Source of the DNA: Escherichia phage vB_EcoM_005
Length of the DNA stretch: 64,000 nt
Sequence record: MK295203
Reading direction: 5' to 3' (one strand)
Shown here: positions 1 through 64,000 of the stretch, piece after piece
How the letters are laid out: every line of letters starts with the position of its first letter
How positions within the stretch are numbered: the first letter of the stretch is position 1
Translations under genes and position numbers: made by a program
Notes under the pieces: generated by a model
What the model saw: only the letters and a program-made list of their open reading frames with translations
What the model was told of the DNA's origin: nothing
Databases searched by the model: none

Positions 1-1
1 T

Positions 2-847
2 ATGTCACAGGCAATTAATCAAATTCGTTCTGAAGTTAAAAAAGTTATTAAATTTGGTCGTATTCCACTGAATAAAGAAGTGGTTGAAAAGGTTTTGGCC
101 ATGATGTGGGAAAAGTTTGAAGTTTGTATTTCTGTAGATGAATTCACTAAAATCTTTGACAAGACTAAAGGTTTGTTTACGTTAGAAGACCGAGTCATGA
201 AATCTCTTCACAGGGCCGGTATGTTGACTCGTGCTAACGCCAGAATTATTCTTAGAAATTATAACAAAGGCTATGACCTCTACGGTCGTTTAATCCCGGC
301 GATGTCATTTGATGAAGTTGTTAAAGACCTTAATGCCAACCAACGACGTCTACTGGCTCTTGGCGCTCGCCTTGCAAAAGGTCTTGATAAACAAATGACC
401 TTTAAGACCAATGGTTCAGGCGATTGGATTATCTTTAGTATTGTTAACCACCCCAGAAATGAAAATGAGTATACTATTTCCCATTACAGTGGATGTCAAT
501 ACGACAACTGGAAGTTCCATCTGCGCTTAGCCCTGTCTGAATTAGAACAGCATGGTGTTCTTAGTTTTGGTGATGCCGAAACTGGAGTGGGTCAGCGTAT
601 TAAACTTTATAAAATTAAAGACCTGGCTGAAGAGCCTTCAGAACAAGCTCCTAAACCGGAACCTGTGCCAGTGCGCAGCAATGAGAAGCATCAATCCCAG
701 ATTGAGTATTTTAGCAATTTGCTTACTTGCTTGAATGTTACAATCCAACAACAAGATGATGAGATTTTCCGACTCTCTGGTCTGAATGCTAAAGCTAAGG
801 CTGAACGTCAAAAATATATCGATATCCTAAATCTTCTTAAGGATTAA
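2..847 (+). CDS. hypothetical protein (may be truncated at window edge)
   Basis: 281-aa ORF in the same orientation as the early gene block; no recognisable motif. Confidence 0.4.
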   Translation: MSQAINQIRSEVKKVIKFGRIPLNKEVVEKVLAMMWEKFEVCISVDEFTKIFDKTKGLFTLEDRVMKSLHRAGMLTRANARIILRNYNKGYDLYGRLIPAMSFDEVVKDLNANQRRLLALGARLAKGLDKQMTFKTNGSGDWIIFSIVNHPRNENEYTISHYSGCQYDNWKFHLRLALSELEQHGVLSFGDAETGVGQRIKLYKIKDLAEEPSEQAPKPEPVPVRSNEKHQSQIEYFSNLLTCLNVTIQQQDDEIFRLSGLNAKAKAERQKYIDILNLLKD

Positions 848-848
848 T

Positions 849-1064
849 ATGGCTACTTTAATTATTGGTTCTATTTTTGGATACCTTGTGATAGGATTCA
901 TTACTACCGTATTAATCCATAAATTCGATGGCCATTTTGAAAGAGGTGACAAGTATGATGCAGTATTCACTACCCTTGCATGGCCTATATTCTGGATTGT
1001 ATGTATTGTTTTGGTAGTAGTGTGGCCTATGGCTAAATTCTATGAAAAATTATTTGGACTTTAA
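849..1064 (+). CDS. small membrane protein
   Basis: 71 aa with two hydrophobic segments; ATG 1 nt after the upstream stop. Confidence 0.4.
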   Translation: MATLIIGSIFGYLVIGFITTVLIHKFDGHFERGDKYDAVFTTLAWPIFWIVCIVLVVVWPMAKFYEKLFGL

Positions 1065-1065
1065 T

Positions 1066-1848
1066 ATGAACATTAAAACACGTAAAGAATATTCTCGATA
1101 TGATTTTGATACCACACGTCGTATCGCTATTGACCGTCTGGCAGACTTTGGCCATATTTGTAATGGTAATTATACTTATGGTGTAGGTCGTAAAGGAACT
1201 TATATTGGTTCTTTGAACGATTATTGCCGTTGCCCGGCCCACCTGTTTGGTGCAACATTGCGAGCTAATATCAAAGACCTCTTGGCTACAGCAGGGCGTA
1301 TTTCTACGGTTCCTGTTAATATCAAAAATATTAATTTTACAGCTCGTAACCTGGTCATTAATATTTTGGCAGACGGTATTCAAGTTCGTTTCCGTCCTAC
1401 CTCAAAAGGTAATAAAGCCCTTCGTGAAGCATTTGAAACCGTTAATGTTAAACTAACTCGCGAATATCTTTTGTCTTACGCCCCTTATCAATCCCAACAA
1501 AAGGAACCACAAATGGAACGTCGTATCTCTATCTCTACATCTGCGGTATCATGTGACAGCGTAGGCCAGTATGCAGCCTATGACAAATTCAAAACCACCG
1601 CTGTGCCGAGTCCATTCAATTCCAAACCGTATCATTGGAAAATTGCACCTGATAATTCTATGGTGGTTACTAACCCTACGATGAAACCTATCGAGAAGTA
1701 TCATGAGGACTACATCCAGGAATCAATCCACCGTTTAAACGGTCAAATCGAAGATGAGAAAAAGAGTATCCAAGACGTATTGATTCGTATCAAGAACATG
1801 GAACTCCAGCGTGACAAGCTCCGCGCGGCAGTATTAGCTCTAAAATAA
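1066..1848 (+). CDS. hypothetical protein
   Basis: 260-aa ORF; ATG immediately after upstream stop (track ORF 1042 uses an earlier in-frame start). Confidence 0.45.
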   Translation: MNIKTRKEYSRYDFDTTRRIAIDRLADFGHICNGNYTYGVGRKGTYIGSLNDYCRCPAHLFGATLRANIKDLLATAGRISTVPVNIKNINFTARNLVINILADGIQVRFRPTSKGNKALREAFETVNVKLTREYLLSYAPYQSQQKEPQMERRISISTSAVSCDSVGQYAAYDKFKTTAVPSPFNSKPYHWKIAPDNSMVVTNPTMKPIEKYHEDYIQESIHRLNGQIEDEKKSIQDVLIRIKNMELQRDKLRAAVLALK

Positions 1849-1849
1849 T

Positions 1850-1879
1850 GTTTACATCCAAGGATGGATGGAGTATAAT
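1850..1879 (+). promoter_or_regulatory. T4-type early promoter (GTTTAC -35, 18-nt spacer, TATAAT -10)
   Basis: GTTTAC at 1850-1855, TATAAT at 1874-1879, followed by leader and GAGGAG RBS before ATG 1908. Confidence 0.5.
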
Positions 1880-1907
1880 CCTTTTATCAACTACTGAGGA
1901 GAATATC

Positions 1908-2819
1908 ATGACTCGTACTGAATACATCAATGCCTTTACTACGTATATCACTGCTGCCACCCCTCCATTAACCCCATACGAGGTAATAGTTTCTAATATC
2001 AATAAATGGGTAGACCAAATTGATGAAGCACTATCTGGTTGTTTCAAAGATGAAATCGAAAAGATTGCGAGTCGTTTGTTTATTTCTGATATCACGGAAA
2101 CTTTTAAAGGTTCTCGTTTGCTTTCACGCCTGGTCAATAAGGACATCCTTTCAGAGTTTGGCAAAGAGAAACATCCAGGTTCCAGCCATGTTGTTAGCTA
2201 TCAATGGTTTGGTGACGTTTTAAAAAGCTATGTCAAAATTAAAGGTGCCGATCCTAGTGGCCTATTTCCACAACGTTGGGCTGGTGAATTTAAGGCTAAC
2301 TCCGCATTAATTCTAAAAGCAGCAACCAAAACCTTTGTAAAGGGTGATTGTCGTACTATCCACCCTATGGCTAATTGCATGATTAAAACAAACAGCTATA
2401 AAGGGAAGGTACTTATTTCTATTATTTGGTCGCCTAGTCGGAAACCTAAAGAAGTTGAAGTTTCGAAATACCACGATATTTCCTACAATACCCTGAATAT
2501 GGTAGAACAGGCTTTAGCTTTGATGGATACAGTAGAGAAATATGAGATTCAAGAAATCAAACACCACTTAGGCTGGAAAGGATATGAAGTTTTAGTAACA
2601 GTTCGCGAAATCAAATGCCCTGTTCCAAAAACCGACGCTGAAATTTATCAAGAAAAATGTGAGGAAATTGTGAACACTGATAAAGAGCCTGCAACCTTAG
2701 AAGACCTGATTGATGAGCTGAATAGCCCGAGGCTATTGGCCTGTGCACAAATTACTAAATCCAAGTTACCAGAAGTCGTTGCGGACCGTCTTGAACAGGC
2801 TCTGGAGCTGCTGAAATGA
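1908..2819 (+). CDS. hypothetical protein
   Basis: 303 aa; start set at ATG preceded by GAGGAG RBS and early promoter. Confidence 0.5.
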   Translation: MTRTEYINAFTTYITAATPPLTPYEVIVSNINKWVDQIDEALSGCFKDEIEKIASRLFISDITETFKGSRLLSRLVNKDILSEFGKEKHPGSSHVVSYQWFGDVLKSYVKIKGADPSGLFPQRWAGEFKANSALILKAATKTFVKGDCRTIHPMANCMIKTNSYKGKVLISIIWSPSRKPKEVEVSKYHDISYNTLNMVEQALALMDTVEKYEIQEIKHHLGWKGYEVLVTVREIKCPVPKTDAEIYQEKCEEIVNTDKEPATLEDLIDELNSPRLLACAQITKSKLPEVVADRLEQALELLK

Positions 2820-3148
2820 AACAACGTTTAGCTGAAGATATTGCTTCAACAACCAATACAGGTTTATTGGAATTTATTAAAGCCGAGGATGTTGAAGCTG
2901 AATTGGTTGGTAAGATTCATGGTGATGAGTATAGTGATGTCGTTAATTGGGACGCTGTGATGGCCATGGTTGAACGTCGTGAAAAAGCTTCTAAGAACGT
3001 TCCGAACTGTCCTATGTGTGGAACTGAACAGGTCCAGTTGGTTCAATGGCGGCATAATCCACTTCAGTATAAATGTCGCATGTGTAAACACAAATTTGAG
3101 CGAGACGAAAATGGCAAAGCGCAAAGAATATGTAGAGGCGGCCGATAA
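2816..3148 (+). CDS. zinc-ribbon protein
   Basis: CPMCG...CRMCKHKF cysteine pairs; ATGA overlap with upstream gene. Confidence 0.45.
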
Positions 3149-3347
3149 GGCGGTCCGCGAACTTACTCTAGCTTATTATAAAGAGCACGGTAAATTTCCT
3201 GACAGTTATTCAGTTTTAAAATCTGCTTTAACTCGCTCGTATAATAATATACTATCTGATGTGTATGATTTAAAATATGAGCACATGGAAAAATATGGAA
3301 CAGAACTTGACCGTTCTGAAGCATTCAAACAAATATTAGGAATTTAA
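3111..3347 (+). CDS. hypothetical protein
   Basis: 78-aa ORF from internal ATG of track ORF 2970-3347. Confidence 0.4.
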
Positions 3348-3348
3348 A

Positions 3349-3513
3349 ATGGATGTGATGCCGGAAAAAGGTGTATTTGATGATGAGAAGATTGCTGAAC
3401 TCCTGGCTTCTCTTGGACGTGAATCTCAGGTAGGTTTGACTATGCCTCAGGTATTTGCTCCGGACGGAACTTCTATTGGTGGCTTTGACCAATTGCGAGC
3501 ATATTTCAAATGA
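3349..3513 (+). pseudogene. nrdC: thioredoxin NrdC, C-terminal remnant lacking the CxxC half
   Basis: 54-aa ORF MDVMPEKGVFDDEKIAELL...TMPQVFAPDG..IGGFDQLRAYFK matches my recollection of the C-terminal two thirds of T4 NrdC; no N-terminal CxxC segment in any frame upstream. Confidence 0.5.
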
Positions 3514-3800
3514 TTGAATTAAATGAACAGACTATTTTTCTAGGTGATGGTACCGAAGATGACCTGGAATATAAACTATACGAATATATGGTTTGGCTGG
3601 CTAAAGCAGAAGGTATTGACTTTGCTGTAGCTCACCCGTATGGCGAGAACACCGTTGTAATCGGTGGCACTGCTTATGAAGTCCAATGGCAATACGTTGG
3701 GCTTGAATCCGAAGAATTTGAAGAAGATGAACACGGTGATTGGCACCCAGTCGGCCCTTGGTACTGGGAAGATGGTGAACCCGATTTTGAAGTAGCATAA
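3510..3800 (+). CDS. hypothetical acidic protein
   Basis: 96-aa ORF, ATGA start/stop overlap. Confidence 0.45.
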   Translation: MIELNEQTIFLGDGTEDDLEYKLYEYMVWLAKAEGIDFAVAHPYGENTVVIGGTAYEVQWQYVGLESEEFEEDEHGDWHPVGPWYWEDGEPDFEVA

Positions 3801-3941
3801 AGGCCGTCTGATTGAACATTCGCTTTATGAACTTTCGGATTCAGGTTCTTTACCTGACCTAGAATCCGATTTGATTAAAGCTGCTGCTGACTATATCCAT
3901 TGGCTTGAAGCTCAACTTCGCTTTGCTGATAAGGCGTTCTG

Positions 3942-4118
3942 ATGAAAACTAAATTAGTCTATACCGAAAAGTTGGATGGCAGTAAGGTCTGGAAACTTCT
4001 TATCAAAGGAAGTCCTACCGACCAGTTTATGGCCACCTGTGTAGGATTGTATACTCGCCCTACCAAAAAGATGATTCGTCAATTTAAACGGTTGCATCGT
4101 TCGTTCTATAATGTTTAA
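3942..4118 (+). CDS. hypothetical protein
   Basis: 58-aa ORF (below track cutoff), TGATG overlap with preceding reading frame. Confidence 0.3.
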   Translation: MKTKLVYTEKLDGSKVWKLLIKGSPTDQFMATCVGLYTRPTKKMIRQFKRLHRSFYNV

Positions 4119-4156
4119 TAAATACCTATATCTAATTATTATTAAAGGTATAGGTC

Positions 4157-5131
4157 ATGCAAGATTTCGGACATTGGGCGGTATTTGAAGAAACCGATAT
4201 TAAAAACCATATTGGATTTGTATACGTAATCACTTTTGAAGATGGCAAAAAATATGTAGGTGCTAAAAAGATTTGGAAACGAATTAAAGCTGCACCTTGC
4301 ACATTTAAACGCGGCCCTAAAAAAGGATTTGAAGAATCTGATTGGAAAACCTATACCTCATCATCTAATGAACTAAACGCAATGATAGAAAAGGGTATAA
4401 GTCCTAAAGAGTACCTTATTGTAGGATGGTATCCTACTTGGGGTAAAACTCTTATGGCAGAAATGGAAATGCAATTAGCCAATGATGTTTTACGAGACCC
4501 TATGTGGCTTAACAAGCAAATTGGCGGACATTTCAACCCTAACTGCTTTGACGATTTAACCGCTGACGAAGTTGGCAAGTATATTAAATCTGGGTGGCAA
4601 TTTGGTCGTTCTAAAACAGAAAAACATTCTGTTACCTATAATTGCTCTAAATTTACTATATGGGACTATCAAGAAAATAAAGCAGTGGAAGTTCTAAATC
4701 AAAATGAGTTTGCTCGTAATAATGATTTAAGTAGCAACCATCTAACTAGACTACTTCAAGGAACTCTCGACCTTATTAAAGATCGCTGGGGACTTCCACC
4801 AGATATTGCTCGTCAGCGTTATAAATTTCAGGACGTTTCTTCAGGAACAAAATTTTTATCTAATTCTGAGTTAGAAGAATTTTACGGTATGACTCGCGGT
4901 CAGGCTAACAAAGCCGTTAAAGATGGAAGAGCCGTTAAATTGGTAGTCGAAAGCAAAGAAGACCACATTAAAAAACTTGGCTCTATCGAATTGGTAAAAA
5001 CCGAAAAGACAAAAGTTACGTCTCAAGTAATGCTTAACAGTTTTAAAGATATAGTTAATCCTATGACCACTGCCGAAAAATCAGAAATGATTGAATGGTT
5101 GGAAAGTTATATAACTTATTTGAAATCTTAA
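4157..5131 (+). CDS. GIY-YIG homing endonuclease (seg-like)
   Basis: N-terminal GFVYVITFEDGKKYVGAKK (GIY...YVG) motif; 324 aa typical of free-standing T-even seg genes. Confidence 0.6.
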   Translation: MQDFGHWAVFEETDIKNHIGFVYVITFEDGKKYVGAKKIWKRIKAAPCTFKRGPKKGFEESDWKTYTSSSNELNAMIEKGISPKEYLIVGWYPTWGKTLMAEMEMQLANDVLRDPMWLNKQIGGHFNPNCFDDLTADEVGKYIKSGWQFGRSKTEKHSVTYNCSKFTIWDYQENKAVEVLNQNEFARNNDLSSNHLTRLLQGTLDLIKDRWGLPPDIARQRYKFQDVSSGTKFLSNSELEEFYGMTRGQANKAVKDGRAVKLVVESKEDHIKKLGSIELVKTEKTKVTSQVMLNSFKDIVNPMTTAEKSEMIEWLESYITYLKS

Positions 5132-5260
5132 TGAGGAAATCGCTTAAATGATTAATTTTTATGGCTATACATTTTATGCTTTAGCCGAATCTCTGAACGA
5201 TGCGGTTCGTATTATGGGTGTTGAGTATCCTGCTCAATGGATATTTGTTGTAACTAATAC

Positions 5261-5488
5261 ATGGACTATCGTATGAACAAATTTCGTAATGCCGTTTCCG
5301 ATATCCTGGCTAATATCACATTAGTTCTGTTTATCGTATGCCTTTTAATCCTGGCTATTCCGTTTGGATTGCTGTTCATGATTATTGGTGCTCTGAGTAC
5401 TGAAAAAGGTCTTGAAGGGTCCGAGTTCGACAAACGAATCCAGGCTGTTCATAGTGTTATTTCTAAAATGATGAAGGTGAAAGAATGA
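5261..5488 (+). CDS. small membrane protein
   Basis: 75 aa with one long hydrophobic stretch. Confidence 0.4.
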   Translation: MDYRMNKFRNAVSDILANITLVLFIVCLLILAIPFGLLFMIIGALSTEKGLEGSEFDKRIQAVHSVISKMMKVKE

Positions 5489-5784
5489 AACGTTTTGAAG
5501 AATATGTAGCTACTAATTGGACCGCATGGGACAAGTTTGGTGATGATTGGTACTTCCATGACTGTGACCTGAACCCGGAATTCTTTGTCGATAAGGAAGA
5601 AGACCTTAAAGACATCTATGCTCTGTCAGAGATTCATGGTATTAAACCAACCGTTTATTTCTCTTTCGATGACACAGGTTTTCTTGTACAGGTTTACGTC
5701 CCATACAACACTAATGATGACGAAGAAGTTATCAAAACTTGGGACTACCAAGGAGTTATTTCCTATGGACCAAAAGTTAACTAA
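5485..5784 (+). CDS. hypothetical acidic protein
   Basis: 99-aa ORF with ATGA overlap. Confidence 0.45.
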   Translation: MKRFEEYVATNWTAWDKFGDDWYFHDCDLNPEFFVDKEEDLKDIYALSEIHGIKPTVYFSFDDTGFLVQVYVPYNTNDDEEVIKTWDYQGVISYGPKVN

Positions 5785-5983
5785 AATCGAAATCTACGGT
5801 ATCCCTGAGACAGTCATGGATGACAAGCCTCTTATAGTATCATTGGCCAAACGTGCCGGCTTCAAGAGCTTAGCGATACGCTATCCTGTCATATTTGTCG
5901 ATAATAAGAAAATAGAAAATATTCCTGCCTTTAAGTCACTTTTGATTGAACTTGGTTATGACCGAGATTTAATTGAAGATTAG
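5765..5983 (+). CDS. hypothetical protein
   Basis: 72-aa ORF starting MDQKLTK inside track ORF 5585-5983. Confidence 0.35.
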   Translation: MDQKLTKIEIYGIPETVMDDKPLIVSLAKRAGFKSLAIRYPVIFVDNKKIENIPAFKSLLIELGYDRDLIED

Positions 5984-5984
5984 T

Positions 5985-6013
5985 GTTTACTTCCTCTCCT
6001 CACGTGTTATAGT
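5985..6013 (+). promoter_or_regulatory. T4-type early promoter
   Basis: GTTTAC 5985-5990, 17-nt spacer, TATAGT 6008-6013, then CCTATCAAC leader and GAGGAG RBS. Confidence 0.5.
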
Positions 6014-6042
6014 CTATCCTATCAACACATGAGGAGAACATT

Positions 6043-6219
6043 ATGACTATCCAAGATAAAGAAATTAAAGTCAACCAGTATTATTCAATCAACGGCAAAG
6101 CTGTTCTAGTAACTGAAATATCTAGCCTGGATGTGTGGTATACCATAATTGACCTTAATATTAAAATGATTTGTGACCGTGGTGTATTTTGTTCGATAGC
6201 TAAGGAAATCAAATTATGA
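6043..6219 (+). CDS. hypothetical protein
   Basis: 58-aa ORF directly downstream of early promoter and RBS. Confidence 0.35.
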   Translation: MTIQDKEIKVNQYYSINGKAVLVTEISSLDVWYTIIDLNIKMICDRGVFCSIAKEIKL

Positions 6220-6470
6220 GCCTGAAATTACATTCAATGAAAAATGTCGTCACCCTTAATCTTGATGATGAACGTTTGATTTTTATCACCACCACAGATA
6301 AAAATATTGAAATCGCTAACGGCCCGAAAACTTATTGCTGTCCTGTTAAGAATTGGAAACGCGTAACATTTCTTACTCTGGCCGAACGCCTGAAAGATAT
6401 TAAGTTAGATTTGGATGTCAAAGATGTCCAATATATTAAAAATCTTATTGGATACAAACTGCTGAGGTAA
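6216..6470 (+). CDS. hypothetical protein
   Basis: 84-aa ORF, ATGA overlap. Confidence 0.45.
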   Translation: MSLKLHSMKNVVTLNLDDERLIFITTTDKNIEIANGPKTYCCPVKNWKRVTFLTLAERLKDIKLDLDVKDVQYIKNLIGYKLLR

Positions 6471-6472
6471 CT

Positions 6473-6766
6473 ATGGGTAAAACTATTCGTCGTAAAGAAT
6501 TGTCTGTAAAAGATTTTTATTATTCTGGACGCCGTAAAGCACCGGACGGCGTAAGTCAGGATTTGGTTGAAGAAAATATCTTCCGTTCTGACAAGTGGAA
6601 ACGTATGAGAGGCGTTGATTCCGAAGTTAAGAATGAAATGAACCGCCAACTTCGTAAAGAAGTGAGAAAGCTGAAAAAAGATGTTTACAACGACGATGAA
6701 CCTGATTACAATACTTCTCATCGAGTTGCAAAACGTAAATCAAACGAGTGTTATCGTTACAGCTGA
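6473..6766 (+). CDS. hypothetical basic protein
   Basis: 97 aa, Lys/Arg-rich. Confidence 0.45.
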   Translation: MGKTIRRKELSVKDFYYSGRRKAPDGVSQDLVEENIFRSDKWKRMRGVDSEVKNEMNRQLRKEVRKLKKDVYNDDEPDYNTSHRVAKRKSNECYRYS

Positions 6767-6773
6767 GGAAAAT

Positions 6774-6905
6774 ATGAATATTAAACGAATGCTTTTTAAG
6801 CAAGGGTTATATACTTTAAATTCTGCTCCAAAAGGCGATACAACCAAGGGGTCAGTAAATGACTGGGTTAAATTCATTGATGAAAATGGCAATTGGAAAA
6901 TTTAA
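6774..6905 (+). CDS. hypothetical protein
   Basis: 43-aa ORF with GAGGAA RBS. Confidence 0.3.
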   Translation: MNIKRMLFKQGLYTLNSAPKGDTTKGSVNDWVKFIDENGNWKI

Positions 6906-7106
6906 ATGAATCCTGAATCTAAATTATCACAGCGAATTGCTGAAGCTCGTCGTCAGTTCTTTGAAAATATGATGGCTCAAGGTATTGATGACGAAGTTTT
7001 TCTGAACTGGTTTTGGAATCACAAATATTCAGCTTGTTCAGGCGCTTTGTTAATTTCCGCAGCAATGATGTATGAAGGCTGGAAAGGTGCTAAAGCACAA
7101 AAATAG
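6906..7106 (+). CDS. hypothetical protein
   Basis: 66-aa ORF. Confidence 0.4.
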   Translation: MNPESKLSQRIAEARRQFFENMMAQGIDDEVFLNWFWNHKYSACSGALLISAAMMYEGWKGAKAQK

Positions 7107-7135
7107 TTTACAAACTCTTGGGACCAGAGTATAAT
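7106..7135 (+). promoter_or_regulatory. T4-type early promoter
   Basis: GTTTAC 7106-7111, TATAAT 7130-7135. Confidence 0.5.
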
Positions 7136-7174
7136 GGTCCTACGGATTATAACTTTAAAACTGAGGAAATTATT

Positions 7175-7504
7175 ATGTCACAAGCTATTAAAAACGTACT
7201 GAACTCTTTCGCTTTCGATAAAGTAAACGAACTGATGAAAACTGGTTTTGTAACTCCTCAGGTTCTTGACCAATGGGTTGCTGAACTGTTACCAATCATG
7301 CACTCTAAAGACCAGAAAATTGGTAAGAATGGTATTCGTGAAATCCTGGTTCAATATATCCTTGATGAATTCGATGTCGCAGCCTTTGGTGTCGAATCTA
7401 AAGCTTGGGCCCCTGGTGAAATCTCTGATAAAACTATCCGTCGTATGAAGAACCAGCGTAAGAAAAAATTCGTTGACCTTAAAATTGTTAAGGCGGCGAA
7501 ATGA
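7175..7504 (+). CDS. hypothetical protein
   Basis: 109 aa; start at ATG after GAGGAA RBS. Confidence 0.5.
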   Translation: MSQAIKNVLNSFAFDKVNELMKTGFVTPQVLDQWVAELLPIMHSKDQKIGKNGIREILVQYILDEFDVAAFGVESKAWAPGEISDKTIRRMKNQRKKKFVDLKIVKAAK

Positions 7505-7767
7505 TTAAAATAAAACTCTCTAATTACGATAAAAACTTGGAAATGATTGCTATGAAAGAAGAACTCCTGAATGATGTCCGCTTTACAGGTTATGCAGTTC
7601 AATTTAATGGTGATGGGGTTCTTCAAATTGAAGGCGACCACTTTATTATTGAATACGAATTTAAACAGTATTGGCTTTACGCGAAGGACGAAGTTGGCGG
7701 TGTTGATTACGTCGACGAGTTCGATAACCTAGATGATGCCTTGGAAGGAGCTCGATTCCTACAATGA
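7501..7767 (+). CDS. hypothetical protein
   Basis: 88-aa ORF, ATGA overlap. Confidence 0.45.
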   Translation: MIKIKLSNYDKNLEMIAMKEELLNDVRFTGYAVQFNGDGVLQIEGDHFIIEYEFKQYWLYAKDEVGGVDYVDEFDNLDDALEGARFLQ

Positions 7768-8027
7768 AACCCATATCCACCACCCTCGCCTACGAAGGTC
7801 TCGGATTTTTCTTAATAGATAACTGTATGGATGTTGAGTTTGTTTGTGGTGAGACTTCTTTAGTATGGAAGTCTCATATTTCCAAATACAACCATCGTGA
7901 ATATCCAGGTCTTTTTAAAGAATTTTGTGGATATATGTCTGAACACGGGTGTACTGATACAATTTCTTATTCCGAGTTCATACAAATCCTTGAAACAGTA
8001 TTTCAGGCTTATTGCTTACTCCGTTGA
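7764..8027 (+). CDS. hypothetical protein
   Basis: 87-aa ORF, ATGA overlap. Confidence 0.45.
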   Translation: MKPISTTLAYEGLGFFLIDNCMDVEFVCGETSLVWKSHISKYNHREYPGLFKEFCGYMSEHGCTDTISYSEFIQILETVFQAYCLLR

Positions 8028-8054
8028 TGCTTTAAAAGGGTCTTCAAATACTAT
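8028..8054 (+). promoter_or_regulatory. possible middle promoter (MotA-box-like TGCTTTA plus -10)
   Basis: TGCTTTA at 8028-8034, TACTAT at 8049-8054, upstream of gene 55. Confidence 0.3.
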
Positions 8055-8093
8055 GATATAATAGACCTATGATTTGAGTTATCTGAGGTAACA

Positions 8094-8651
8094 ATGACCA
8101 AAATTAAACTGACTAAAAATAATTATGTAAATAACAAGGAGCTTCTTAAAGCTATTACAAGTTGGAAGCAGGAATTATATGCTAATACCGACCCTAATAA
8201 AATCATTAGACAAAATGATACTATAGGATTGGCTATTATGCTTATAGCAGAAGGCCTCAGCAAGCGTTTCAACTTCTCAGGATATACCCAATCTTGGCGG
8301 CAGGAAATGATAGCTGATGGAATCGAAGCTTCGATTAAAGGTCTTCACAACTTCGACGAAACAAAATATGACAACCCACATGCATATATCACTATGGCTT
8401 GTTTTAATGCCTTCGTTCAGCGTATCAAAAAAGAACGTAAAGAAATGGCAAAGAAATATAGCTACTTCGTCCATAATGTCTATGACAGCAATGATGACGA
8501 CATGGTAGGTATTGCAGATGAAACCTTTATCCAAGATATCTACGACAAAATGACTCAGTATGAAACCTCTTTAACTAAAGCACCAGGGTCTGATAAGAGT
8601 GCCGAACCTAAAGTTGGTGAACTGGATTTTTTATATGGAACATCAGATTAA
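8094..8651 (+). CDS. 55: late-transcription sigma factor gp55
   Basis: 185 aa; long blocks ([51 protein letters not shown]) match my recollection of T4 gp55. Confidence 0.9.
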
Positions 8652-8865
8652 TATCACTCCACTTTTAGATGGAATGGAAGACTTCGAAGCACTCCCTTAT
8701 TTTATTAAATTGATATTACGGGATGTTAAAGGCCTTCCTATTGATATTGACCCACTTAACGTCAGGAATATTGAATTCACTTCTCCTGACAATAACGTAG
8801 ATTATCGTTATCATGTTGAGAACGCTAATTTCTACTTCACTATTGAATTGACTCCAAAGGATTAA
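8635..8865 (+). CDS. hypothetical protein
   Basis: 76-aa ORF overlapping the end of gene 55. Confidence 0.35.
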
Positions 8866-8866
8866 T

Positions 8867-9178
8867 ATGCAAAGCCATGACATTTCTCAATTGACTGATG
8901 AGCAAATTGAAGAAGCCCAGCAACGTTTAGAAGAGCACAATATTAAAGAAGCTAATTCTCAAGCGGCTAAGATTCTTAAGAAGAATGCTCGTGAAATCCG
9001 TCGTTTAAATCTCCATGCCCAAGGCGCTGTACTTGAAAACAACTTTGAAGCATATAAGTACGCTTTAATTAAATTACGTGGTATTTACCGTCAACCTGTT
9101 ACTGATGAACTTGTTCAATTGATGTGGGAATCTACCCGCAAACAAATTTGGGAAATCGTCAATGGCTCTAGTAAATAA
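8867..9178 (+). CDS. hypothetical protein
   Basis: 103-aa ORF. Confidence 0.45.
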   Translation: MQSHDISQLTDEQIEEAQQRLEEHNIKEANSQAAKILKKNAREIRRLNLHAQGAVLENNFEAYKYALIKLRGIYRQPVTDELVQLMWESTRKQIWEIVNGSSK

Positions 9179-9362
9179 ACCCTTTAAACGGCTTCTTATT
9201 GGAGCCGCCTTTAGACTTCGCTCATACGGTAATATCTGTATTAAGCAGTCCGAAACCGAATACAAAATGATGGGCCAATATTCTGATGGTATTTTTAAGA
9301 TTGAGCCTGTAGCCAAGGTTTGGGTAGATTCGCACCAACTTAAGAAATGGTGGCAACGATGA
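9162..9362 (+). CDS. hypothetical protein
   Basis: 66-aa ORF. Confidence 0.35.
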   Translation: MALVNKPFKRLLIGAAFRLRSYGNICIKQSETEYKMMGQYSDGIFKIEPVAKVWVDSHQLKKWWQR

Positions 9363-9420
9363 TAACATGGACAGGTGGCTAATGAAAGACGAATACGAAA
9401 AAGTTTAAGAGGTTGTATGA

Positions 9421-9594
9421 ATGACGAATTCGATGGATTTTGATAAGATTAAATCTGACAAAAACGAGATGATTCTTCAATTTGAAGCCGCTCGTATTAA
9501 AGCAGAAAACGAAGGTACTATTACATATAAGCCTATCAAGTTCAGGTCTTCTCATGAACCTCTGTATGGTGTATTAGTTGGTAAAGGAGCTTAG
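9421..9594 (+). CDS. hypothetical protein
   Basis: 57-aa ORF followed directly by a terminator hairpin. Confidence 0.3.
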   Translation: MTNSMDFDKIKSDKNEMILQFEAARIKAENEGTITYKPIKFRSSHEPLYGVLVGKGA

Positions 9595-9605
9595 GCTCCT
9601 TTTTT
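9586..9605 (+). terminator. rho-independent terminator
   Basis: GGAGC-TTAG-GCTCC hairpin followed by TTTTTT. Confidence 0.5.
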
Positions 9606-9634
9606 GCTTTCTGAATGGATGATAAAATAAATCT

Positions 9635-10390
9635 ATGAAATACATCACATACCTGACAATATATTCCGGGACTAAGCTTCCACCGTTTTATATAGGGTCT
9701 ACCACTTTGGAGAAGCATTTAAAAGGATACCACGGGAGTGTCCTTTCTAAAGCATATAAAGAAATCTATAAAAATGAGCTTTTAGAGCACCCAGAATTAT
9801 TTGACTCATGTATTGTAAGTGAACACCCTACAAGAGAAGAGGCTTTAGAAGCTGAAAGAATGTACCAGTTAAGAACCGATGCGGCCCAAAATCCTCTATT
9901 CTTTAATAGGGCTGTCGCAGCTCCTAAAGGATTCTTTGGGCTTTCGCTACCTAAAGAGCAACACCCTCTTTACGGCTCTCATAATGCTAAAGGGTATATT
10001 CATTCCTATAATCCTGTTACATTGGAACAAACCTTTGCACCTACAGTCCCCGAAGGATATGTAGAAGGTCGTTCACCTAATTATAAAGCATCTAGTCATA
10101 ATAAGGGCAGGAAGTGGTATAACAATGGTGTTGACAAAGGATTATTTGTAGAAGGAAAACAACCCGAATCTTGGGTTCTTGGTGGTTTTCTAACCGATGA
10201 GCATAAGAAAAACTTGAAAAGAACTGATGGGATATATGACGGCAATTATCACAATTTAGTTTATAAAATTTTTAAGCCTACCGTTACAATTGTTAGACCT
10301 AAGAAAATCTGGGTTAATGACGGCATAAAAAGCTTTATGATTTCTGAGATAGAATTTAATAGTGAAATACATTATAAAGGTAGATTATGA
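9635..10390 (+). CDS. GIY-YIG homing endonuclease
   Basis: N-terminal YITYLTIYSGTKLPPFYIGST motif; NUMOD-like H/S-rich linker repeats; sits where T4 has alpha-gt. Confidence 0.6.
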   Translation: MKYITYLTIYSGTKLPPFYIGSTTLEKHLKGYHGSVLSKAYKEIYKNELLEHPELFDSCIVSEHPTREEALEAERMYQLRTDAAQNPLFFNRAVAAPKGFFGLSLPKEQHPLYGSHNAKGYIHSYNPVTLEQTFAPTVPEGYVEGRSPNYKASSHNKGRKWYNNGVDKGLFVEGKQPESWVLGGFLTDEHKKNLKRTDGIYDGNYHNLVYKIFKPTVTIVRPKKIWVNDGIKSFMISEIEFNSEIHYKGRL

Positions 10391-11409
10391 AAATTTTGAA
10401 TATAGGCGATTTGCATATCGGAGTAAAAGCCGACGACCCCTGGATTCAAGAAATCCAGCTTAACGGTATTAAACAGGCGGTAGAATATTCTAAAGCAAAC
10501 AATATTGATACGTGGATTCAATATGGTGATTGGTTCGATGTACGCAAGGCTATCACCCATAAATGTATGGAATTTAATCGTGGTCTAGTGGAAATTATCA
10601 GTGATGCAGGTATTAAAGTCCACGTTATAATTGGCAACCACGATGCAACGTTTAAAAATAGCATAACTCCTAATGCGGTTTCTGAACTTCTTACTCAGTA
10701 TGAAAATTTTACTATTTACGAGAAACCTACTACGGTTAACTTTGATGGCACTGAAATTGATTTGATTCCATGGATGTGTGAAGAAAACACGACTGATATC
10801 ATGGACCATATCAAAAATACTACTGCAGATTTCTGTATAGGTCACTGGGAATTAAATGGTTTCTATTTCTATAAAGGAATGAAATCTCACGGTTTAGAAC
10901 CTGATTTCCTTAAGAAGTATAAGCAAGTATGGTCTGGCCACTTCCACACCATTTCCGATGCAGCAAACGTTAAGTATATTGGTACGCCATGGACCCTGAC
11001 TGCAGGTGATGAAAATGACCCTCGCGGCTTCTGGATTTTCGATACAGAAACTCATAAGATGGATTTTGTCATCAATGAAACCTGTTGGCACCGTAAGATT
11101 CATTATCCTAACGCGACTATCGATTACAAAGATTTTACAAATATCGCAGTTCGTGTTATAGTCGATAAAATCGATGACGGGCTTACTAAGTTCGAATCTG
11201 AACTTGAAAAGGTTGTCCACTCTTTACGTATTGTGTCTAAGGTAGATAACAGTGTTGATATCGATGATTCTGAAGAGGAAGATGAAGTCAAGTCCCTCTT
11301 GGACATGATGTATGATTATATCGATGCCCTTCCTGACGGCCACACTGAAGACGATGTTAAAGCCCTTAAGACTATGGCTGCACAACTTTATAATGAGGTT
11401 ACACGATGA
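10387..11409 (+). CDS. 47: recombination nuclease subunit gp47 (Mre11-like)
   Basis: 340 aa; phosphoesterase motifs DLHIG, GNHD, GHWE, GHFH; synteny with 46. Confidence 0.9.
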   Translation: MKILNIGDLHIGVKADDPWIQEIQLNGIKQAVEYSKANNIDTWIQYGDWFDVRKAITHKCMEFNRGLVEIISDAGIKVHVIIGNHDATFKNSITPNAVSELLTQYENFTIYEKPTTVNFDGTEIDLIPWMCEENTTDIMDHIKNTTADFCIGHWELNGFYFYKGMKSHGLEPDFLKKYKQVWSGHFHTISDAANVKYIGTPWTLTAGDENDPRGFWIFDTETHKMDFVINETCWHRKIHYPNATIDYKDFTNIAVRVIVDKIDDGLTKFESELEKVVHSLRIVSKVDNSVDIDDSEEEDEVKSLLDMMYDYIDALPDGHTEDDVKALKTMAAQLYNEVTR

Positions 11410-11669
11410 CTTTAGACGAATTCAAAAAATCAGGCCTCGAACTAGAACACGACTGTATCGTTATTGATGACGATGGACAGCCTAGTACAATCAAGTTCTG
11501 GTTCGAGGCCGTGAGCACCCGTGATACCAACGAGCTTATTAAAGTCTATGTTGCCACCGATTGGGCTGTGGAATTTAGCTTTAATGTAATGGTAGATGAT
11601 ACTCCAGAAACATTAATCCATATGGCTGAATCATGCATCAAGGATGCTTATAACGATGAAGACTTTTAA
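11406..11669 (+). CDS. hypothetical acidic protein
   Basis: 87-aa ORF between 47 and 46. Confidence 0.4.
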   Translation: MTLDEFKKSGLELEHDCIVIDDDGQPSTIKFWFEAVSTRDTNELIKVYVATDWAVEFSFNVMVDDTPETLIHMAESCIKDAYNDEDF

Positions 11670-13140
11670 GTTAAAGAAAGTAACGTATAAAAATATTATG
11701 TCGGTAGGCCAGCAACCTATTACAATCCAACTTGATAAGGTCCAAAAGACCTTAGTCACCGGTAAAAATGGCGCTGGGAAATCTACGTTCCTTGAAGCCG
11801 TTACATTTGCTCTGTTCGGTAAGCCTTTTCGTGATGTTAAGAAAGGGCAATTAATTAACTCAAGTAATAAGAAAGACCTTTTGGTCGAACTGTGGATGGA
11901 ATATGATGGCAAAGAATACTACATCAAACGTGGGCAAAAACCCAACGTTTTTGAAATCTCTTGTGACGGTGAACGTCTTGATGAATCTGCCAGCAGTAAA
12001 GACTTCCAAGCGGAATTTGAACAGCTTATCGGAATGTCCTACACAAGCTTCAAACAGATTGTCGTACTTGGTACAGCAGGGTATACCCCTTTCATGGGTT
12101 TGTCGACCCCTGCGCGAAGAAAGCTCGTCGAAGACCTCTTAGAGGTTTCTGTATTAGCGGATATGGATAAGCTGAACAAATCTTTGATTCGTGAGACTAA
12201 TAGCCAAATCCAAGTAATCGACGTTAAACAGGATTCTATTACCCAGCAAATTAAAATTTATAATGACAACGAAGAACGTCAGCGTAAATTATCCGGGGTC
12301 ATCGTCGATGATGACCCTAGCGACTCTATGAGTGACCTGAGTAATAAAGGATTTGCAATCAAGAATGATATGGCAACCTTTACTAAGGTCGTGAAATTAT
12401 ACGAAACCGGCGGTAGTTGTCCTACATGTATGCAAGGATTGGAAGAGCACGGAAATATCCTTACTAAAATTAAGGATAAGAATTTTGAGCTTCAAAAATC
12501 TTTGGATAAGATTAATGAGCAGTACCAAGAACTCAAGCTCATTAAGGACCAAGTAACCGAACAACGTAATAAAGCGTTGGCTATTAAATCTCAGATAGCT
12601 ACTCATAAGCAACAAGCCATTACTGCCGTAGAGAAAGCTAAAAAAGTTAAAGTATTAATCGACCAAGCAGCTGCTGAGTTCGTAAGTAATGCCGAAGAGA
12701 TTGCCGCGCTTCAAGCAGAGCTTGATAAAATCGTCTCTACCAAATCGTCCTTAGTAATGGAAAAATATCATCGTATTATGGAAGCCGACTACGTCTTTAC
12801 ACTGGACGAAGAGTTCAATGAGACGATTAAATCACGTGGACGTGAAGACTTTAGTTATGCTTCATTTTCACAGGGTGAGAAAGCACGTATTGATATCGCA
12901 CTACTTTTTACATGGCGTGATATTGCTTCTAAGGTATCAGGTGTTAATATCAGCACGTTAATTCTTGATGAGGTATTTGACAGTGCTACTGACGCTGAAG
13001 GCGTTAAGACCATTGCAACCATCTTGAATAGCCTTGAGGATACGAACGTGTTCATTATTTCTCACCGAGACCATGACCCACAAGCTTATGGCCAGCATCT
13101 TCAAATGAAGAAAGTTGGACGATTCACGGTGATGGAATGA
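11656..13140 (+). CDS. 46: recombination ATPase gp46 (Rad50-like)
   Basis: Walker A GKNGAGKST, signature SFSQGEKARI, Walker B TLILDEVFD, H-loop FIISHRDH; coiled-coil middle. Confidence 0.9.
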   Translation: MKTFKLKKVTYKNIMSVGQQPITIQLDKVQKTLVTGKNGAGKSTFLEAVTFALFGKPFRDVKKGQLINSSNKKDLLVELWMEYDGKEYYIKRGQKPNVFEISCDGERLDESASSKDFQAEFEQLIGMSYTSFKQIVVLGTAGYTPFMGLSTPARRKLVEDLLEVSVLADMDKLNKSLIRETNSQIQVIDVKQDSITQQIKIYNDNEERQRKLSGVIVDDDPSDSMSDLSNKGFAIKNDMATFTKVVKLYETGGSCPTCMQGLEEHGNILTKIKDKNFELQKSLDKINEQYQELKLIKDQVTEQRNKALAIKSQIATHKQQAITAVEKAKKVKVLIDQAAAEFVSNAEEIAALQAELDKIVSTKSSLVMEKYHRIMEADYVFTLDEEFNETIKSRGREDFSYASFSQGEKARIDIALLFTWRDIASKVSGVNISTLILDEVFDSATDAEGVKTIATILNSLEDTNVFIISHRDHDPQAYGQHLQMKKVGRFTVME

Positions 13141-13328
13141 GTGATTTTATAACAGGCCAGCATCTGTTGGCCGTTCCTGAACTAAAGCGGTATGTTTTAG
13201 TTAATAACTTCTCTGGAGACGAACATCTTGTTACTGAAGATTATCTCCGAAATGCTTTTAAGTCAGAGTATGATAGAATCATGTCGAACAGGAACCCTGC
13301 CTGGTTCGTTTATGAATACTTTGATTAA
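13137..13328 (+). CDS. hypothetical protein
   Basis: 63-aa ORF, ATGA overlap with 46. Confidence 0.4.
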   Translation: MSDFITGQHLLAVPELKRYVLVNNFSGDEHLVTEDYLRNAFKSEYDRIMSNRNPAWFVYEYFD

Positions 13329-13336
13329 ACGTTAAG

Positions 13337-13360
13337 TGCTTTAAAATATTGATTTATAAT
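13337..13360 (+). promoter_or_regulatory. middle promoter (MotA box plus -10)
   Basis: TGCTTTA at 13337-13343 about 18 nt upstream of TATAAT 13355-13360. Confidence 0.45.
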
Positions 13361-13390
13361 ACATCTACCAACCAAATGAGAGAAAATATT

Positions 13391-13804
13391 ATGTTTGCCA
13401 ACGCTATTACTGTTAAAGATATCCAAGTTAAAACCATTCGTACTGATTCCAACCCACATAATCAAAACCGTATCCGTAAATCATGGGTACTGAATATTGA
13501 TACCAACTCTGCACGTCGCCTGCAATCTCTTCCACAAGAAACTAAGTTCATGCTCTACGGTATCATTGATAACGACGTATCCGATAAGTGGGTAGAAATT
13601 ATGCGTCGCCACTATAATGATTCACTGGCCGCAGGTGCTAAACTGGTTATCGACCGTGATGGTTCTGAACGTCTCGAAGATGATTATTGCGTAGATTTTG
13701 ACGAACAACTGCTTGAAGCTGGTGCTATTGTTGCTTCCCAGATTCCAGAGTATATTGAATCTCTGCCTGAATCCATTCGTAAACAAATGATCGTTATTGC
13801 TTAA
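13391..13804 (+). CDS. hypothetical protein at the T4 rpbA position (RpbA-like by synteny only)
   Basis: 137-aa ORF between 46 and 45 downstream of a middle promoter; no sequence-level confirmation. Confidence 0.4.
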   Translation: MFANAITVKDIQVKTIRTDSNPHNQNRIRKSWVLNIDTNSARRLQSLPQETKFMLYGIIDNDVSDKWVEIMRRHYNDSLAAGAKLVIDRDGSERLEDDYCVDFDEQLLEAGAIVASQIPEYIESLPESIRKQMIVIA

Positions 13805-13832
13805 TTAATTTTTGACTTGATAAGGAAACATT

Positions 13833-14531
13833 ATGAAATTCTCTAAAGAAACTCTGAACATTCTGAAAAACTTCTCCGGTATTAACCCAGGTATCATGCT
13901 TAAACCTGGTAACACTATTCTAACTCGTTCAGTAACGGGTGCAAGTTATGGTGAAGCTACTGTAAATGACACCTTTGATATCGAAGCCGCAATTTATGAT
14001 TTGAACGGCTTCTTAAGTATTCTGTCATTGGTATCTGATAGTGCTGAAGTTTCGGTAAGTGAAGACCAAACCACTTTAATTATTAAAGACCAACGTTCAA
14101 CTATTAAGTGGCCTATTGCCGACCCAAGCACAATTGCATTCCCAAGCAAAGCTATTCCGTTCCCAGTGGCTGAAGTTATTTTTGACCTTAAAGCTGAAGA
14201 TTATCAACAGTTGATGCGGGTGTCCTCTGGACTGAGTATTGATACATTTGCTATTACTGTAGACAATGGTAAAATTGTAATCAATGGTTACAAACAAGTT
14301 GATGATAAGGACCTGGCACGCCCATTGTATTCCTTAGTGGTTGCAGACCATGATGGCCCTGAATTCAAATTCATTATTAACAAAACTAATATGAAAATGA
14401 TGCCGGCCGATTACCATGTTCTGTTATGGGCACGCGGTGAAGGTCAGGACGCTCGTTTCGCTGCTAAGTTTGAAGGTTCACAAGCTTCTTACGTATTAGC
14501 TATGGAAGCAGGCTCAAGCCACTCGTTCTAA
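13833..14531 (+). CDS. 45: sliding clamp gp45
   Basis: 232 aa; near-colinear with my recollection of T4 gp45 (SGINPGIML, AAIYDLNGFL, NKTNMKMMPADY, LLWARGEG). Confidence 0.92.
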   Translation: MKFSKETLNILKNFSGINPGIMLKPGNTILTRSVTGASYGEATVNDTFDIEAAIYDLNGFLSILSLVSDSAEVSVSEDQTTLIIKDQRSTIKWPIADPSTIAFPSKAIPFPVAEVIFDLKAEDYQQLMRVSSGLSIDTFAITVDNGKIVINGYKQVDDKDLARPLYSLVVADHDGPEFKFIINKTNMKMMPADYHVLLWARGEGQDARFAAKFEGSQASYVLAMEAGSSHSF

Positions 14532-14995
14532 TGTATATATGTTATCATAATACGATAACCAACACTAAAACCAAGTGTGTCTATCATTATTTTGGTAGAC
14601 ACCGTGTTACTGCTGAAGAATACTACGGTACAGGTAAGTTTGTTAAGAAATGCAAACGAGAAAATGCTATTACTCCAGGTCTTTGGGAGTTTTGTGTTGA
14701 AGTTATCCATACAGTGGATACGTTTAAAGAAGCCAAGATTATTGAAGAAGAGCTTGTTAAAGAAGGCATATCAAAATATGGTATCCTTTGTGTTAATAAG
14801 AATCCTGGTGGTGATGGCGGTGTGGATTACCACACCGAAGAATCTAAACGTAAAATGTCAGAAACTAGAACAGGAAAATCAAGAATATTTTCCGAAAGTC
14901 ATAAAGAAAATTTAAGTAAACGAGCCAGAAAATACTCTGATGTTTGGTCCGAACCTGTATATTCAAATCTTAAAACCATTTGGCTGGAAACAGGT
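14531..14995 (+). CDS. degenerate GIY-YIG/NUMOD endonuclease-like module, in frame with gene 44
   Basis: 155 codons with no stop before the gp44 Met; VYHYFG...YYGTGK (GIY-YIG-like) and HTEESKRKMSE / SESHKENLSK (NUMOD3-like); start overlaps gene 45 stop (TAATG). Confidence 0.45.
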
Positions 14996-15967
14996 ATGTT
15001 ATTAAATGGTTTAACTATTAATGAAAACGACTTCATGTGGGAACAGAAATATCGTCCAGGTACTTTATCTGAGTGTATTCTGCCTGCGCATGATAAAGAA
15101 ACCCTCCAAGCCATTGTTAATAAGGGCCTAATCCCTAACATTATCCTAGTCTCTGCTTCACCAGGCACAGGTAAAACTACCGTAGCTAAAGCATTGTGTG
15201 CTGATACAAATTCAGATATGCTGTTTGTTAACGGTTCTGACTGCCGTATTGATTTCGTTCGTAACGAACTTACTCGTTTTGCATCTTCTAAATCTATCGA
15301 AGGTAAGCGTAAGGTAATTGTTATCGACGAATTCGACCGCGCTGGTGTTGCTGAAGCTCAACGTCACCTTCGTTCGTTCTTAGAAGCCTATTCCTCAAAC
15401 TGTTCTGTAATTATTACAGCAAACAATATTGATGGTATTATCGGTCCACTTCAATCCCGTTGTCGTGTTATTAAATTTGGTGAAGCCACTCCAGCCGACC
15501 AAACATCCATGATGAAAGAAATGATTCATCGTGCTGTAGCAATCTGTAAAAACGAAAATATCGAAGTCGAAGACCTTAAAGTTATTGCCGCTTTAGTTAA
15601 ACAAAACTTTCCTGACTTCCGTAAAACAGTTAACCAACTGGACCGTTACTCATCCAGTGGTAAAATCGATACAGGCATTTTGAGTATTGTAATGAATACC
15701 AATTCGCCTATCGATGAAGTAGTGGCTGCACTTAAAGATAAAAACTTTAAAGAACTCCGTGCATTAGCTCCACGCCATGTCAATGACTATTCCAACTTTA
15801 TTATGTCACTGGCTAACGAACTCTATGGTAAATTGCCTGGACCAAGCATTGTTAGAATGTATGAAATTGTCGGTGAAAATAACCAATACCACGGTATTGC
15901 GGCTAACCCAGAAATTCACATGACTTATCTGTTCATCCAACTTGCTCTGGAGCTCCAATGGCTATAA
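14996..15967 (+). CDS. 44: clamp-loader large subunit gp44
   Basis: AAA+ Walker A SPGTGKTT, Walker B VIVIDEFD, sensor IITANN; high identity to my recollection of T4 gp44 from MLLNG..EQKYRPG onward. Confidence 0.9.
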   Translation: MLLNGLTINENDFMWEQKYRPGTLSECILPAHDKETLQAIVNKGLIPNIILVSASPGTGKTTVAKALCADTNSDMLFVNGSDCRIDFVRNELTRFASSKSIEGKRKVIVIDEFDRAGVAEAQRHLRSFLEAYSSNCSVIITANNIDGIIGPLQSRCRVIKFGEATPADQTSMMKEMIHRAVAICKNENIEVEDLKVIAALVKQNFPDFRKTVNQLDRYSSSGKIDTGILSIVMNTNSPIDEVVAALKDKNFKELRALAPRHVNDYSNFIMSLANELYGKLPGPSIVRMYEIVGENNQYHGIAANPEIHMTYLFIQLALELQWL

Positions 15968-16530
15968 GTCTTTTTGATGATGACGTTGAACTGAACGAAC
16001 ATGAAGTTGCTTGGAAACAACGTAACGATGCTGCTATTCAAGCCTTGGCCGATTCATTTAAAGAAAAGGCTGAAAACGAATTGTTTGCCATTATGAACGA
16101 TATCACATATGGTAAGAACCAACGTAACTTGGCTCAGTCGGAAAACTACAATCAATTTTGGCTCGATAATAGTTTGAGCCAACATGTGGATTGCATTATG
16201 CAGGCTGCAATGGTTAACTGTTTGAAACTTGATGACCAAAGTCATTTCAACTATCTTTTACATGCCGTTCCTAAGGGTAAGAGATTTGGTAAATGGGCTA
16301 AGGCCCATGATGATGAAGTTAGTGTAGTTTTTATTACTCGTTTATTGATGAAATACCATTCAATTAATAATGATGACGCTTATCGTTATCTCGAGACTTA
16401 TAAAATTAAAGGCCATCTTCCGGCAGTGCTTAAGAAGATGAAAGGGTTGGTTACTGACGAATTCCTGAAATCCGTAACCAAAAATGTTAAAGAACAAAAA
16501 GACTTGAAAAAGAAAGCATTGGAATGGTAA
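15958..16530 (+). CDS. 62: clamp-loader small subunit gp62
   Basis: 190 aa between 44 and regA; start overlaps 44 stop. Confidence 0.85.
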   Translation: MAISLFDDDVELNEHEVAWKQRNDAAIQALADSFKEKAENELFAIMNDITYGKNQRNLAQSENYNQFWLDNSLSQHVDCIMQAAMVNCLKLDDQSHFNYLLHAVPKGKRFGKWAKAHDDEVSVVFITRLLMKYHSINNDDAYRYLETYKIKGHLPAVLKKMKGLVTDEFLKSVTKNVKEQKDLKKKALEW

Positions 16531-16536
16531 ATTAAA

Positions 16537-16899
16537 ATGATTGAAATTACTCTGAAACAACCTGAAGACTTCTTGAAAGTGAAAGAGACCCTAACTCGTA
16601 TGGGTATCGCTAATAATAAAGAAAAGAAACTATATCAATCCTGCCACATTCTGCAAAAGCAAGGGCTATATTATATCGTCCACTTTAAAGAGATGTTGCG
16701 TATGGACGGCCGTCAAGTTGATATCGATGGTGAAGACTACCAACGTCGTGATTCAATTGCCCAGCTTCTTAAGGAGTGGGGACTGATTGATATTGTAGAT
16801 GAATCTGAACTGTTCGAAATCACCAATAACTTCCGTGTCATTTCCTTTAAGCAGAAAAATGACTGGGAACTACTGTCTAAGTACACCATTGGTAATTAA
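16537..16899 (+). CDS. regA: translational repressor RegA
   Basis: 120 aa; MIEITLK.PEDFLKVKETLTRMGIANNK...FRVISFKQK matches my recollection of T4 RegA. Confidence 0.92.
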   Translation: MIEITLKQPEDFLKVKETLTRMGIANNKEKKLYQSCHILQKQGLYYIVHFKEMLRMDGRQVDIDGEDYQRRDSIAQLLKEWGLIDIVDESELFEITNNFRVISFKQKNDWELLSKYTIGN

Positions 16900-17022
16900 T
16901 ATGATTCTTGAAATTTATAAGTTACTACATCCGGGACAGCAAGTCTTCCAGGCTATGATTAGAACTAAAGACGAATATGGCAATCCGTCTATTAAACGTT
17001 TTACAATAGAAATTTAAGCAAA

Positions 17023-17040
17023 GGGACTTCGGTCCCTTTT
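17023..17040 (+). terminator. rho-independent terminator
   Basis: GGGAC-TTCG-GTCCC hairpin followed by TTTT. Confidence 0.5.
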
Positions 17041-17098
17041 GGAGTATAATGATTCATCAACAAACAAAAGACAATCACTCGTCTATAAAGGAAATGAA

Positions 17099-19711
17099 AT
17101 GCAAGAATTCTATTTGACAGTCGAACAAATCGGTGATAATATTCTCGAACGTTACATCGATAAAAATGGTAACGAACGTAGTCGTGAAGTTCCTTACAAG
17201 CCTACAATGTTTATGCATGCTAATCCAGAGCAAGCCGTAAAATACATTGATATCTATGGTAAGGGTTGTGTTAAGAAAGAATTCGACTCTATGCGTGATG
17301 CATCCCAATGGATGAAACGTATGGACGATATGGGTCTCGAAGCCCTGGGTATGGACGACTATAAATTAGCCTATTTGTCTGATACCTATCGTAAAGAAAT
17401 CAAATACGATTCTTCTAAGATTCGTATTGCTAACTTCGACATCGAGGTAACATCTCCTGATGGATTCCCTGAACCAGCTCAGGCTAAACATCCTATCGAT
17501 GCCATTACCCACTACGACTCGATTGACGATAAATTCTATGTATTCGACCTTTTAGTTTCACCTTATGGTACCGTTGAAGAGTGGTCTATTAAAATCGCTG
17601 AGAAACTCCAAGAAGAAGGTGGTGACGAAGTTCCACAAGAAATCATTGACAAAATCGTTTATCTTCCGTTTAATTCCGAAGAAGAAATGATGCTTGAGTA
17701 TCTGAATTTCTGGCAGCAGAAAACTCCTGTTATTTTGACTGGTTGGAACGTTGAGTCGTTTGACGTACCATACGTTTATAACCGTCTGAAAAATCTGTTT
17801 GGTGAGAACACTGCTAAGCGATTAAGCCCACACCGTAAGACTCGTGTTAAAGTTATCGAGAACATGTATGGTGCTCGTGAAATTATTACACTGTTCGGTA
17901 TCTCTGTTCTGGATTATATCGACCTTTATAAAAAATTCAGCTTTACCAACCAGCCTTCTTATTCTTTGGATTATGTTTCTGAATATGAATTGAAAGTAGG
18001 TAAGTTGAAATATGATGGTCCAATCTCCAAGTTACGTGAGACGAACCACCAACGATATATTTCCTATAACATTATCGACGTATATCGTGTAGTGCAGATT
18101 GATATGAAACGCCAGTTCATTCTTCTGAGTTTGGACATGGGTTATTATGCTAAGATGCAGATTCAGTCGGTGTTCAGTCCAATTAAGACTTGGGACGCTA
18201 TTATCTTTAATAGCCTTAAAGAACAAGGCAAGGTCATTCCACAAGCTCGTTCACACGTGGTCCAACCTTATCCTGGTGCTTTCGTTAAGGAACCTATTCC
18301 TAACGCATACAAATATGTAATGAGTTTTGACCTTACATCTCTGTACCCGAGTATTATTCGACAAGTGAATATAAGCCCAGAGACCATCGCAGGCACATTC
18401 GCTAATGCACCGATACATGAATATATTGCCGGAACAGCTCCGCGTCCTAGCGACGTCTACAGTTGCTCTCCTAACGGCATGATGTACTATAAAGACCGTG
18501 ATGGTGTGATTCCTACAGAAATCACTAAGGTGTTCTTACAACGTAAAGAACATAAAGGTTATATGCTTGCAGCTCAACGTAATGGCGAGTTAATTAAAGA
18601 AGCATTAGAAAATCCTAATCTGTCAGTTGATAGTCCACTGGATATCGATTATCGTTTTGACTTCTCTGACGAAATCAAAGCCAAGATTAAAACGCTGTCA
18701 GCACCTTCTTTAAAAGAAATGTTGTTCAGAGCCGAACGTACTGAAGTCGCAGGTATGACTGCTCAGATTAACCGTAAGTTGCTTATCAACTCCCTTTATG
18801 GTGCACTTGGTAACGTATGGTTCCGTTACTATGACCTCAGGAACGCAACTGCAATCACACTGTTTGGTCAAATGGCCCTCCAATGGATTGAACGTAAGGT
18901 TAACGAATATCTGAACAGCGTGTGTAAGACTGAAAATCAGAAGTTCGTGCTCTATGGTGATACTGACTCCATTTATGTTAAGGCAGATGCAATCATCAAT
19001 AAAGTAGGCGAAGATAAATTCCGTGACACTAACCACTGGGTCGACTTCTTAGATAAATTTGCACGTGAACGTATGGAACCGGCTATTGATGCAGGCTTCC
19101 GTGAGATGTGCGAGTACATGAACAACAAACAACACTTGATGTTCATGGACCGAGAAGCTATCGCAGGTCCTCCACTTGGTTCTAAAGGTCTTGGTGGATT
19201 CTGGACAGGCAAGAAACGTTATGCACTTAACGTTTGGGACATGGAAGGCACTCGTTATGCCGAACCACACTTGAAAATCATGGGTCTCGAAACTCAGAAA
19301 TCAAGTACACCTAAAGCGGTTCAGAAAGCTCTGAAAGAATGTATCCGTCGTATGCTTCAGGAAGGCGAGGCATCTTTGCAAGAATATTTCAAACAGTTTA
19401 ATAAGGAATTTAACGAACTGGACTATGTAAGCATTGCAGCAGTATCCAGTGCTAACAACATCGAGAAATATAATGAAGGCGGATTGGTATATGTACTGCC
19501 ACTTAAAGAAGGCAACCCATTCGGTGAAGCCTGTATGGCATGGCCGTCAGGTATTGAACTTCCGATTCAGATTCGTGACCAAGTCCTCCGTTGGATGGAC
19601 TACAACGTACTGTTCCAAAAGACCTTTATCAAGCCTCTGACTGGTTTTACCGAGTCTGCTAAAATCGACTACGAGAAAAAAGCAACATTATTTGACATGT
19701 TTGACTTTTAA
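17099..19711 (+). CDS. 43: DNA polymerase gp43 (family B)
   Basis: 870 aa from MQEFYLTVEQIG; exonuclease FDIEV, pol motifs SLYPSII, NSLYG, YGDTDS; closest in my recollection to the RB69 polymerase. Confidence 0.95.
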   Translation: MQEFYLTVEQIGDNILERYIDKNGNERSREVPYKPTMFMHANPEQAVKYIDIYGKGCVKKEFDSMRDASQWMKRMDDMGLEALGMDDYKLAYLSDTYRKEIKYDSSKIRIANFDIEVTSPDGFPEPAQAKHPIDAITHYDSIDDKFYVFDLLVSPYGTVEEWSIKIAEKLQEEGGDEVPQEIIDKIVYLPFNSEEEMMLEYLNFWQQKTPVILTGWNVESFDVPYVYNRLKNLFGENTAKRLSPHRKTRVKVIENMYGAREIITLFGISVLDYIDLYKKFSFTNQPSYSLDYVSEYELKVGKLKYDGPISKLRETNHQRYISYNIIDVYRVVQIDMKRQFILLSLDMGYYAKMQIQSVFSPIKTWDAIIFNSLKEQGKVIPQARSHVVQPYPGAFVKEPIPNAYKYVMSFDLTSLYPSIIRQVNISPETIAGTFANAPIHEYIAGTAPRPSDVYSCSPNGMMYYKDRDGVIPTEITKVFLQRKEHKGYMLAAQRNGELIKEALENPNLSVDSPLDIDYRFDFSDEIKAKIKTLSAPSLKEMLFRAERTEVAGMTAQINRKLLINSLYGALGNVWFRYYDLRNATAITLFGQMALQWIERKVNEYLNSVCKTENQKFVLYGDTDSIYVKADAIINKVGEDKFRDTNHWVDFLDKFARERMEPAIDAGFREMCEYMNNKQHLMFMDREAIAGPPLGSKGLGGFWTGKKRYALNVWDMEGTRYAEPHLKIMGLETQKSSTPKAVQKALKECIRRMLQEGEASLQEYFKQFNKEFNELDYVSIAAVSSANNIEKYNEGGLVYVLPLKEGNPFGEACMAWPSGIELPIQIRDQVLRWMDYNVLFQKTFIKPLTGFTESAKIDYEKKATLFDMFDF

Positions 19712-19713
19712 GT

Positions 19714-19743
19714 GTTTACATACCACATGGAACGTGGTAGTAT
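19714..19743 (+). promoter_or_regulatory. T4-type early promoter
   Basis: GTTTAC 19714-19719, TAGTAT 19738-19743, CCTATCAAC leader. Confidence 0.5.
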
Positions 19744-19774
19744 CCTTCCTATCAACTACTTAGAGGAAATTACA

Positions 19775-20011
19775 ATGGAAGCTTTAATCGTTAGTGCTGG
19801 TGTTTTAGGATTCGGTTCTCTGGCTATTATGTTCATTGGTTACTTTTTACCATGGATTTTAGCTCTTCTGCGAGGCACTCGTAGTAATGTAGGAATTTTC
19901 TTCCTTAATCTCCTGTTAGGTTGGACGATGATTGGTTGGGTAGTGGCTTTAATCTGGGCTATCGCTGCTGAACGTAAATCAAATGCACAAATCATTATTG
20001 TTAAACAGTAA
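19775..20011 (+). CDS. small two-TM membrane protein at the T4 imm position (Imm-like by synteny)
   Basis: 78 aa, two hydrophobic helices, directly downstream of gene 43. Confidence 0.5.
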   Translation: MEALIVSAGVLGFGSLAIMFIGYFLPWILALLRGTRSNVGIFFLNLLLGWTMIGWVVALIWAIAAERKSNAQIIIVKQ

Positions 20012-20020
20012 GGGAATCCA

Positions 20021-20521
20021 ATGAAAAAGTTAATTATCGCAATGAGTATGCTCCTATCAGGTTGCGCAGTCCAATATGGTGATGCAGTTTCGGCCGATGA
20101 AGTTGGTAAAGCTCGTATCGCAGCTGAACAGAAACAATTCGATGGCGAAATGAAATTCCGTGCAGGTTCAGGACTTGTGTATACCCGAGCTAATAATCAA
20201 TGTGGTAATAACTGTGCAAAATATGCTCAACATGAAATCGAATTCCAACGTGAACAAGAGTCCAAGCGTGAAGCGGTACTAGCCAAACACCAGGCAGAAA
20301 TGAAGCGCCAAGATGATTTGTATAAAAAGCAGAAATTGTATGCGATGTGCGTAAACCATATCAATCTACAGATTTCTATCCATGAGGCCCGTTATTACGA
20401 AATGCTCGAAACCGAGAGCTTTGATAAGGCCCGTGATTATAAGAAACAAATCAATAAGCTCAAGACCAAAGTGCCGGCAGCAATAGAACAGTGTATCGAA
20501 ATCGGTAAAGATAAGATTTAA
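20021..20521 (+). CDS. predicted lipoprotein
   Basis: signal peptide with lipobox LLSGC; 166 aa. Confidence 0.5.
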   Translation: MKKLIIAMSMLLSGCAVQYGDAVSADEVGKARIAAEQKQFDGEMKFRAGSGLVYTRANNQCGNNCAKYAQHEIEFQREQESKREAVLAKHQAEMKRQDDLYKKQKLYAMCVNHINLQISIHEARYYEMLETESFDKARDYKKQINKLKTKVPAAIEQCIEIGKDKI

Positions 20522-20581
20522 GCAGTATCAATTTATTAAAAATAGTGTATAATGTACCTACATTCACTTGAGGAACAGATA

Positions 20582-22255
20582 ATGAAAAAGGTTGTTATTT
20601 TAGGCGCAGGTCTTGGCTCACGGTTGTATCCAATTACTAACGAAATCCCGAAGGTATTGGTTAACTACAAACAACATACAGTACTAAAACATTTATATGA
20701 TTTGTATAGTAACCAATCAGATGAAATTATTCTGGTTATTCACAGCAAATTTAACGACCTCGTTAAAGGCTATATTAAATCCATTAACATGATTAATAGT
20801 GATAAGCCTAAATTCACTATTCGTAACGTAGATGTGGCCAATGGTTCAGCTCATGCTATCGATTGCATTGCTGAAGATATCATTGGCCATAACGTCCTGT
20901 TTAACTGGTGTGACATCATTCCTGAGGGTCATAAAGTTGAGTGGGATAACGACTACTGTTATACCTACGGGACTGACTGTCGTTTTACATTTGAAGAACC
21001 GTACTTGCGTGAAATTGGTACTGGCGGTGGCGTGGTTGGTTTGTATCAGGTGGCTAATTGGACAGGTTTCGACCGTTCTAATTATGGTGAAGACCTTGCC
21101 GATAACCTAGATTCAATGGTCTATTTGACTGAACGTAAGCTAGACTTTGTAGTTGATGTCGGTGACAAATTGAAACTGGCTAAGGCCCATGAAGAATCCG
21201 AAATTAACCGTGAATTTAATAAATTAGAGTTCACTGAGAATCTGGCTATTAAAGTACCAACTAACGAATTAGGTAAAGAAATCCAATCTAAAGAAATCAA
21301 TTGGTATAATTCTATTGATTCTGAATTTGTTCCGAGCATTGTAGACTTTGCTCCAGGCGAATTCATTAAAATGGAACGTATCTTTGGTCGCACCATGGCA
21401 GATGCCTACCGGTTTATGTCTAAAGAAACTAAAGTCCTCATGGTTTATAAGGTCATTAGTGCATTACGTTCATTCGGTGGAACTATCGATAACCCATCTG
21501 ATGAGCAATGGTATTCCGATGTTAAGAAAGAAGTATTGGACAAGGTCCTGATTCGTAATGCTTCTATTGCCGGATTGATTGAAGGCTTTGCTCCACAGGG
21601 TATTACCCATGTCAATGACTTTAAGGTAGGCGACCCTGAAAAACTTCTTCGTCATGCACTAGAAATTCTGTCTGAACATAAAGAACCGTACCAACTTATT
21701 CATGGCGACCCGCACTACAGTAATATTATGTTGTCTGACGAAGGTGATATTAAAATCATCGACCCACGTGGTTATTTTGGTAATAGTTCTAAAGGCCCTG
21801 CGATTTATGATGAAGCTAAGGTGCTTTATTCTATCGATGGTTATGACAAATTTAACTCTGACCCTCTATGGGGTGGCTTAACCCGTAACGGAACTCGTGT
21901 ATTCGTTGATATTGAAAAGGTCATGCCTTTAGACGATATTCCGATGTGTACATTTAAGCACAAGCTCTGGATTGCTGTTATCTGGATGGCATTGGCAGGT
22001 TACTTTAAAAATAACCCTCTGAAAGCTCTGGGTGCTTATTACAATGGGCTATATCAACTGAGCGTGCTGCTGAAGCGGCATCCTCGTAAGCGTAAGCTTA
22101 TCACAGGTGAATTTGTCGATGAAGTTCGTGACCCTATTACGGCTCAAATTATCACTCGTTGTCCTGATAAGTGGGTTTTGCTTGACCAAGAAACTGGTGT
22201 AAAATATAAACCTACAGGTTCTACTGAACTCCACAAACAATGGAAGAAAATTTAA
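20582..22255 (+). CDS. bifunctional sugar-1-phosphate nucleotidyltransferase / APH-family kinase
   Basis: N-terminal ILGAGLGSRLYPIT...PK (sugar nucleotidyltransferase signature); C-terminal HGDPHYSNIML...IIDPRGYFG (aminoglycoside/choline-kinase-like catalytic loop). Confidence 0.6.
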   Translation: MKKVVILGAGLGSRLYPITNEIPKVLVNYKQHTVLKHLYDLYSNQSDEIILVIHSKFNDLVKGYIKSINMINSDKPKFTIRNVDVANGSAHAIDCIAEDIIGHNVLFNWCDIIPEGHKVEWDNDYCYTYGTDCRFTFEEPYLREIGTGGGVVGLYQVANWTGFDRSNYGEDLADNLDSMVYLTERKLDFVVDVGDKLKLAKAHEESEINREFNKLEFTENLAIKVPTNELGKEIQSKEINWYNSIDSEFVPSIVDFAPGEFIKMERIFGRTMADAYRFMSKETKVLMVYKVISALRSFGGTIDNPSDEQWYSDVKKEVLDKVLIRNASIAGLIEGFAPQGITHVNDFKVGDPEKLLRHALEILSEHKEPYQLIHGDPHYSNIMLSDEGDIKIIDPRGYFGNSSKGPAIYDEAKVLYSIDGYDKFNSDPLWGGLTRNGTRVFVDIEKVMPLDDIPMCTFKHKLWIAVIWMALAGYFKNNPLKALGAYYNGLYQLSVLLKRHPRKRKLITGEFVDEVRDPITAQIITRCPDKWVLLDQETGVKYKPTGSTELHKQWKKI

Positions 22256-22638
22256 TGTCGCATCGAGTAGAAAATAAGCCCCATTTATGTTTTGACATCG
22301 ATAATACAATCACGGTTTGGAACCATGACCGTGATTACGAAAACTTTAAACCGGACACCGAAATGGTGTCCATGATTAATAAGCTTTATGATGAAGGGTA
22401 CGAGATTACATTGTTCACTGCTCGTGGTATGACTTCATGTGGCCCTGGTCGAATCTTGGTTGAAGTAGTTCCTGCATTGGTTAAGAACCTTGAAAAGATT
22501 GGATTGAAATATCATAATCTGCTTACACATAAGCCGAGTTATACTTTTATCATCGATGACCGAGCAATCCGTCCTGACCACTTTAAAGAAATGGTTCGTG
22601 AAGGAACTCTTGAAACCTATAAGGCATATCATCCATGA
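22255..22638 (+). CDS. small HAD-superfamily phosphatase
   Basis: motif I FDIDNTIT (DxDxT), motif II TLFTARG, C-terminal IIDDR; 127 aa. Confidence 0.5.
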   Translation: MSHRVENKPHLCFDIDNTITVWNHDRDYENFKPDTEMVSMINKLYDEGYEITLFTARGMTSCGPGRILVEVVPALVKNLEKIGLKYHNLLTHKPSYTFIIDDRAIRPDHFKEMVREGTLETYKAYHP

Positions 22639-23171
22639 AACCAAAAATCATTGTTATCGACGGCCCGGATAATTCCGGGAAGTCCACTTTAATTGAATCA
22701 CTTTTATCTGATAAGAAATATCGTCTTATTGATTTTCCTAAAAAGATTAACGGTAAATGCATTTCATTAGGGACCGATAATGACAAGGCTTTAGTCGAGA
22801 CGTTGTATAAGTTTTTAGACCCTAATTTTGTCTACATCTTAGACCGTGGGTATCCTAGTAATATTGTTTACTCGGGATTCCTTCGTGGTGAAATGGACCC
22901 TTATGTAGAACTGGAAGATTGGAAAGGGTTTAAATCTGAATTCAATATTATTGAGGTTATTTTAACCCGTAACCCATTAGATGAAGACTTCGAAGATGAC
23001 CTTATTAAATTAACCAAAGATGAGTTCAACCTAACTATCCGGCAGTATGAAACATGTTTTGAAAACGTGTTTAAAATCTTAAATCACGACGGCCATAATA
23101 ATTTGCTTAATGTTGATATGGTAGAATTAAAACGTCTGAATGAATATATTGAAAATAAGGTGAATAAATGA
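22635..23171 (+). CDS. P-loop kinase (dNMP/thymidylate-kinase-like)
   Basis: N-terminal Walker A IVIDGPDNSGKST; 178 aa. Confidence 0.5.
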   Translation: MKPKIIVIDGPDNSGKSTLIESLLSDKKYRLIDFPKKINGKCISLGTDNDKALVETLYKFLDPNFVYILDRGYPSNIVYSGFLRGEMDPYVELEDWKGFKSEFNIIEVILTRNPLDEDFEDDLIKLTKDEFNLTIRQYETCFENVFKILNHDGHNNLLNVDMVELKRLNEYIENKVNK

Positions 23172-23866
23172 AACACATTACCGCTGTTAGTTTTGAAAAC
23201 GCGTTTAAGCAAATGAACGAAGAAATCCTGGAAGCTCCACAGTTTGCAGTTGATTCTCGTATCGGCCGTTGTTATGAAATTGGTTCTGCTTCGGTAGAAG
23301 TACTGGATGCAAGCACCTATAAATTCACCGACCCTCGTATTAATCGTATCAACTATGATTATGCCGAATCTTTCTGGAAATTTATGATTTCTGGTGGTAC
23401 TGATGCCGCCGAAGCATTTAAGGAATACCCTAATGTTGCTAAGTTCATTGATAAGCCGAAAAGTGACGTATTGCCTGCAAACTTCAACACTTTCTATGGA
23501 CCTCGAATTGTGGCCCAACTCCCAGCCCTACTTAAAGAGCTTAAAGAAAAGCCTAACTCGAGACGAGTTGTGTTCCAAATTCTCCAAGAACAAGACCAAG
23601 CTCTCCTTGATTCTGACGAATCCTTAGAATATCCGTGTACCGATTCGGTAACATATTATATTCGTGATGGACGTCTGTATGCACACACTCATATGCGTTC
23701 ACAGAACTGTGCTATCGTTATGCAGCTGGATTTCTATCTGCAGGGTAAACTGATGGCCTTTATTGCTGAACAGTGTGGTGTTGGTCTGGGTACGTATTCC
23801 CATACTATGGTTAGTGCACACGTGTTTGAACGTGATTTTGACTACGTTCGAGGATTCCTGAAATGA
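23168..23866 (+). CDS. thymidylate-synthase-fold pyrimidine hydroxymethylase (gp42-like)
   Basis: catalytic Cys context EYPCTDSVTYYIRD and MRSQN..D align with my recollection of T4 gp42 (FMCTNTVQYLIRD / MRSND); much more divergent from T4 than neighbouring core genes. Confidence 0.6.
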   Translation: MKHITAVSFENAFKQMNEEILEAPQFAVDSRIGRCYEIGSASVEVLDASTYKFTDPRINRINYDYAESFWKFMISGGTDAAEAFKEYPNVAKFIDKPKSDVLPANFNTFYGPRIVAQLPALLKELKEKPNSRRVVFQILQEQDQALLDSDESLEYPCTDSVTYYIRDGRLYAHTHMRSQNCAIVMQLDFYLQGKLMAFIAEQCGVGLGTYSHTMVSAHVFERDFDYVRGFLK

Positions 23867-24657
23867 GTCTGTTTATCGTTCCTATTTTCAGTATGCGTAG
23901 TTACGAAACAGGTGAATATGCCGTCCTTAAGGACGGTAATTTTCAACTCCATTTAAACCGTGCTCGCCCAGGTGATTATCTGGCTTATCCTAGAAATTCG
24001 AGCGATATCAAAGAATGTATTGAATTGTTTCCTGAACTGAATTTTGTGCCACTTTGGTATAAAGAAAATGCTTATGAAACTCGTAAACATTTTTGGTCTG
24101 AAAATGAGTTCGTCGTTGATTCATTAATTGAATACTATGACTGTTCAGGCTTAGTAACCGATATCACAGGTTATGATGGCACTCAGACTGTACAATTCAA
24201 CTTTAACATTACAATGGACCCTGAAGTTCCTCGTTATTATATCGATGAGTTTATTGATATCGACGTGTCTTCAGTTGAACGTTCGATTTATACTACAGTC
24301 CTGAATCAATGCCAGAAAGACGTCCTGGTGTCACGAGGTGCGTCCTCTGATAAGATTTTTGTAGACCAAAAGGTAATTAATCCCGCAGTAATTGAGCGTT
24401 ACTCTGAAGGTCTAGCGCCTATTAAAATTGATGGTATTTTCCATCCATTCCGTATCTCAGATAAATGCTACCAATTCGAAAGAGTTGTAGACCAAGCTGC
24501 GGCCGTATATTATCAGATTCTGAAATCAAGACCTCATATCATTTATCATGAGAATCCTGGTTTAGTATTCCATCCTGGTCTGGCTGAATTCATTTATTTC
24601 GGTGCCCACATCCATTCTGAGCACGAAATGCCAAGTTATGAGGACGTAGTATGCTAG
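23863..24657 (+). CDS. hypothetical protein at the T4 beta-gt position (candidate DNA glycosyltransferase)
   Basis: 264-aa ORF between gp42-like gene and uvsX; contains a DxD-like FIDIDVSS motif; no confident fold assignment. Confidence 0.45.
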   Translation: MSLFIVPIFSMRSYETGEYAVLKDGNFQLHLNRARPGDYLAYPRNSSDIKECIELFPELNFVPLWYKENAYETRKHFWSENEFVVDSLIEYYDCSGLVTDITGYDGTQTVQFNFNITMDPEVPRYYIDEFIDIDVSSVERSIYTTVLNQCQKDVLVSRGASSDKIFVDQKVINPAVIERYSEGLAPIKIDGIFHPFRISDKCYQFERVVDQAAAVYYQILKSRPHIIYHENPGLVFHPGLAEFIYFGAHIHSEHEMPSYEDVVC

Positions 24658-24782
24658 GTCCTTTATTGCTTTTTATAATTTTGTTATTATTCTCTTTCGG
24701 AGCCTTGTTATTATTATGCTGGCTCGAGAAACGAGAAGTCCGGAAGATAGTCGATAAGGCTATCAACCGAGGAATAAAATAA
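24651..24782 (+). CDS. small membrane peptide
   Basis: 43-aa hydrophobic ORF below track cutoff. Confidence 0.3.
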   Translation: MLGPLLLFIILLLFSFGALLLLCWLEKREVRKIVDKAINRGIK

Positions 24783-24859
24783 CGCTGTAAATGTGAAGTG
24801 ATATAATTACCCTATCTTAAAACGTGAGTAAAATATAATGGTGCCTATGGAAAAATATA

Positions 24860-26032
24860 ATGTCCGATTTAAAATCCCGTTTGATTAAAGCTTCTACTTC
24901 TAAAATGACTGCCGACCTGACCAAATCTAAATTGTTTAATGGTCGTGACGAAGTTCCTACTCGTATCCCTATGCTGAATATTGCATTAGGTGGTGCGTTG
25001 AATGCAGGCTTACAATCAGGTTTGACAATCTTTGCTGCTCCATCTAAACACTTTAAAACGTTGTTTGGACTTACCATGGTTGCGGCATATATGAAGAAAT
25101 ATCCAGACGCAATTTGTTTGTTCTATGACTCTGAGTTCGGTGCTTCAGAATCTTATTTCCGTTCGATGGGTGTTGATTTGGAACGTGTGGTTCATACACC
25201 AATCCAGTCGGTCGAACAGCTTAAAGTTGATATGACTAACCAGTTAGAAGAAATTACTCGTGGCGAAAAGGTTATTATCTTTATCGACTCCATTGGTAAT
25301 ACTGCTTCTAAGAAAGAAACCGAAGATGCTTTGAACGAGAAAGTTGTAGGTGATATGACTCGTGCTAAGTCACTGAAATCTCTGTTCCGTATCGTAACAC
25401 CTTATCTGACCATCAAGGATATCCCTTGTGTAGCAATTAACCACACTGCTATGGAAATTGGTGGAATGTATCCTAAAGAGATTATGGGTGGCGGTACTGG
25501 TATTCTGTACTCTGCTTCTACCGTGTTCTTTATCTCTAAACGTCAGGTTAAAGATGGTACTGAGCTCACTGGTTATGACTTCACACTGAAGGCTGAGAAA
25601 TCTCGTACGGTTAAAGAGAAGTCAACGTTCCCTATCACCGTTAACTTCGAAGGTGGCATTGACCCGTTTAGTGGATTGCTTGAAATGGCTACTGATATCG
25701 GCTTTGTCGTGAAACCTAAAGCAGGTTGGTATAATCGTGCATTCCTTGACGAAACCACGGGTGAAATGGTTCAAGAAGAAAAAGCATGGCGTGCTAAAGC
25801 TACCGATTGTGTTGAGTTCTGGGGACCGCTGTTTAAACATGCTCCGTTCCGTGAAGCAATCGAGAATAAGTATAAGCTTGGTGCAATTAATTCTATTAAA
25901 GAAGTTGACGATGCAGTGAACGACCTTATTAACTCTCGTGTCTCTAAGAACGTTGCTGTTAAATTAGGTGGAAATACCCAAAGCGCCGCTGATATCGAAA
26001 ACGATTTAGAAGAGATGGATTTAGATGACTGA
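24860..26032 (+). CDS. uvsX: recombinase UvsX (RecA-like)
   Basis: 390 aa; MSDLKSRLIKASTSK, Walker A AAPSKHFKT, near-colinear with my recollection of T4 UvsX. Confidence 0.95.
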   Translation: MSDLKSRLIKASTSKMTADLTKSKLFNGRDEVPTRIPMLNIALGGALNAGLQSGLTIFAAPSKHFKTLFGLTMVAAYMKKYPDAICLFYDSEFGASESYFRSMGVDLERVVHTPIQSVEQLKVDMTNQLEEITRGEKVIIFIDSIGNTASKKETEDALNEKVVGDMTRAKSLKSLFRIVTPYLTIKDIPCVAINHTAMEIGGMYPKEIMGGGTGILYSASTVFFISKRQVKDGTELTGYDFTLKAEKSRTVKEKSTFPITVNFEGGIDPFSGLLEMATDIGFVVKPKAGWYNRAFLDETTGEMVQEEKAWRAKATDCVEFWGPLFKHAPFREAIENKYKLGAINSIKEVDDAVNDLINSRVSKNVAVKLGGNTQSAADIENDLEEMDLDD

Positions 26033-26354
26033 TTTATCTGATTTAGATAATTTCGTTAAAGATACCGAAGAGGGTCCTAGTGACCCTCGGTATTATGAGA
26101 AATCATTAGATATAATCCGTAAGTCAATGGGTTCTGTTAAGCAGGAAATTATGCTTACTTTACCCGATGGCACTGCTCACATCGTTTATGTGATGAATAT
26201 TGTTATTGAGAAAGATGGAAAAGTGTCGGTTGATTTCGGAACACCTTCCGAAGACCGAAAAGAAGAGCTAGCGCTTCATGTAGAAAAATGTGTTACAATG
26301 CAAATACAAGAAGAACTGGATAAAATTAAATCTAAGAGGTGGTGGAAATGGTAG
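26025..26354 (+). CDS. hypothetical protein at the T4 gene 40 position
   Basis: 109-aa ORF between uvsX and 41; synteny only. Confidence 0.4.
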   Translation: MTDLSDLDNFVKDTEEGPSDPRYYEKSLDIIRKSMGSVKQEIMLTLPDGTAHIVYVMNIVIEKDGKVSVDFGTPSEDRKEELALHVEKCVTMQIQEELDKIKSKRWWKW

Positions 26355-27780
26355 AAACTATTTTGGCTCAACTGCTAGGCAATAGTGATTATTTCACTAA
26401 GGTCTGGCCTTATATGAATGATTCTTATTTTGACCAGGGTCCTGCAAAGACCCTTTTCAAAGAAATTAAAAAACACGTCAATGAATATAATGCAGTGCCT
26501 TCTAAGAACGCATTGAGCATTGCATTAGATAACAGTACGCTTTCAGAAGTTGAACATCAGGGCGCTAAAGAGCTTTTAAGTTCACTGAATGCCGGACCTG
26601 AAGACCAAGAATGGTTGGTTAAAGAGACGGAGAAATACGTTCAGAAAGCAGCGATGTATAATGCAACTTCAAAAATCATTGAAATCCAAACTAATGCCGA
26701 CCTTCCGGTTGAGCAACAAAATAGAAAACTTCCAGGTATTGGTGCTATTCCTGGATATCATGCGTGATGCATTATCGATTTGTTTCGATTCTGAATTAGG
26801 TCATGACTGGATGGATGACTATGAAGAACGATTCAAAAGTTATTCCGATAAAGCACGTAAGGTTCCGTTCCGTCTTAATATTCTGAATAAGATTACCAAG
26901 GGTGGTGCCGAGTTTGGTTACTGAAAACGTATTGTTGGCAGGAACAAACGTAGGTAAGTCTCTTGGCCTGTGTTCATTGGCTGCTGATTACCTTCAATCA
27001 GGTTACGATGTTCTTTATATCTCCATGGAGATGGCAGAGGAAGTATGTGCTAAGCGTATAGATGCCAACCTTCTGGATGTATCGCTGGATGATATCGATG
27101 ATGGTCATGTCTCTTGGCCTGAATATAAAGCTAAGATGGATAAATGGCGTTCAACTGCTACCTTAGGTCGTTTAAAGATTAAACAGTATCCTACTGGTGG
27201 TGCTAATGCCGATACCTTCCGTGCATTATTAAACGAATACAAGCTCAAACAAAACTTTGTGCCGCAGGTCGTTATCGTCGACTACTTGGCCATTTGTGCA
27301 TCGTCTCGTACTAAAGTTTTCTCTGAAAACAGTTACGGATTGATTAAGATGGTAGCCGAAGAACTACGTGGACTGGCAGTAGAGAAGAAATTATTGTTGT
27401 GGACAGCAGCCCAGACTACTCGTGGTGCGAACGTTGCGGCCGAAATCGATATGGCTGATATTGCTGAATCATTTGGTATTGCACATACTGCAGACTTCAT
27501 GTTAGGTGTGGTCGAGACAGAAGAGTTTGCTCAGATGGGTATGCAAATGGTTAAGCAGCTTAAATCTCGTTACGGCGATAAGAGCTACTACAACAAATTT
27601 AAGATTGGCGTTAAGAAAGGAAACCAACGTTGGTATGAAGTTGAAGACGATTCCAACCCAGGCCCGGTGAACACTGTTCGTGAGGCTACAGGTGAGATGA
27701 ATCGTCAAGCCGAGGTCAATCGTCAGACGCGTGTTAATAGAAGTGATTTAGACGATTTAGCAGCATCTATCAAATTTTAA
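26348..27780 (+). CDS. 41: replicative DNA helicase gp41 (DnaB-like), interrupted by two apparent +1 indels
   Basis: three consecutive ORFs in three frames (to 26767, 26589-26924, 26902-27780) together colinear with my recollection of T4 gp41; Walker A GTNVGKS; frame changes near 26754 and 26918. Confidence 0.85.
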
Positions 27781-27800
27781 GGAGCTTCGGCTCCTTTTTT
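27781..27800 (+). terminator. rho-independent terminator
   Basis: GGAGC-TTCG-GCTCC hairpin followed by TTTTTT. Confidence 0.6.
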
Positions 27801-27809
27801 GTTTTAAGG

Positions 27810-27838
27810 GTTTACATCTCCTATAGGCATGATACTAT
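27810..27838 (+). promoter_or_regulatory. T4-type early promoter
   Basis: GTTTAC 27810-27815, 17-nt spacer, TACTAT 27833-27838, AGACCTATCAAC leader. Confidence 0.55.
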
Positions 27839-27862
27839 AGACCTATCAACTTGGAGAACAAA

Positions 27863-28180
27863 ATGAAAACCATCGATTGCAAAGCAGAACATAAAGTGTA
27901 TTACCATGGAAGTTGTAGTGTTGCTAATATCGGTAATATGCTTTGTCCTCCTGAGGAAACAGGAGTTCTGTCTGAAACCGGTCGTAAGAAAAACCTAAAT
28001 CGTGTGTTCTTTACTGAAGATATCGGTTTGGCTAAGATTTATGCAGGACGCGCAGCTCGTTCAGTGGGAGGAGAACCTCGTCTTTATCGTGTAATTGCTC
28101 CGGTAGATGTGGTTTGTTTAAATGATACTAAAGGCGCCACAGTTTATCATGCTGAATGGGCCTTCTGTGAGGAAATCTAA
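27863..28180 (+). CDS. hypothetical protein
   Basis: 105-aa ORF downstream of early promoter. Confidence 0.45.
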   Translation: MKTIDCKAEHKVYYHGSCSVANIGNMLCPPEETGVLSETGRKKNLNRVFFTEDIGLAKIYAGRAARSVGGEPRLYRVIAPVDVVCLNDTKGATVYHAEWAFCEEI

Positions 28181-28375
28181 ATGCCCGAATCAATTAAAGT
28201 AAAATTTGTCGGCCATTTCGCCAACGGTGATACTGCTACCAAAGAAGTTTCAGTACGTGAAAATGATATTGTGTGGGTGGCCACTCAATTCGCTGAAGTC
28301 AATGGCATTCTAGTCAAGGCCTACGTCGACGACGTAGAAGTTTATGAACACGATGCTCGCATTGAGGAAATCTAA
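28181..28375 (+). CDS. hypothetical protein
   Basis: 64-aa ORF. Confidence 0.4.
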   Translation: MPESIKVKFVGHFANGDTATKEVSVRENDIVWVATQFAEVNGILVKAYVDDVEVYEHDARIEEI

Positions 28376-28516
28376 ATGGAAGAATTTGAATGTGTAGTAT
28401 GTGGCTGTTCAGTCTATGAAGACCAAGCGGTATTTGATGCTTGGGATAACGCAACCTGTTTAGACTGTGACGGCGAATTCGAAGAAATTGCCCATAAACA
28501 TGAAGGTGAGGAATAA
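28376..28516 (+). CDS. small zinc-ribbon protein
   Basis: 46 aa with CVVCGC...CLDCDG cysteine pairs. Confidence 0.35.
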   Translation: MEEFECVVCGCSVYEDQAVFDAWDNATCLDCDGEFEEIAHKHEGEE

Positions 28517-28756
28517 ATGAATATTACCTTAATGAAACCAACTCCCAGTTCTTTTTGGAACAAATCTTTTGGTAAGCATAATATGTTTATCCAACGTACT
28601 GTAAGCAACTGGGAACTGGTTCTTTCAGTCGGTCACAACGATTATGAACAAGAATACGTAGAGTTCTTCGAATTTCCTGTGAAGCCTACTAAGCGTCAGA
28701 TTCGTCAGACAAAACGTAAATTCCGTAAAATTTATTTGGAAGATTCGTTAAAATAA
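28517..28756 (+). CDS. hypothetical basic protein
   Basis: 79-aa ORF, ATGA overlap. Confidence 0.4.
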   Translation: MNITLMKPTPSSFWNKSFGKHNMFIQRTVSNWELVLSVGHNDYEQEYVEFFEFPVKPTKRQIRQTKRKFRKIYLEDSLK

Positions 28757-28757
28757 A

Positions 28758-28787
28758 GTTTACAACGGTCTATGGTAGTGATACTAT
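28758..28787 (+). promoter_or_regulatory. T4-type early promoter
   Basis: GTTTAC 28758-28763, TACTAT 28782-28787, AGACCTATCAAC leader, GAGGAG RBS. Confidence 0.55.
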
Positions 28788-28815
28788 AGACCTATCAACT
28801 AACGAGGAGTTAAAA

Positions 28816-29109
28816 ATGAAAAAGTTATTAATCGCAGCAATCCTTACAGTAGCATCATGTGGCACGGCTCCAGTAACTGCCGGATTGGATAAAGACCTTT
28901 GTGAATGGTCTATGACTGCAGACCAAGAATCGGTTGAACATCAGATTTATGCCGATATCATGAACATCACTAAACGCGACCGCCCTGATATGGCTAAAGA
29001 AGTGTCAGACCAATTAGCTTCAGGTGGTGTTATGCAATATAACTATGTTTTGTATTGCGATGCCAATTTCGATAACAAAAATATCGTTAAAGAGGTGACA
29101 GATGAATAA
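28816..29109 (+). CDS. predicted lipoprotein
   Basis: signal peptide with lipobox VASC; 97 aa. Confidence 0.5.
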   Translation: MKKLLIAAILTVASCGTAPVTAGLDKDLCEWSMTADQESVEHQIYADIMNITKRDRPDMAKEVSDQLASGGVMQYNYVLYCDANFDNKNIVKEVTDE

Positions 29110-29542
29110 GATTAACAGAAATTTAGTTATCAAAAAACTTTGTTGTAAAAATCCAAATGCACAAGCATACAGGATGTTTTGGAGCGACGACCACCAATAC
29201 CTGGGTTATTTTCTTGTTGATAGTGATGATAGAATTACAATGGCCCATAAACTTCTTAACAGAGAATTAAACCATTGGCAAGAACTTATTGCGGTGAGGT
29301 CTAAATTATTTTCATGTAATGCAATGCATCAATTGGTTTATTTTTTCGCTGAAGGTATTCCTGACAAGGTTGAGTTTGATGGATTCGAATTTAAAGATAT
29401 CTTCCCGGACAACGAATTGAACGACTGCGTTAATATGGATATCCCTAGCAAGTACATCAAAAATAGTCTGTTGAAAATTCTGGAAGCCCCGGTTTATTCA
29501 ATTGATGACCAAATTTTTAATGCTTTTATGAATCGAGGTTAA
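29102..29542 (+). CDS. hypothetical protein
   Basis: 146-aa ORF. Confidence 0.45.
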   Translation: MNKINRNLVIKKLCCKNPNAQAYRMFWSDDHQYLGYFLVDSDDRITMAHKLLNRELNHWQELIAVRSKLFSCNAMHQLVYFFAEGIPDKVEFDGFEFKDIFPDNELNDCVNMDIPSKYIKNSLLKILEAPVYSIDDQIFNAFMNRG

Positions 29543-29543
29543 T

Positions 29544-29765
29544 ATGTTTGTCTTAACTCAATTCTCTAAAGCAGTGTATAGTTACTCTTGTCAATGGGAA
29601 GTCTTTATCGATTCTCCTTCACCTAAGTACGGTGTTTTTGGACGAGTAACTACTCAAGCTTATGTTGCACGGCCTACTAAGCGTCAGATTCGTAAACTTA
29701 AAAAGGCTCATCGCCAACTGATTAAAAGAAGGGAACAATATGAGTGCAATGTGTACGGGCTCTAA
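29544..29765 (+). CDS. hypothetical protein
   Basis: 73-aa ORF. Confidence 0.4.
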   Translation: MFVLTQFSKAVYSYSCQWEVFIDSPSPKYGVFGRVTTQAYVARPTKRQIRKLKKAHRQLIKRREQYECNVYGL

Positions 29766-29931
29766 GATTTCTGTATTCGAGTTATTCGAAGAATATGAAA
29801 TCGTATCAAAAGACCAAGAAGCTATCCATATTATTGCTGGTGATGGTGTGACTTGGATTATTCCACTGTACCACGAAGATACCTATGAAGTCACTGATGC
29901 AAATGGTGATAAAGCTATTTTCGTAATATAA
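29740..29931 (+). CDS. hypothetical protein
   Basis: 63-aa ORF. Confidence 0.4.
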   Translation: MSAMCTGSKISVFELFEEYEIVSKDQEAIHIIAGDGVTWIIPLYHEDTYEVTDANGDKAIFVI

Positions 29932-29947
29932 ATAAGGCCAGGAGCCT

Positions 29948-30109
29948 ATGAAATCTTTTAAAGAAGTTATGAACGAAGATATGGTCGCAGGCGATGCAGG
30001 TGGTAATCCTACTGCTATTGCCTCCGGAACTACCTCAGGCGCAGTCGTCAACAAAGGGCCTGAACAAATCCCATCTAAAAAGCGTAAAGAAAAATCCGAA
30101 AACGAATGA
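29948..30109 (+). CDS. hypothetical protein
   Basis: 53-aa ORF; same frame as the downstream endonuclease remnant, separated by a TGA. Confidence 0.3.
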   Translation: MKSFKEVMNEDMVAGDAGGNPTAIASGTTSGAVVNKGPEQIPSKKRKEKSENE

Positions 30110-30145
30110 TATAATGGCTCTATTAATTTAGAGTATGATAAGTAC

Positions 30146-30676
30146 ATGGGTTCAGGAGGGCCTTTAAGTAGGGCAAAGGAAAAATACGGGCTGGAAAATT
30201 TCGAAAGAGAAATTCTAGAGTTTTTCCCTAATGAAGACCTAATGAACGAAGCTGAGGCAGCTATAGTAACTAAAGAATTTATTAAAAGACCCGATGTTTA
30301 TAATGCTGTGCCGGGCGGCAGAAGTTTTAGAGTAGGCCCGACGGAAAATTATGATTCTAAACGGCATTCAGAAGTCCAGATAAAAAGCTGGGATAATCCT
30401 GAAAAAAGGGCCAAGCAAGCCAAAACTATAAAAGCTATCGCATGGAAAGAATGGGATAATTTAGAGGAAGTAAAAATCCGACATAAAGAATCCTGCAGTA
30501 AAGCACAAAGAAAACATAAAGCCTGGAAAGATTATAATGTATTAAAAGAGATTTGGGTTAAATTAGGAAAACCTGGATACGGTAGGTTTAATAATGAATT
30601 AATTAAGCTTGGTTACGAAAAAAGAAATTACCAAAGAATGGTAGATGCTTTTAATAAAGAGGAAGAACTAGTATGA
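30146..30676 (+). pseudogene. GIY-YIG homing endonuclease remnant (N-terminally truncated)
   Basis: begins inside the catalytic domain (KYMGSGG...KEKYGLENFEREILE); NUMOD-like linker; C-terminal module shared with the two HNH ORFs downstream. Confidence 0.5.
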
Positions 30677-30927
30677 GTTTTGTAGACAGAGAATTTGCTT
30701 TAAGAGCTTTTCAAACACTGCCAAAATTTAGACAAGTTACCGGAAGCGATTTTAAGCTTAACGCAAGGTGCCCTATTTGTGGTGACTCACAGAAAGACGA
30801 ACATAAAGCTCGTTTTTGGGCTTATCCTGTGAATGATGGTGGCATTATGTTGCACTGCTTCAATTGCGATGCTAGTTTAGGAATTAAGAAGTATCTATAC
30901 GAATACGAGCCTGATTTATATCGTTAA
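30673..30927 (+). CDS. 61: DNA primase gp61, N-terminal zinc-binding domain as a separate ORF
   Basis: FKLNARCPICGDSQKDEHKARFW...HCFNC matches my recollection of the T4 gp61 zinc ribbon; ORF stops after EPDLYR. Confidence 0.8.
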   Translation: MSFVDREFALRAFQTLPKFRQVTGSDFKLNARCPICGDSQKDEHKARFWAYPVNDGGIMLHCFNCDASLGIKKYLYEYEPDLYR

Positions 30928-30940
30928 GATGCCTGTCATC

Positions 30941-31144
30941 GAAAAGCTTAATTTCTGTGAACGATTAGATAGAATGCCAAACGACCATCCTATTATCAAA
31001 TATGTGACACTACGTTGCATTCCTGAAAACAAATGGAATCGTGAAAAGCTTAATTTCTGTGAACGATTAGATAGAATGCCAAAGGACCATCCTATTATCA
31101 AATATGTAACACTACGTTGCATTCCTGAAAACAAATGGAATCGC
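30941..31144. repeat. tandem duplication, 2 x 102 bp (in frame) within primase
   Basis: two copies differing at 3 positions. Confidence 0.8.
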
Positions 31145-31496
31145 TTATGGTTTACTAAAGAATGGCCGGCATTGGTGAACTCTGTCAATCCAGGGACCTA
31201 TTCTAAATTGAAATGCCTGAGCCTCGTTTGGTTATTCCAATTTTCAATAAGAATAAACAAATTGAAAGTTTTCAGGGTCGAGCCTTACGTAAAGATGCTC
31301 CACAAAAATATATTACAATACGTTGTGGTTTACTAAAGAATGGCCGGCATTAGTTAACTCTGTGAATCCAGGGACCTATTCTAAAGAAATGCCTGAACCT
31401 CGTTTGGTTATTCCAATTTTCAATAAGAATAAACAAATTGAAAGTTTTCAGGGTCGAGCCTTACGTAAAGATGCTCCACAAAAATATATTACAATA
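31145..31496. repeat. tandem duplication, 2 x about 178 bp within primase
   Basis: copies nearly identical; copy 1 carries a small indel and the period is not a multiple of 3. Confidence 0.8.
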
Positions 31497-31592
31497 AGTT
31501 GGTGTGGGTAATGGAAGGCCCTATTGACTCTTTGTTTGTTCCGAATGCAATAGCAATTACTGGCGGGTCGTTGGACTTGGCTATGGTTCCAT

Positions 31593-31690
31593 GTAAAGAA
31601 ACTCGTGCCTGGGTAATGGACAATGAACCCCGCCATCCGTTGTAAAGAAACACGTGCCTGGGTAATGGACAATGAACCCCGCCATCCTGA
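31593..31690. repeat. tandem duplication, 2 x 49 bp within primase
   Basis: GTAAAGAAAC(T/A)CGTGCCTGGGTAATGGACAATGAACCCCGCCATCC repeated. Confidence 0.8.
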
Positions 31691-31719
31691 CACAATTAAG
31701 CGTATGCAACGATTAGTTG

Positions 31720-32370
31720 ATGCTGGCGAAAGGGTTCTATTCTGGGACAAGAGGAAAATTAAGAGGTTCTAAGCGGTCTTTATCATATTATACGGAAGAA
31801 CACCATGTTATACCTAGATGTATGAATGGTTCTGATGATAAAAACAATTTAGTTGCTTTATTGCCAAGAGAACACTTTGTAGCTCATAGGCTTTTAACAA
31901 AAATATATCCCGAAGTAAAAGGTCTACATTATGCTGTTAATTTAATGAGATATAATAAAGGAGTTAAATTAACTAGTAGAACTATAGCCACGTTAAGAGA
32001 AAATAACGCTAAAGCATTTTCAGGAAAAAATAACCCGATGTTTGGTAAACCTTCCTGGATTAGAGGGATGAAAACTCCTGAAGAAACTAAAGCCAAAATG
32101 CGCCTGGCTCATAAAGATAAAATTATATCTGATGAAGCCAAGGCCAATATGAGTAAAGCTAGAAAAGGAAGATTTAGTGGTAAAGATTCCCCTAGATATG
32201 GTTTGCCAAATCCTAGGCGTGGAGAAATATGGAATAGTTACGATATGCTTTATGAATTATGGGTTTACAATAATAAACCTAAACGCACCAAATTTAATAA
32301 AATAGCTGTTGATAATGGATATCCTGATATTTGTTATCGACGAATGATAGAAAACTTTAATAGGAAATAA
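31720..32370 (+). CDS. HNH homing endonuclease
   Basis: EEHHVIPRCMNGSDDKNNLVALLPREHFVAH (HNH motif); NUMOD-like repeats; first ATG lies inside the last codons of the primase fragment in another frame. Confidence 0.65.
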   Translation: MLAKGFYSGTRGKLRGSKRSLSYYTEEHHVIPRCMNGSDDKNNLVALLPREHFVAHRLLTKIYPEVKGLHYAVNLMRYNKGVKLTSRTIATLRENNAKAFSGKNNPMFGKPSWIRGMKTPEETKAKMRLAHKDKIISDEAKANMSKARKGRFSGKDSPRYGLPNPRRGEIWNSYDMLYELWVYNNKPKRTKFNKIAVDNGYPDICYRRMIENFNRK

Positions 32371-32374
32371 TATA

Positions 32375-32512
32375 ATGGCATTTTTTAACGAATGTAGTGG
32401 TTTGATTTCTGGTGTTGATAAAGCTGAGGAAGCTTATTTTAATGCTCTGATTCACGAAGATAATTTATTTATTCGCTTTAATCTAACAGTTTATAATTAT
32501 CTAACTTATTAA
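32375..32512 (+). pseudogene. dCTPase gp56 N-terminal fragment (diverged partial duplicate)
   Basis: MAFFNECSGLISGVDKAEEAYFNALIHED then out-of-family tail; 52 bp identical to the start of the next copy. Confidence 0.5.
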
Positions 32513-32535
32513 TGAATTGAAAAAGGAAAAATATA

Positions 32536-32955
32536 ATGGCACACTTTAACGAATGCGCAAACCTGATTGCTGGTGTTGATAAAGCTGAGGAAGCTTATTT
32601 TAATGCTCTGATTCACGAAGATAAGGACCCTCTGCAGGTTATGTTGCGTGAACAGAAAGATTGTATTGACGATGAATTCCGTGAACTTCTGACTTCCCTC
32701 GGTGAAATGTCTAAAGGTGAGAAAGATGCATCTGCTGTATGGAAAAAATGGAAAGCCCGTTACCCGGAAGCACAAGCCAAACCTATTTCAGAAATGTCTC
32801 CTGAAGACCAGCTTGAAATTAAATTTGAACTCATTGATATTATGCACTTCGTATTCAATATGGCTATTGGCTTGAATATGTCGGCTGAAGAAATGTTTAA
32901 ACTTTATTACCTGAAAAATAAACACAACTTTGAACGCCAGGACAATGGATATTAA
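32536..32955 (+). CDS. 56: dCTP pyrophosphatase gp56 (MazG-like), copy 1
   Basis: 139 aa; MAHFNECA..., KDCIDDEFRELLTSLGEMS, EDQLEIKFELIDIMHF, KLYYLKNKHNF match my recollection of T4 gp56; lacks about 32 internal residues relative to T4. Confidence 0.8.
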   Translation: MAHFNECANLIAGVDKAEEAYFNALIHEDKDPLQVMLREQKDCIDDEFRELLTSLGEMSKGEKDASAVWKKWKARYPEAQAKPISEMSPEDQLEIKFELIDIMHFVFNMAIGLNMSAEEMFKLYYLKNKHNFERQDNGY

Positions 32956-33379
32956 TTTCAAATCCGTTCTTAAAGAAAAGTTCCCGCAATGGGAACTTTT
33001 AGAAGATAAACCTGAATATAACCGTCATCCTGATGACTTGGCTACTGCAGGTGAAGTTGTTGATTGGTTGCGCAATCAGAAAGATTATATTGATGATGAA
33101 TTCCGCGAACTTCTGACTTCTCTTGGTGGCATGAGCAATGGCGAAAAAGATGCGAGCGCTGTATGGAAGCCTTGGAAAGCTCAACATGCTGAACGTCGTG
33201 AAACCCTGATTAACGATTTGTCTCCTGAAGACCAGCTCGAAATTAAATTCGAAATGATTGATATTCTGCACTTTGTTCTGAATATGTTCCAAGGTCTTGG
33301 ACTGACTGCTGAAGAAATCTTTAAACTGTATTACCTGAAAAATAAACACAACTTTGAACGCCAGGACAATGGATATTAA
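32945..33379 (+). CDS. 56: dCTP pyrophosphatase gp56 (MazG-like), copy 2 with a different N-terminus
   Basis: 144 aa; carries the HPDDLATAGEVVDWLRNQKDYIDDEF segment missing from copy 1 but lacks the MAHFNEC N-terminus; last 90 nt identical to copy 1. Confidence 0.7.
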   Translation: MDINFKSVLKEKFPQWELLEDKPEYNRHPDDLATAGEVVDWLRNQKDYIDDEFRELLTSLGGMSNGEKDASAVWKPWKAQHAERRETLINDLSPEDQLEIKFEMIDILHFVLNMFQGLGLTAEEIFKLYYLKNKHNFERQDNGY

Positions 33380-33412
33380 TTTCAAATCCGTTCTTAAAGA
33401 AAAGTTCCCGCA

Positions 33413-34210
33413 ATGGGAACTTTTAGAGGTCATGATTACTTAAAAATTATAGATAAGTATAAACTAAACGTCCATACCAAATCTAAAACTGAAGCTCATC
33501 ATATACTTCCGAAGTGTGCATTTCCAGAATACAGCGATTTTAAAATCTCTCCTTGGAATAGGGTGTATCTTCCTATATACCAACACATATATGTTCATTA
33601 TCTTTTGTGCTCAACTAAGGTGTCGGGTTTGCTTAATGCATTCCAGAGAATGACACTAACAAATAGTGCCCAGTTTAAGAAGCTTTCTGATTTAGAGAAA
33701 GACCTTACTATTAAGTTATGGGCCGATAAACGTGGGGAGTGGATAGAGCAAGACATTCTCCGTAAAAGAAAATCCTTTATGTATTCTAATTTTGATTTCT
33801 GGTATAATGACTGGATTTCGCGGGATATGCCTCGCTATCGAAGATATTGGGGAGTTTTGGTTGAAGAAAATAATCCGGAAGTTTTAGGTACCCACAAAAA
33901 TAGTTTATTGACAGTGGTAAAAGATTTTTGTTTGAGATACGCAGAAGAACATAATTTATCTGAAGAAGAAGTTTTGAGTCTTCAAAAATTAAAACAGTCT
34001 TCAGAAAAAGCTTTAAAAGATAAAGGAAAAACTTTAAGTAAAACTGCTAGAGGCAATCAACTCAAATGGAATTATGAAACTGAGCTTAGGAATTTATGGA
34101 TTGCTAATAACAAACCAAAATATGTGAATTTCAGAAAGCTAGTGGTTAGCTTAGGCTACCCGGATGAAAATTATATAAACATGATAAAGAGGTTTGAAAA
34201 TGGGTTCTGA
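33413..34210 (+). CDS. HNH homing endonuclease
   Basis: TEAHHILPKCAFPEYSD...NRVYLP...HIYVH (HNH motif); start codon lies within a 92-bp repeat derived from gene 56. Confidence 0.65.
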   Translation: MGTFRGHDYLKIIDKYKLNVHTKSKTEAHHILPKCAFPEYSDFKISPWNRVYLPIYQHIYVHYLLCSTKVSGLLNAFQRMTLTNSAQFKKLSDLEKDLTIKLWADKRGEWIEQDILRKRKSFMYSNFDFWYNDWISRDMPRYRRYWGVLVEENNPEVLGTHKNSLLTVVKDFCLRYAEEHNLSEEEVLSLQKLKQSSEKALKDKGKTLSKTARGNQLKWNYETELRNLWIANNKPKYVNFRKLVVSLGYPDENYINMIKRFENGF

Positions 34211-34316
34211 GATGTTGCTTTGGGCCATAGTCTTCCTTTTATTCTTAATTGGGTTGGGGATTTATAGAATTACTGGCCTATTAGAACGACAGTTTAAAGA
34301 TGGCCAGTAATTAAGT

Positions 34317-34324
34317 TATAAATA
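34317..34324 (+). promoter_or_regulatory. T4 late promoter (TATAAATA)
   Basis: exact TATAAATA 32 nt upstream of the soc start. Confidence 0.55.
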
Positions 34325-34355
34325 CACCTGTAATTAAACAACAAAGGAGTTAATT

Positions 34356-34589
34356 ATGGGTGGTTTCGTTAATATCAAAACCTTTACGCATCCGGCCGGT
34401 GAAGGTAAAGAAGTTAAAGGTACCGAGGTTTCTGTCCCGTTTGAGATTTATTCAAACGAGCACCGTATTGCAGACTCTCATTATCAGACTTTCCCTTCAG
34501 CCGTTGCAGCCTACTCAACCGTAGTGACTGATGCTGCTGACTGGAAGACCAAAAACGCGGCGATGTTTACGCCAACTGATATTGTTTAA
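34356..34589 (+). CDS. soc: small outer capsid protein Soc
   Basis: 77 aa; GFVNIKTF, HYQTFPSAVAAYSTV match my recollection of T4 Soc. Confidence 0.8.
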   Translation: MGGFVNIKTFTHPAGEGKEVKGTEVSVPFEIYSNEHRIADSHYQTFPSAVAAYSTVVTDAADWKTKNAAMFTPTDIV

Positions 34590-34595
34590 TTATAA

Positions 34596-34618
34596 GGAAC
34601 CTTCGGGTTCCTTTTTTT
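34596..34618 (+). terminator. rho-independent terminator
   Basis: GGAACC-TTCG-GGTTCC hairpin followed by TTTTTTT. Confidence 0.6.
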
Positions 34619-34628
34619 GGTTTTAAGG

Positions 34629-34660
34629 GTTTACTTTTTAGGAAGGTTGTGTTAAGATGG
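34629..34660 (+). promoter_or_regulatory. possible early promoter
   Basis: GTTTAC 34629-34634 with a weak -10 candidate downstream. Confidence 0.35.
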
Positions 34661-34684
34661 TATTATCTTATAGAGGAGAACACT

Positions 34685-34894
34685 ATGTTAAATCGTTGGA
34701 TTAAACCAAATAAAACTTTGGATGAAATTATCGCTAATCATGTATTGAAAAAGTACTTTTATACTCCTTGGTATACCGAAGTTATTGTCCATTCATTTAT
34801 GATGCATGAAGACGGTTCTATCGAATTTAATGCCGAAATCCGTCACGAGACTGATGATATTGATAAGGTTGAATTTAAACGAGGTTTCTTATGA
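34685..34894 (+). CDS. hypothetical protein
   Basis: 69 aa; ATG after AGAGGAG RBS. Confidence 0.4.
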   Translation: MLNRWIKPNKTLDEIIANHVLKKYFYTPWYTEVIVHSFMMHEDGSIEFNAEIRHETDDIDKVEFKRGFL

Positions 34895-35220
34895 TTCGTT
34901 GGCTTAAGAATTTTTTCAAGATTACCCCTGGCGAAGGGCCGGTTCCTATTAGTCCATCAGACGTTAAGTTAAGGGAATATGTTTATGTGGGCGATGGTAT
35001 GATGGAAGAAGTTATCCGTCAACCTGAAAAAGCCGGTAATGTAGGCCCGGGTGCCCTTCCTTTGAATTCTAAAAAGTTTAAAGAGCATCTAGAAGCTCGT
35101 CGCACAAGCCATATTGATACTACTCCTATTATGGTTGCGGCTGCTGTCAGTTCTTGGACCGGTGATTCGTCTTATTCTGACTCAGGAAGCTGTGGCTCAT
35201 CGTCCGGCTCGTGTGATTAA
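34891..35220 (+). CDS. hypothetical protein with Ser/Gly/Cys-rich tail
   Basis: 109-aa ORF. Confidence 0.45.
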   Translation: MIRWLKNFFKITPGEGPVPISPSDVKLREYVYVGDGMMEEVIRQPEKAGNVGPGALPLNSKKFKEHLEARRTSHIDTTPIMVAAAVSSWTGDSSYSDSGSCGSSSGSCD

Positions 35221-35420
35221 TGAAACCTTTATCATGGCTTAAAGATTGGCTAGACCGTCCTGGCGATTATCTTGATGACGGGTGGTTAGACCAAGCCAAT
35301 GCAGAAATGAAACGTGACTCCGAAGAATGGATTCTTAAAGGTATCCGTGAAGAACGTGAAAAGAAATTAGAACGCGAAGCCCTTAGGATTATGCGTGATA
35401 TCTATGGGGATAAATCATGA
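35220..35420 (+). CDS. hypothetical protein
   Basis: 66-aa ORF. Confidence 0.4.
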
Positions 35421-35584
35421 CTATTAAAGAGGCTGAAGAACGTGCTAAAGAGGCATTGGATTTGCTTCTTAAAATCGGTAGTAAAATGATGGAAGAAAAC
35501 GAGAAATACATCCAAGAAAATAAAATTCCGGATGGCCCTTTAGTAGGTAAACTAAGAAGAGGAAAACATAATGAAAGTCTATGA
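35417..35584 (+). CDS. hypothetical protein
   Basis: 55-aa ORF below track cutoff. Confidence 0.3.
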
Positions 35585-35963
35585 ACTAGAATTCTTTGTT
35601 CGTGATTCTGCCAGACAAACACGTCCTTATGATGCTACGCCGTGTCTTATCCTTGTCGATAATGGTACGAATTCTATAACCCAGTTAGAAACACGATTAA
35701 AAGATATTTGTTATCGTTATCCGGCAGACCCATATACCGAAGGAACAATGGACCTTTTCTATAAAGATACCGATAGAATGTCCAATGAACGTCTTAAAGG
35801 CCGTACTTATCTGATTTCCGCTACCGAAGACCTTACTGAAGTCGAACGTCAGATTTGGAAACACTTTGATATTGGATTGCGCTTTACCATGACTGAAGAC
35901 GCTATTTTTGATGCTAAGGTACGAGCTCGTATGTACGAATACGGTCCTATCGGTGGTTACTAA
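35571..35963 (+). CDS. hypothetical protein
   Basis: 130-aa ORF. Confidence 0.45.
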
Positions 35964-36151
35964 TGGACTTATTTGATATGTTTGTCATTCCGGACCCTGA
36001 GCCTGAAACAACTCAGGAGCCGCCTGTTGACCTTGTCAACGAACTTGATATTATTATACAGAAGCATGGTTTTAAGTTGCCTAAAGATGCTCTTAGCGAC
36101 CTAGCTTCTTATTACTTAGACCCTCCACCCTGGGCCCCTTGGGTAAAATAA
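35963..36151 (+). CDS. hypothetical acidic protein
   Basis: 62-aa ORF. Confidence 0.4.
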   Translation: MDLFDMFVIPDPEPETTQEPPVDLVNELDIIIQKHGFKLPKDALSDLASYYLDPPPWAPWVK

Positions 36152-36152
36152 A

Positions 36153-36182
36153 GTTTTACACCTCCTCCCTTCATGTTATAAT
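36153..36182 (+). promoter_or_regulatory. early promoter (GTTTTAC variant)
   Basis: GTTTTAC 36153-36159, TATAAT 36177-36182. Confidence 0.45.
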
Positions 36183-36206
36183 GACCTCTAAATCACTGGA
36201 GGTCAT

Positions 36207-36776
36207 ATGAACATCGAACAAAAATGTCTTTATCAAGACCGAATCAATTCCAAATTCTCAAAACACGAACAGAATCTTTTAGAAAAATGTCTGGATGCTA
36301 AAAAGGACCCTAACTTCCATTACGACCTTGATAAGCTAGTTCGTAAGCATGTTACTTCAGCGGTTCCGGTAGAGCTTTATCGTGGGATTACCCCTATGGA
36401 ACTTGAGCAACTTGAAGTTCTTTCTGTTGGGTGTCAGTGGTCTCCTGGCCGGGTTACTTCTTTTAGTACACAATACTCTCAGGCTCGTCAGTTCGCAGGG
36501 GCATGGGAATATGGAACCAGAACCATTTTAAGTCTCAGGAATGCTCCATTCATTTTTGACTACTATAACCATGCTATCGACCTTGTTCTTGCAGGGAATG
36601 TGGATGAGCTTGAAATAGATGAAACCCGTATCGACCTCTACGATATGGTAGAAACTGAATGTGAGTTCATGGTCTCTAGCCTATCACGATTTGAGATTGT
36701 TGAAATCGAAACCATCAAAAGAGACCCGTACGAAATCGAGTACAAAACAATTCATTTAAAAATGTTGAATTTTTAG
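36207..36776 (+). CDS. ADP-ribosyltransferase (ModA/ModB family), paralogue 1
   Basis: R-S-ExE pattern: LYRGI, SFSTQYSQA, ETECEF; 189 aa; sits at the T4 modB/modA position. Confidence 0.5.
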   Translation: MNIEQKCLYQDRINSKFSKHEQNLLEKCLDAKKDPNFHYDLDKLVRKHVTSAVPVELYRGITPMELEQLEVLSVGCQWSPGRVTSFSTQYSQARQFAGAWEYGTRTILSLRNAPFIFDYYNHAIDLVLAGNVDELEIDETRIDLYDMVETECEFMVSSLSRFEIVEIETIKRDPYEIEYKTIHLKMLNF

Positions 36777-36805
36777 TTTACAGGCAAGGAAGCTTGTGGT
36801 ACTAT
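36776..36805 (+). promoter_or_regulatory. T4-type early promoter
   Basis: GTTTAC 36776-36781, TACTAT 36800-36805, CTATCAAC leader, GAGGAG RBS. Confidence 0.5.
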
Positions 36806-36830
36806 CTTTCTATCAACTGAGGAGAATAAT

Positions 36831-37445
36831 ATGTTATATCCAAGCCATAAATTAGCAGAATTTATCAACAACGCCAAATGCGACGATTTCCGTGAGAATA
36901 CTCAGATAGAAATTGATGAGGTGTATTCTGATTTAGAACAGAGCACTCTCTGGCAGTGTATGGAAAATAAACCGGATACTATCCAGGAAACTCTGAACAA
37001 AATTATTCGTAAGAACCTGACTTCTGTAGTGCCCGACAAATTGTACCGTGGGATTTCTAAGAAGACTATGGCATATCTTGAATCTACGATGTGCGTAGGC
37101 GCCGTAATTGAATTCGACCGAGTAATGAGCTTCTCAAAAGATTTCAATGTGGCTCGTAACTTCGCATCTTATAACTTCTACGGCACATTTAATATCTTTT
37201 GTATTAATGATGCACCGTTTGTGTACAATTATCAGGAAGAAATCTTTAAAATGTTATGTGCCGCGCCCCCTGAAGAGTTCCCGGGAGCATTTCCTGAATC
37301 TACCCGTGTAGCAAACTTACAATTAATAAATGATGAAGATGAGATGATGTTCCCTGCGGGAACTACGCTGCGCGTAGACTCTATTGAGAGAAATCCTAAA
37401 TGGAATAATTACACCATTTGGAATCTTTCCGTTCTTTCTTACTGA
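36831..37445 (+). CDS. ADP-ribosyltransferase (ModA/ModB family), paralogue 2
   Basis: LYRGIS, SFSKDFNVA, DEDEMMF; 204 aa. Confidence 0.5.
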   Translation: MLYPSHKLAEFINNAKCDDFRENTQIEIDEVYSDLEQSTLWQCMENKPDTIQETLNKIIRKNLTSVVPDKLYRGISKKTMAYLESTMCVGAVIEFDRVMSFSKDFNVARNFASYNFYGTFNIFCINDAPFVYNYQEEIFKMLCAAPPEEFPGAFPESTRVANLQLINDEDEMMFPAGTTLRVDSIERNPKWNNYTIWNLSVLSY

Positions 37446-37514
37446 ACCACCCGGTTTAATTGAAAGGCAAAGTCCTTGATTCATTATACCGTCGAAAATT
37501 TAAAGCAAAAAAGT

Positions 37515-37543
37515 GTTTACTTTATCAAGCAACGTGATACTAT
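37515..37543 (+). promoter_or_regulatory. T4-type early promoter
   Basis: GTTTAC 37515-37520, TACTAT 37538-37543, AGACCTATCAAC leader. Confidence 0.55.
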
Positions 37544-37582
37544 AGACCTATCAACTAATCGTCCGTAAGATGAGAAAAAATT

Positions 37583-38317
37583 ATGACTACTGAATTTGAT
37601 TTAAAAGTTTACAAACGTCGCGAACATACTAAAGCCTCTGCCAAGAAACGCGGTAAGGACTTTAACCTATCTAGCAAGTACATTCGTAGACTTCTTGAAC
37701 AAAAAGTGTGTGCATATTCAGGCGAGCGCTTTGATGAGAATTCGGATAGTGATAAGATTTCGTTTGAACGCTTTAACAACGATATAGGTTATATCGAAGG
37801 TAATGTAATCCCAGTTAAAGTTAAGTACAACTGGTTGCGCGCTGATTTGTCTTTAGATGAATTGAAACGTGCACAGACTCGTTTAGCGTCCCGTATTTCA
37901 GGTAGTTCTAAAATGCCTAATAGTTTTAAAGTTACCCCCGATAATTATTATAAAATTCGTAAAATCGTTAAAAATATTAAAGATACCCAAAGAGGCCTTA
38001 AAAAGCGTGAAAAACGTCTTAAGGACCTTATTAAATCAGGAGCCACTGATAATACCCCTTCTGTCATCGCGGTTAAGGCTCGTATCCATGGTTCTAACGC
38101 TTCAATCGGTACTATGGAAAAAGGCCTTAAATCTTTAATTGGTGGACCTGATTGGCGTGTCAAGTTTAAATTGTCTGAAGCAGAAACGCGTTACGATATG
38201 TATGATAAAATTATTCAAGGTCTGGAGCGTTTAGAACACCTTTCTTTTATTGACAAAATGAAGTTGAAAAAAGGTCTTCCGCTGAATGCTTCAATTTTTT
38301 CACTGATTAGAGGTTAA
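37583..38317 (+). CDS. hypothetical basic protein at the T4 srd position
   Basis: 244-aa ORF between the ADP-ribosyltransferases and dda; synteny only. Confidence 0.35.
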   Translation: MTTEFDLKVYKRREHTKASAKKRGKDFNLSSKYIRRLLEQKVCAYSGERFDENSDSDKISFERFNNDIGYIEGNVIPVKVKYNWLRADLSLDELKRAQTRLASRISGSSKMPNSFKVTPDNYYKIRKIVKNIKDTQRGLKKREKRLKDLIKSGATDNTPSVIAVKARIHGSNASIGTMEKGLKSLIGGPDWRVKFKLSEAETRYDMYDKIIQGLERLEHLSFIDKMKLKKGLPLNASIFSLIRG

Positions 38318-38318
38318 C

Positions 38319-38618
38319 GTGATGTACTATGCATACGTATTAGTTCACAAGGACAAAGATGGGTATGAAATTCCATTGGAATATGAAGGAAAGGTGACCT
38401 TATATTCCACAAAAGCCGCTGCTGATTTCGAATGTGCTGGGTATTCATACACTACAAAACAATATTTAAGTAAGGGACGCATTGAAACAGTGTACACACC
38501 TAGAAAATGGTGGTTTGATAAGCGGGAAACAAAAACCGTATATCCTACTGAAGAACGGGCCCGAGAACTTAAATTAGTTTTAGACACTTTATATGTTAAG
38601 CGAGTAAAATTGGCATGA
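38319..38618 (+). CDS. hypothetical protein
   Basis: 99-aa ORF. Confidence 0.45.
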   Translation: MMYYAYVLVHKDKDGYEIPLEYEGKVTLYSTKAAADFECAGYSYTTKQYLSKGRIETVYTPRKWWFDKRETKTVYPTEERARELKLVLDTLYVKRVKLA

Positions 38619-39819
38619 TTACATTTGAAGACTTGAACATCGGCCAGAGGACGGCTTTTAAAGAAATCATTGAAGCTATTAAACGACGTAAGGGTGAATG
38701 GATTACATTGAACGGCCCTGCTGGTACGGGTAAAACAACCCTTACCAAATTTATTCTTGACCATCTAGTCAAGAATGGTGAACTCGGTAACAACGCGAAG
38801 CTCCTGACTTGAGCAAATGTAATGTGCTGGTTGTTGATGAAGGCTCGATGATTGACGGTAAGCTGTTTAAGATTATCGAATCTTCCGTGCCTCCATGGTG
38901 TACTGTATTAGGGATTGGCGACAGAGCTCAGCTACAGCCAGTGGAACCGGGAAGTGATGGTAGTCCACAGTTGTCTCCGTTCTTTACTCATCCAAAAATC
39001 AAGCAATTGCATTTGACCGAAGTAATGCGTAGTAATGCTCCTATTATTGAGGTGGCTACGGAAATCCGTAATGGTGGATGGTTTAGAGATTGTGTATTCG
39101 AAGGACACGGTGTCCATGGCTTTAAATCTCAAACTGCTTTAAAAGATTTTATGATGAATTATTTTTCCATCGTAAAAGACGCGGATGCCTTATTTGAAAA
39201 TAGGATGTTTGCTTATACAAATAAATCGGTTGAAAAGCTGAATAGCATTATTCGTAAAAAGCTTTATGAAACCGATGCACCTTATATCAAGGGTGAAATC
39301 CTAGTGATGCAAGAGCCTTTTATTAAGGAACTTGAATACGACGGTAAGAAATTCTCTGAAACCATTTTTAATAACGGCCAAATGGTTCGTATTCTGGATG
39401 TGAACCACACCTCATTGTTCTTGTCTGCCAAGGATGTAGGCACCCGTCAAATGATTAATTACTGGGACCTGCAAGTAGAATCCGTTGATGAAGACGACGA
39501 GTACTACGTAGAGCATTTAAAGGTTATCGATGAGGCTTCGGTTGAGAAGTTCCATTATTTCTTGGCTAAGGTTGCTACTGAGTACAAAGCCATGCGTGGT
39601 AGTGGTAAGAAACCTAAGTGGGCCGATTTTTGGAAAGCTAAGAGAATGTTCACTAAGGTTCGAGCTCTTCCTGTGAGCACTGTTCATAAATCGCAGGGCC
39701 TCACAGTCCAGAACAGTTTCATCTATACACCGTGTATGCATATGGCTGATGTGAGTTTAGCTTCACAGCTAGCTTATGTTAGTATTACTCGTGCTCGTAC
39801 TGATGCTTATTACGTTTGA
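38615..39819 (+). pseudogene. dda: DNA helicase Dda, split by internal deletion and frame change
   Basis: N-terminal ORF with Walker A NGPAGTGKTTLTKFI stops at 38812; second ORF from 38809 resumes at APDLSKCNVLVVDEGSM (Walker B); about 43 residues including motif Ia are missing. Confidence 0.75.
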
Positions 39820-39826
39820 GGAAAAT

Positions 39827-40066
39827 ATGATTAAAGTAACTAAAGACCAATTTTATAAGTTGAAATTTGAAACTGAATATATTATTAAGGTCAACCAAGA
39901 CGATACCAATATCAGTGGCAAGGCTCATAAGGTCTTGCATTCTCTTAAAGAGATTGAAAGTGATTTTATTGCAATACAAAAACTGATGGACGACAATATC
40001 TCTTCGGTTTATATTGAAGACTACACCGTCGGCCAAATCCGAGACCTTATGAGGTATGTTAAATGA
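39827..40066 (+). CDS. hypothetical protein
   Basis: 79-aa ORF from internal ATG with RBS. Confidence 0.4.
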   Translation: MIKVTKDQFYKLKFETEYIIKVNQDDTNISGKAHKVLHSLKEIESDFIAIQKLMDDNISSVYIEDYTVGQIRDLMRYVK

Positions 40067-40482
40067 AAGATATAATTATTGACTTTGAAACCTTTGCCAC
40101 TACCCAAAATGCAGCGGTTATCGACCTCGCCGTAATTGCTTACGACCCTAATCCAGCCTTTGACTTTCCTATCTTAGTCGACCTAATCCGTGATGCTTAT
40201 CGTTCTGAAGGTGTTCCTGAGAATGAAATTGATACCAGTAAATTAGAACCGGTTAAATTCTGGAACCAACGCGATATCCGTACAGCCATTGAAGCATATT
40301 CACTAACTCGTGGATTGAGCATGTGTCCTCTGCCTAACGGAACATTGAAGGGCTTTGTTGCTCATGACTCCATCCATGACTGTGCTAAGGATATCTTGAT
40401 GCTGAAATATGCCCAACGATACGCCTTGAGCCTGGAAGATGTCCCTGAGAATCCAGACCCATTAAGTATAAAAAATCGATAA
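40063..40482 (+). CDS. dexA: exonuclease A DexA (DEDDh), with large internal in-frame deletion
   Basis: IIIDFET (motif I) and HDSIHDCAKDILML (motif III) match my recollection of T4 DexA; 139 aa versus about 227 aa in T4. Confidence 0.7.
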   Translation: MKDIIIDFETFATTQNAAVIDLAVIAYDPNPAFDFPILVDLIRDAYRSEGVPENEIDTSKLEPVKFWNQRDIRTAIEAYSLTRGLSMCPLPNGTLKGFVAHDSIHDCAKDILMLKYAQRYALSLEDVPENPDPLSIKNR

Positions 40483-40486
40483 AAGT

Positions 40487-40515
40487 GTTTACTTCTCCTC
40501 ATGACATGATATTAT
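40487..40515 (+). promoter_or_regulatory. T4-type early promoter
   Basis: GTTTAC 40487-40492, 17-nt spacer, TATTAT 40510-40515, CCTATCAAC leader, GAGGAG RBS. Confidence 0.55.
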
Positions 40516-40542
40516 CTACCCTATCAACATGAGGAGAACAAA

Positions 40543-41052
40543 ATGAAAATTTATCGAGTGGAGTCATCGTTCAGTATCTTAGATAACAGCGATGTTATAG
40601 CAATCACTCACCAACAGTGCCGCCAATTAACACCGTATAGAGGCTCGTTTGATGAATGGAGCGAAGGTTGGTTATTAGAAGTAGGTTTCGACAAACCTAA
40701 TTTTAGACACCACCATACCAATAATAAAAATATTCCGCTACCAGGTCAAGACAAGTTGTTGGTGGAAAATTCTAATAAAACCATTCGAACTAAGTGGAAC
40801 CAGCCTGATTATGAAGGCTGTGATGATTATATTCCAGGTTGGTTTGTTAATCTCTACCATTTTGCTTTTGCCAGTGAGTATGATATGATGCGCTGGTTCA
40901 CTCGTGAAGAGCGTGAAGAATTATCTTCTAAAGGATTCTATCTTGCTGTTTACGAAATACCTGAAGATGAGGTTGTCATTGGTGGCCGTCAAGTAATGTT
41001 CCGCAAATCCTATGCCGAACTCGTAGATTTTATTGAAATGAGAAAATTATGA
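40543..41052 (+). CDS. hypothetical protein
   Basis: 169-aa ORF. Confidence 0.45.
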   Translation: MKIYRVESSFSILDNSDVIAITHQQCRQLTPYRGSFDEWSEGWLLEVGFDKPNFRHHHTNNKNIPLPGQDKLLVENSNKTIRTKWNQPDYEGCDDYIPGWFVNLYHFAFASEYDMMRWFTREEREELSSKGFYLAVYEIPEDEVVIGGRQVMFRKSYAELVDFIEMRKL

Positions 41053-41594
41053 AATTTAATTACAACCCTAAATATACCTCAAATCCAGCAGCTAAGCTGA
41101 TTGATTTTGATGTTTTAAGCACATATGTATGCCCTGTTAAACCACTGGAAATTAAGGAAACCGCTATGACTACCACTATTGAAATCGGCAAAACCTACAA
41201 ACTGGTTGAACCTGAAATTAAAACTAAGGCCATGATTTCCGGCCATAAAACTCTGACTGATGTTTTTGGCGAAGGCGAATTTATTGTTGAAGAATTTGCC
41301 AAAAGTGAGTGGTTCTCTAAAGCCTATATTCTCCACGGCCGTCGATTAGATAATAACAAAATAGAGAAAATCTTGGTTTATGAAGCAGAGTTCATCCTGT
41401 TCCAAGAAGTTGAAGAACAAGGCCCTACCGACCTGCTGTGTGCTGCTGTGTCTATCCGTCGTCCTTTTGATAATCCTATCTGTGGTTGGGTAACAGACCA
41501 GTGGGTTGAAGACGGTGTTGAGCTGCTGAACGTTGTACATGCTGGTGATTTTAGCGTAGTACCTCGTAGTGCAGTGGTTAATGTATTGAATTAA
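41049..41594 (+). CDS. hypothetical protein (paralogue of 41667-42233)
   Basis: C-terminal GWVTDQWVEDGVELLNVVHAGDFSVVP shared with the next gene. Confidence 0.45.
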   Translation: MKFNYNPKYTSNPAAKLIDFDVLSTYVCPVKPLEIKETAMTTTIEIGKTYKLVEPEIKTKAMISGHKTLTDVFGEGEFIVEEFAKSEWFSKAYILHGRRLDNNKIEKILVYEAEFILFQEVEEQGPTDLLCAAVSIRRPFDNPICGWVTDQWVEDGVELLNVVHAGDFSVVPRSAVVNVLN

Positions 41595-41596
41595 TA

Positions 41597-41625
41597 GTTT
41601 ACTTTATCGAGAGCCATGTTATAAT
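41597..41625 (+). promoter_or_regulatory. T4-type early promoter
   Basis: GTTTAC 41597-41602, 17-nt spacer, TATAAT 41620-41625. Confidence 0.55.
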
Positions 41626-41666
41626 GGCTCTCATGGAGAATAAACCTTTAACCAAGAGAGAAAATT

Positions 41667-42233
41667 ATGATTACTATTTCCGATATCGGCGGTATTGTTC
41701 GTGTATCCAAAAAGTCTCGTTCAAAAGCCGCGGGCTGTTTAGTTGAAGTTGTTAGCATCCAACTTAAAGAAGGTGTCAGTGAAGAAAATTCTGAAGTAAA
41801 AGTGCGTATCATTCCTAAAAATGGCCAGACTGAAACTCAATTCGCTTATGTGCGTGCTAAATTCTTGGAATCGACTGAATTTACCGGATACATCGCTCCT
41901 GTTGTTGAAGAAGTTGAATCTCACGATGGGTATGTATGTGAAAGCAATGATATCCGTGGCGTAGTAGCTCAAGACGTTGAAACTATTGACCAATCTCATG
42001 TGGGTGTAGATTTCAAATGGAAATTAGGCTCGGGTGTCTTTTTCGTTTCTCCTAAGCCGTTTAAATATTATGACGAACCTTTCGGTACTTACGAAACTAC
42101 TAGCATGTCCGGTTATATCACAGACCAATGGGTTGAAGAAGGTGTTAAACTCTATAACATCGTATTCCTTGGAACCTTTAAGGTTGTCCCTGAAAGCTTT
42201 ATTGTTGAATATGCCAATATTCATCGTGCATAA
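41667..42233 (+). CDS. hypothetical protein (paralogue of 41049-41594)
   Basis: C-terminal GYITDQWVEEGVKLYNIVFLGTFKVVP. Confidence 0.45.
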   Translation: MITISDIGGIVRVSKKSRSKAAGCLVEVVSIQLKEGVSEENSEVKVRIIPKNGQTETQFAYVRAKFLESTEFTGYIAPVVEEVESHDGYVCESNDIRGVVAQDVETIDQSHVGVDFKWKLGSGVFFVSPKPFKYYDEPFGTYETTSMSGYITDQWVEEGVKLYNIVFLGTFKVVPESFIVEYANIHRA

Positions 42234-42309
42234 AGTTTTAAAAAAACAGTATACAATATGGTAGGGTAGTGATAAGATTACCCTATCAACAAATGAGAGG
42301 AAAATAAAA

Positions 42310-42429
42310 TGGCTAAAGCTACTGTGAACTCGACTCGTGAAGAATTTGAAGATGTTCTGTTCAACCCTGATTTAATTGAAATCACTGCTGAAGGCACCGA
42401 CTTCTGGAAGGAAACTTATAATGTCTAAT
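42310..42429 (+). CDS. hypothetical small protein
   Basis: 39-aa ORF with RBS. Confidence 0.25.
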
Positions 42430-42630
42430 GAAGCTAAATTTGAACCAAGCGATTTCCCTTTGACTAAAATCACTATGGAAATGGGTTTAGTTGGCAGTGA
42501 AGACGAAGACCAGTCTGAAGATGCCGCCCCATCTGAACCTAGTGATTTCCCTTTGACTAAAATCACTATCTCTAATAATTCTGAAGCCTGGACTGTTTAC
42601 CAGATGTTGAAAGCTCACTTTAAGGAATAA
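42421..42630 (+). CDS. acidic protein with internal EPSDFPLTKIT repeat
   Basis: 69 aa; 11-residue motif occurs twice. Confidence 0.4.
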   Translation: MSNEAKFEPSDFPLTKITMEMGLVGSEDEDQSEDAAPSEPSDFPLTKITISNNSEAWTVYQMLKAHFKE

Positions 42631-42631
42631 T

Positions 42632-42808
42632 ATGCCACTTTATGATTATAAATGCCAATCTGAAGACTGTGCAAAAGAATACGAAAAAATCAAGAAAATC
42701 TCTGAAAGAGATAATGATGTTTGTCCTGATTGCCATCGGCTGGCTGTTCGGTTAGTCTCGGCTCCTAAACATGTTAATGGCGGTTTTTACGACCTGCTGA
42801 CTAAGTGA
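42632..42808 (+). CDS. zinc-ribbon protein
   Basis: 58 aa; YKCQSEDC...CPDC cysteine pairs. Confidence 0.4.
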   Translation: MPLYDYKCQSEDCAKEYEKIKKISERDNDVCPDCHRLAVRLVSAPKHVNGGFYDLLTK

Positions 42809-42814
42809 GAAATT

Positions 42815-43075
42815 ATGAAATATATTAATCGTTCTATTGCAGCTCTCGTATTAGCAGTTTCGTTGGTTGGATGTACTGATGCTGATAATGCTACCCGTGT
42901 ATTGGATGCAAATGGCTACGAACAAATCCAAATCACAGGATACAACCTATTCGGCTGTTCTGAAGATGATTTCCAACGTACAGGCTTTATTGCTGTGGGT
43001 CCGACAGGTAAAAGGGTTGAAGGAACTGTTTGTTCTGGATTATTCTTTAAAAAGTCGACCATTCGATTTGATTAA
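42815..43075 (+). CDS. predicted lipoprotein
   Basis: signal peptide with lipobox LVGC; 86 aa. Confidence 0.5.
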   Translation: MKYINRSIAALVLAVSLVGCTDADNATRVLDANGYEQIQITGYNLFGCSEDDFQRTGFIAVGPTGKRVEGTVCSGLFFKKSTIRFD

Positions 43076-43091
43076 GGGCTTCGGCCCTTTT
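43076..43091 (+). terminator. rho-independent terminator
   Basis: GGGC-TTCG-GCCC hairpin followed by TTTT. Confidence 0.5.
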
Positions 43092-43141
43092 ATGCTTTAA
43101 GTGAAATGGGATAATATTCTCCTACTACATGAGGAAATAAC

Positions 43142-44989
43142 ATGATTAAGAATGAAATTAAAGTACTGTCCGACATTGAACATATCAAAAAACGTAGTGG
43201 GATGTATATTGGCTCCAGTGCTAATGAAGCTCACGGTCGATTCCTGTTTGGTAATTTTACACAGGTAAACTATGTTCCTGGACTGGTTAAATTAATTGAC
43301 GAAATCATTGATAACTCTGTCGATGAAGCTATTCGTACCAATTTTAAATTCGCAAACAAAATTGATGTTCAAATTAAGAATAACCAGGTTTCGGTTTCTG
43401 ATAATGGTCGTGGTATTCCACAAGCAATGGTTACCGACCAAAACGGTGAACAGATTCCAGGTCCTGTAGCCGCATGGACTATTCCAAAGGCAGGTGGTAA
43501 CTTTGGAGATGACGCTGAGCGTAAGACAGGTGGCATGAATGGTGTCGGTAGTAGTTTAACTAATATCTTCTCTGTTTTGTTCACAGGCATCACCTCTGAT
43601 GGTGAGAATGAGATTACTGTCAACTGTTCCAATGGAATGGAAAACAAAGGTTGGTCTACTAAGAAATCTAAAGGTAAGGGTACTTCGGTTATATTCACTC
43701 CGGACTTTAATCATTTCGAAGAAAATAGCCTGTCACAAATTTATCTGGATATTACATTAGACCGATTGCAAACTCTGGCCGTAATTTATCCTGATATTCA
43801 ATTTACTTTTAATGGTAAAAAAGTAGATGGCAACTTTAAAAAGTATGCTAAGCAATTTGGTGAAGACTTTGTAATCCAAGAAACTGATAACGTTTCGATG
43901 GCATTTACTCCTTCTCCGGATGGGTTCCGTCAACTGACTTATGTAAACAATATCCACACCAAGAATGGCGGTCACCACGTTGAATGCGTATTCGATGATA
44001 TCTGTGAGCACCTTCTGCCAGGTATTAAAAAGAAATACCGTGGAATTGAAGTGACTAAAGCTCGTGTTAAAGAATGCCTTACGATGGTGATGTTCATTCG
44101 TGATATGAGCAACATGCGTTTTGATTCACAGACTAAAGAGCGCTTAACATCTCCTTTTGGTGAGATTCGTAATCATATCCAAATTGATGCTAAGAAAATT
44201 GCCACAGCTATTCTTAAGGTCGATGGGTTGATTATGCCTATCGTTGAAGCCGCTTTAGCACGTAAATTAGCAGCTGAAAAGGCCGCCGAAACTAAAGCCG
44301 CTAAGAAAGCTTCTAAAGCCAAGGTCCATAAGCATATTAAAGCTAACTTATATGGCAAAGATGCTGATACAACCCTGTTCCTAACCGAAGGTGATTCCGC
44401 TATGGGTCCTTTCATTGAAGTTCGTAATAAAGACCTTCAAGGCGGTTACCCATTACGTGGTAAGGTTATGAATACCTGGGGAATGACAGCAACAGATATC
44501 ATGAAGAACAAGGAACTATTTGATATCTGTGCAATCACTGGATTGGTTATTGGTGAACCTGCAGAGAAAACCAACTATCGTAATATCGCCATCATGACCG
44601 ATGCCGATGTGGATGGTACTGGTTCGATTTATCCATCATTGCTAGCCTTCTTTAGTCAATGGCCTGAATTGTTCGAACAAGGCCGAGTACGATTCTGTAA
44701 AACTCCGGTGATTATTGCTCAGGTTGGTAAAGAACAAGAATGGTTCTATGATGTGCCTAGTTATACCAAAGCTAAGGACTCTCTACCAAAACACTCCATT
44801 CGTTATATCAAAGGACTAGGTTCTCTTGAGAAGGCTGAATACCGTCGAATGATTCAAGACCCTAAATTTGATGTTGTTCAATTACCTGAAGATTGGAAAG
44901 AACAGTTTGAAATGCTCCTTGGTAATGACCCTCAACTCCGCACGGTTATATCTGGACTGATACTAGACCTCAGTTTGCAGAATACGTGA
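43142..44989 (+). CDS. 39: topoisomerase II ATPase subunit gp39 (GyrB-like), continuous ORF
   Basis: 615 aa; ATPase and TOPRIM-region motifs; covers the region split into 39 and 60 in T4. Confidence 0.9.
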   Translation: MIKNEIKVLSDIEHIKKRSGMYIGSSANEAHGRFLFGNFTQVNYVPGLVKLIDEIIDNSVDEAIRTNFKFANKIDVQIKNNQVSVSDNGRGIPQAMVTDQNGEQIPGPVAAWTIPKAGGNFGDDAERKTGGMNGVGSSLTNIFSVLFTGITSDGENEITVNCSNGMENKGWSTKKSKGKGTSVIFTPDFNHFEENSLSQIYLDITLDRLQTLAVIYPDIQFTFNGKKVDGNFKKYAKQFGEDFVIQETDNVSMAFTPSPDGFRQLTYVNNIHTKNGGHHVECVFDDICEHLLPGIKKKYRGIEVTKARVKECLTMVMFIRDMSNMRFDSQTKERLTSPFGEIRNHIQIDAKKIATAILKVDGLIMPIVEAALARKLAAEKAAETKAAKKASKAKVHKHIKANLYGKDADTTLFLTEGDSAMGPFIEVRNKDLQGGYPLRGKVMNTWGMTATDIMKNKELFDICAITGLVIGEPAEKTNYRNIAIMTDADVDGTGSIYPSLLAFFSQWPELFEQGRVRFCKTPVIIAQVGKEQEWFYDVPSYTKAKDSLPKHSIRYIKGLGSLEKAEYRRMIQDPKFDVVQLPEDWKEQFEMLLGNDPQLRTVISGLILDLSLQNT

Positions 44990-45074
44990 CTATTACAGTC
45001 GAAACATGGGACGGCGAAGTTTACCAAACCCGCGGACAAGTCTATAAGGTCGATTCAAGTAACTAAACTAATAA

Positions 45075-45092
45075 GGGCCTTCGGGCCCTTTT
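45075..45092 (+). terminator. rho-independent terminator
   Basis: GGGCC-TTCG-GGCCC hairpin followed by TTTT. Confidence 0.5.
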
Positions 45093-45096
45093 CGGG

Positions 45097-45126
45097 GTTT
45101 ACAAAGACCTGTGGTTATGATAGGAT
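45097..45126 (+). promoter_or_regulatory. possible early promoter
   Basis: GTTTAC 45097-45102 with TATGAT/TAGGAT -10 candidates. Confidence 0.35.
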
Positions 45127-45143
45127 TATCTAGAGGTGAGAAT

Positions 45144-45467
45144 ATGATTATGCAAGATAACAGTATAGTAAACACGGACAACCTGGCTTTATCCTTTATG
45201 GAAACTGCCATACGAAATTGTAAGGATGAAGGAATAGTGACTACAAGCGGTAAGGGACTTGAATACCTTAAGGCTGTAAAATCTATTGCCTTAAAGATTA
45301 AAGATAACCAGGCGCTCTCTCCTGTGGTCCAGGAAAAGGTTTTAGAGATAATGTATCGCCATCGGGAGCACAAGAGTACAATGGGTGCTATGAGAAGAAT
45401 TCTGGCTGAACTGGGTTCTACCAGAGAATATGTTCAACATGAGATAGTTAAAAATGACAAACTTTAA
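45144..45467 (+). CDS. hypothetical protein
   Basis: 107 aa; ATG after AGAGGTGAG RBS. Confidence 0.4.
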   Translation: MIMQDNSIVNTDNLALSFMETAIRNCKDEGIVTTSGKGLEYLKAVKSIALKIKDNQALSPVVQEKVLEIMYRHREHKSTMGAMRRILAELGSTREYVQHEIVKNDKL

Positions 45468-45657
45468 AGTCAATATCGATTTGTTCGATAAAGCTGTTCA
45501 TAAAGAATTCCGGCTAATCCAGCGATTTTTTGATATCAATGCGGCTGAGGATTTTAAAGAACGCTTTAAAGAAATTAGATATAAAATACTCAACGACATC
45601 GCTACTAAGGACGAGCTCCTTGAAGTGGCAGATATTTTTAAACGTAACCTGAATTGA
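45454..45657 (+). CDS. hypothetical protein
   Basis: 67-aa ORF. Confidence 0.4.
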   Translation: MTNFKVNIDLFDKAVHKEFRLIQRFFDINAAEDFKERFKEIRYKILNDIATKDELLEVADIFKRNLN

Positions 45658-45664
45658 GAAAAAT

Positions 45665-47677
45665 ATGATTATTGAAACCGAAAAAGAACAAATCATTGGT
45701 AATGGCGCTAAGTCCACAGGCTTTACTATCCAGGCATCGCCTAAGGTCTTTAAAATTCTGTCATCAGACCTTTATAGTAATAAAGTACGTGCTGTAGTAC
45801 GCGAACTGATTACTAACATGATTGATGCTCATATTCTGAATGGTAATAAAGAACGTTGGAAAGTACAGGTTCCTGGTAAACTGGACCCACGTTTCGTATG
45901 CCGTGATTTCGGTCCGGGCATGAGTGATTTCCAGATTCGTGGTAATGATGAAGAACCGGGGCTGTATAATTCTTATTTTGCTTCTTCTAAAACCTCTTCT
46001 AACGATTTCATCGGTGGATTTGGACTTGGTTCAAAATCTCCATTCAGTTATACGGAAACGTTTAATATCACGTCATGGCATAACGGTGACACAGTTCCTG
46101 TAGATGAGTCAGATTTCCGTAAGTTTGAAACCGAAATTCGTTATATCATGCGCCCATTTGTTGGTCTTGGGGATGTTGACGGTGTTGAAGTTAATTATTT
46201 CCCTGAATTCGAAGACTACTACCCAGTAACTGATACAGGTTATGGCGATTTCGAACGTTCAGGTCTTTATGCTGTTTATGGTGGTATTGTCTACCCATTA
46301 GATTCAGCTTATAATAAAGGCACATGGATGCGTACTCGTCACGATGTAGTTTATATTAAGTTCCCTATGGGTTCACTGGATATTGCTCCGTCTCGTGAAG
46401 TGCTGTCTCTTGATAAACGCACGATGGAAAATATTGCAACCCGTATCGAAGCACTGGATGCAGTGGTCTTTAAAAATGATACTAAGGAATGGGTTGAATC
46501 CGATAATCCACGTCATGTTTATCGTGACCTCTCTAACCTTGGTTATAGTGCTCGTGATTATCTTTCTAAAAGAGGTATTACTAAACAGTTCACAACTGAA
46601 AAATTAACATACGAGAAATTATACCAGCGTTATACACTTCAAAACGACCTTCTTAATTTAGGCGTTGTTTACGAAGTTTGTATGGACCCACGTTTGAAAC
46701 GAATTAAGTCGAGTGGTAATACTTCTTCAGTAGCAGGACTTAGTAATTCTGCTTCAGCCAAGAAAATTGTTAAAGAGCACAATATTCCTAAATACGGAAC
46801 TGACCTTATTTTCGTCGACCCTAATTCAATGTTGCAAATGCAGCAGCTTGAAAAGGTTAAAGAACTTTTTAAAGGTGATACAATTCATTTTTATAAAGTC
46901 TCTGAACTGAATAAAATTGTTAAGCCATGGATTCCGGTTACTGTTCGTTCATCAGAACCTCGGCCTAAAACACCAAGTGCTTATCGTTGGTTCATTAAAG
47001 ATGGGCGCTGGCAAACCGAGACCATGTATTTGACCGCTGCAGAAGCAGAAGAAATTACAGGTTATGTGCTGTTCGGCAGCCGTTCTGATATCATGGGAAT
47101 GGATGAAGCTTATGGTATCTTTGACATCAATACCACTACCATGTGCCGTATGGCCAATTTGATTGGTGCTACCGAATTCCATATCATTCGCCCTCAGATT
47201 GCCAAAAAGATTAAAAAGTTAGGCCAGTGCGAATGCTTGATGGAAACCACGTTAGAAGCTTATGCCGAAGCATTAGATGCTGTAGATATTGATGATTATA
47301 TTGGCAGTAATACCCGTGCAAGGTATTATCTTGAAATCATCGCTAAGTTCCCTGAGCTTGGTTTCATGACTAAGTATTTCAGTGACAAGCCAGTGTCTGA
47401 AACATATACTCGTCTGAGCAATTTCTATGATATATTCCGTTATATGAATTTCCATGGTTATATCACTGATGATAAATTGAATATCACCAAGAGAATTTGT
47501 AACAATACGTTTAATACGTTAACCAATAATGCTTCAAGCAACAATGATAAAATGACTGTACAGTTTGAATCCGATTACCATTTAGTTTCGGACTACATGT
47601 ATCGTCGTGGAACATCCATTACCGAGGCTTCTGTAGCTCAAATCGTTAAATTCATGAAAGCCGTGGAAGCGGCTTAA
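45665..47677 (+). CDS. rIIA: RIIA protein
   Basis: 670 aa; N-terminal IGNGAKSTGF, LYSNKVRA..RELITN, RFVCRDFGPGMS, IGGFGLGSKSPFSY match my recollection of T4 rIIA. Confidence 0.9.
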   Translation: MIIETEKEQIIGNGAKSTGFTIQASPKVFKILSSDLYSNKVRAVVRELITNMIDAHILNGNKERWKVQVPGKLDPRFVCRDFGPGMSDFQIRGNDEEPGLYNSYFASSKTSSNDFIGGFGLGSKSPFSYTETFNITSWHNGDTVPVDESDFRKFETEIRYIMRPFVGLGDVDGVEVNYFPEFEDYYPVTDTGYGDFERSGLYAVYGGIVYPLDSAYNKGTWMRTRHDVVYIKFPMGSLDIAPSREVLSLDKRTMENIATRIEALDAVVFKNDTKEWVESDNPRHVYRDLSNLGYSARDYLSKRGITKQFTTEKLTYEKLYQRYTLQNDLLNLGVVYEVCMDPRLKRIKSSGNTSSVAGLSNSASAKKIVKEHNIPKYGTDLIFVDPNSMLQMQQLEKVKELFKGDTIHFYKVSELNKIVKPWIPVTVRSSEPRPKTPSAYRWFIKDGRWQTETMYLTAAEAEEITGYVLFGSRSDIMGMDEAYGIFDINTTTMCRMANLIGATEFHIIRPQIAKKIKKLGQCECLMETTLEAYAEALDAVDIDDYIGSNTRARYYLEIIAKFPELGFMTKYFSDKPVSETYTRLSNFYDIFRYMNFHGYITDDKLNITKRICNNTFNTLTNNASSNNDKMTVQFESDYHLVSDYMYRRGTSITEASVAQIVKFMKAVEAA

Positions 47678-47691
47678 TCTAAGGAAATATT

Positions 47692-48660
47692 ATGTACAAT
47701 ATTAAATGTCTGGCTAAATCTGAACAAGAGAAAGTAGTTTCCCTCTATAAATCCGGTAATTATACCCAGCAAGAACTAGCTGACTGGTATAGTGTTTCGG
47801 TTGATACCATTCGTAAAGTCCTGAAAAATGCTAATGGAGCTGGACAGGCCCAGGTAGTTATTACCGGAAATATCAAAGTAACGGTTCCTAACGAGCCTCG
47901 TGTAGTTCCTGTTGAAGTTACTATTGGCGGCTCTCGCCCTGAAATTATTTGGAATGCTAGTTCTAAATTCGTGTCCATCACTGAAGGTCGTACAGTATGG
48001 AACACCACTAATAAGAACAAACATTTTGATGCCATCGTACAGGCTCTTAAAGAATCCCGTTTTGATGACGCGATTAAACTGATTTCTATTAAAGAAGCCG
48101 TTAAGGCATTTGTTAAAGGCAACGTTCGTATTGAAGGTGGACGTCTGGTTTACCAAGGCGTTGAATTGCGTTCAGGGTTGATTGACCGTATTATTGCTTC
48201 AATGGAAAATGGCGAAGACTTTGAATTCTACCTGCCTTTCCTTGAAAACCTGTTAGAAAACCCAAGCGAAAAAGCTGTACAACGTTTGTTCGACTTCCTG
48301 GTTGCAAACGACATCAAAATTACTGAAGATGGTCACTTTATTGCGTGGAAGGTGGTTAACTCTGATTACACCGACTGCCGTACCGGTACGTTTGATAACT
48401 CACCAGGCAAACCGGTTAAAATGCCTCGTTCACGTGTAAATAACGACGACACAGTAACTTGTTCAAGCGGTCTGCACGTTTGCTCTCGTAGCTATATCGG
48501 TCATTTTGGTAACTCAAGCTGTAAAGTAGTATCATGTAAAGTTAACCCACGTGATGTTGTTAGTATTCCGGTCGATTACGGTGATGCTAAAATGCGTGTA
48601 TGTTATTATGAAGTTCTGGAAGACGTCACTGAACAGTTCGCAAACGAATACAAATACTAA
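47692..48660 (+). CDS. rIIB: RIIB protein
   Basis: 322 aa; MYNIKCL, SGNYTQQELADW, FEFY.PFLENLLENPS.KAV, CSSGLHVCS match my recollection of T4 rIIB. Confidence 0.9.
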   Translation: MYNIKCLAKSEQEKVVSLYKSGNYTQQELADWYSVSVDTIRKVLKNANGAGQAQVVITGNIKVTVPNEPRVVPVEVTIGGSRPEIIWNASSKFVSITEGRTVWNTTNKNKHFDAIVQALKESRFDDAIKLISIKEAVKAFVKGNVRIEGGRLVYQGVELRSGLIDRIIASMENGEDFEFYLPFLENLLENPSEKAVQRLFDFLVANDIKITEDGHFIAWKVVNSDYTDCRTGTFDNSPGKPVKMPRSRVNNDDTVTCSSGLHVCSRSYIGHFGNSSCKVVSCKVNPRDVVSIPVDYGDAKMRVCYYEVLEDVTEQFANEYKY

Positions 48661-48670
48661 ATCAATAAAC

Positions 48671-48686
48671 GGAGGCTTCGGCCTCC
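48671..48686 (+). other. stable RNA hairpin without U-tract
   Basis: perfect GGAGGC-TTCG-GCCTCC stem-loop just after rIIB. Confidence 0.35.
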
Positions 48687-48698
48687 TAAGAGGAAATT

Positions 48699-48896
48699 AT
48701 GTTAGATTACCAAGCACGTGTAATTGATGAATACGCCCAACTGGTTTTGAAAATTAATGCTCTCGAAGAGTTTATTAAAGGCAGTGTTTTTGAAACTCTT
48801 GATATCCGTCAACAAGGGTTACTGATTGCGCAACTGGACGCGATGGGTGCTTATGCTCATTGTTTAGAAGTTCGTATTTCTTATTTCGGTGAGTAA
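48699..48896 (+). CDS. hypothetical protein
   Basis: 65-aa ORF. Confidence 0.4.
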   Translation: MLDYQARVIDEYAQLVLKINALEEFIKGSVFETLDIRQQGLLIAQLDAMGAYAHCLEVRISYFGE

Positions 48897-48897
48897 A

Positions 48898-49197
48898 ATG
48901 ATTAATTACCTGAATGTCGGTGAACGTGATATCAAGATTTCTAATTTGCGTGGGTTCCATAAAGCAGGTACTGTTTATTGTGCTAAGCTCGTTAAACATC
49001 CTGGTGATGTTCATTACGCTTTTTTAGAATGCGATGAGGTGGTCGAAGGTGAATTTCCTTTAGCAGATTCTGATACTTTAGAACCCGACGACCGAATTTA
49101 TTACGGTGAACTTCATATTCGAGGCATTTATGGTGAAGACGAACCCGGGACTACTCCGATTGGCAGCGATGCCGACATTTACCCTGAAGACATCTGA
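48898..49197 (+). CDS. hypothetical acidic protein
   Basis: 99 aa from ATG (track ORF starts at upstream GTG). Confidence 0.4.
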   Translation: MINYLNVGERDIKISNLRGFHKAGTVYCAKLVKHPGDVHYAFLECDEVVEGEFPLADSDTLEPDDRIYYGELHIRGIYGEDEPGTTPIGSDADIYPEDI

Positions 49198-49210
49198 TTT
49201 AACAGGTGAA

Positions 49211-49687
49211 ATGAAGGTCAAGATTAAGGATACCGTATTGTATTCCTTAAGCCAAGACCCGTCCCAAGATAAGAAAGAAGTATTGACTCGGTGTGTAATT
49301 GCAACGTATGCCGAGTACATGGTTGCTGATTGGTTGAAAGGATACGTTAACAGTGGTCTGGAAGACCATGACGACCCTTATACCTATGCATGGGATGTTT
49401 TAGCTCATCCTATGTATTGTGGACTTCGTGTAGAGGTCAAGACCCATCAATCAGATTCTAAGTGGATTTCCTGCACCACAGGATACTCGGGTGACTTCCC
49501 TTATGGAACAGGGATTAACCTGGGTCCGCTCTTGAATCATAAAGTTGCAGACTGTATAATCATATTCGACACTTCAGTAAATGAGGCAGGCGATGTCCTG
49601 TTCACTCCTAAGTTCTCTGGTGACAGAGAAGCCATCAAAAAGCTAGTCCGTAAGAGCAATTACAACGGCTGGTATCTCGCCTTATAA
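49211..49687 (+). CDS. possible PD-(D/E)xK nuclease at the T4 denB position
   Basis: 158 aa; D...EVK-like signature (WDVLAHP...LRVEVKTHQ); position after rIIB corresponds to denB in T4; weak. Confidence 0.35.
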   Translation: MKVKIKDTVLYSLSQDPSQDKKEVLTRCVIATYAEYMVADWLKGYVNSGLEDHDDPYTYAWDVLAHPMYCGLRVEVKTHQSDSKWISCTTGYSGDFPYGTGINLGPLLNHKVADCIIIFDTSVNEAGDVLFTPKFSGDREAIKKLVRKSNYNGWYLAL

Positions 49688-49699
49688 TTTAAAATAAGT

Positions 49700-49729
49700 G
49701 TTTACATACGCCATGGATGGTGTTACTAT
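49700..49729 (+). promoter_or_regulatory. T4-type early promoter
   Basis: GTTTAC 49700-49705, TACTAT 49724-49729, CCTATCAAC leader. Confidence 0.55.
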
Positions 49730-49757
49730 CTTCCTATCAACTAATGAGGAAAACAAA

Positions 49758-50024
49758 ATGGATATCAAATTATATTACGCTAAACACAAAGTTACAGGTA
49801 TGGTTGTTGCCGCTATGTATGACGCGTCAGGTGAAGGTGATGATGTTACTACAGAGTTATCTCTTTCTGAATGTAAATTTCTCCGTCCCTTAATCGCATC
49901 AAAGGAAGATTTACAAAAACTTATCGACGGTAAACTAGATAATGTTGACGGCATAGATATTCTTTATGACCTCCGCACTGCATTGTACAGGGGATTGATT
50001 GAGATAAAAGAGGTGGTGTTTTGA
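49758..50024 (+). CDS. hypothetical protein
   Basis: 88-aa ORF. Confidence 0.45.
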   Translation: MDIKLYYAKHKVTGMVVAAMYDASGEGDDVTTELSLSECKFLRPLIASKEDLQKLIDGKLDNVDGIDILYDLRTALYRGLIEIKEVVF

Positions 50025-50114
50025 GTAGCAAAACGTGGTGCCTTATTTGGATGGCCTGTATCCCAGTGATCTGTGTATGTTTTAGTTTATTGTTGTGGAA
50101 ATTGGCATAAATCA

Positions 50115-50143
50115 GTGTACATCTCCATTAATCATGATACTAT
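50115..50143 (+). promoter_or_regulatory. early promoter (GTGTAC -35 variant)
   Basis: GTGTAC 50115-50120, 17-nt spacer, TACTAT 50138-50143, AGACCTATCAAC leader. Confidence 0.45.
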
Positions 50144-50169
50144 AGACCTATCAACTAATGGAGATGATT

Positions 50170-50280
50170 ATGAAAAACTTACTTAAAGCAATTTGGAACA
50201 TGTTTGTGTTGTTAATGGTATTGAGCATTTTCCCAATCGTTTTTATGATTGACCATGTACGTGTATTCTTTAACTTCTGA
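50170..50280 (+). CDS. small membrane peptide
   Basis: 36-aa hydrophobic ORF after the promoter. Confidence 0.3.
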   Translation: MKNLLKAIWNMFVLLMVLSIFPIVFMIDHVRVFFNF

Positions 50281-50290
50281 GGAAAATATT

Positions 50291-50503
50291 ATGAAACTTT
50301 TTAAAGATGTTGCAGTTGGTGAGAGCTTTGTATTGCATAACGGCCAACAACTGATTCGCATTTCTCCTTTGCAAGTTGGGACCGAATTACAACCTGTTAA
50401 TGCTACAGACCTTTATGATTCGACTAAGCGTTTTTGTGTAGGTCCTAGTGTACAGTGCCTTACTGTTGATGAGTTGATGGCTATTTCTGTTGACGCTGAA
50501 TAA
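50291..50503 (+). CDS. hypothetical protein
   Basis: 70-aa ORF with RBS. Confidence 0.4.
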   Translation: MKLFKDVAVGESFVLHNGQQLIRISPLQVGTELQPVNATDLYDSTKRFCVGPSVQCLTVDELMAISVDAE

Positions 50504-50513
50504 GGAAATTATC

Positions 50514-50858
50514 ATGTCTAAAATCTTTTTTGGTAATGCTAAGGTAATGTTCTTTAAACAACTCAGCCTTCAGGATGCATCGCTGGCATTCAATCAAAGT
50601 ATGATTCCTGGTGTAGATTCAAAAATTATGATGGGCGCCGATTTCGTTTTCGTTCAAGACCCGGAAACAGGCTTTTATCGGTTCATTAAATTTCGTATGA
50701 GTATGGACCCGTATTATCATAGCGGCTATTATGTAAGCTATGAAAATGTTATCAAAGAACTACGTGATACTTATGGACAGGCTTTGAATCCACTGAACAA
50801 GGTTTATAATGCTACCTTTTATACGAGCGGATTTATTTTAGAACAGCTACAAAAATAG
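50514..50858 (+). CDS. hypothetical protein
   Basis: 114-aa ORF with RBS. Confidence 0.4.
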   Translation: MSKIFFGNAKVMFFKQLSLQDASLAFNQSMIPGVDSKIMMGADFVFVQDPETGFYRFIKFRMSMDPYYHSGYYVSYENVIKELRDTYGQALNPLNKVYNATFYTSGFILEQLQK

Positions 50859-50886
50859 TTTACAACCTCGAGAATCATGTTATAAT
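50858..50886 (+). promoter_or_regulatory. T4-type early promoter
   Basis: GTTTAC 50858-50863, 17-nt spacer, TATAAT 50881-50886. Confidence 0.55.
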
Positions 50887-50935
50887 GGTTCTCGTTGACT
50901 GGATAACAAAACATTAATCTACTGAGGAAATTGAT

Positions 50936-51385
50936 ATGAATACTTATATGACTCGCCGTAACGTTCTGTCTGCTGGTGCTACTACTGTTGCTTATGTTAA
51001 GAACGGTGAATACCAAAATGGTAAACCTTCTAAAGAAATCTCTGCTCAGCCAGGCTTCTACTTCTTTGTTAAAGGTGGAGCTGATTCTCGTGTCGTAGCG
51101 GCTCGTTTTTATGTCGGTAATCAACGTTCTGCTCAAGGCCTCGATGGTATCGTGGCTAACATTCGTAAGAAACGTTCTCAATCAGCTCGCACTATGGCAG
51201 TGAACGGTGTGGTGTATGAAGTTCTTTATGTACCGGCTTCTAAAATGAAACCTCTGACTACCGGTTTTGGTAAGGGTCAAATTGCAATGGCTTTCACTCG
51301 CAATCATAGTTCCGATCTCCAGACACTGGAAGAAATGAACCGTATGTTGGCTGATAACTTTAAATTCATTCTGCAGGCGTACTAA
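50936..51385 (+). CDS. hypothetical protein (T4 ndd region)
   Basis: 149-aa ORF between rIIB and 52; synteny only. Confidence 0.35.
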
Positions 51386-51472
51386 TGAGCAATTTCCATA
51401 ACGAACATGTGATGCAGTTCTATCGTAACAATCTTAAAACTAAAGGCGTCTTCGGACGCTAATGAGGAAAAT

Positions 51473-51685
51473 ATGATTATCCTAGTTTTTATTGAACTTA
51501 TTATGGCTATTGTCTGTTCAGTTTGCTTCTTTTTAGGTGTGTGGACCCCTGGTCCGGTATTCTTAAGTTTTCTGTTTATTGGCTGGATTCTTTCTACTTC
51601 TGCCGGTTTACTTAAGATGATTAAAAATCTCCGATGTTATTATGGCTATTCATTCACTAGTATGGTAAAATTATGGCTGATGTAA
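51473..51685 (+). CDS. small membrane protein
   Basis: 70 aa, two hydrophobic segments, immediately upstream of 52. Confidence 0.4.
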   Translation: MIILVFIELIMAIVCSVCFFLGVWTPGPVFLSFLFIGWILSTSAGLLKMIKNLRCYYGYSFTSMVKLWLM

Positions 51686-52860
51686 TTGATACCCTTTTTA
51701 AACAGGCTTTAGATGTTTACGATGATTCTTTCACTCGTCGTGACTTAAAAAGTATTATCGACAATGAAGCATTGGCTTATGCAATGTATACTGTCGAAAA
51801 CCGAGCCATTCCAAATATGATTGATGGCTTTAAACCTGTACAACGTTTTGTGGTTGCTCGTTGTCTTGATATGGCTCGTGGTAATAAAGAAAAATTCCAC
51901 AAACTCGCTTCTATTGCTGGTGGCGTAGCCGACCTTGGATATCACCATGGTGAAGGTTCTGCTCAGGAAGCAGGGGCTTTGATGGCTAACACATGGAACA
52001 ACAACTATCCATTGTTAGATGGTCAGGGTAACTTTGGTTCCCGATTGGTTCAAAAAGCTGCAGCCTCTCGTTATATTTTTGCTCGTATCGGAAGTAACTT
52101 TGCAAAAGTTTATAAGGACACAGAATATGCTCCGGTTCATGCGGATGTCGAACATAAGCCACCGGCTTTTTATCTGCCTATTATTCCTACTGTTCTTCTT
52201 AATGGCGTTTCCGGTATTGCAACTGGTTATGCAACTAATATTCTTCCTCATAGTTTTGATTCTGTTAAGAAAGCTGTATTGCAAGTTCTTCAGGAAAAAC
52301 GAGTAACCAAACCCAAAGTGGCTTATCCGGAATTCCGCGGTGAAGTTGTTGAAATTGAACCGGGTAGTTATGAGATTCGTGGAACGTATAAGTTCACATC
52401 TCGAACCCAAATGCATATCACGGAAATCCCGTACAAATATGACCGTGAAACATATGTGGCCAAGATATTAGACCCTCTGGAAGACAAAGGGTATATCACA
52501 TACGATGATGATTGTGATGAGAATGGTTTCGGCTTCAAGGTTAAGATTCGTAAAGAATATGAATTGCCTACTGATGAAGATAAGAAACACGAAAAACTCA
52601 TGAAGGACTTCGGGTTAATCGAACGTCGTTCACAAAACCTGACCGTCATTAATGAAAAAGGTAAACTTAAGGTTTACGAAGATGCAGTTGAACTGATTCG
52701 TGATTTCGTTGAGGTCCGTAAGACCTTTGTACAAAAACGTATTGATGGTAAAATCATCGAAACCGAAGAAGCTTTTAAACTGGCATTGGCTAAAGCCACA
52801 TTCATCAAAGATGTTATTGATGGCGTAGTGGTTATCCAAGGTAAGACCGAAAACCACTGA
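51673..52860 (+). CDS. 52: topoisomerase II medium subunit gp52 (GyrA-like)
   Basis: 395 aa; DGFKPVQRFV, LDGQGNFGS, active-site region AASRYIFAR; shorter than the roughly 440 aa I recall for T4, and a +1 frame continues briefly past the stop. Confidence 0.85.
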   Translation: MADVIDTLFKQALDVYDDSFTRRDLKSIIDNEALAYAMYTVENRAIPNMIDGFKPVQRFVVARCLDMARGNKEKFHKLASIAGGVADLGYHHGEGSAQEAGALMANTWNNNYPLLDGQGNFGSRLVQKAAASRYIFARIGSNFAKVYKDTEYAPVHADVEHKPPAFYLPIIPTVLLNGVSGIATGYATNILPHSFDSVKKAVLQVLQEKRVTKPKVAYPEFRGEVVEIEPGSYEIRGTYKFTSRTQMHITEIPYKYDRETYVAKILDPLEDKGYITYDDDCDENGFGFKVKIRKEYELPTDEDKKHEKLMKDFGLIERRSQNLTVINEKGKLKVYEDAVELIRDFVEVRKTFVQKRIDGKIIETEEAFKLALAKATFIKDVIDGVVVIQGKTENH

Positions 52861-53001
52861 TGTTGTAACTGAGTATGTTAAAGATTTGGAGGCTCTATGA
52901 GCCTTGGAGTCGAGTTCTTGTTACTCTGTATCTTTGCTGTTATCCTAGGCCTGGCGACAGGCTTAGCTATAGGTTTAATAGCAGCCCACTTTAAAAAGTA
53001 A

Positions 53002-53024
53002 GGAACCTTCGGGTTCCTTTTTTT
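53002..53024 (+). terminator. rho-independent terminator
   Basis: GGAACC-TTCG-GGTTCC hairpin followed by TTTTTTT. Confidence 0.6.
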
Positions 53025-53043
53025 GGGTTTAGTGCAAAAAAGT

Positions 53044-53072
53044 GTTTACATCTGCTTTAAACATGATACTAT
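53044..53072 (+). promoter_or_regulatory. T4-type early promoter
   Basis: GTTTAC 53044-53049, 17-nt spacer, TACTAT 53067-53072, AGACCTATCAA leader. Confidence 0.55.
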
Positions 53073-53110
53073 AGACCTATCAAATAAATGAACTGAAACG
53101 GAGATACAAA

Positions 53111-53743
53111 ATGTCTAAAATTACTTATATCATCAAAGCTTCTGAAGACGTCCTGAATGAAAAAACTGCTTCGATCTTAGTACATATCATCAAGCATAAC
53201 TTCATCACTTCAGGCGAAGTCCGTGAAGCCCTGAGTGAGCAATTTAGTGCAGCAGTGGTTAACTCTAACATCGGTGTATTGATTAAGAAAGGATTCATCG
53301 AAAAATCTGGTGACGGTTTAGTGGCTACAGGTGAAGCAATGGACCTGGTTCAAAAAGCTGCTGACCTGTTCGCTTCTGAAAATGCTCCAGAGATGTTGGA
53401 AAAACGTAAAACGCGTAGTTCACGTGGTGTTACTCCTGAAATGGTAACACTGGCTGATGAAGTTAAAGCTTTATTAGAAGACCGTATCGAGATTCGTGAA
53501 ATTGCTGAAAACCGTAGCAACCTTGAAGTTCGATTCGCTAAACGTACCAATGGTATTCGTCAAATTGAAGTCCGTCGTGATGGCATGATGCGCATCTTCG
53601 GTTATAATATGACCGATAAAGAAAAACAAGTGTTTACTTCCTTGAATCTTGATGTTAAGATTAAGACCGGTGGTAAGAATACTTATATCGACTTCCAAAA
53701 CGTATCATCTGAAGTTATCAAAATCGTAACCAACGCAATTTAA
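53111..53743 (+). CDS. motA: middle-transcription activator MotA
   Basis: 210 aa; MSK.TYIIKAS.DVLNEKTA, VVNSNIGVLIKKG..EKSGDGL, KRTNGIR, MRIFGY match my recollection of T4 MotA. Confidence 0.9.
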   Translation: MSKITYIIKASEDVLNEKTASILVHIIKHNFITSGEVREALSEQFSAAVVNSNIGVLIKKGFIEKSGDGLVATGEAMDLVQKAADLFASENAPEMLEKRKTRSSRGVTPEMVTLADEVKALLEDRIEIREIAENRSNLEVRFAKRTNGIRQIEVRRDGMMRIFGYNMTDKEKQVFTSLNLDVKIKTGGKNTYIDFQNVSSEVIKIVTNAI

Positions 53744-53761
53744 CTGACTGAGGAAATTATT

Positions 53762-53977
53762 ATGAACAAGCTGAATATTGTTAATGAACTTCGTCGTTGT
53801 GCAGAACCTACTCAAGAAGGTTGGGACATTTGGTACCATGGCGCTTATCTCGGCACTATTGTTAAGATTAAAGCAGGTAAATACTTAATCATCCGTGGTG
53901 GTTCTGAAGCTTCTATGGGAATTCGCAAGAACTTCATGGCGGCAATCAGCACCTTTGTCTTTATGGCAGCGTATTAA
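53762..53977 (+). CDS. hypothetical protein
   Basis: 71-aa ORF. Confidence 0.4.
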   Translation: MNKLNIVNELRRCAEPTQEGWDIWYHGAYLGTIVKIKAGKYLIIRGGSEASMGIRKNFMAAISTFVFMAAY

Positions 53978-53989
53978 AGGATGGTTCAA

Positions 53990-54328
53990 ATGATTCCGAT
54001 GGAACTTAACTGGGACGGTGAAGGTCATTCCCTTAAATTGATTGAAGAACAACGTAATGATTGGGACGAGCGTGTAGCTTTGGTAAGCGGTATTAAGAAA
54101 ATTTACCAACTCGATCTCCAGATTGATAACGTTTATCTTGAATTTGGTATGCAGTTATTACGATTTCTTGAGATTATTTTTATTGAAAAGGTAAATATAA
54201 CTTCGTATGGCGAGGGCCAAACAGTTAATATTAAATTATCATCCTATTATAAAGGCGAGTTAATTGAAACTGCCACCAAAATTCAAGAATTTGCTAAAGA
54301 TAACGGCCATAAGGTGATTTTCAAATGA
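53990..54328 (+). CDS. hypothetical protein
   Basis: 112-aa ORF with AAGGA RBS. Confidence 0.4.
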
Positions 54329-54813
54329 ATCCATTAAAAGGTAAAGCATTATCCTTTAAAGACCGTATGGCTTTATTAGATAAAGCTCTTTCTCGTGAGA
54401 CGCCTGAAAGTCTAGCAGCTAAATTACGGGCATATGGTGATTACACCGAATATACAGAAGAGGATGTTTTAGAAGAGGTTCCTGAAATCTGTTGGCAAAT
54501 CGCTCATTGGAACAATAATGAAAAATATCAGCGCAGGATTGTGTGCGCAGCCAACCGCTTTAAGTTAAAAGACGGTGGGACTCTGGTTATTCCTGGCGCT
54601 CGTCATTATTCTAAAGATATGGCTGAAGTTCTCGACCAGGTAAGTGATAAACTTGTATCAGACCATGTTTGTGGTGATGACCAAGGATTTATTGACCAAT
54701 ATTCAAACTATTGGACTCGCGAAGAAGCAATGATTATTGCGACTTATGCTAATCAAGTTCGTATTGAACGTGGTGGCAGTGAAAAAGAACTTTACTCTGA
54801 GGACCTTTACTAA
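54325..54813 (+). CDS. hypothetical protein, tandem paralogue A
   Basis: 162 aa; [31 protein letters not shown]...[20 protein letters not shown]. Confidence 0.5.
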
Positions 54814-54907
54814 TGAATCTTAAACAACTCCAGATTGATGCAATCGAAGCCCATATTAATCATGTTAAACGTCTTACCCTCTGGCAACGTGTTAAAGGAT
54901 GGTTCAA

Positions 54908-55396
54908 ATGAATCCATTAAAAGGTAAAGAATTATCCTTTAAACACCGTTTGGCTTTATTAGATAAAGCTCTTTCTCGTGAGACGCCTGAAAGTCTAGCA
55001 GCTAAATTACAGGCCTATGGTGATTACACCGAATATACGGAAGAGGATGTTCTAAAAGAAGTCCCTGAAATCTGTTGGCAAGTGGCCCATTGGTGTGAAG
55101 ACCAAAAATTCCAGCGTCGAATTGTATGTGCTGCAAACCGTTTTAAGTTAAAAGATGGTGGAACTCTGGTTATTCCTGCGACACGTCATTACTCTAAAGA
55201 TATGGGTGCGGTTATCAAGGCAGTTGAAGATAAATTGGTAACACGATTTGTCTGTGATGATGACCAAGGCTTTGTCGACCAATATGGTAATTATTGGACT
55301 CGTGAAGAAGCAATGATAATTGCAACATATGCTAATCAGGTTCGTATTGAACGTGGTGGTAGTGAAAAAGAACTTTACTCTGAGGACCTTTACTAA
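54908..55396 (+). CDS. hypothetical protein, tandem paralogue B
   Basis: 163 aa; same domain as 54325-54813, mosaic of identical and diverged blocks. Confidence 0.5.
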
Positions 55397-55417
55397 TGAA
55401 TCTTAAACAACTCCAGA

Positions 55418-55678
55418 TTGATGCAATCGAAGCCCATATTAATCATGTTAAACGCACTGAATGCCACGGTGGAAGATAATTGGGGAACTTATGTAAACCA
55501 ACCGGCTTGGGATGCTTTAGACCACGAATATATAAAGAATATTAGTTCTAAGACAATCCACGGGAATATGGAAGGGTTGAAGCCATTCCTACGTGATATG
55601 TATATTGCAACTAATAAAGAAATTATCAGCTCTCTTGAATATCAATTAAGGAAATTACGTGAACAATCTGGTAGCTAA
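55418..55678 (+). CDS. hypothetical protein (second copy at 56899-57111)
   Basis: 86-aa ORF; C-terminal 70 residues repeated nearly identically 1.4 kb downstream. Confidence 0.4.
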   Translation: MMQSKPILIMLNALNATVEDNWGTYVNQPAWDALDHEYIKNISSKTIHGNMEGLKPFLRDMYIATNKEIISSLEYQLRKLREQSGS

Positions 55679-55800
55679 GCACGACTCATAAGGACAAGAA
55701 GAAAAACTTTAAAGAGTCTAAACGTAAACAGAAACATAAGGGTAAAGGCTATGAGTCATAACTTAGAGAATACCGTAACAGGCATGCGTACACGGGACAT

Positions 55801-55829
55801 GTTTACAATCCCTAAGGATATGTTAGTAT
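55801..55829 (+). promoter_or_regulatory. T4-type early promoter (copy 1)
   Basis: GTTTAC 55801-55806, 17-nt spacer, TAGTAT 55824-55829. Confidence 0.5.
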
Positions 55830-55870
55830 AGCCCTATCAGATAATGACGTACTGAATTGAAGAGAATATT

Positions 55871-56005
55871 ATGACTAAAATTGAAATCGTTTCCGAAATT
55901 GCCACTATTGTTTCCATTTTGATTAAAACGGATTGTGAAGACATCATGCAACGTCGTGATGAGTTTATGAACATGTTTACAATCCCTAAGGATATGTTAG
56001 TATAG
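55871..56005 (+). pseudogene. asiA 5' duplicate, truncated at the repeat junction
   Basis: MTKIEIVSEIATIVSILIKTDCEDIMQRRDEF then reads into the repeated promoter sequence and stops. Confidence 0.5.
55975..56003 (+). promoter_or_regulatory. T4-type early promoter (copy 2)
   Basis: identical to the 55801-55829 promoter. Confidence 0.5.
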
Positions 56006-56044
56006 CCCTATCAGATAATGACGTACTGAATTGAAGAGAATATT

Positions 56045-56320
56045 ATGACTAAAATTGAAATTGTTTCCGAAATTGCTACTATTGTTTCCATTTTGATTAA
56101 AACGGATTGTGAAGACATCATGCAACGTCGTGATGAGTTTATTGCCTTTTTGAATGAGTTGGGTATTCGTAATGAACATGGAAAGGAACTTAATGGTTTG
56201 TCTTATAACAAATTATTTAAGTCTTTAACTGAAGATGAACGTGACACTCTTATTGAGCAATTTAATGAAGGATATGAAGATATACACCGTTATTTAATGA
56301 TGTATACCTCCAATTTCTAA
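56045..56320 (+). CDS. asiA: anti-sigma-70 factor AsiA
   Basis: 91 aa; TIVSILIK...FIAFLNE.G..HEG..LN..S..K....LTE...TLIEQFNEGYE..HRYL.MYT matches my recollection of T4 AsiA. Confidence 0.85.
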   Translation: MTKIEIVSEIATIVSILIKTDCEDIMQRRDEFIAFLNELGIRNEHGKELNGLSYNKLFKSLTEDERDTLIEQFNEGYEDIHRYLMMYTSNF

Positions 56321-56643
56321 CGTGTTCGACCTAATGTCCTTCCGGCTTGACCGCACATAGACGAAAGTCTAGGAAATCCTAAATCCGGTTTGGCGCCTTT
56401 TTGAATGAGTTAGGTATTCGTAATGAACATGGAAAGGAACTTAATGGTTTGTCTTATAACAAATTATTTAAGTCTTTATCTGAAGATGAGCGTGAAACTC
56501 TTATTGAGCAATTTAATGAAGGATATGAAGATATACACCGTTACTTAATGATGTATACCTCCAATTTCTAACGTGTTCGACCTAATGTCCTGCCCGGCTT
56601 GACCACACATAGACGAAAGTCTAGGAAATCCTAAATCCGGTTT
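56144..56643. repeat. tandem duplication, 2 x about 250 bp (asiA 3' half plus the convergent holin 3' end)
   Basis: copy 1 56144-56392, copy 2 56395-56643, about 97% identical. Confidence 0.8.
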
Positions 56644-56907
56644 GATATCATACCAGTACAACGATATCGAGCCGGCGTAGACGTTATCCAAATTAAAAAA
56701 CGGGCATGAAAACATATACGTGAATTGTGTTTTCTTCTTTGTAGGAAGGAATACAGTTTCAGTACTTGATTCAAAGATATCATACCAGTACAACGATATC
56801 GAGCCGGAGTAGACGTTATCCAAATTAAAAAACGGGCATGAAAACATATACGTGAATTGTGTTTTCTTCTTTGTAGGAAGGAATACAGTTTCGATGTCAT
56901 GGTGGAA
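56644..56907. repeat. tandem duplication, 2 x 132 bp (in frame, 44 codons of holin)
   Basis: copies differ at one position. Confidence 0.8.
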
Positions 56908-57111
56908 GACAACTGGGGAACTTATGTCAACCAACCGGCTTGGGATGCCTTAGACCACGAATATATAAAGAATATTAGTTCTAAGACAATCCATGGTAAT
57001 ATGGAAGGGTTGAAGCCGTTCCTACGTGATATGTATATTGCAACTAATAAAGAAATTATCAGCTCTCTTGAATATCAATTAAGGAAATTACGTGAACAAT
57101 CTGGTAGCTAA
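56899..57111 (+). CDS. duplicate copy of the 55418-55678 ORF, embedded within the holin region
   Basis: 70-aa ORF about 93% identical at DNA level to 55469-55678. Confidence 0.35.
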   Translation: MVEDNWGTYVNQPAWDALDHEYIKNISSKTIHGNMEGLKPFLRDMYIATNKEIISSLEYQLRKLREQSGS

Positions 57112-57133
57112 GCACGAGGGTACTTGATTCAAA

Positions 57134-57339
57134 ATAGTTCCCGTTAACTCCCGCCATATATTCTACTGACGTTTTGTCAATTGGAAACCCTCCCGTATTT
57201 TTTGCGTCTACCGTTTCCGGTAATTTACCCTCGTAGATAGTTCCCGTTAACTCCCGCCATATATTCTATTGACGTTTTGTCAATTGGAAACCCTCCCGTG
57301 TTTTTTGCGTCTACCGTTTCCGGTAATTTACCCTCGTAG
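57134..57339. repeat. tandem duplication, 2 x 103 bp within holin
   Basis: copies differ at 2-3 positions; period not a multiple of 3. Confidence 0.8.
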
Positions 57340-57343
57340 GCCA

Positions 57344-57461
57344 CCATATCCACAAAATAATTCATGTTGGTTGGTCTAAAAGAATATATTGCTGTGAAGG
57401 AGCAACCATATCCACAAAATAATTCATGTTGGTTGGTCTAAAAGAATATATTGCTGTGAAG
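57344..57461. repeat. tandem duplication, 2 x about 62 bp within holin
   Basis: 56 bp identical in both copies; creates the stop ending the N-terminal holin ORF. Confidence 0.8.
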
Positions 57462-57763
57462 TCTGCGCCTGAAGAAGAATGCACTATTCGGAGCTGCTCG
57501 ATAGCCGCAATTTTAAATCTATTGTCCTGGTCTTGTCTAATCATTTCAGTATAAGAGGCATAAGTTGTCTCTTTATAAAAGTTTAGAATATACTCGCCTT
57601 TATACCAAACCAATGCCATAAAGAACAATAATATCACGACTAGGACCCGGGAAAAAACTACTTTCCCGGAAGAAGTATCTTTAAAAATTCTATCAAGAAG
57701 TCCAAAAAGTAGGTCTGATAATGATATTCCTACTTTTGGTTCCATACTTTTCTCCTTTAAAGA

Positions 57764-57771
57764 TATTTATA
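57764..57771 (-). promoter_or_regulatory. T4 late promoter (TATAAATA) for holin
   Basis: minus-strand TATAAATA followed by AAGGAG RBS and the holin ATG. Confidence 0.55.
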
Positions 57772-57787
57772 ATTTAATACTTTCGTA

Positions 57788-58561
57788 TTATAACCAAGAG
57801 CCGTAGATAGTGCCTGTAGCGCCCCATGAAGGAGAACTTCCGAATACCGCTCTACCAGGAGCACCACCACCCGACCTGGATAAGTTATTACCCCATCCAT
57901 TGCCACCAGCGCCTCCAGCATCACCGCCATTGCCACCGCCAAATTGGCTTGTATTACCACCGCCACCTGGACCATCATAACTAGCATTGCCGCCTGGCCA
58001 ATTAACACCACCGCCGCCGAGACCAAATGGTCGACCGCCTCCACCACCTGCTGTAGAATTTGCAGGCCAACTATTCTGTAATGATACGGCACCACCGCCA
58101 CCACCACCGGAGGCTATCACACCATAATTCCAAATGCGAAGTCGTCCACCAATATCATTTTGGATTACGTCACCACCATTAGTGCCTGGGCTTCCATTTA
58201 CTGTACCGTTGCCACCTCGGCCCCACATATGAACACCACCATGAATATTCAAAGTAACATATTCGTTAGGGGTATCACCGTACATAAAGAACAATGGAAC
58301 ATCTTTAGTATATGATACTAAGTTGCCTGTGATATTAAACACTATAGGAGCACCACCGGCTTCAAAACAACGGTCACGAAACCATTGACCGTTAAAGTTA
58401 TGGTCTGCGCCAAGGGTATGAATAACCTCAACAGAACGGCCTATCATATTACTCATCCAAAACGGAGCGCCCATTCTCAATCGCTGGGCGGCGCCGCCCA
58501 TCCAATTTTGTCCTGTATTAACTACTGCAGACCATCCTACCCACGGTCCTTCAACTGCCAT
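57788..58561 (-). CDS. 38: tail-fibre adhesin gp38 (T2-type, glycine-rich)
   Basis: 257 aa with multiple polyglycine stretches (GGGGGG, GGGGG) typical of T2-like gp38 receptor-recognition adhesins; directly downstream of 37. Confidence 0.8.
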
Positions 58562-58573
58562 ATAAACCTCCAA

Positions 58574-58587
58574 GGGGCCGAAGCCCC
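58574..58587 (-). other. GC-rich hairpin between 37 and 38
   Basis: GGGGC-TTCG-GCCCC on the minus strand, no U-tract, immediately before the gp38 RBS. Confidence 0.3.
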
Positions 58588-58592
58588 TCTTA

Positions 58593-61316
58593 TTATTTTA
58601 ACAATGATTTAATTAATGCTTTAAGTTCTTCAATCTCTGATTTCAATTCTGCTATTTCTGCAGTGTGCTCATTGATTGCAGCCGTATTTAAACCAATTAC
58701 ACCGTTATAGTTTAAACGAAGTAAAGCTTCACCATTGGGGTCGCCTTCAACCAATTCAGGTAAAATAGCTTGAACTTCTTGAGCAATTAAACCAGCGTTA
58801 GGTTCCCATTTCTGATTACCTTCTTCGTCAGTTCCAGCGTTTCTGCATATAAGTGTAACCGTTAATTTTAGAAAGCTTCTGGGAAGCATTTTCAAATTTA
58901 ACAAGGTCTTTTTTAACACGAATATCAGAACGGACATAAACATCTCGAACATACGTAGAATAGGCATCGCTTTGTTGGACTAAATGGCCAAAAGAAATAA
59001 TAGCCCTTCCTGTTTCAGTCCACAAAGCACCATGGGTATCCCAAAGACCTTCTATTGAACATCGCAACACCTTGTGGAGATAAAATTAACCTCGCCATTA
59101 GGGTTAATATTAATACCGCCTTGGGATTGGAAGCTCCAGAAGGCTAAACCGTTATCAGCACCACCATTACCTACATACCAGTTATCAACGCCACCTTTTT
59201 TACCCTTAACATAACCTGCTTCATCTGCTGGATAATCAATAACAACAGCATCCGAGTTGGTTTTAAGAGTTAAGCGGCCGGTCATCGTGTCGCCTTCTTT
59301 AGAAACACGAGTAGCAATGGCATCGCGAATATTAGTTACGTCGCCTGCTGAAGTAAATGTTTTCCAGATATCAGAGAAAATATTACCATTTCGGGCAATA
59401 GTAGCTTCACCACCACCGATCTGTACGTTATCCGGGAAGTTAACTGTACCATCAGCATTAAATCTTGAGGTATGACCTCCGGTCCCGTCTTCTTTAAGAT
59501 GGTGTAAAACAAAAGTACCAGATTCTATTTCAGTACCTAAAGACCAAACAGCTTTTCCTTGTAAGAATTTTTGCTTAACGATAGGATAATATTTACTTAC
59601 AGCGTCATCATCAATTTCTTGGAAAACAGGAGCGGCTTGTGCATATTGAATATCATAACCACCTGCACCTGCACCATGTCCACTGAATTTAATATAACCG
59701 TTTGCCGCAAAAGAAGCATAACTCAAATCTAGGTCAGGGCTTTCTTCTGAACGGCGGAAAATAGCACCGTAGTCATCGTTCCAAATTCTAAGGGCATTGA
59801 CAGCATTACCAGCAATAGTGCCAGAGGCGTTAACTTCTTTACCGACGTTGATGCTTTCGTTTACATTCATGCCACCATTTAAATGGGCTTCGACGTTATT
59901 ATCAGTCTTACGCTGAATATAATGCATCCAACCAACGTCATCAGATATTTCCATTACGTTTTTGCGGTCACCGGCGACATTAGTAAAGGTGTTACCCCAA
60001 ACGTTGATAGTCATGTTATCAACTGAACTATTTCCTGTAGTATTTCCTCTGAACATCAGAGTAGATGCATTGTTGCGGCCGTCAATATTAACCGAACCAC
60101 CAACAACATCAATATTACCAGGAGTAACTAACAAACCACCGTGAGTATTAACGTTTGTCGTGCCCTTACCACGGAAATAGTGATGATAATTTCCACCTTG
60201 ATAATAACCTAAAAGAGTTTGACCGTCGCCATACGCGTTATTATCATGATAAGTGACAACCGTCGCCAAAGCATAGTTTTCCGACGGAGGAGTGGTTAAA
60301 TCGGTACCGTTTACAGAATAACCCATAACCATTTTTCTAAGACTGGTGGTTTCTGCCGGGCCGTTCAGGAAAGTTCTTGTTCCGTTGTTTACATTAAAGA
60401 AATATCCGTCTTGGTACCATTGTAAGCCGGTATCATTATCGCCAAGAGCAATTGAAGCTGTTCCTAATTCAGAATATCCTTTAGAACCGTTCGGAAGACC
60501 GACCGACATGGAATGACCAGCTTTCAATCCACCAGACCATGTAAATGACCAAAGGTAGGCGTCTAATCCATCGCCTGCATACCAGGTTATCCCATCATTG
60601 TCTTTAACTTCATGGAATATACCTGCTCCTACAGCATTTCGCATAACACGAAGGTGGTTAATAGCCGTTTCACTTTCTGCCAATGGGCTATTATCGGCCA
60701 TTGAATAGATATCATAATCGCCAGCCTTCTTCCCGTTTGTAATAACTTTATCGGTCAGAATTTGTGGAGACGAAATAGATTTCCATGCTGATACTTCGGG
60801 CGAAGTAAATAGGCCGCTGCCTGAAAATGCATAAGTGCTTTCGCTACCAGCGGCGTAGTCTTGAACCCTGATATTAACTACCTGAGTTGTCAAACCTGCA
60901 TTATTAGGAGAAAAGATAATACCACGTTCACGTGATGCACCGTCAAAGAATCTCAAATGAGAAGTTGAAGCACTCTTAGAAATAAGTTCTCCGCCTTCAG
61001 TCATTATCTGACCTGCAGCAATAATATCACGAGTTACACGAGCAATACCGGTTAAATTAAAATCACCTGTTTGGGTAAAGGTACCATTTAGGGTATAATC
61101 ACCGGTTTGATTGTAGTTACCGTTATGAATAACGTTTCCGTCGATATTACCACCTTTAGCAAAGCCAAGGTCGATGATGGCACCGGTATCGTCTTTAGTA
61201 AAAAGTAATCGGTCCTTTAAGTTAATAGCCAGTTCGCCTTCAGCCAACTGGGCCGGTGTTGGACGTACACCGGCCACTTTACTTCTTTTAAATTGGATTT
61301 GCTTTAAAGTAGCCAT
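58593..61316 (-). CDS. 37: long tail fibre distal subunit gp37 with C-terminal S74-type intramolecular chaperone domain, two apparent frameshifts near the C-terminus
   Basis: N-terminus [17 protein letters not shown]...[13 protein letters not shown] matches my recollection of T4 gp37; main ORF 59052-61316; chaperone domain (RSDIRVKKD autocleavage-type motif, [17 protein letters not shown]) continues in two other frames (58828-59070, 58593-58967). Confidence 0.8.
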
Positions 61317-61324
61317 AATGCCTC

Positions 61325-61972
61325 TTAATAATAACCAAAATCTTGAATAGAATCTTTAATAACAATCTGGTCAAAACGAGGAACGTGTCCTGCGTCAGAG
61401 GCCGGATTCAGCGAAATAAAGTTAGGAGCAGCAAGTACTCCGGTCATTGTTTGCATGTTAGTATTATTTATTTGGACCTGTTTTGCGTTATCTACTAACG
61501 ATAATCCTACTTGAGCTTTAGTAGGGGTGTTCCCTGGGCTGAATACGCGACCTGATTCGTCATATACTTGGCGGAATAATGAATCACCCATTACTATAAG
61601 GCGTTTAGCACCTACTGCCGTATTTGGGTCGAATATCACGAACGGCGTACCATCTTCCGTTTCATATCCAAAAGCACCTTTAATACGGAAAGAAGCTGTG
61701 AACGGGGCTCCGCCAGTTCTTGCTCCTAATTTAATACCGTATCCATTAGTATCATTAAAGGTCAAACCTTTTTCAAAATACACGTTATTCTGGTAATTGC
61801 CACCATTTGCTTTTGAAACAAAGTCGTTATCAGCAGCTTGTGGTTTATTATATTCGGTGTAAACTTTATATGTTTTGTAAAGAAGGTCGTTTGATACAGG
61901 CGTTAAGGGAAAATTACCTTGGTGCCATAATACTGAACCTCCTGCTGTAGAACCTAATTTTAAATCTGCCAT
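61325..61972 (-). CDS. 36: tail fibre subunit gp36
   Basis: 215 aa; MADLK.GST.GGSV.WHQGNFPL, YNKPQAADNDFVSKANGG, HVPRFDQIVIKDS.QDFGYY match my recollection of T4 gp36. Confidence 0.85.
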   Translation of the reverse strand: MADLKLGSTAGGSVLWHQGNFPLTPVSNDLLYKTYKVYTEYNKPQAADNDFVSKANGGNYQNNVYFEKGLTFNDTNGYGIKLGARTGGAPFTASFRIKGAFGYETEDGTPFVIFDPNTAVGAKRLIVMGDSLFRQVYDESGRVFSPGNTPTKAQVGLSLVDNAKQVQINNTNMQTMTGVLAAPNFISLNPASDAGHVPRFDQIVIKDSIQDFGYY

Positions 61973-62003
61973 TTGAGTTTCCTTTGGGAGTTATAGCCTT
62001 TTA

Positions 62004-62013
62004 TATATTTATG
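62004..62013 (-). promoter_or_regulatory. possible late promoter (CATAAATATA)
   Basis: near-consensus late box about 40 nt upstream of gene 36. Confidence 0.3.
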
Positions 62014-62020
62014 GTCGTAG

Positions 62021-62047
62021 AAAACGAAAAAGGAACCCGAAGGTTCC
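62021..62047 (-). terminator. rho-independent terminator after gene 35
   Basis: minus-strand GGAACC-TTCG-GGTTCC hairpin followed by a T-rich run. Confidence 0.5.
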
Positions 62048-63169
62048 TTAATATTTTTCTCTAAATTCAGCGACCCAAACCTGGCCAGGTTTAGTGCCTG
62101 TTTTATCATATAGCTGGGCTATGGTAGTACCCATATTTTTAGTTTCCGTACCAAAGTTCATACGAATACCATTAACACCAAATTCAGCAGGTTTTGGCTG
62201 AGGTTCTGATTCAGATATCTCACCGAACATAACATTTCGAACTCCGCCTTGGCCAGCCGAAGCTGTTTTTCTGGCATAAATGGTAAAGTCTGTAGTACCT
62301 TCAGGGACCATTACTACCCGTTCAAATGTCATCCATGCACCAGCAGGAACGTTGGAAGGAACTTCCATATTAACTGTCCCGGTTAAAGCACCTGAGGCAT
62401 TAAAAAATCTAACAGACATCTGAGAGGTCCCGACGTCTTTTAAAGCTTGGTCACACATTAATTGAAACTTAAGGTAAAAGAATTCGCCTGGTTTCATATT
62501 ATAATCTGTTAATGGGGTAGTAGGAGATTCTGTAGGAAATCGCTTAATTTCATCTCCCTCATTGCTTAGATAAGTGTTTTCATCTTCAACAATTCTGACA
62601 GGATATCCTGTACCGCCAACATCACTGATATCGTCAAATACCACTTCTAATGGAGTAGAAACATCTTCGACAAGCACCCCATCATTATAAAGCACATGTT
62701 CCATTACTATAGCATTCCTTCCTGAAACATAAAATGCTGAATAAGACGGCTCAAAACGGTCTATTAGCCATTTAGTCGGGAATGCAGTGCTTCCTGCTGC
62801 ACGGAACCAATCAATAAGTTTTTGTGAAGCATTTAATCTACCTGAGGATATTAAACAAACTATTCTATTGGCTGGTATAGAATTTATATACGTTATAAAA
62901 GCTTCAGATATAACATCAAAATCTTTTGTAAAACTATAAGTTTTGTTAGCAACTATTTTAGGTTCGGTGCTAACATCGATTTCTATAAGGTTTAATCCAT
63001 TTTGAAAATTCTGGGAACCGAAGTTCCCATCTTGAAATTTAACATATGCTTTTGTGGTAGACTTAGTACAACTACCCGCTATACTAAGTTTATACCTTAC
63101 AGCATTGTTTTCAGATAATGTAGGAACCTGGACATATCCTTGTCCAAATTCTGCCATAAATCTTTCCAT
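62048..63169 (-). CDS. 35: tail fibre hinge protein gp35
   Basis: 373 aa, same size as T4 gp35, between 34 and 36; assignment mainly by synteny. Confidence 0.7.
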   Translation of the reverse strand: MERFMAEFGQGYVQVPTLSENNAVRYKLSIAGSCTKSTTKAYVKFQDGNFGSQNFQNGLNLIEIDVSTEPKIVANKTYSFTKDFDVISEAFITYINSIPANRIVCLISSGRLNASQKLIDWFRAAGSTAFPTKWLIDRFEPSYSAFYVSGRNAIVMEHVLYNDGVLVEDVSTPLEVVFDDISDVGGTGYPVRIVEDENTYLSNEGDEIKRFPTESPTTPLTDYNMKPGEFFYLKFQLMCDQALKDVGTSQMSVRFFNASGALTGTVNMEVPSNVPAGAWMTFERVVMVPEGTTDFTIYARKTASAGQGGVRNVMFGEISESEPQPKPAEFGVNGIRMNFGTETKNMGTTIAQLYDKTGTKPGQVWVAEFREKY

Positions 63170-63177
63170 AATACCTC

Positions 63178-64000
63178 TTATTCAATCCACTCAAACTTAA
63201 CGGATTTAGTGACCGGGTCAGGAATAATACGAACGTTACCAATACGTAACCAATCAAGGATTGTAATGTTACCCATTGTAGCGTTATCGGCAGGCAATGC
63301 ACCAACATCTTCAGCGGAAGGAGGGTTATCCGCTGTATAGACCATAGAGAACGTAGTCCACGCGTTTTTATTCTTCTGCCAGGTACGTGTATAACGAATA
63401 GTACCGCCATTCAGTCCTGTAGGATAGCACACCCAATCCTGATAACATGAATCCAATGTATTACCAAACTGGGTTAACGTACCAGGATATTTAACTTCCT
63501 TATCACGAACAGAATAATCAAACCAAGTACCACGTAATTTCTGACCTGACGTACCGAGAACCTCGTCACCAAAACTACCGTCTTCGTTACGATAACGAAT
63601 AGCCGGAGAACTAAATGCACCAGTTTCTGTTAACCAACCAGAAGCATTCCATACCTCATCAGAAACACCGGCAGGTTTAGATTGGGCCGTATCAATATTA
63701 ACCTGACGTTTAGTTTTCATCGTCCAATAACCCGGGAACAGGTTAAATGTGGCTGAATCATTGATATCGACAGACCAGAAGCCAACTGTTTCTGCAGTAG
63801 GAACCTGCGATGCTAATGTAGGCTTCGTACCAAATGCACGAACTGGAGCATTAACACGGAGAACACCTGTCATTGTGTCGCCGGCCTGGTTAACGAAGTT
63901 TCTATCTACAATTTCTACAGCGTTTTTCTCGGTCAGAACTTTATAAGCACCACCGCCATTAGCTATGATATTTCCTGCGTCTAATGTTTTGAGCACTAAA
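63178..64000 (-). CDS. 34: long tail fibre proximal subunit gp34, C-terminal part (continues beyond window)
   Basis: open frame runs to the window edge; position upstream of 35. Confidence 0.7.
   Translation of the reverse strand, partial: LVLKTLDAGNIIANGGGAYKVLTEKNAVEIVDRNFVNQAGDTMTGVLRVNAPVRAFGTKPTLASQVPTAETVGFWSVDINDSATFNLFPGYWTMKTKRQVNIDTAQSKPAGVSDEVWNASGWLTETGAFSSPAIRYRNEDGSFGDEVLGTSGQKLRGTWFDYSVRDKEVKYPGTLTQFGNTLDSCYQDWVCYPTGLNGGTIRYTRTWQKNKNAWTTFSMVYTADNPPSAEDVGALPADNATMGNITILDWLRIGNVRIIPDPVTKSVKFEWIE

Follow-up and report, generated by a model that had tools for sequence, protein, structure and literature searches.

The truncated nrdC gene of Escherichia phage vB_EcoM_005 most likely reflects an assembly or processing artefact rather than gene decay

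The best described counterpart of the locus considered here is the nrdC gene of phage T4, whose product is a glutaredoxin of 87 amino acids (PDB 1AAZ/1ABA), also termed a thioredoxin. Established T4 genetics has found nrdC to be dispensable in the laboratory. T4 also possesses the glutaredoxin-like protein NrdH and the class III anaerobic reductase NrdD/NrdG, the genes of which are accompanied by the I-TevII intron and mobC. SegE-type endonucleases of T-even phages carry an N-terminal GIY-YIG domain and are encoded by free-standing genes placed between conserved genes. The DNA of Escherichia phage vB_EcoM_005 analysed here (64 kb in total, referred to as the window) is the early region of a T4-related phage of the JS98/Bp7 group, a Dhakavirus. 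Outside the lesions described below, the window shares 88-98% identity with viable phages, and its ORFs are whole.

An ORF of 54 codons (3349-3513, + strand) matches residues 35-87 of T4 NrdC (1AAZ; E=4.9e-26), residues that it shares, along with gene position, with Bp7 (YP_007004090) and JS98 (YP_001595211). It consists of the start codon followed by codons 35-87 of the T4-type gene. Codons 2-34, which specify the first strand, a helix and the redox-active CxxC (CVYC in T4, CVFC in Bp7), are missing. The retained part is orthologous and syntenic, with nrdC.1 and 49.3 as its neighbours, an arrangement also found in T4, JS98, IME08 and Bp7. Alignment to Bp7 and IME08 reveals a single 99-nt gap immediately after the ATG. 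At the junction (3351-3353, no strand assigned; sequence AATTTAAAATGGATGTGATGCCGGA) about 100 nt of the relatives have been replaced, and no microhomology is present. Aside from the gap, the flanks share 96% identity with Bp7, and 51 of the 52 residues that are left agree with the Bp7 protein, so the remnant displays no other decay and no sign of relaxed selection.

The truncated ORF contains no cysteine pair, as the CVFC of Bp7 and IME08 falls within the 33 missing codons. Its product matches no Pfam family at E<=10, and in NCBIfam the only matches, all below threshold, are to the last 25-35 or so positions of glutaredoxin models; intact Bp7 NrdC, taken as a control, scores 31 bits against Pfam Glutaredoxin (PF00462; gathering cut-off 22.9). 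The N-terminal half of NrdC is encoded nowhere in the 64-kb window. Judged from its sequence, the product as written cannot be a redoxin. The original prediction, that this ORF is the C-terminal part of NrdC without its CxxC half, was thus correct as a description. An exact-protein look-up returned no record of the 54-amino-acid product, and the junction is absent from about 90 related database phages, from IMG/VR and from metagenome contigs. A 41-mer specific to the window likewise has no counterpart in IMG/VR or the metagenome contigs. Each of the best database matches splits into two aligned segments, with 99 nt more between them than the window has.

The genes surrounding the remnant are those of a T4-like phage. 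Immediately upstream lies a homologue of nrdC.1 (3111-3347, + strand, 78 amino acids; 69% identity to T4 NrdC.1 by tblastn, E=5e-34), which occupies the same position in Bp7, IME08 and T4 and is the normal upstream neighbour of nrdC. Downstream is a homologue of 49.3 (3510-3800, + strand, 96 amino acids; tblastn with T4 49.3, 78% identity, E=1e-45, residues 1-96 of 102), for whose product the exact-protein look-up found no record. Its last codons are clipped at 3795 by a window-specific loss, in which 167 nt are replaced by 1 and the start of a pin-like ORF is also removed; comparison with Bp7, PSD9 and IME08 places this breakpoint at 3794/3796. The following ORF (3942-4118, + strand, 58 amino acids) is RB32 ORF078c-like, belongs to Pfam DUF7279 (E=1.8e-16) and weakly resembles the C-terminal end of T4 Pin (tblastn, Pin residues 144-160). 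A homologue of the membrane protein 55.8 is located at 5261-5488 (+ strand; tblastn with T4 55.8, E=4.8e-12).

From 6043 to 8027 there follows a run of small ORFs, all on the + strand, with the gene order of JS98, IME08 and Bp7. These are 55.6 (6043-6219), a DUF7290 ORF (6216-6470), 55.5 (6473-6766), 55.4 (6774-6905), 55.3 (6906-7106), 55.2 (7175-7504), 55.1 (7501-7767) and a DUF7200 ORF (7764-8027); the DUF ORFs were assigned by Pfam and the others by tblastn with the T4 proteins, with E values between 2e-19 and 4.5e-45. The run ends at gene 55 (8094-8651, + strand), which encodes a late sigma factor 79% identical to T4 gp55 (E=6e-95) and identical to the protein of phage MX01, a phage with intact nrdC and gene 49. 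The original prediction had regarded the 78-codon ORF as unrelated and the small ORFs as unassigned, neither of which holds: the former is nrdC.1 in the same register, and most of the latter are T4 homologues (49.3, 55.8 and 55.6-55.1), with three more belonging to phage DUF families.

The interval also contains nrdH, which had been listed among the genes missing before gene 55. Its orthologue (5765-5983, + strand; tblastn with T4 NrdH, E=5e-22, with an internal gap) keeps the conserved N- and C-terminal parts of the T4 protein, whereas 34 residues including CPGC are replaced by one Asp, leaving 72 amino acids compared with 105 in relatives. Translations compared with IME08, MX01 and Bp7 show that the segment RCPGC...GAVY was reduced to this residue by a 99-nt excision at 5819. 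The NrdH remnant gives no Pfam match.

Between 4157 and 5131 (+ strand) lies a SegE-like GIY-YIG homing-endonuclease gene (Pfam SegE_GIY-YIG, PF19835, E=7.8e-34), in agreement with the original prediction. The GIY-YIG domain occupies residues 10-122 of the product, and endonuclease activity is predicted from this domain. The gene encodes 324 amino acids, having been shortened by a 99-nt excision after 4562; the intact protein, represented by ORF150 of PSD9, has 357. It shares the N-terminal domain and free-standing placement between conserved genes with the SegE-type genes of T-even phages. In contrast to these it does not lie beside an intact target gene: it stands in place of IME08 4916-5507, which contains gene 49 (endonuclease VII). 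The same gene is found in seven database Dhakaviruses. The C-terminus of the protein resembles gp49 residues 85-97, but this likeness was treated as due to chance, since the match covers only 13 residues (E=0.006 pairwise, E=0.05-0.4 against the window) and the protein possesses no Endonuclease_7 or dimerisation domain. A literature search found no paper linking Dhakavirus to endonuclease VII, and none linking it to anaerobic ribonucleotide reductase.

No homologue of nrdD or nrdG was detected by tblastn of T4 NrdD (both exons) and NrdG at E<=10 across the whole 64-kb window (best E=0.35), so that the predicted absence of these genes before gene 55 extends to the rest of the window. Compared with T4, only the flanking 49.3, 55.8 and nrdH are conserved. 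The interval between nrdC and gene 55 holds neither gene in Bp7, IME08, PSD9, MX01 or JS98, and tblastn with the T4 proteins found neither at E<=0.01 in the complete Bp7 or JS98 genomes, both of which encode nrdA and nrdB. Because the two genes are missing in all relatives examined, including the complete JS98 and Bp7 genomes, their absence is, as judged by sequence comparison, a real trait of the genus, separate from the nrdC excision and no peculiarity of this locus. The aerobic reductase is the only one encoded in the Dhakavirus lineage, alongside NrdC and NrdH. JS98, JS10 and IME08 have been placed in a cluster with 'nrdGDBA' organisation (PMC3653736), an assignment contradicted by tblastn of JS98.

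The excisions in nrdC, nrdH and the GIY-YIG gene are not isolated. At no fewer than 18 sites in the window, a block of about 100 nt present in Bp7 and PSD9 is replaced by one base: 1441, 2783, 3352, 4562, 5819, 12297, 12774, 16916, 19485, 24505, 32644, 35709, 44941, 46089, 46749, 51628, 53959 and 59711. Bp7 and PSD9 both served as references for all 18, and JS98 for 13 of them as well. The net loss is 94-102 nt throughout and exactly 99 nt relative to both Bp7 and PSD9 at 14 sites. In the same interval Bp7 and PSD9 differ from each other by 11 indels of at least 20 nt, all of different sizes and none near 99 nt. At about ten junctions the one base left differs from both ends of the block that was lost, which fits a replacement of 100 nt by 1 better than a simple deletion, and microhomology is absent from 11 of the 12 junctions analysed. 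The excised blocks have no common motif, no pair of them matches beyond 9-15 nt, and their GC content (0.39) equals that of the window. Relocation within the window of any excised block, or of the N-terminal half of NrdC, was ruled out, the single partial match being a second copy of gene 56.

The excisions are spread over codon phases 0, 1 and 2. Besides nrdH and nrdC they affect the genes for DNA polymerase gp43 (at 19485), which lacks roughly residues 797-829 of RB69 gp43, for gp46 (twice), for rIIA (twice) and for the dCTPase (gene 56), and the block at 44941 takes out the gp39 stop codon together with intergenic DNA. The lesions are uniform in size, specific to the window and blind to gene structure. 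Further damage is of other kinds: two +1 insertions (26752 and 26919) split helicase gene 41 into three ORFs, dda and gene 52 are shifted in frame by blocks of 128 nt and 153 nt replaced by one base, and scrambled duplications, 96-99% identical, are found at 55.4-57.5 kb. A block length of 256 nt is represented as well.

Excisions of identical size that occur in this window only, and that also strike essential genes and a stop codon, carry the signature of an artefact. The nrdC 'remnant' most likely arose during assembly or processing of the sequence and not through gene decay. The underlying gene would be a normal T4-type nrdC of 264 bp (87 codons), whose product would supply hydrogen to NrdAB, the aerobic class Ia reductase of the phage. 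Codons 2-34 with the CxxC would have been removed by a non-biological excision that put one base in the place of 100 nt (99 nt net), an operation that would have taken place at least 18 times across the window. The lesions probably arose in assembly or later handling, for instance by the collapse of masked or N-filled 100-nt blocks to one base, and the real phage presumably carries an intact nrdC. We are highly confident of this explanation as a whole, and hold it very probable that the locus is, jointly with such an excision of nrdC, the ordinary Dhakavirus early-gene block nrdC.1-nrdC-49.3 ... nrdH ... 55.

Two observations count against an artefact. Every 99-nt loss stays in frame, and both phage redoxins lose their CxxC segments, to two of the 18 excisions. 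Random placement would hit both motifs about once in 1000 (a rough estimate), a somewhat unlikely coincidence that is unremarkable given the many motifs that might have been hit. The same observations lend themselves to a natural in-frame deletion of the active-site half of nrdC, after which host thioredoxin or glutaredoxin would reduce the phage class Ia reductase. As the loss is in frame and nrdC is non-essential in T4, a genuine deletion would be viable in isolation; the native start codon is kept, a 54-amino-acid product could be made, and the accompanying loss of the NrdH CxxC could suggest that the phage redoxins were lost in concert. Size and junction style, however, are those of the 17 other excisions, which cut gp43, gp46, rIIA, gene 56 and a stop codon; moreover, neither the junction without microhomology, nor the near-complete identity of the remaining residues to Bp7, nor the confinement of the junction to this window among related phages and viral or metagenome collections is what such a deletion would lead one to expect. 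We regard it as very improbable.

The breadth of the damage, with frameshifts in gp41, dda and gene 52, duplications at 55-57 kb and 18 block losses, could also suggest a genuinely degenerate genome, be it a defective particle, a decaying remnant or a chimeric metagenome bin, in which all lesions lie in real DNA. Natural decay, however, produces indels of varied sizes, usually between short repeats, and here 14 of 18 are exactly 99 nt with such repeats lacking; the close identity to viable phages and the otherwise intact ORFs also speak against it. T4-like phages, furthermore, have a strictly lytic life cycle and do not persist as resident remnants. A degenerate genome is likewise very improbable, if marginally less so than a natural nrdC deletion. 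Least probable of all is that the lesions are real in a viable Dhakavirus that has lost the CxxC halves of both redoxins through in-frame deletions of 33 codons and has been shaped by an unknown process making uniform 99-nt deletions; were it true, the aerobic reductase would rely wholly on host thioredoxin or glutaredoxin. An artefactual excision of a normal nrdC is the reading retained here. The original prediction therefore stands as a literal description, with nrdC present as a C-terminal remnant and nrdD and nrdG absent before gene 55, and fails in the biology that it implied: the nrdC truncation belongs to a set of at least 18 excisions of like size that also strike essential genes, and the absence of nrdD and nrdG is genus-wide.

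Before a truncated gene or missing motif is claimed from this window, its position should be compared with the 100-nt excision sites and with the other lesions, which if left unchecked would give false findings of gene decay in nrdC, nrdH, gp43, gp46, rIIA, gene 56, dda, gene 52 and gene 41. The real biology that emerges for the genus is modest. Dhakaviruses are confirmed to be without the class III anaerobic reductase that T4 encodes at this locus, and a subset of them, including vB_EcoM_005, carries a GIY-YIG gene where endonuclease VII normally sits.

Megablast of 2800-8700 returned Dhakavirus phages (Straboviridae, Tevenvirinae), with Escherichia phage Bp7 as the top match (93.9% identity over 100% of the query). 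Identity between the window and its relatives ranges from 88% to 98% along its length, and no identical phage was found when the window was compared with the database. The genes follow the T4 early-region order when read in the direction of transcription: nrdC.6 ... nrdC.4, nrdC.2, nrdC.1, nrdC, 49.3 ... 55.8, nrdH, 55.6 to 55.1, 55, 47 and 46. The stretch between nrdC and gene 55, which the original prediction described as holding only small unassigned ORFs besides an endonuclease gene, contains 49.3, a DUF7279 ORF, a SegE-like GIY-YIG gene, 55.8, an ORF similar to RB69 ORF082c, nrdH, 55.6, a DUF7290 ORF, 55.5, 55.4, 55.3, 55.2, 55.1 and a DUF7200 ORF.

The 54-aa ORF at 3349-3513 (translation MDVMPEKGVFDDEKIAELLASLGRESQVGLTMPQVFAPDGTSIGGFDQLRAYFK) is, as written, the C-terminal part of NrdC without a CxxC motif, and aligns with residues 35-87 of T4 glutaredoxin (the 'thioredoxin' of PDB 1AAZ/1ABA) at E=4.9e-26. 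Profile searches revealed no complete thioredoxin fold: the ORF has no Pfam family and matches only the C-terminal end of NCBIfam glutaredoxin models, while the intact 87-aa NrdC of Bp7 reaches 31 bits on the Pfam Glutaredoxin profile, above its gathering score of 22.9. The missing N-terminal 34 residues were not found by tblastn over the whole 64 kb (best E 0.1). The upstream 78-aa ORF (3111-3347), previously taken as unrelated, is nrdC.1 (tblastn against T4 NrdC.1, 69% identity, E=5e-34), and its end is separated from the start codon of nrdC by one base, a spacing identical to that in Bp7 and IME08. Alignment with these two phages places a single 99-nt gap right behind the nrdC ATG, which takes out codons 2-34, FKVYGYDSNIHRCVFCDNAKRLLDVKKQPYEFI. 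The remainder shows 96% DNA identity, with 51 of 52 residues identical, and nothing else in nrdC points to decay beyond this one clean cut.

When Bp7 and Shigella phage PSD9 were each compared with the entire window, 18 places emerged at which it lacks a stretch present in both phages, about 99 nt long (94-102 according to which relative is used): 1441, 2783, 3352, 4562, 5819, 12297, 12774, 16916, 19485, 24505, 32644, 35709, 44941, 46089, 46749, 51628, 53959 and 59711. Fourteen of these losses measure exactly 99 nt against each of the two relatives. All 13 sites checked against JS98 were confirmed, as were the four checked against IME08 (1441, 2783, 3352 and 5819). Between Bp7 and PSD9 themselves, this interval shows 11 indels of at least 20 nt, all of different sizes and none near 99 nt. 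At most junctions BLAST leaves one window base unaligned against 100 bases of the relative; since this base fits neither end of the missing block at about 10 sites, the alignments suggest an operation that looks like the exchange of 100 nt for one arbitrary base. Microhomology is absent from 11 of 12 junctions analysed, and the junctions cover all three codon phases (0, 1 and 2). The excised blocks have no motif in common, their GC content is average, and they are not relocated elsewhere in the window. Scans for exact matches to a 25-mer (IMG/VR and metagenome contigs), made to find the nrdC junction, and to a window-specific 41-mer (IMG/VR) were negative, the products of the remnant and its neighbour have no entry in the exact-protein index, and in every one of the best database matches the flanks of this junction lie 99 nt further apart.

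Placed by coordinates on the PSD9 annotation, the losses affect an nrdC.5-like ORF, nrdC.4, nrdC, the GIY-YIG gene, nrdH, gp46 (twice), orf43.1, the gp43 DNA polymerase, an ORF similar to RB69 orf047c, the dCTPase gene 56, modA.3, the end of gene 39 and rIIA (twice), with three further sites beyond 51 kb. Protein lengths match the loss of one block exactly for nrdC (54 aa vs 87 in relatives), nrdH (72 vs 105), the GIY-YIG ORF (324 vs 357) and gp43 (870 vs 903), and of two blocks for rIIA (670 vs 736); the gp46 ORF, 498 aa vs 560 in PSD9, is consistent with two blocks within a few residues. The residues missing from the gp43 product correspond roughly to 797-829 of RB69 gp43, near the C-terminal end. 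One block takes the last 19 nt of gene 39 together with 81 nt of intergenic DNA, and because the stop codon is thereby excised the ORF runs on to 44989. The nrdH gene, reported as missing before gene 55, is present there (5765-5983), with its CPGC-containing 34-residue segment (RCPGC...GAVY) exchanged for a single Asp by the excision at 5819. Both phage redoxins, NrdC and NrdH, have thus lost their active sites in the window sequence. That both were hit is a notable coincidence; if 18 cuts of 100 nt fell at random in a gene-dense 64 kb, about one would be expected to strike some known motif.

Other lesions are also specific to the window. At 3795, 167 nt are replaced by 1, clipping the end of 49.3 and removing the start of a pin-like ORF; exchanges of 128 nt at 38788 and 153 nt at 52848, each for 1 nt, shift the frames of dda and gene 52, respectively, and dexA has a 255-nt loss at 40156. 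Two single-base insertions that Bp7 and PSD9 lack, near 26752 and 26919, break the replicative helicase gene 41 into three ORFs (26339-27780). The arn/asiA region (55461-57461) carries scrambled direct duplications of 60-224 nt, 96-99% identical and joined via 0-2 unaligned bases, of pieces that are single-copy in Bp7 and PSD9.

The original prediction is borne out for the remnant itself and for the lack of nrdD and nrdG, and its reading of nrdC as reduced holds only in part. Natural deletion or decay accords poorly with losses that are uniform in size, lack end repeats, ignore gene boundaries and damage replication genes; these features together argue for a technical process, and the truncations could have been produced in assembly or later handling. 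Masked blocks of fixed length, each collapsed to one base, would fit, and lesions 100, 128 and about 256 nt long hint at such blocks. The most fitting verdict on the nrdC 'remnant' is that it is no real feature; the actual phage very probably carries an intact nrdC. That gene would encode the usual T4-type glutaredoxin, the protein that reduces the phage's class Ia reductase; Bp7 and JS98 have genes for NrdA and NrdB.

Several further differences in gene content were observed. Between a-gt.3 and gene 47, a 251-aa ORF (9635-10390) adds 727 nt relative to Bp7 and PSD9 and belongs to no Pfam family; its N-terminus, GIY...YIG-like by eye, suggests that it may be another free-standing homing endonuclease. 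In a single 478-aa ORF (14531-15967), gene 44 (clamp loader) seems to be joined to the ORF that precedes it; in Bp7 and MX01 an ORF of about 190 aa upstream of gene 44 stands on its own, and near 15000 about 112 nt of Bp7 are absent from the window. The 3' part of gene 56 is present in two copies (32491-33382), 76% and 92% identical to PSD9, with an HNH/NUMOD3 ORF upstream (31717-32370) and a 265-aa ORF without a family match just downstream (33413-34210).

Absence of nrdD and nrdG before gene 55 was upheld, tblastn with T4 NrdD (both exons) and NrdG finding nothing across the window. Both genes are also absent from the nrdC-55 interval of Bp7, IME08, PSD9, MX01 and JS98, and tblastn detected neither in the complete Bp7 and JS98 genomes at E<=0.01, although the same search detects NrdC and NrdH in both and gp49 in JS98. 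In a sample of 60 records, spread across the 2914 phage records that match T4 NrdD, there is no Dhakavirus. Judged by these searches, the two genes are genuinely missing, but this characterises the genus and is already implicit in published Dhakavirus genomes. The tblastn results for JS98 and Bp7 are at odds with the organisation 'nrdGDBA' given for the JS98/JS10/IME08 cluster (PMC3653736).

Gene 49 (endonuclease VII) is absent from the window and the SegE-like GIY-YIG gene is in its place. The exchanged segment, 4110-5131 in the window and 5092-6029 in Bp7, stands in for IME08 4916-5507, which is gene 49 minus its last 20 nt. The same exchange occurs in seven database Dhakaviruses (04086, ABTNLS3, E33, Bp7, FB, LQ5 and PSD9), and tblastn found no gp49 homologue in the complete Bp7 genome. 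JS98, IME08 and MX01, unlike Bp7 and the present phage, have kept gene 49. The GIY-YIG protein contains no endonuclease VII domain. This exchange is a real by-product of the analysis.

Follow-up and report, generated by a model that had tools for sequence, protein, structure and literature searches.

In T4, the interval between gene 55 and gene 47 holds a-gt.5 to a-gt.2, the HNH-family endonuclease gene mobB, the alpha-glucosyltransferase gene a-gt and 47.1. In RB69 (Mosigvirus), the order is 55, a-gt.5, a-gt.4, a-gt.3, a-gt.2 and 47, with no a-gt. RB69 carries a gene cluster for arabinosyl-5-hydroxycytosine (Lee et al., NAR 2026, PMC13326640; Thomas et al. 2018, PMC6024577), and its gp48 has been shown experimentally to make 5-hydroxy-dCMP (PMC13326640). 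Alpha-gt has been assigned to "T-even type phages only", and JS98 was found to be without glucosyltransferase genes (PMC2993671). For several lineages, the Dhakaviruses included, synteny points to 5-hydroxy-dC biosynthesis (PMC13326640).

We analyzed 64,000 nucleotides of Escherichia phage vB_EcoM_005 (MK295203), referred to below as the window; every feature described lies on its plus strand. Judged by its sequence, the window is from a Dhakavirus, a T4-type coliphage resembling JS98, IME08, Bp7 and KIT01, and its nucleotide identity to KIT01, SHP1 and IME08 is 95–97%. Alignment against relatives revealed exact 99-bp gaps in at least 13 places, including gp43, gp46 (twice), rIIA (twice), gp39 and others; positions 10240, 12296, 12774, 19485 and 24503 are among the junctions. 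Because so many gaps share one length and some of them take out conserved parts of the essential gp43 and gp46, they are probably a sequence artefact, which calls for caution with every other finding on this window.

The left border of the interval is gene 55 (8094–8651), encoding the late-transcription sigma factor (79% amino acid identity to T4 gp55 in tblastn, E 6e-95) and annotated as such in KIT01, IME08 and Bp7. The right border is gene 47 (10387–11409), encoding an Mre11/SbcD-like recombination nuclease (69% identity to T4 gp47). A preliminary description had reported that alpha-gt is missing between these genes, and this is indeed the case: the interval consists of four small ORFs, a hairpin terminator and a 251-aa GIY-YIG ORF. 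The small ORFs, which the same description had left unassigned, are identified by Pfam and tblastn as homologues of T4 a-gt.5, a-gt.4, a-gt.3 and a-gt.2. The start of the a-gt.5 homologue (76 aa, 8635–8865; DUF5491, E 1.8e-14; 41% identity, E 1.7e-14) overlaps the end of gene 55. It is followed by the homologues of a-gt.4 (103 aa, 8867–9178; DUF2654, E 4e-23; 41% identity, E 1e-20), a-gt.3 (66 aa, 9162–9362; tblastn 45% identity, E 3.5e-14; no family in a Pfam search) and a-gt.2 (57 aa, 9421–9594; DUF5486, E 2.5e-20; 58% identity, E 4e-18). No functions for a-gt.2 to a-gt.5 turned up in a literature search.

Comparison across related phages, which had been proposed as a check, returned the same a-gt-less block in RB69, and LC53 (Winklervirus), MX01 and Bp7 are also without a-gt between 55 and 47. 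The interval is an a-gt-less arrangement that also occurs in RB69, from which the window differs in having an endonuclease gene upstream of gene 47. With T4 the window shares gene 55, a-gt.5 to a-gt.2, gene 47, and a hairpin and MotA-box-like motif after a-gt.2, whereas of the two only T4 has a-gt and 47.1. Both intervals hold a free-standing endonuclease gene, but that of T4 is the HNH-family mobB and that of the window is of the GIY-YIG class and adjoins gene 47.

A consensus scan placed an intrinsic-terminator-like hairpin with a T run at 9583–9612 (hairpin 9583–9602). The hairpin, AAAGGAGC-UUAG-GCUCCUUU, has an 8-bp stem closing the loop UUAG, within which lies the stop codon of a-gt.2, and the fold of 9570–9634 has −16 kcal/mol (z −2.1). 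An equivalent hairpin follows a-gt.2 in T4, Bas42, MX01, Bp7 and IME08, and in LC53 one shortly precedes the endonuclease gene; with compensatory stem changes, it is conserved in every Dhakavirus allele examined as well as in T4 and LC53. The terminator noted earlier in this interval is a consensus match, and terminator and sigma-70 promoter scans of 7900–11700 gave counts no higher than shuffles.

Directly downstream, a pattern scan detected a candidate MotA-type middle promoter at 9603–9629 (TTTGCTTTC, 11 nt, TAAAAT). T4, Bas42 and MX01 have the same MotA-box-like motif after their a-gt.2 hairpins. Matches to the pattern numbered 8 on the coding strand versus 4 on the other, which is no excess over shuffles and by itself not statistically informative; the promoter call is for this reason based on conservation with T4 and MX01. 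Since the predicted start falls about at the ATG of the endonuclease ORF, the promoter would mainly serve gene 47. The arrangement would be a conserved hairpin terminator and then a probable MotA-type middle promoter serving genes 47 and 46.

The ORF at 9635–10390 had been described as a GIY-YIG homing endonuclease gene, and its motifs, predicted fold and match to phrog_314 agree with that assignment. We classify it as a free-standing, Seg-like GIY-YIG homing endonuclease gene (phrog_10820, 6.7e-83; phrog_314 "homing endonuclease", 4e-18). The product has 251 aa in the window and 284 aa in all close relatives, with an N-terminal nuclease domain (residues ~1–100) and a predicted C-terminal helical DNA-binding region. 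The GIY and YIG motifs occupy the first ~25 residues (YLTIYSG...PPFYIGS), where Tyr6, Tyr10, Tyr19 and Gly21 are invariant across 35 homologues. Glu74 and Asn91, equated by numbering and fold match with Glu75 and Asn90 of I-TevI, are likewise invariant in the alignment. At the place of I-TevI Arg27 there is no invariant arginine; what is conserved there is a GY(H)GS motif, as in Seg proteins. The predicted fold matches the GIY-YIG domains of I-TevI, PD-T4-3 and UvrC. Pfam PF01541 scored 16.6 bits (E 0.01), below its gathering cut-off of 22.6. Searches of PDB sequences, by phmmer with the single sequence and with a 35-sequence profile, gave nothing useful, and NCBIfam gave nothing; because these searches were empty, the GIY-YIG assignment rests on the motifs and the predicted fold. 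In databases, the family is often labelled "HNH endonuclease" (phrog_10820, RefSeq QL01), a label that finds no support in the fold.

The enzyme resembles SegA–G and I-TevI in its N-terminal GIY-YIG domain, its Seg-type GY(H/M)GS motif and its C-terminal helical DNA-binding region. Many of its 243 homologues have NUMOD3, and, as with Seg genes, the insertion is intergenic and beside a conserved essential gene. Presence/absence polymorphism is combined with a divergent tract in the neighboring gene, as for SegF and gene 56; the same combination has reportedly been described for SegG and gene 32. The window endonuclease differs in having no BLAST-level similarity to T4 SegA and no match to Pfam SegE_GIY-YIG. 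T4 SegA, mobB and 47.1 matched nothing in the 55–47 interval; their matches were to other endonuclease genes in the window.

In three genera, gene 47 is immediately preceded by a homologue of the endonuclease; one such phage is a Tequatrovirus that has a-gt as well. The homologues of Bas42 (AndreasVesalius, Tequatrovirus) and LC53 share 60–64% identity with it across the nuclease domain and likewise lie right before gene 47, but they are shorter (207–210 aa), with a C-terminus that is different or truncated. In LC53, a remnant of the long C-terminal domain persists out of frame. The Dhakavirus slot has four alleles: long in KIT01 and SHP1, short in IME08 and QL01, absent in MX01, and a remnant in Bp7 and ABTNLS3. 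The gene is present or absent at one locus among close relatives, a pattern expected of a mobile gene. Two copies of a 10-bp direct repeat, TGAAATACAT, bound the ORF (9636–9645 and 10363–10372), and in Bp7 and ABTNLS3, whose alleles lack the endonuclease, the junction falls precisely inside this repeat.

The polymorphism extends into gene 47. The opening ~360 nt of that gene (10387 to about 10746) form a divergent haplotype, A, that is linked to the long endonuclease. Sliding identity to IME08, QL01 and MX01 is 45–72% over nt 1–360 and 90–100% thereafter, revealing two 5' haplotypes that end abruptly near nt 360. Only 8 phage records match haplotype A at 95% identity or more, and coverage values suggest that these are the records with the long endonuclease or its remnant.

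On our reading, the endonuclease gene is a selfish element in its own right, inserted after the gene 47 promoter and ahead of the ribosome-binding site. Its product would cleave relatives without the endonuclease within or close to the 5' part of gene 47, and double-strand-break repair would copy the element in together with about 360 nt of that gene. A more specific version, whose chances we rate at somewhat below even, makes the long endonuclease and the ~360-nt start of gene 47 one co-transferred module, with the common, T4-like haplotype B as the cleavage target and haplotype A as a cleavage-immune copy. Phages such as Bp7 would since have lost the endonuclease by recombination between the two 10-bp repeats; the 9-codon mini-ORF that they retain (MKYIIKGRL) would probably have been kept for the gene 47 ribosome-binding site and translational coupling that it provides. 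If true, the enzyme would be a new, uncharacterized homing endonuclease against the phage Mre11 gene.

Alternatively, 9635–10390 could have ceased to be an active mobile element and be either an endonuclease gene that is inactive and decaying or a domesticated remnant. The window ORF is without 33 residues, corresponding to two helices of the predicted DNA-binding domain, its ribosome-binding site is weak and the predicted promoter start falls at its ATG. Relatives show every stage of decay, from the truncated LC53 gene with its out-of-frame remnant through a short 205-aa form to near-complete deletion. The missing 33 codons, however, are one of the 99-bp gaps of identical length described above (junction at 10240–10241, from alignments against KIT01, SHP1 and three metagenome contigs), which looks like an artefact. 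The segment is present in every relative compared, no relative or metagenome contig examined shares the gap, and KIT01, SHP1 and six metagenome contigs all have an intact gene for the 284-aa form. We therefore rejected biological decay as the main reading of this gap, and consider an inactive or domesticated gene unlikely.

The preliminary description had also stated that beta-gt is missing and that this phage does without the glucosylation enzymes of T4. In tblastn against the window, T4 a-gt (400 aa) had no homologue, its best match being 36 aa at 33% identity (E 0.028) inside the HAD phosphatase ORF described below. The complete 172.6-kb genome of KIT01, searched as a relative, gave no homologue either, and its best match (E 0.055) fell in the same place; the 36-aa match was dismissed as chance similarity. 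T4 b-gt (351 aa) returned nothing below E 3 in the window and nothing below E 1 in KIT01. The position of b-gt is occupied by an ORF whose product has no BLASTP similarity to b-gt (E 0.63) or a-gt. There is no Dhakavirus among the 40 listed of 657 a-gt-bearing phage records, nor among the matches listed for b-gt (126 records). The window thus has neither a-gt nor b-gt, and the ~95% identical relative and the literature suggest that the absence of a-gt and b-gt extends to the genome outside these 64 kb. The disuse of the T4 enzymes is supported by the tblastn nulls, the ORF at the b-gt position and the earlier account of JS98 (PMC2993671), and also by the presence of an RB69-type cluster. We attribute the lack of the T4 DNA-glucosylating enzymes to the RB69-type arabinosyl-5-hydroxycytosine pathway carried in their place, and the absence of alpha-gt to the lineage making no glucosyl-hydroxymethylcytosine.

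The cluster sits between imm and uvsX; its RB69 counterpart lies near the DNA polymerase gene and uvsX. The first gene (20552–22255) encodes an AfhE-like bifunctional sugar kinase/nucleotidylyltransferase with Pfam NTP_transferase and APH domains, 41–44% identical to the bifunctional kinase/uridylyltransferase of RB69 (p052, p053), and is predicted to make UDP-arabinose (compare PMC13326640). It is followed by an AfhF-like HAD phosphatase (22240–22638; TIGR01689 capsule biosynthesis phosphatase, E 1.6e-14; 63% identity to RB69 p051) and a thymidylate-kinase-like nucleotide kinase (22635–23171; phrog_761; 37% identity to RB69 p045). At the position of gene 42 lies a thymidylate-synthase (ThyA) homologue (23168–23866) with 79% identity to RB69 gp48 (E 6e-129) and 25% to T4 gp42, which we predict to be a 5-hydroxy-dCMP synthase rather than a dCMP hydroxymethylase. 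The ORF at the T4 b-gt position (23863–24657; phrog_3891; 69% identity to RB69 p047 and 49% to p046) encodes a predicted DNA arabinosyltransferase 1 of the RB69 gp46:47 type. This protein has only 264 aa in the window, compared to 297 aa in KIT01, because of a 99-bp gap.

Besides the thymidylate-synthase homologue, which would make 5-hydroxy-dCMP, the module thus has the nucleotide kinase, the AfhE- and AfhF-like enzymes for UDP-arabinose and a single arabinosyltransferase of the GT-B class. The virion DNA is accordingly predicted, by homology to RB69, to carry arabinosyl-5-hydroxycytosine. [quoted passage not shown] Since the second transferase is missing, 5-hydroxycytosine is probably mono-arabosylated; since the isomerase and the U32-like protein are absent, the pathway would depend on host KdsD/GutQ, or may differ.

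A second alternative is that a gp42-type enzyme makes hydroxymethylcytosine that is then left unglycosylated, raised in 2010 as an open possibility for JS98 (PMC2993671). The same paper counted JS98-type phages as having gene 42 alleles; relatives label the ORF dCMP hydroxymethylase, as do many GenBank annotations, and the ORF belongs to the thymidylate synthase family, like gp42. Its identity to T4 gp42 is nonetheless far below that to the 5-hydroxy-dCMP-making RB69 gp48, and its flanks are sugar-activation genes and a transferase homologous to the arabinosylation genes of RB69. Unglycosylated hydroxymethylcytosine consequently appears very improbable compared to the arabinosyl-5-hydroxycytosine predicted above.

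Weakest of all, and most improbable, is the idea that a recent ancestor had a-gt and lost it to the homing endonuclease now filling its slot: mobB adjoins a-gt in T4, which makes the 55–47 region a hotspot of mobile endonucleases, and a hairpin-plus-promoter unit is duplicated on either side of T4 a-gt, giving that gene the look of a cassette open to gain or loss, yet a-gt is also missing here from RB69 and LC53, the former of which has no endonuclease either, and from the endonuclease-less Dhakavirus alleles of MX01 and Bp7, tblastn detects no a-gt fragment in the window, and the hydroxymethylcytosine-type chemistry that a-gt needs is missing, the gp42 homologue being RB69 gp48-like. In Bas42, moreover, a-gt, 47.1 and the endonuclease occur together, so the endonuclease is no replacement for a-gt. 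The suggestion that it occupies a vacated a-gt slot was not borne out; the family is anchored at the 5' end of gene 47.

We conclude, with considerable confidence, that this is a Dhakavirus with an a-gt-less, RB69-like interval, a cytosine-modification module of the RB69 type and an independent selfish GIY-YIG element tied to gene 47. That it lacks glucosyltransferases is correct but already known, for JS98-type phages since 2010 (PMC2993671), and the replacement pathway has been known since 2026 (PMC13326640). Modest new points are the four-allele Dhakavirus slot, the repeat-bounded remnant at empty sites and the divergent start of gene 47 linked to the endonuclease. The value for discovery is small and the practical value is in annotation: relatives are probably mislabelled where they have "gene 42 / dCMP hydroxymethylase" or "HNH endonuclease". 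For the biology of the group, the predicted reduced, perhaps mono-arabinosyl, form of 5-hydroxycytosine bears on which restriction and type IV defences are escaped by Dhakaviruses that are candidates for therapy, and the endonuclease locus at gene 47 offers a clean natural series of homing endonuclease invasion, decay and loss.

Searches with the T4 alpha- and beta-glucosyltransferase proteins (a-gt and b-gt) returned no credible match in the 64-kb window (tblastn) or in the whole genome (172,558 bp) of KIT01, one of the Dhakaviruses (with SHP1, IME08, Bp7 and QL01, for example) to which the window region is 95–97% identical. This bears out the preliminary description, which had reported a-gt missing between genes 55 and 47, and supports its proposal that the phage does without the T4 glucosylation enzymes. 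The latter is already published: glucosyltransferase homologues are missing from RB69 and JS98, and alpha-gt occurs in ‘T-even type phages only’ (Petrov et al. 2010, PMC2993671). Whereas the T4 interval after gene 55 runs a-gt.5 to a-gt.2, mobB, a-gt, 47.1 and 47, the Mosigvirus RB69 has the same a-gt-less gene order as the window, and the Winklervirus LC53 likewise has no a-gt there. Across the phage collection, 657 records contain a-gt homologues and 126 contain b-gt homologues. By name and identity band, the a-gt-bearing records appear to be Tequatroviruses and a group of Klebsiella phages; no Dhakavirus is among the matches listed for either enzyme. That this lineage lacks a-gt is already known, and so is the reason.

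Experiments showed that RB69 gp48 converts dCMP to 5-hydroxy-dCMP, RB69 DNA contains arabinosylated 5-hydroxycytosine, and Dhakaviruses are among the lineages whose synteny suggests 5-hydroxy-dC biosynthesis (PMC13326640). Between imm (19712–20011) and uvsX (24860–26032), the window encodes five proteins relevant to the pathway that would stand in for glucosylation: a 567-aa nucleotidyltransferase-plus-kinase protein (41–44% identity to RB69 p052/p053), a 132-aa HAD phosphatase (63% to p051), a 178-aa nucleotide kinase (37% to p045), a 232-aa thymidylate-synthase homologue (79% to RB69 gp48 but only 25% to T4 gp42) and, at the T4 b-gt position, a 264-aa protein of unknown family (49–69% to p046/p047) that resembles neither T4 b-gt nor T4 a-gt in sequence. 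Neither the window nor KIT01 holds a counterpart of RB69 gp3 (the second arabinosyltransferase), of its arabinose-5-phosphate isomerase or of its U32-like protein. Their absence predicts a reduced pathway that would draw on arabinose-5-phosphate from the host and probably attach just one arabinose. At 23863–24779, the predicted DNA arabinosyltransferase has a 99-bp gap (264 aa versus 297 aa in KIT01); the 127-bp stretch that follows the transferase ORF (~24653–24779) is missing in KIT01.

Gene 55 (8094–8651) and gene 47 (10387–11409) were placed by ORF listing and homology search (amino-acid identity 79% to T4 gp55 and 69% to T4 gp47). The four small ORFs after gene 55 are present as first described, but they are not unassigned: they match T4 a-gt.5 (8635–8865), a-gt.4 (8867–9178), a-gt.3 (9162–9362) and a-gt.2 (9421–9594) at E values between 1e-14 and 1e-20; these names are already used in the KIT01, IME08, Bp7 and RB69 annotations. 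The four ORFs therefore form a conserved block of T4-type genes. Three of them match Pfam families (DUF5491, DUF2654 and DUF5486); searching the literature turned up no function for a-gt.2 to a-gt.5.

The a-gt.2 stop codon lies in the loop of a hairpin, AAAGGAGC-UUAG-GCUCCUUU, that is followed by a T run (9583–9612). With compensatory changes in its stem, the hairpin recurs after a-gt.2 in T4, in the Tequatrovirus Bas42 and in every Dhakavirus allele examined, and LC53 has a similar one just upstream of its endonuclease gene; around the 55–47 interval, matches to the terminator consensus are no commoner than in shuffled sequence. Directly 3' of the hairpin, a MotA-box-like motif with a -10 element (TTTGCTTTC, 11 nt, TAAAAT; 9603–9629), found at the equivalent place in T4 and MX01, is a putative middle promoter that would drive genes 47 and 46. 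T4 (L004) carries such a hairpin–promoter unit after both a-gt.2 and a-gt (16585–16640 and 18660–18740), whereas MX01 (L014) has one (1690–1760), followed by 47.1. Such a layout suggests that mobB and a-gt of T4 make up a cassette gained (or lost) between duplicated regulatory units.

Alignment with KIT01 shows the window to be missing exactly 99 bp in at least 13 places (after 1440, 3351, 5818, 10240, 12296, 12774, 16915, 19485, 24503, 35708, 44940, 46089 and 46749) and probably also after 2782, and the 1–3 bases immediately to the right of a junction are often altered. The gap after 10240 takes 33 residues, and with them two helices of the putative DNA-binding domain, out of the GIY-YIG homing endonuclease ORF (9635–10390, 251 aa); others fall in gp46 and rIIA (two each), gp43, gp39 and the putative arabinosyltransferase, so that many window ORFs are 33 codons shorter. 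The segments of the essential gp43 and gp46 removed here are conserved and present in T4, and the three checkable gaps are shared with no GenBank relative or metagenome contig; the gaps are therefore most likely artefacts of the sequence record, its assembly or editing. The 251-aa endonuclease is not found in a collection of 5.8 billion proteins, where the best match is a 284-aa form, most likely the length of the real gene product. If the gaps are real, the endonuclease is probably inactive.

Three further free-standing endonuclease genes lie at 4157–5131 (Pfam SegE_GIY-YIG, E 8e-34), 30146–30676 (SegA-like, tblastn 2.5e-14) and 31717–32370 (mobB-like, 2.7e-20). No homing endonuclease genes were reported in JS98 and JS10 (PMC2993671), which makes the number in this Dhakavirus unusually high. 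The mobB/SegA-like ORF at 31717–32370 adjoins, on the upstream side, a gene 56 (dCTPase) rearranged into three pieces (32375–33376): an N-terminal fragment of 29 aa (90% identical to KIT01 gp56), a full-length divergent copy (62%) and a C-terminal fragment (aa 40–173, 92%). The arrangement looks like a homing-endonuclease-associated partial duplication of the target gene. Elsewhere, genes 45 and 44 are separated by ~490 nt (14537–15026; 73 nt in KIT01), a stretch 99.5% identical in Bp7 and PSD2002, where an ORF with no assigned function is annotated. In the window this stretch continues in frame into gene 44 (ORF 14531–15967, 478 aa), possibly owing to another 99-bp gap.

The idea that the endonuclease occupies the a-gt slot did not hold. 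Its homologues sit right beside gene 47, on the upstream side, in LC53, in Dhakaviruses and in Bas42, which has a-gt and 47.1 as well; the endonuclease is thus tied to gene 47 rather than to the a-gt position. Between the a-gt.2 hairpin and gene 47, the Dhakavirus slot has four states: a long endonuclease of 284 aa (the window, KIT01, SHP1 and six metagenome contigs), a short one of 205 aa whose C-terminus differs (IME08, QL01), a 47.1 homologue alone (MX01), or a remnant (Bp7, ABTNLS3). The remnant, ATGAAATACAT joined to TATAAAGGTAGATTATGA, fuses the first 11 nt of the long gene to its last 18 nt and retains a 9-codon mini-ORF still overlapping the gene 47 start. Its junction coincides with a 10-bp direct repeat, TGAAATACAT, whose two copies bound the ORF in the window (9636–9645 and 10363–10372), the mark of a deletion between short repeats. 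In LC53, a truncated endonuclease gene is followed by what remains, out of frame, of the long C-terminal domain.

Within this one genus, two deeply divergent haplotypes, with only 45–72% nt identity, exist for the 5'-most ~360 nt of gene 47 (10387–10746); from nt 361, identity is 90–100% across all Dhakaviruses compared, marking a sharp recombination boundary. Haplotype A is carried by the window, KIT01, SHP1, Bp7 and ABTNLS3, and its protein is 75% identical to RB69 versus 63% to haplotype B. Only 8 phage records have it at ≥95% identity; judging from alignment coverage values, these would be the carriers of the long endonuclease or the remnant. Homing at a putative cleavage site could have co-converted the flanking DNA and so produced the divergent tract; alternatively, a target copy immune to cleavage there may have been imported. 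Such events are known for T4 SegF and SegG. The four slot states, the remnant junction and the LC53 remnant show endonuclease invasion, decay and loss at this locus. The enzyme itself is an uncharacterised representative of a known class; the series of alleles and the tract of gene 47 linked to it are details that are new but modest.

What the first reader, a model, noticed from the sequence alone, without database searches (positions are those of the whole stretch)
14531..14995. Degenerate GIY-YIG/NUMOD endonuclease module fused in frame to clamp-loader gene 44
The reading frame that encodes gp44 opens 155 codons upstream of the conserved gp44 start, with its first ATG overlapping the gene 45 stop (TAATG). 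The extension has GIY-YIG-like (VYHYFG...YYGTGK) and NUMOD3-like (HTEESKRKMSE, SESHKENLSK) motifs but is too short for a complete endonuclease. Either a homing-endonuclease relic has been captured as an N-terminal extension of gp44, or gp44 initiates internally at 14996 and the relic is translated separately or not at all.
Basis: partly seen in the sequence, partly recalled or inferred. Interest (0 to 1): 0.6.

Follow-up and report, generated by a model that had tools for sequence, protein, structure and literature searches.

The report
Endonuclease–clamp-loader fusion is probably an assembly gap
The apparent fusion of a homing-endonuclease fragment to the phage clamp-loader gene comes from a 112-base gap found only in this error-laden genome record; related phages carry an ordinary, separate, full-length GIY-YIG homing endonuclease gene between genes 45 and 44.

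Summary
The 478-codon ORF (14531-15967) exists as described, with TAATG overlapping the gene 45 stop. It equals GenBank AZV01061.1 of Escherichia phage vB_EcoM_005, a JS98-like Dhakavirus. The 155-codon extension is not a decayed relic. It is the first 155 of 192 codons of a Seg-like GIY-YIG/NUMOD3 homing endonuclease. In Bp7, PSD2002, MX01 and two metagenomic T4-like contigs this gene stands free between genes 45 and 44.

The fusion arises from a 112-bp gap private to this record. The gap removes the endonuclease's C-terminal helical tail and stop codon. It also removes gene 44's Shine-Dalgarno sequence, its A-rich RegA-operator-like leader, its ATG and its first codons.

This gap is one of about 27 private gaps in the window, 12 of them exactly 99 bp. 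There are also about a dozen private near-tandem duplications. Together they cut or frameshift gp43, gp46, gp52, gp61, dda, dexA, rIIA and nrdC. The genome is about 15 kb shorter than its relatives. No other phage record or metagenome holds the junction.

The fusion is most likely a mis-assembly (about 0.8). A genuine deletion remains possible (about 0.15 in all). Interest is low.

The parts
13833..14531 (+). Gene 45 (sliding clamp, 232 aa). Its TAA stop overlaps the ATG of the next ORF (TAATG).
   Evidence: annotated gp45 in PSD2002/Bp7 at the homologous position.
14531..14824 (+). GIY-YIG catalytic domain (aa 1-98) of a Seg-like free-standing homing endonuclease. Key residues: Y5, Y20, G22, E72, N89.
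14831..14929 (+). Two NUMOD3-like helices (aa 101-116 HTEESKRKMSETRTGK; aa ~121-133 SESHKENLSKRAR).
   Evidence: Pfam NUMOD3 17.0 bits, below the 20.4 cut-off. 41 of 46 aligned relatives hit NUMOD3.
14999..15002 (.). Junction of the 112-bp gap relative to PSD2002/Bp7 (L001 1701-1812), with 2-3 nt of ambiguity (TA). Missing: endonuclease codons 157-192 and the stop, gene 44 SD GAGG, the A-rich leader AAAATAATA, the ATG and the first 3-4 codons.
   Evidence: Alignments A1 and A4; gap placement. No other record holds the junction.
14996..15967 (+). Gene 44 body (clamp-loader large subunit). From N159 onward it matches native gp44 from residue 6. The ATG at 14996 is really endonuclease codon M156.
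   Evidence: Native gp44 in relatives is 319-325 aa.
15958..16530 (+). Gene 62 (clamp-loader small subunit).
   Evidence: annotation of relatives.
16537..16899 (+). regA (translational repressor). Its presumed gene 44 operator lies inside the missing 112 bp.
   Evidence: RegA operators described in PMC3014915.

Best explanation
The window is the deposited genome of Escherichia phage vB_EcoM_005, a Dhakavirus. Like Bp7 and PSD2002, the phage carries a free-standing Seg-like GIY-YIG/NUMOD3 homing endonuclease gene (192 codons) inserted between genes 45 and 44. Its start is coupled to the gene 45 stop (TAATG). Its last codons (..FNEENNNE*) double as the Shine-Dalgarno and A-rich RegA-type leader of gene 44, whose ATG precedes the endonuclease stop by a few bases. 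In the record, 112 bp spanning exactly this overlap are missing, and this happens to join endonuclease codon 156 (ATG) in frame to gp44 residue ~5. I infer that the missing 112 bp are an assembly error and not biology. On that reading the real phage makes a separate ~22-kDa endonuclease and a normal ~325-aa gp44 from its own, RegA-controllable start. Shown: the gap, its privacy to this record, the record-wide damage, and the identity and completeness of the endonuclease in relatives. Inferred: that this particular gap is artefactual, the RegA control, and homing activity. Speculative cause: two closely related strains were co-assembled, contigs broke at polymorphic sites, and joins lost a fixed ~k-mer-sized overlap (floor of 99 bp) or kept both alleles (false duplications).
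For: 1. Identity of the record. The exact 478-aa protein is AZV01061.1/YP_010100614.1 of vB_EcoM_005, on a 155,101-bp contig and on one contig only. Other Dhakavirus genomes are about 165-177 kb.
2. The gap. The window lacks 112 bp that PSD2002, Bp7, MX01 and two metagenomic alleles all have.
3. The gap is one of many. In window 10720-24187 there are seven private gaps (209, 99, 99, 112, 99, 99, 132 bp). PSD2002 and Bp7 have none apart from mobile-element indels. Over the window there are about 27 gaps with a sharp floor and mode at 99 bp (12 of exactly 99), in random codon phase.
4. The gaps damage conserved genes. gp43 lacks RB69 residues 797-829. gp46 has two 33-aa losses. gp52 and dda are frameshifted. 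dexA, rIIA and nrdC are cut.
5. All 41 other Dhakavirus records that span the g43 and g46 junctions keep the 99 bp.
6. About a dozen private near-tandem duplications (47-224 bp) fragment primase gene 61 and expand the asiA/t region. The copies differ mainly at third codon positions (21 of 29), as alleles of two co-assembled strains would.
7. Point divergence from PSD2002 is natural (131 synonymous vs 19 non-synonymous changes), so only the structural changes are abnormal.
8. The junction is absent from 50,697 phage records, IMG/VR and JGI metagenomes.
9. Homologues at 55-78% identity are always free-standing between g45 and g44, with a 320-325-aa gp44.
Against: The gap is 112 bp, not the modal 99. 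It leaves an in-frame join with an ATG right at the junction, which gives a near-native gp44 N-terminus (MLLNGLT.. vs MSKVVNGLT..). That is what selection for a replacement start codon would produce after a real deletion. The 2-3 nt of junction microhomology also fit illegitimate recombination. No reads were available, so the artefact is inferred from the state of the rest of the record, not shown at this site. The first-stage reader chose this gap because it reads cleanly, so the in-frame join (1 in 3 by chance) carries a selection bias.
Confidence: 0.8

Rival explanations
1. The 112-bp deletion is real: a decaying homing endonuclease gene lost its 3' end together with the gene 44 initiation region. 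The survivors are phages in which the deletion placed endonuclease codon M156 (ATG 14996) in frame five codons into gene 44. gp44 is then made mostly from this internal ATG, with a weak GGA at -10..-8 and AGGT abutting the ATG. Alternatively it is made as a 54-kDa fusion read through from the gene 45-coupled start. The fusion would be a by-product and RegA control of gene 44 would be lost.
For: The join is in frame and the ATG sits exactly at the junction. The resulting N-terminus MLLNGLTINEND compares with native MSKVVNGLTINEND. The size differs from the 99-bp class. There is TA microhomology. From general knowledge of homing endonuclease life cycles, loss of such genes by deletion is common.
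Against: The record has about 27 comparable private gaps and about a dozen false-looking duplications in 64 kb, several incompatible with a viable phage. The junction is found nowhere else. The retained 465 nt show zero substitutions against the intact gene, so there is no other sign of decay. The replacement initiation region is poor. The promoter scan is at chance level, 9 sites found vs 6.7 +/- 2.7 expected.
Confidence: 0.13
2. The fusion is real and functional: a GIY-YIG nuclease domain, stripped of its own DNA-binding tail, is tethered to the four gp44 subunits of the clamp loader. This delivers a nuclease to primer-template junctions or replication forks.
For: Only the open reading frame and the intact catalytic residues. 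From general knowledge, RFC1 shows that clamp-loader AAA+ subunits can carry N-terminal extensions.
Against: Everything listed against the real-deletion rival applies here. In addition, the architecture does not recur among 5.8 billion clustered proteins: only this one contig carries it. A nuclease on every gp44 subunit of an essential replisome component would probably be harmful.
Confidence: 0.02
3. The upstream 465 nt are non-coding or a dead pseudogene in this whole phage lineage, and the open frame is chance.
For: There is no Pfam GIY-YIG hit on the single sequence, and no obvious SD precedes 14531.
Against: The ORF is conserved at 55-80% protein identity across five alleles with open frames of 188-197 aa. 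The catalytic positions are invariant. Profile and fold evidence for GIY-YIG is strong.
Confidence: 0.02

Closest known systems
T4 Seg proteins (SegA-SegG): free-standing GIY-YIG homing endonucleases of T-even phages (Pfam PF01541/PF19835 plus NUMOD3 PF07460)
   Same: Both have an N-terminal GIY-YIG domain of about 95 aa, followed by NUMOD3 helices and a small helical DNA-binding tail, in a protein of about 190-220 aa. Both genes sit between conserved essential genes, vary by presence or absence among close relatives, and are nearly identical between phages whose flanks differ.
   Different: The insertion site is new (between genes 45 and 44). The sequence is too divergent for Pfam to call from one sequence. 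The I-TevI Arg27 equivalent is not evident. No cleavage or homing data exist. In this record the tail is missing.
I-TevI catalytic domain (PDB 1LN0/1MK0)
   Different: I-TevI is intron-encoded, is 245 aa long, and has a zinc finger plus a helix-turn-helix DNA-binding domain. Its Arg27 region is an insertion relative to this family.
T4/RB69 gene 44 translational operator bound by RegA
   Same: The relatives' gene 44 leader GAGGAAAAUAAUAAUGAGU resembles the T4 gene 44 site AAAUUAUGAUU and the RB69 RegA SELEX consensus AAUAAUAAUAA (PMC3014915). regA lies two genes downstream.
   Different: In endonuclease-carrying phages the operator is embedded in the endonuclease's last codons. In this record it is absent. 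RegA binding has not been tested in any Dhakavirus.
False gaps and false duplications in mixed-strain short-read assemblies
   Same: The gap length has a fixed minimum (99 bp). The duplicated copies differ at synonymous sites. Base substitutions look natural while the structure is damaged. The genome is about 15 kb too short.
   Different: The assembly method of this record is unknown to me, so the k-mer/overlap mechanism is a conjecture.

Membership tests
GIY-YIG nuclease superfamily | GIY and YIG motifs with their two tyrosines | tested here: met
   Y5 (Y-I-C-Y) and Y20-F21-G22 are invariant in 46-sequence alignment A3. They align to the GIY and YVG motifs of I-TevI.
GIY-YIG nuclease superfamily | Catalytic Glu and Asn (I-TevI E75, N90) | tested here: met
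   E72 and N89 are invariant and align to I-TevI E75 and N90.
GIY-YIG nuclease superfamily | Conserved Arg (I-TevI R27) | tested here: inconclusive
   I-TevI R27 falls in a 9-residue insertion relative to the family profile. The clade has R23 and R25 (GRHR), but their equivalence is not established.
GIY-YIG nuclease superfamily | Alpha/beta GIY-YIG fold | tested here: met
GIY-YIG nuclease superfamily | Pfam PF01541/PF19835 hit above the curated threshold | tested here: not met
   There is no hit even at E <= 10 for the window ORF, the PSD2002 ORF or the MX01 ORF. Profile-level evidence replaces it: hhalign 97.3%, and 21 and 16 of 46 aligned relatives hit PF01541 and PF19835 respectively.
NUMOD3 DNA-binding motif (PF07460) | Pfam hit at the gathering score | tested here: inconclusive
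   17.0 bits against a cut-off of 20.4, at residues 101-116. 41 of 46 relatives pass.
Free-standing homing endonuclease gene of T4-like phages | Own ORF between conserved genes, present in some close relatives and absent in others | tested here: met
   It is present in Bp7, PSD2002, MX01, SHP1, LQ5 and two metagenomic contigs. It is absent, with a 55-nt intergenic region in IME08, from IME08, JS98, JS10, WG01 and others. In this window the ORF has no stop of its own.
Free-standing homing endonuclease gene of T4-like phages | Element more conserved than its flanks (recent lateral spread) | tested here: met
   0 of 465 differences from PSD2002 within the element, against 25 of 696 in gene 45 and 17 of 957 in gene 44.
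Free-standing homing endonuclease gene of T4-like phages | Cleaves the endonuclease-less allele and is preferentially inherited in mixed infection | not testable with these tools
   This needs cleavage assays and phage crosses.
Natural gene fusion (multidomain protein) | Same architecture recurs in independent genomes | tested here: not met
   The 478-aa protein is on one contig only. The junction is absent from the phages collection, IMG/VR and JGI metagenomes. All homologues are unfused.
Natural gene fusion (multidomain protein) | The surrounding sequence record is structurally sound | tested here: not met
   About 27 private gaps and about a dozen private duplications break conserved genes.
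T4 gp44 clamp-loader large subunit | AAA+ module plus Gp44 lid and C-terminal collar domains | tested here: met
   PF00004, PF21328 (5e-36) and PF21429 (3.6e-29); PHROG 168 at 4.4e-127 over 317 of 323 residues.

The most novel reading that the evidence does not exclude
The 112-bp deletion is genuine. vB_EcoM_005 then expresses its essential clamp-loader subunit either as a GIY-YIG-nuclease-gp44 chimera, translationally coupled to the sliding-clamp gene, or from a start codon borrowed from inside a homing endonuclease gene. Either way it would have lost RegA control. That would be a natural case of a selfish endonuclease gene being welded onto, and becoming required for expression of, an essential replication gene.
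Probability: 0.12. Interest if true: 0.55.

Novelty: not a real feature. Interest (0 to 1): 0.15.

Why it matters
The result matters mainly as a caution. A RefSeq protein (YP_010100614.1, 478 aa, 'clamp loader of DNA polymerase') and much of this genome record appear to be damaged by assembly gaps and duplications, so features read from it should not be taken at face value.

The real biology underneath is modest but useful. A previously unnamed Seg-like GIY-YIG homing endonuclease occupies the gene 45/44 junction in a subset of Dhakaviruses, where it is annotated 'hypothetical protein'. Its 3' end overlaps the gene 44 translation-initiation and RegA-type operator region. This is a tidy example of how such selfish genes nest into essential operons.

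If the deletion were real, it would show a homing endonuclease becoming indispensable for expression of a replication gene.

Tried and rejected
- Single-sequence searches gave no GIY-YIG call: Pfam, NCBIfam and PDB phmmer. Profile and fold methods were needed.
- The promoter/terminator scan around the junction was at chance level, so it says nothing about an internal promoter for gene 44.
- I considered that the window had been edited in silico. I rejected this because the exact 478-aa product is in GenBank/RefSeq and the base substitutions are overwhelmingly synonymous.
- I considered codon-aware deletions. I rejected this because the gap phases are 0, 1 and 2.
- I considered that the gaps are natural small-ORF losses. 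I rejected this for the class as a whole, because 12 are exactly 99 bp, several sit inside gp43, gp46 and rIIA, and all 41 other records keep the g43 and g46 segments.
- I looked for a publication describing how vB_EcoM_005 was assembled. Only one paper mentions it, as a source of a tifA homologue.
- I tested whether block identities flip between PSD2002-like and Bp7-like at the junctions, as a chimera would show. There was no clear pattern.
- I examined polymorphism at the gap edges. Mismatches do cluster next to several junctions, but this does not settle the mechanism.

Full report
**1. What is in the sequence**

ORF 14531..15967 (+) encodes 478 aa. Its ATG overlaps the gene 45 stop as TAATG. 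Residues 156-478 are an unmistakable T4-type gp44: Pfam Gp44_lid 5e-36, Gp44_C 3.6e-29 and AAA 2e-16, and PHROG 168 at 4.4e-127. The first 155 residues hit PHROG 314 'homing endonuclease' at 4.7e-17. In Pfam they hit only NUMOD3, below threshold at 17.0 vs 20.4 bits.

**2. Where the window comes from**

The region is 98% identical to Escherichia phages PSD2002 and Bp7, which are Dhakaviruses (JS98-like, T4-type). The exact 478-aa protein is GenBank AZV01061.1 / RefSeq YP_010100614.1, 'clamp loader of DNA polymerase', of Escherichia phage vB_EcoM_005. It is held on a single contig of 155,101 bp. Complete Dhakavirus genomes in the collection are about 165-177 kb.

**3. What relatives have at this site**

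- PSD2002, Bp7 and MX01 carry a separate ORF of 192, 192 and 188 aa between genes 45 and 44. It is annotated 'hypothetical protein', and its stop lies a few bases after the gene 44 ATG. gp44 there is about 325 aa.
- IME08, JS98, JS10, WG01 and most other Dhakaviruses lack the ORF. In IME08, 55 nt separate the gene 45 stop from the gene 44 ATG; they contain a GGGAGGA-ATC-TCCTCCC hairpin and a GAGGAAATTAATATG initiation region.
- More distant homologues (55-65% identity) lie at exactly the same place in a 169-kb T4-like contig from a human gut metagenome and in a 27-kb Logan contig. Both are free-standing (197 and 192 aa) and are followed by a gp44 of 320-325 aa.

**4. What creates the fusion**

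Alignment A1 and A4 show that the window lacks 112 bp that every other allele has. The gap lies between GGTATGT and TA(T)TAAATGG (window 14999-15002, with a 2-3 nt ambiguity). The missing bases encode:

- endonuclease residues 157-192 and the stop codon;
- the gene 44 Shine-Dalgarno GAGG;
- the A-rich spacer AAAATAATA;
- the gene 44 ATG and its first 3-4 codons.

The two genes are in different frames (571 nt between their starts) and 112 = 1 mod 3, so the join is in frame. Endonuclease codon M156 (ATG 14996) now sits where gp44 would begin: MLLNGLTINEND, against native MSKVVNGLTINEND. The missing leader resembles known RegA operators, namely the T4 gene 44 site AAAUUAUGAUU and the RB69 RegA SELEX consensus AAUAAUAAUAA (review PMC3014915). 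As written, the record therefore lacks gene 44's own initiation region and its presumed RegA site. RegA binding here is an inference.

**5. The gap is one of many**

- A three-way alignment of window 10720-24187 with PSD2002 and Bp7 shows seven window-private gaps: 209, 99, 99, 112, 99, 99 and 132 bp. The two relatives differ from each other only by a 772-bp homing-endonuclease insertion and a 230-bp insertion.
- Across the whole window, breaks in colinearity with Bp7 give about 27 private gaps. Twelve are exactly 99 bp. A few measure 94-100 bp. The rest are 112, 127, 132, 152, 159, 166, 209, 255, 299 and 324 bp. The distribution thus has a sharp floor and mode at 99 bp.
- The gaps fall in all three codon phases with 0-5 nt of microhomology.
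- They damage conserved genes. gp43 loses 33 residues that align to RB69 gp43 797-829. gp46 loses two 33-residue segments. A 152-bp gap frameshifts gene 52, giving 395 aa against 442. A 127-bp gap splits dda into 99 + 336 aa. dexA, rIIA (twice) and nrdC are also cut.
- At the gp43 and gp46 junctions, every one of the 41 other Dhakavirus records that span the site keeps the 99 bp.
- The window also holds about a dozen private near-tandem duplications of 47-224 bp. These break primase gene 61 into at least three ORFs with a repeated peptide. They also expand about 715 bp of the asiA/holin region to about 1,665 bp.
- The duplicate copies differ mostly at third codon positions (21 of 29 differences). 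This is what is expected if both alleles of two co-assembled, closely related strains were written in tandem.
- The base substitutions that separate the window from PSD2002 are natural: 129 of 160 are at third positions, with 131 synonymous against 19 non-synonymous codon changes.

The organism is therefore real and only the structure of the record is abnormal. A phage with all these lesions is implausible. A genome 10-15 kb short of its relatives, with a fixed minimum gap length, points to assembly. A possible mechanism is that contigs broke at strain polymorphisms and were joined with loss of a k-mer-sized overlap. I could not test that mechanism.

**6. Is this particular gap also an artefact?**

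Most likely yes, at about 0.8. It is private to the record. It is absent from 50,697 phage records, IMG/VR and JGI metagenomes. It belongs to the same size class as the other gaps. It removes an initiation region that is conserved in all other endonuclease-carrying alleles. The retained 465 nt show no decay at all, with 0 differences from PSD2002, while gene 45 differs at 25 of 696 positions and gene 44 at 17 of 957.

Some points argue the other way. The size is 112 rather than 99. The join is in frame, with an ATG exactly at the junction and a near-native N-terminus, which is what selection would leave after a real deletion. I keep about 0.13 for a real deletion with internal or read-through translation, and about 0.02 for a functional nuclease-clamp-loader chimera. 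The replacement initiation region is poor: AGGT abuts the ATG and GGA sits at -10..-8. The promoter scan is uninformative.

**7. What the endonuclease is**

- A profile built from the clade retrieves thousands of proteins of about 200-250 aa. Most of the best 120 carry NUMOD3 (PF07460), many carry GIY-YIG (PF01541) and/or SegE_GIY-YIG (PF19835), and some are named 'group I intron endonuclease'.
- In a 46-sequence alignment, Y5, T10, N11, Y20, G22, Y31, G33, G35, E72, N89 and G93-G94 are invariant.
- A profile of the N-terminal domain alone matches a Pfam-GIY-YIG-positive set at hhalign probability 97.3%, E 1.9e-11.
- The family profile hits the I-TevI catalytic domain among PDB sequences at E 8.9e-5, with GIY, YIG, Glu75 and Asn90 aligned. 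I-TevI Arg27 lies in an insertion, so its counterpart is unresolved.

The intact protein is thus a compact Seg-type enzyme: a GIY-YIG domain, two NUMOD3 helices and a small helical DNA-binding tail. The record lacks most of that tail.

**8. How it most likely works in the real phage (inferred)**

The endonuclease is translated at a low level by termination-reinitiation at the gene 45 stop (TAATG, with no SD of its own). By analogy with the T4 Seg enzymes, it would cut the endonuclease-less allele near the 45/44 junction during mixed infection and be copied in by repair. This would co-convert the divergent 5' end of gene 44 (MSKVVNGLTINEND against MLTVNNNE in IME08). Its patchy distribution and its zero divergence between phages with diverged flanks fit recent spread. 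Cleavage and homing are untested.

**9. Verdict**

- The sequence observation is confirmed.
- The endonuclease identity is supported.
- The reading of a 'degenerate relic captured by gp44' is not supported.
- The fusion is best regarded as a defect of the deposited record.
- The underlying gene is an unnamed member of a well-known kind.
- Interest is low, apart from flagging the quality of the record.

Noticed in passing
window 1440-59740 (for example 2783, 3353, 5819, 12297, 12774, 16916, 19485, 24505, 44942, 46089, 46749, 59737): There are twelve gaps of exactly 99 bp, plus about 15 others of 94-324 bp, relative to Bp7/PSD2002. All are private to this record and fall in random codon phase. 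They hit nrdC, gp46, gp43, rIIA, dda, dexA, gp52 and other genes.
   Followed up: yes
window 30941-31687: Near-tandem duplications (101, ~176 and 47 nt; copies 94-98% identical) break primase gene 61 into at least three ORFs with a repeated peptide (EKLNFCERLDRMP.DHPIIKYVTLRCIPENKWNR x2).
   Followed up: partly
window 55461-57461: Nested duplications (224, 207, 172, 117, 103, 60 and 51 nt; 96-99% identical) expand the arn.2/asiA/holin-t region from about 715 bp in Bp7 to about 1,665 bp. The differences between copies are mostly at third codon positions.
   Followed up: partly
window 30146-30676 (+): A second Seg-like ORF (176 aa) lies just upstream of gene 61. It begins at the G-S-G...KYGLENFEREIL part and so lacks the GIY/YIG N-terminus. 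It may also be truncated by a gap. No near-identical DNA exists in other phage records.
   Followed up: partly
window 31717-34210: This is a cluster of mobile-element-like ORFs between genes 61 and 56. It holds two HNH-type ORFs (31717-32370 and 33413-34210) and two gene-56-like (dCTPase) ORFs (32536-32955 and 32930-33379) that share 79-97% identical repeats at 424-nt spacing. It is unclear whether these are real paralogues or another false duplication.
   Followed up: no
window 27800, 37505, 50105, 53034: There are four copies of a ~63-nt motif, GTTTACA(N~14)CATGATACTATAGACCTATCAACT. They look like T4-type early promoters with a conserved downstream leader.
   Followed up: no
window 14531-14995 vs L001 1232-1696: The endonuclease segment has 0 differences in 465 nt from PSD2002, whereas flanking gene 45 has 25 in 696 and gene 44 has 17 in 957. 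This is consistent with recent lateral spread of the element.
   Followed up: yes
L004 (IME08) 1233-1287: The endonuclease-free allele has a perfect 7-bp stem hairpin (GGGAGGA-ATC-TCCTCCC) and a TATAAT-like box between genes 45 and 44. Both are replaced wholesale in endonuclease-carrying phages. The first ~10 codons of gene 44 also differ between the two allele types, which makes them a candidate target or immunity region.
   Followed up: no
window 11644-11660: A 209-bp private gap removes almost all of gene 46.1 and the gene 46 initiation region. The listed gp46 ORF then opens four codons early (MLIT-MKTFKL). This is a second in-frame-looking start created by a gap in the same record.
   Followed up: partly
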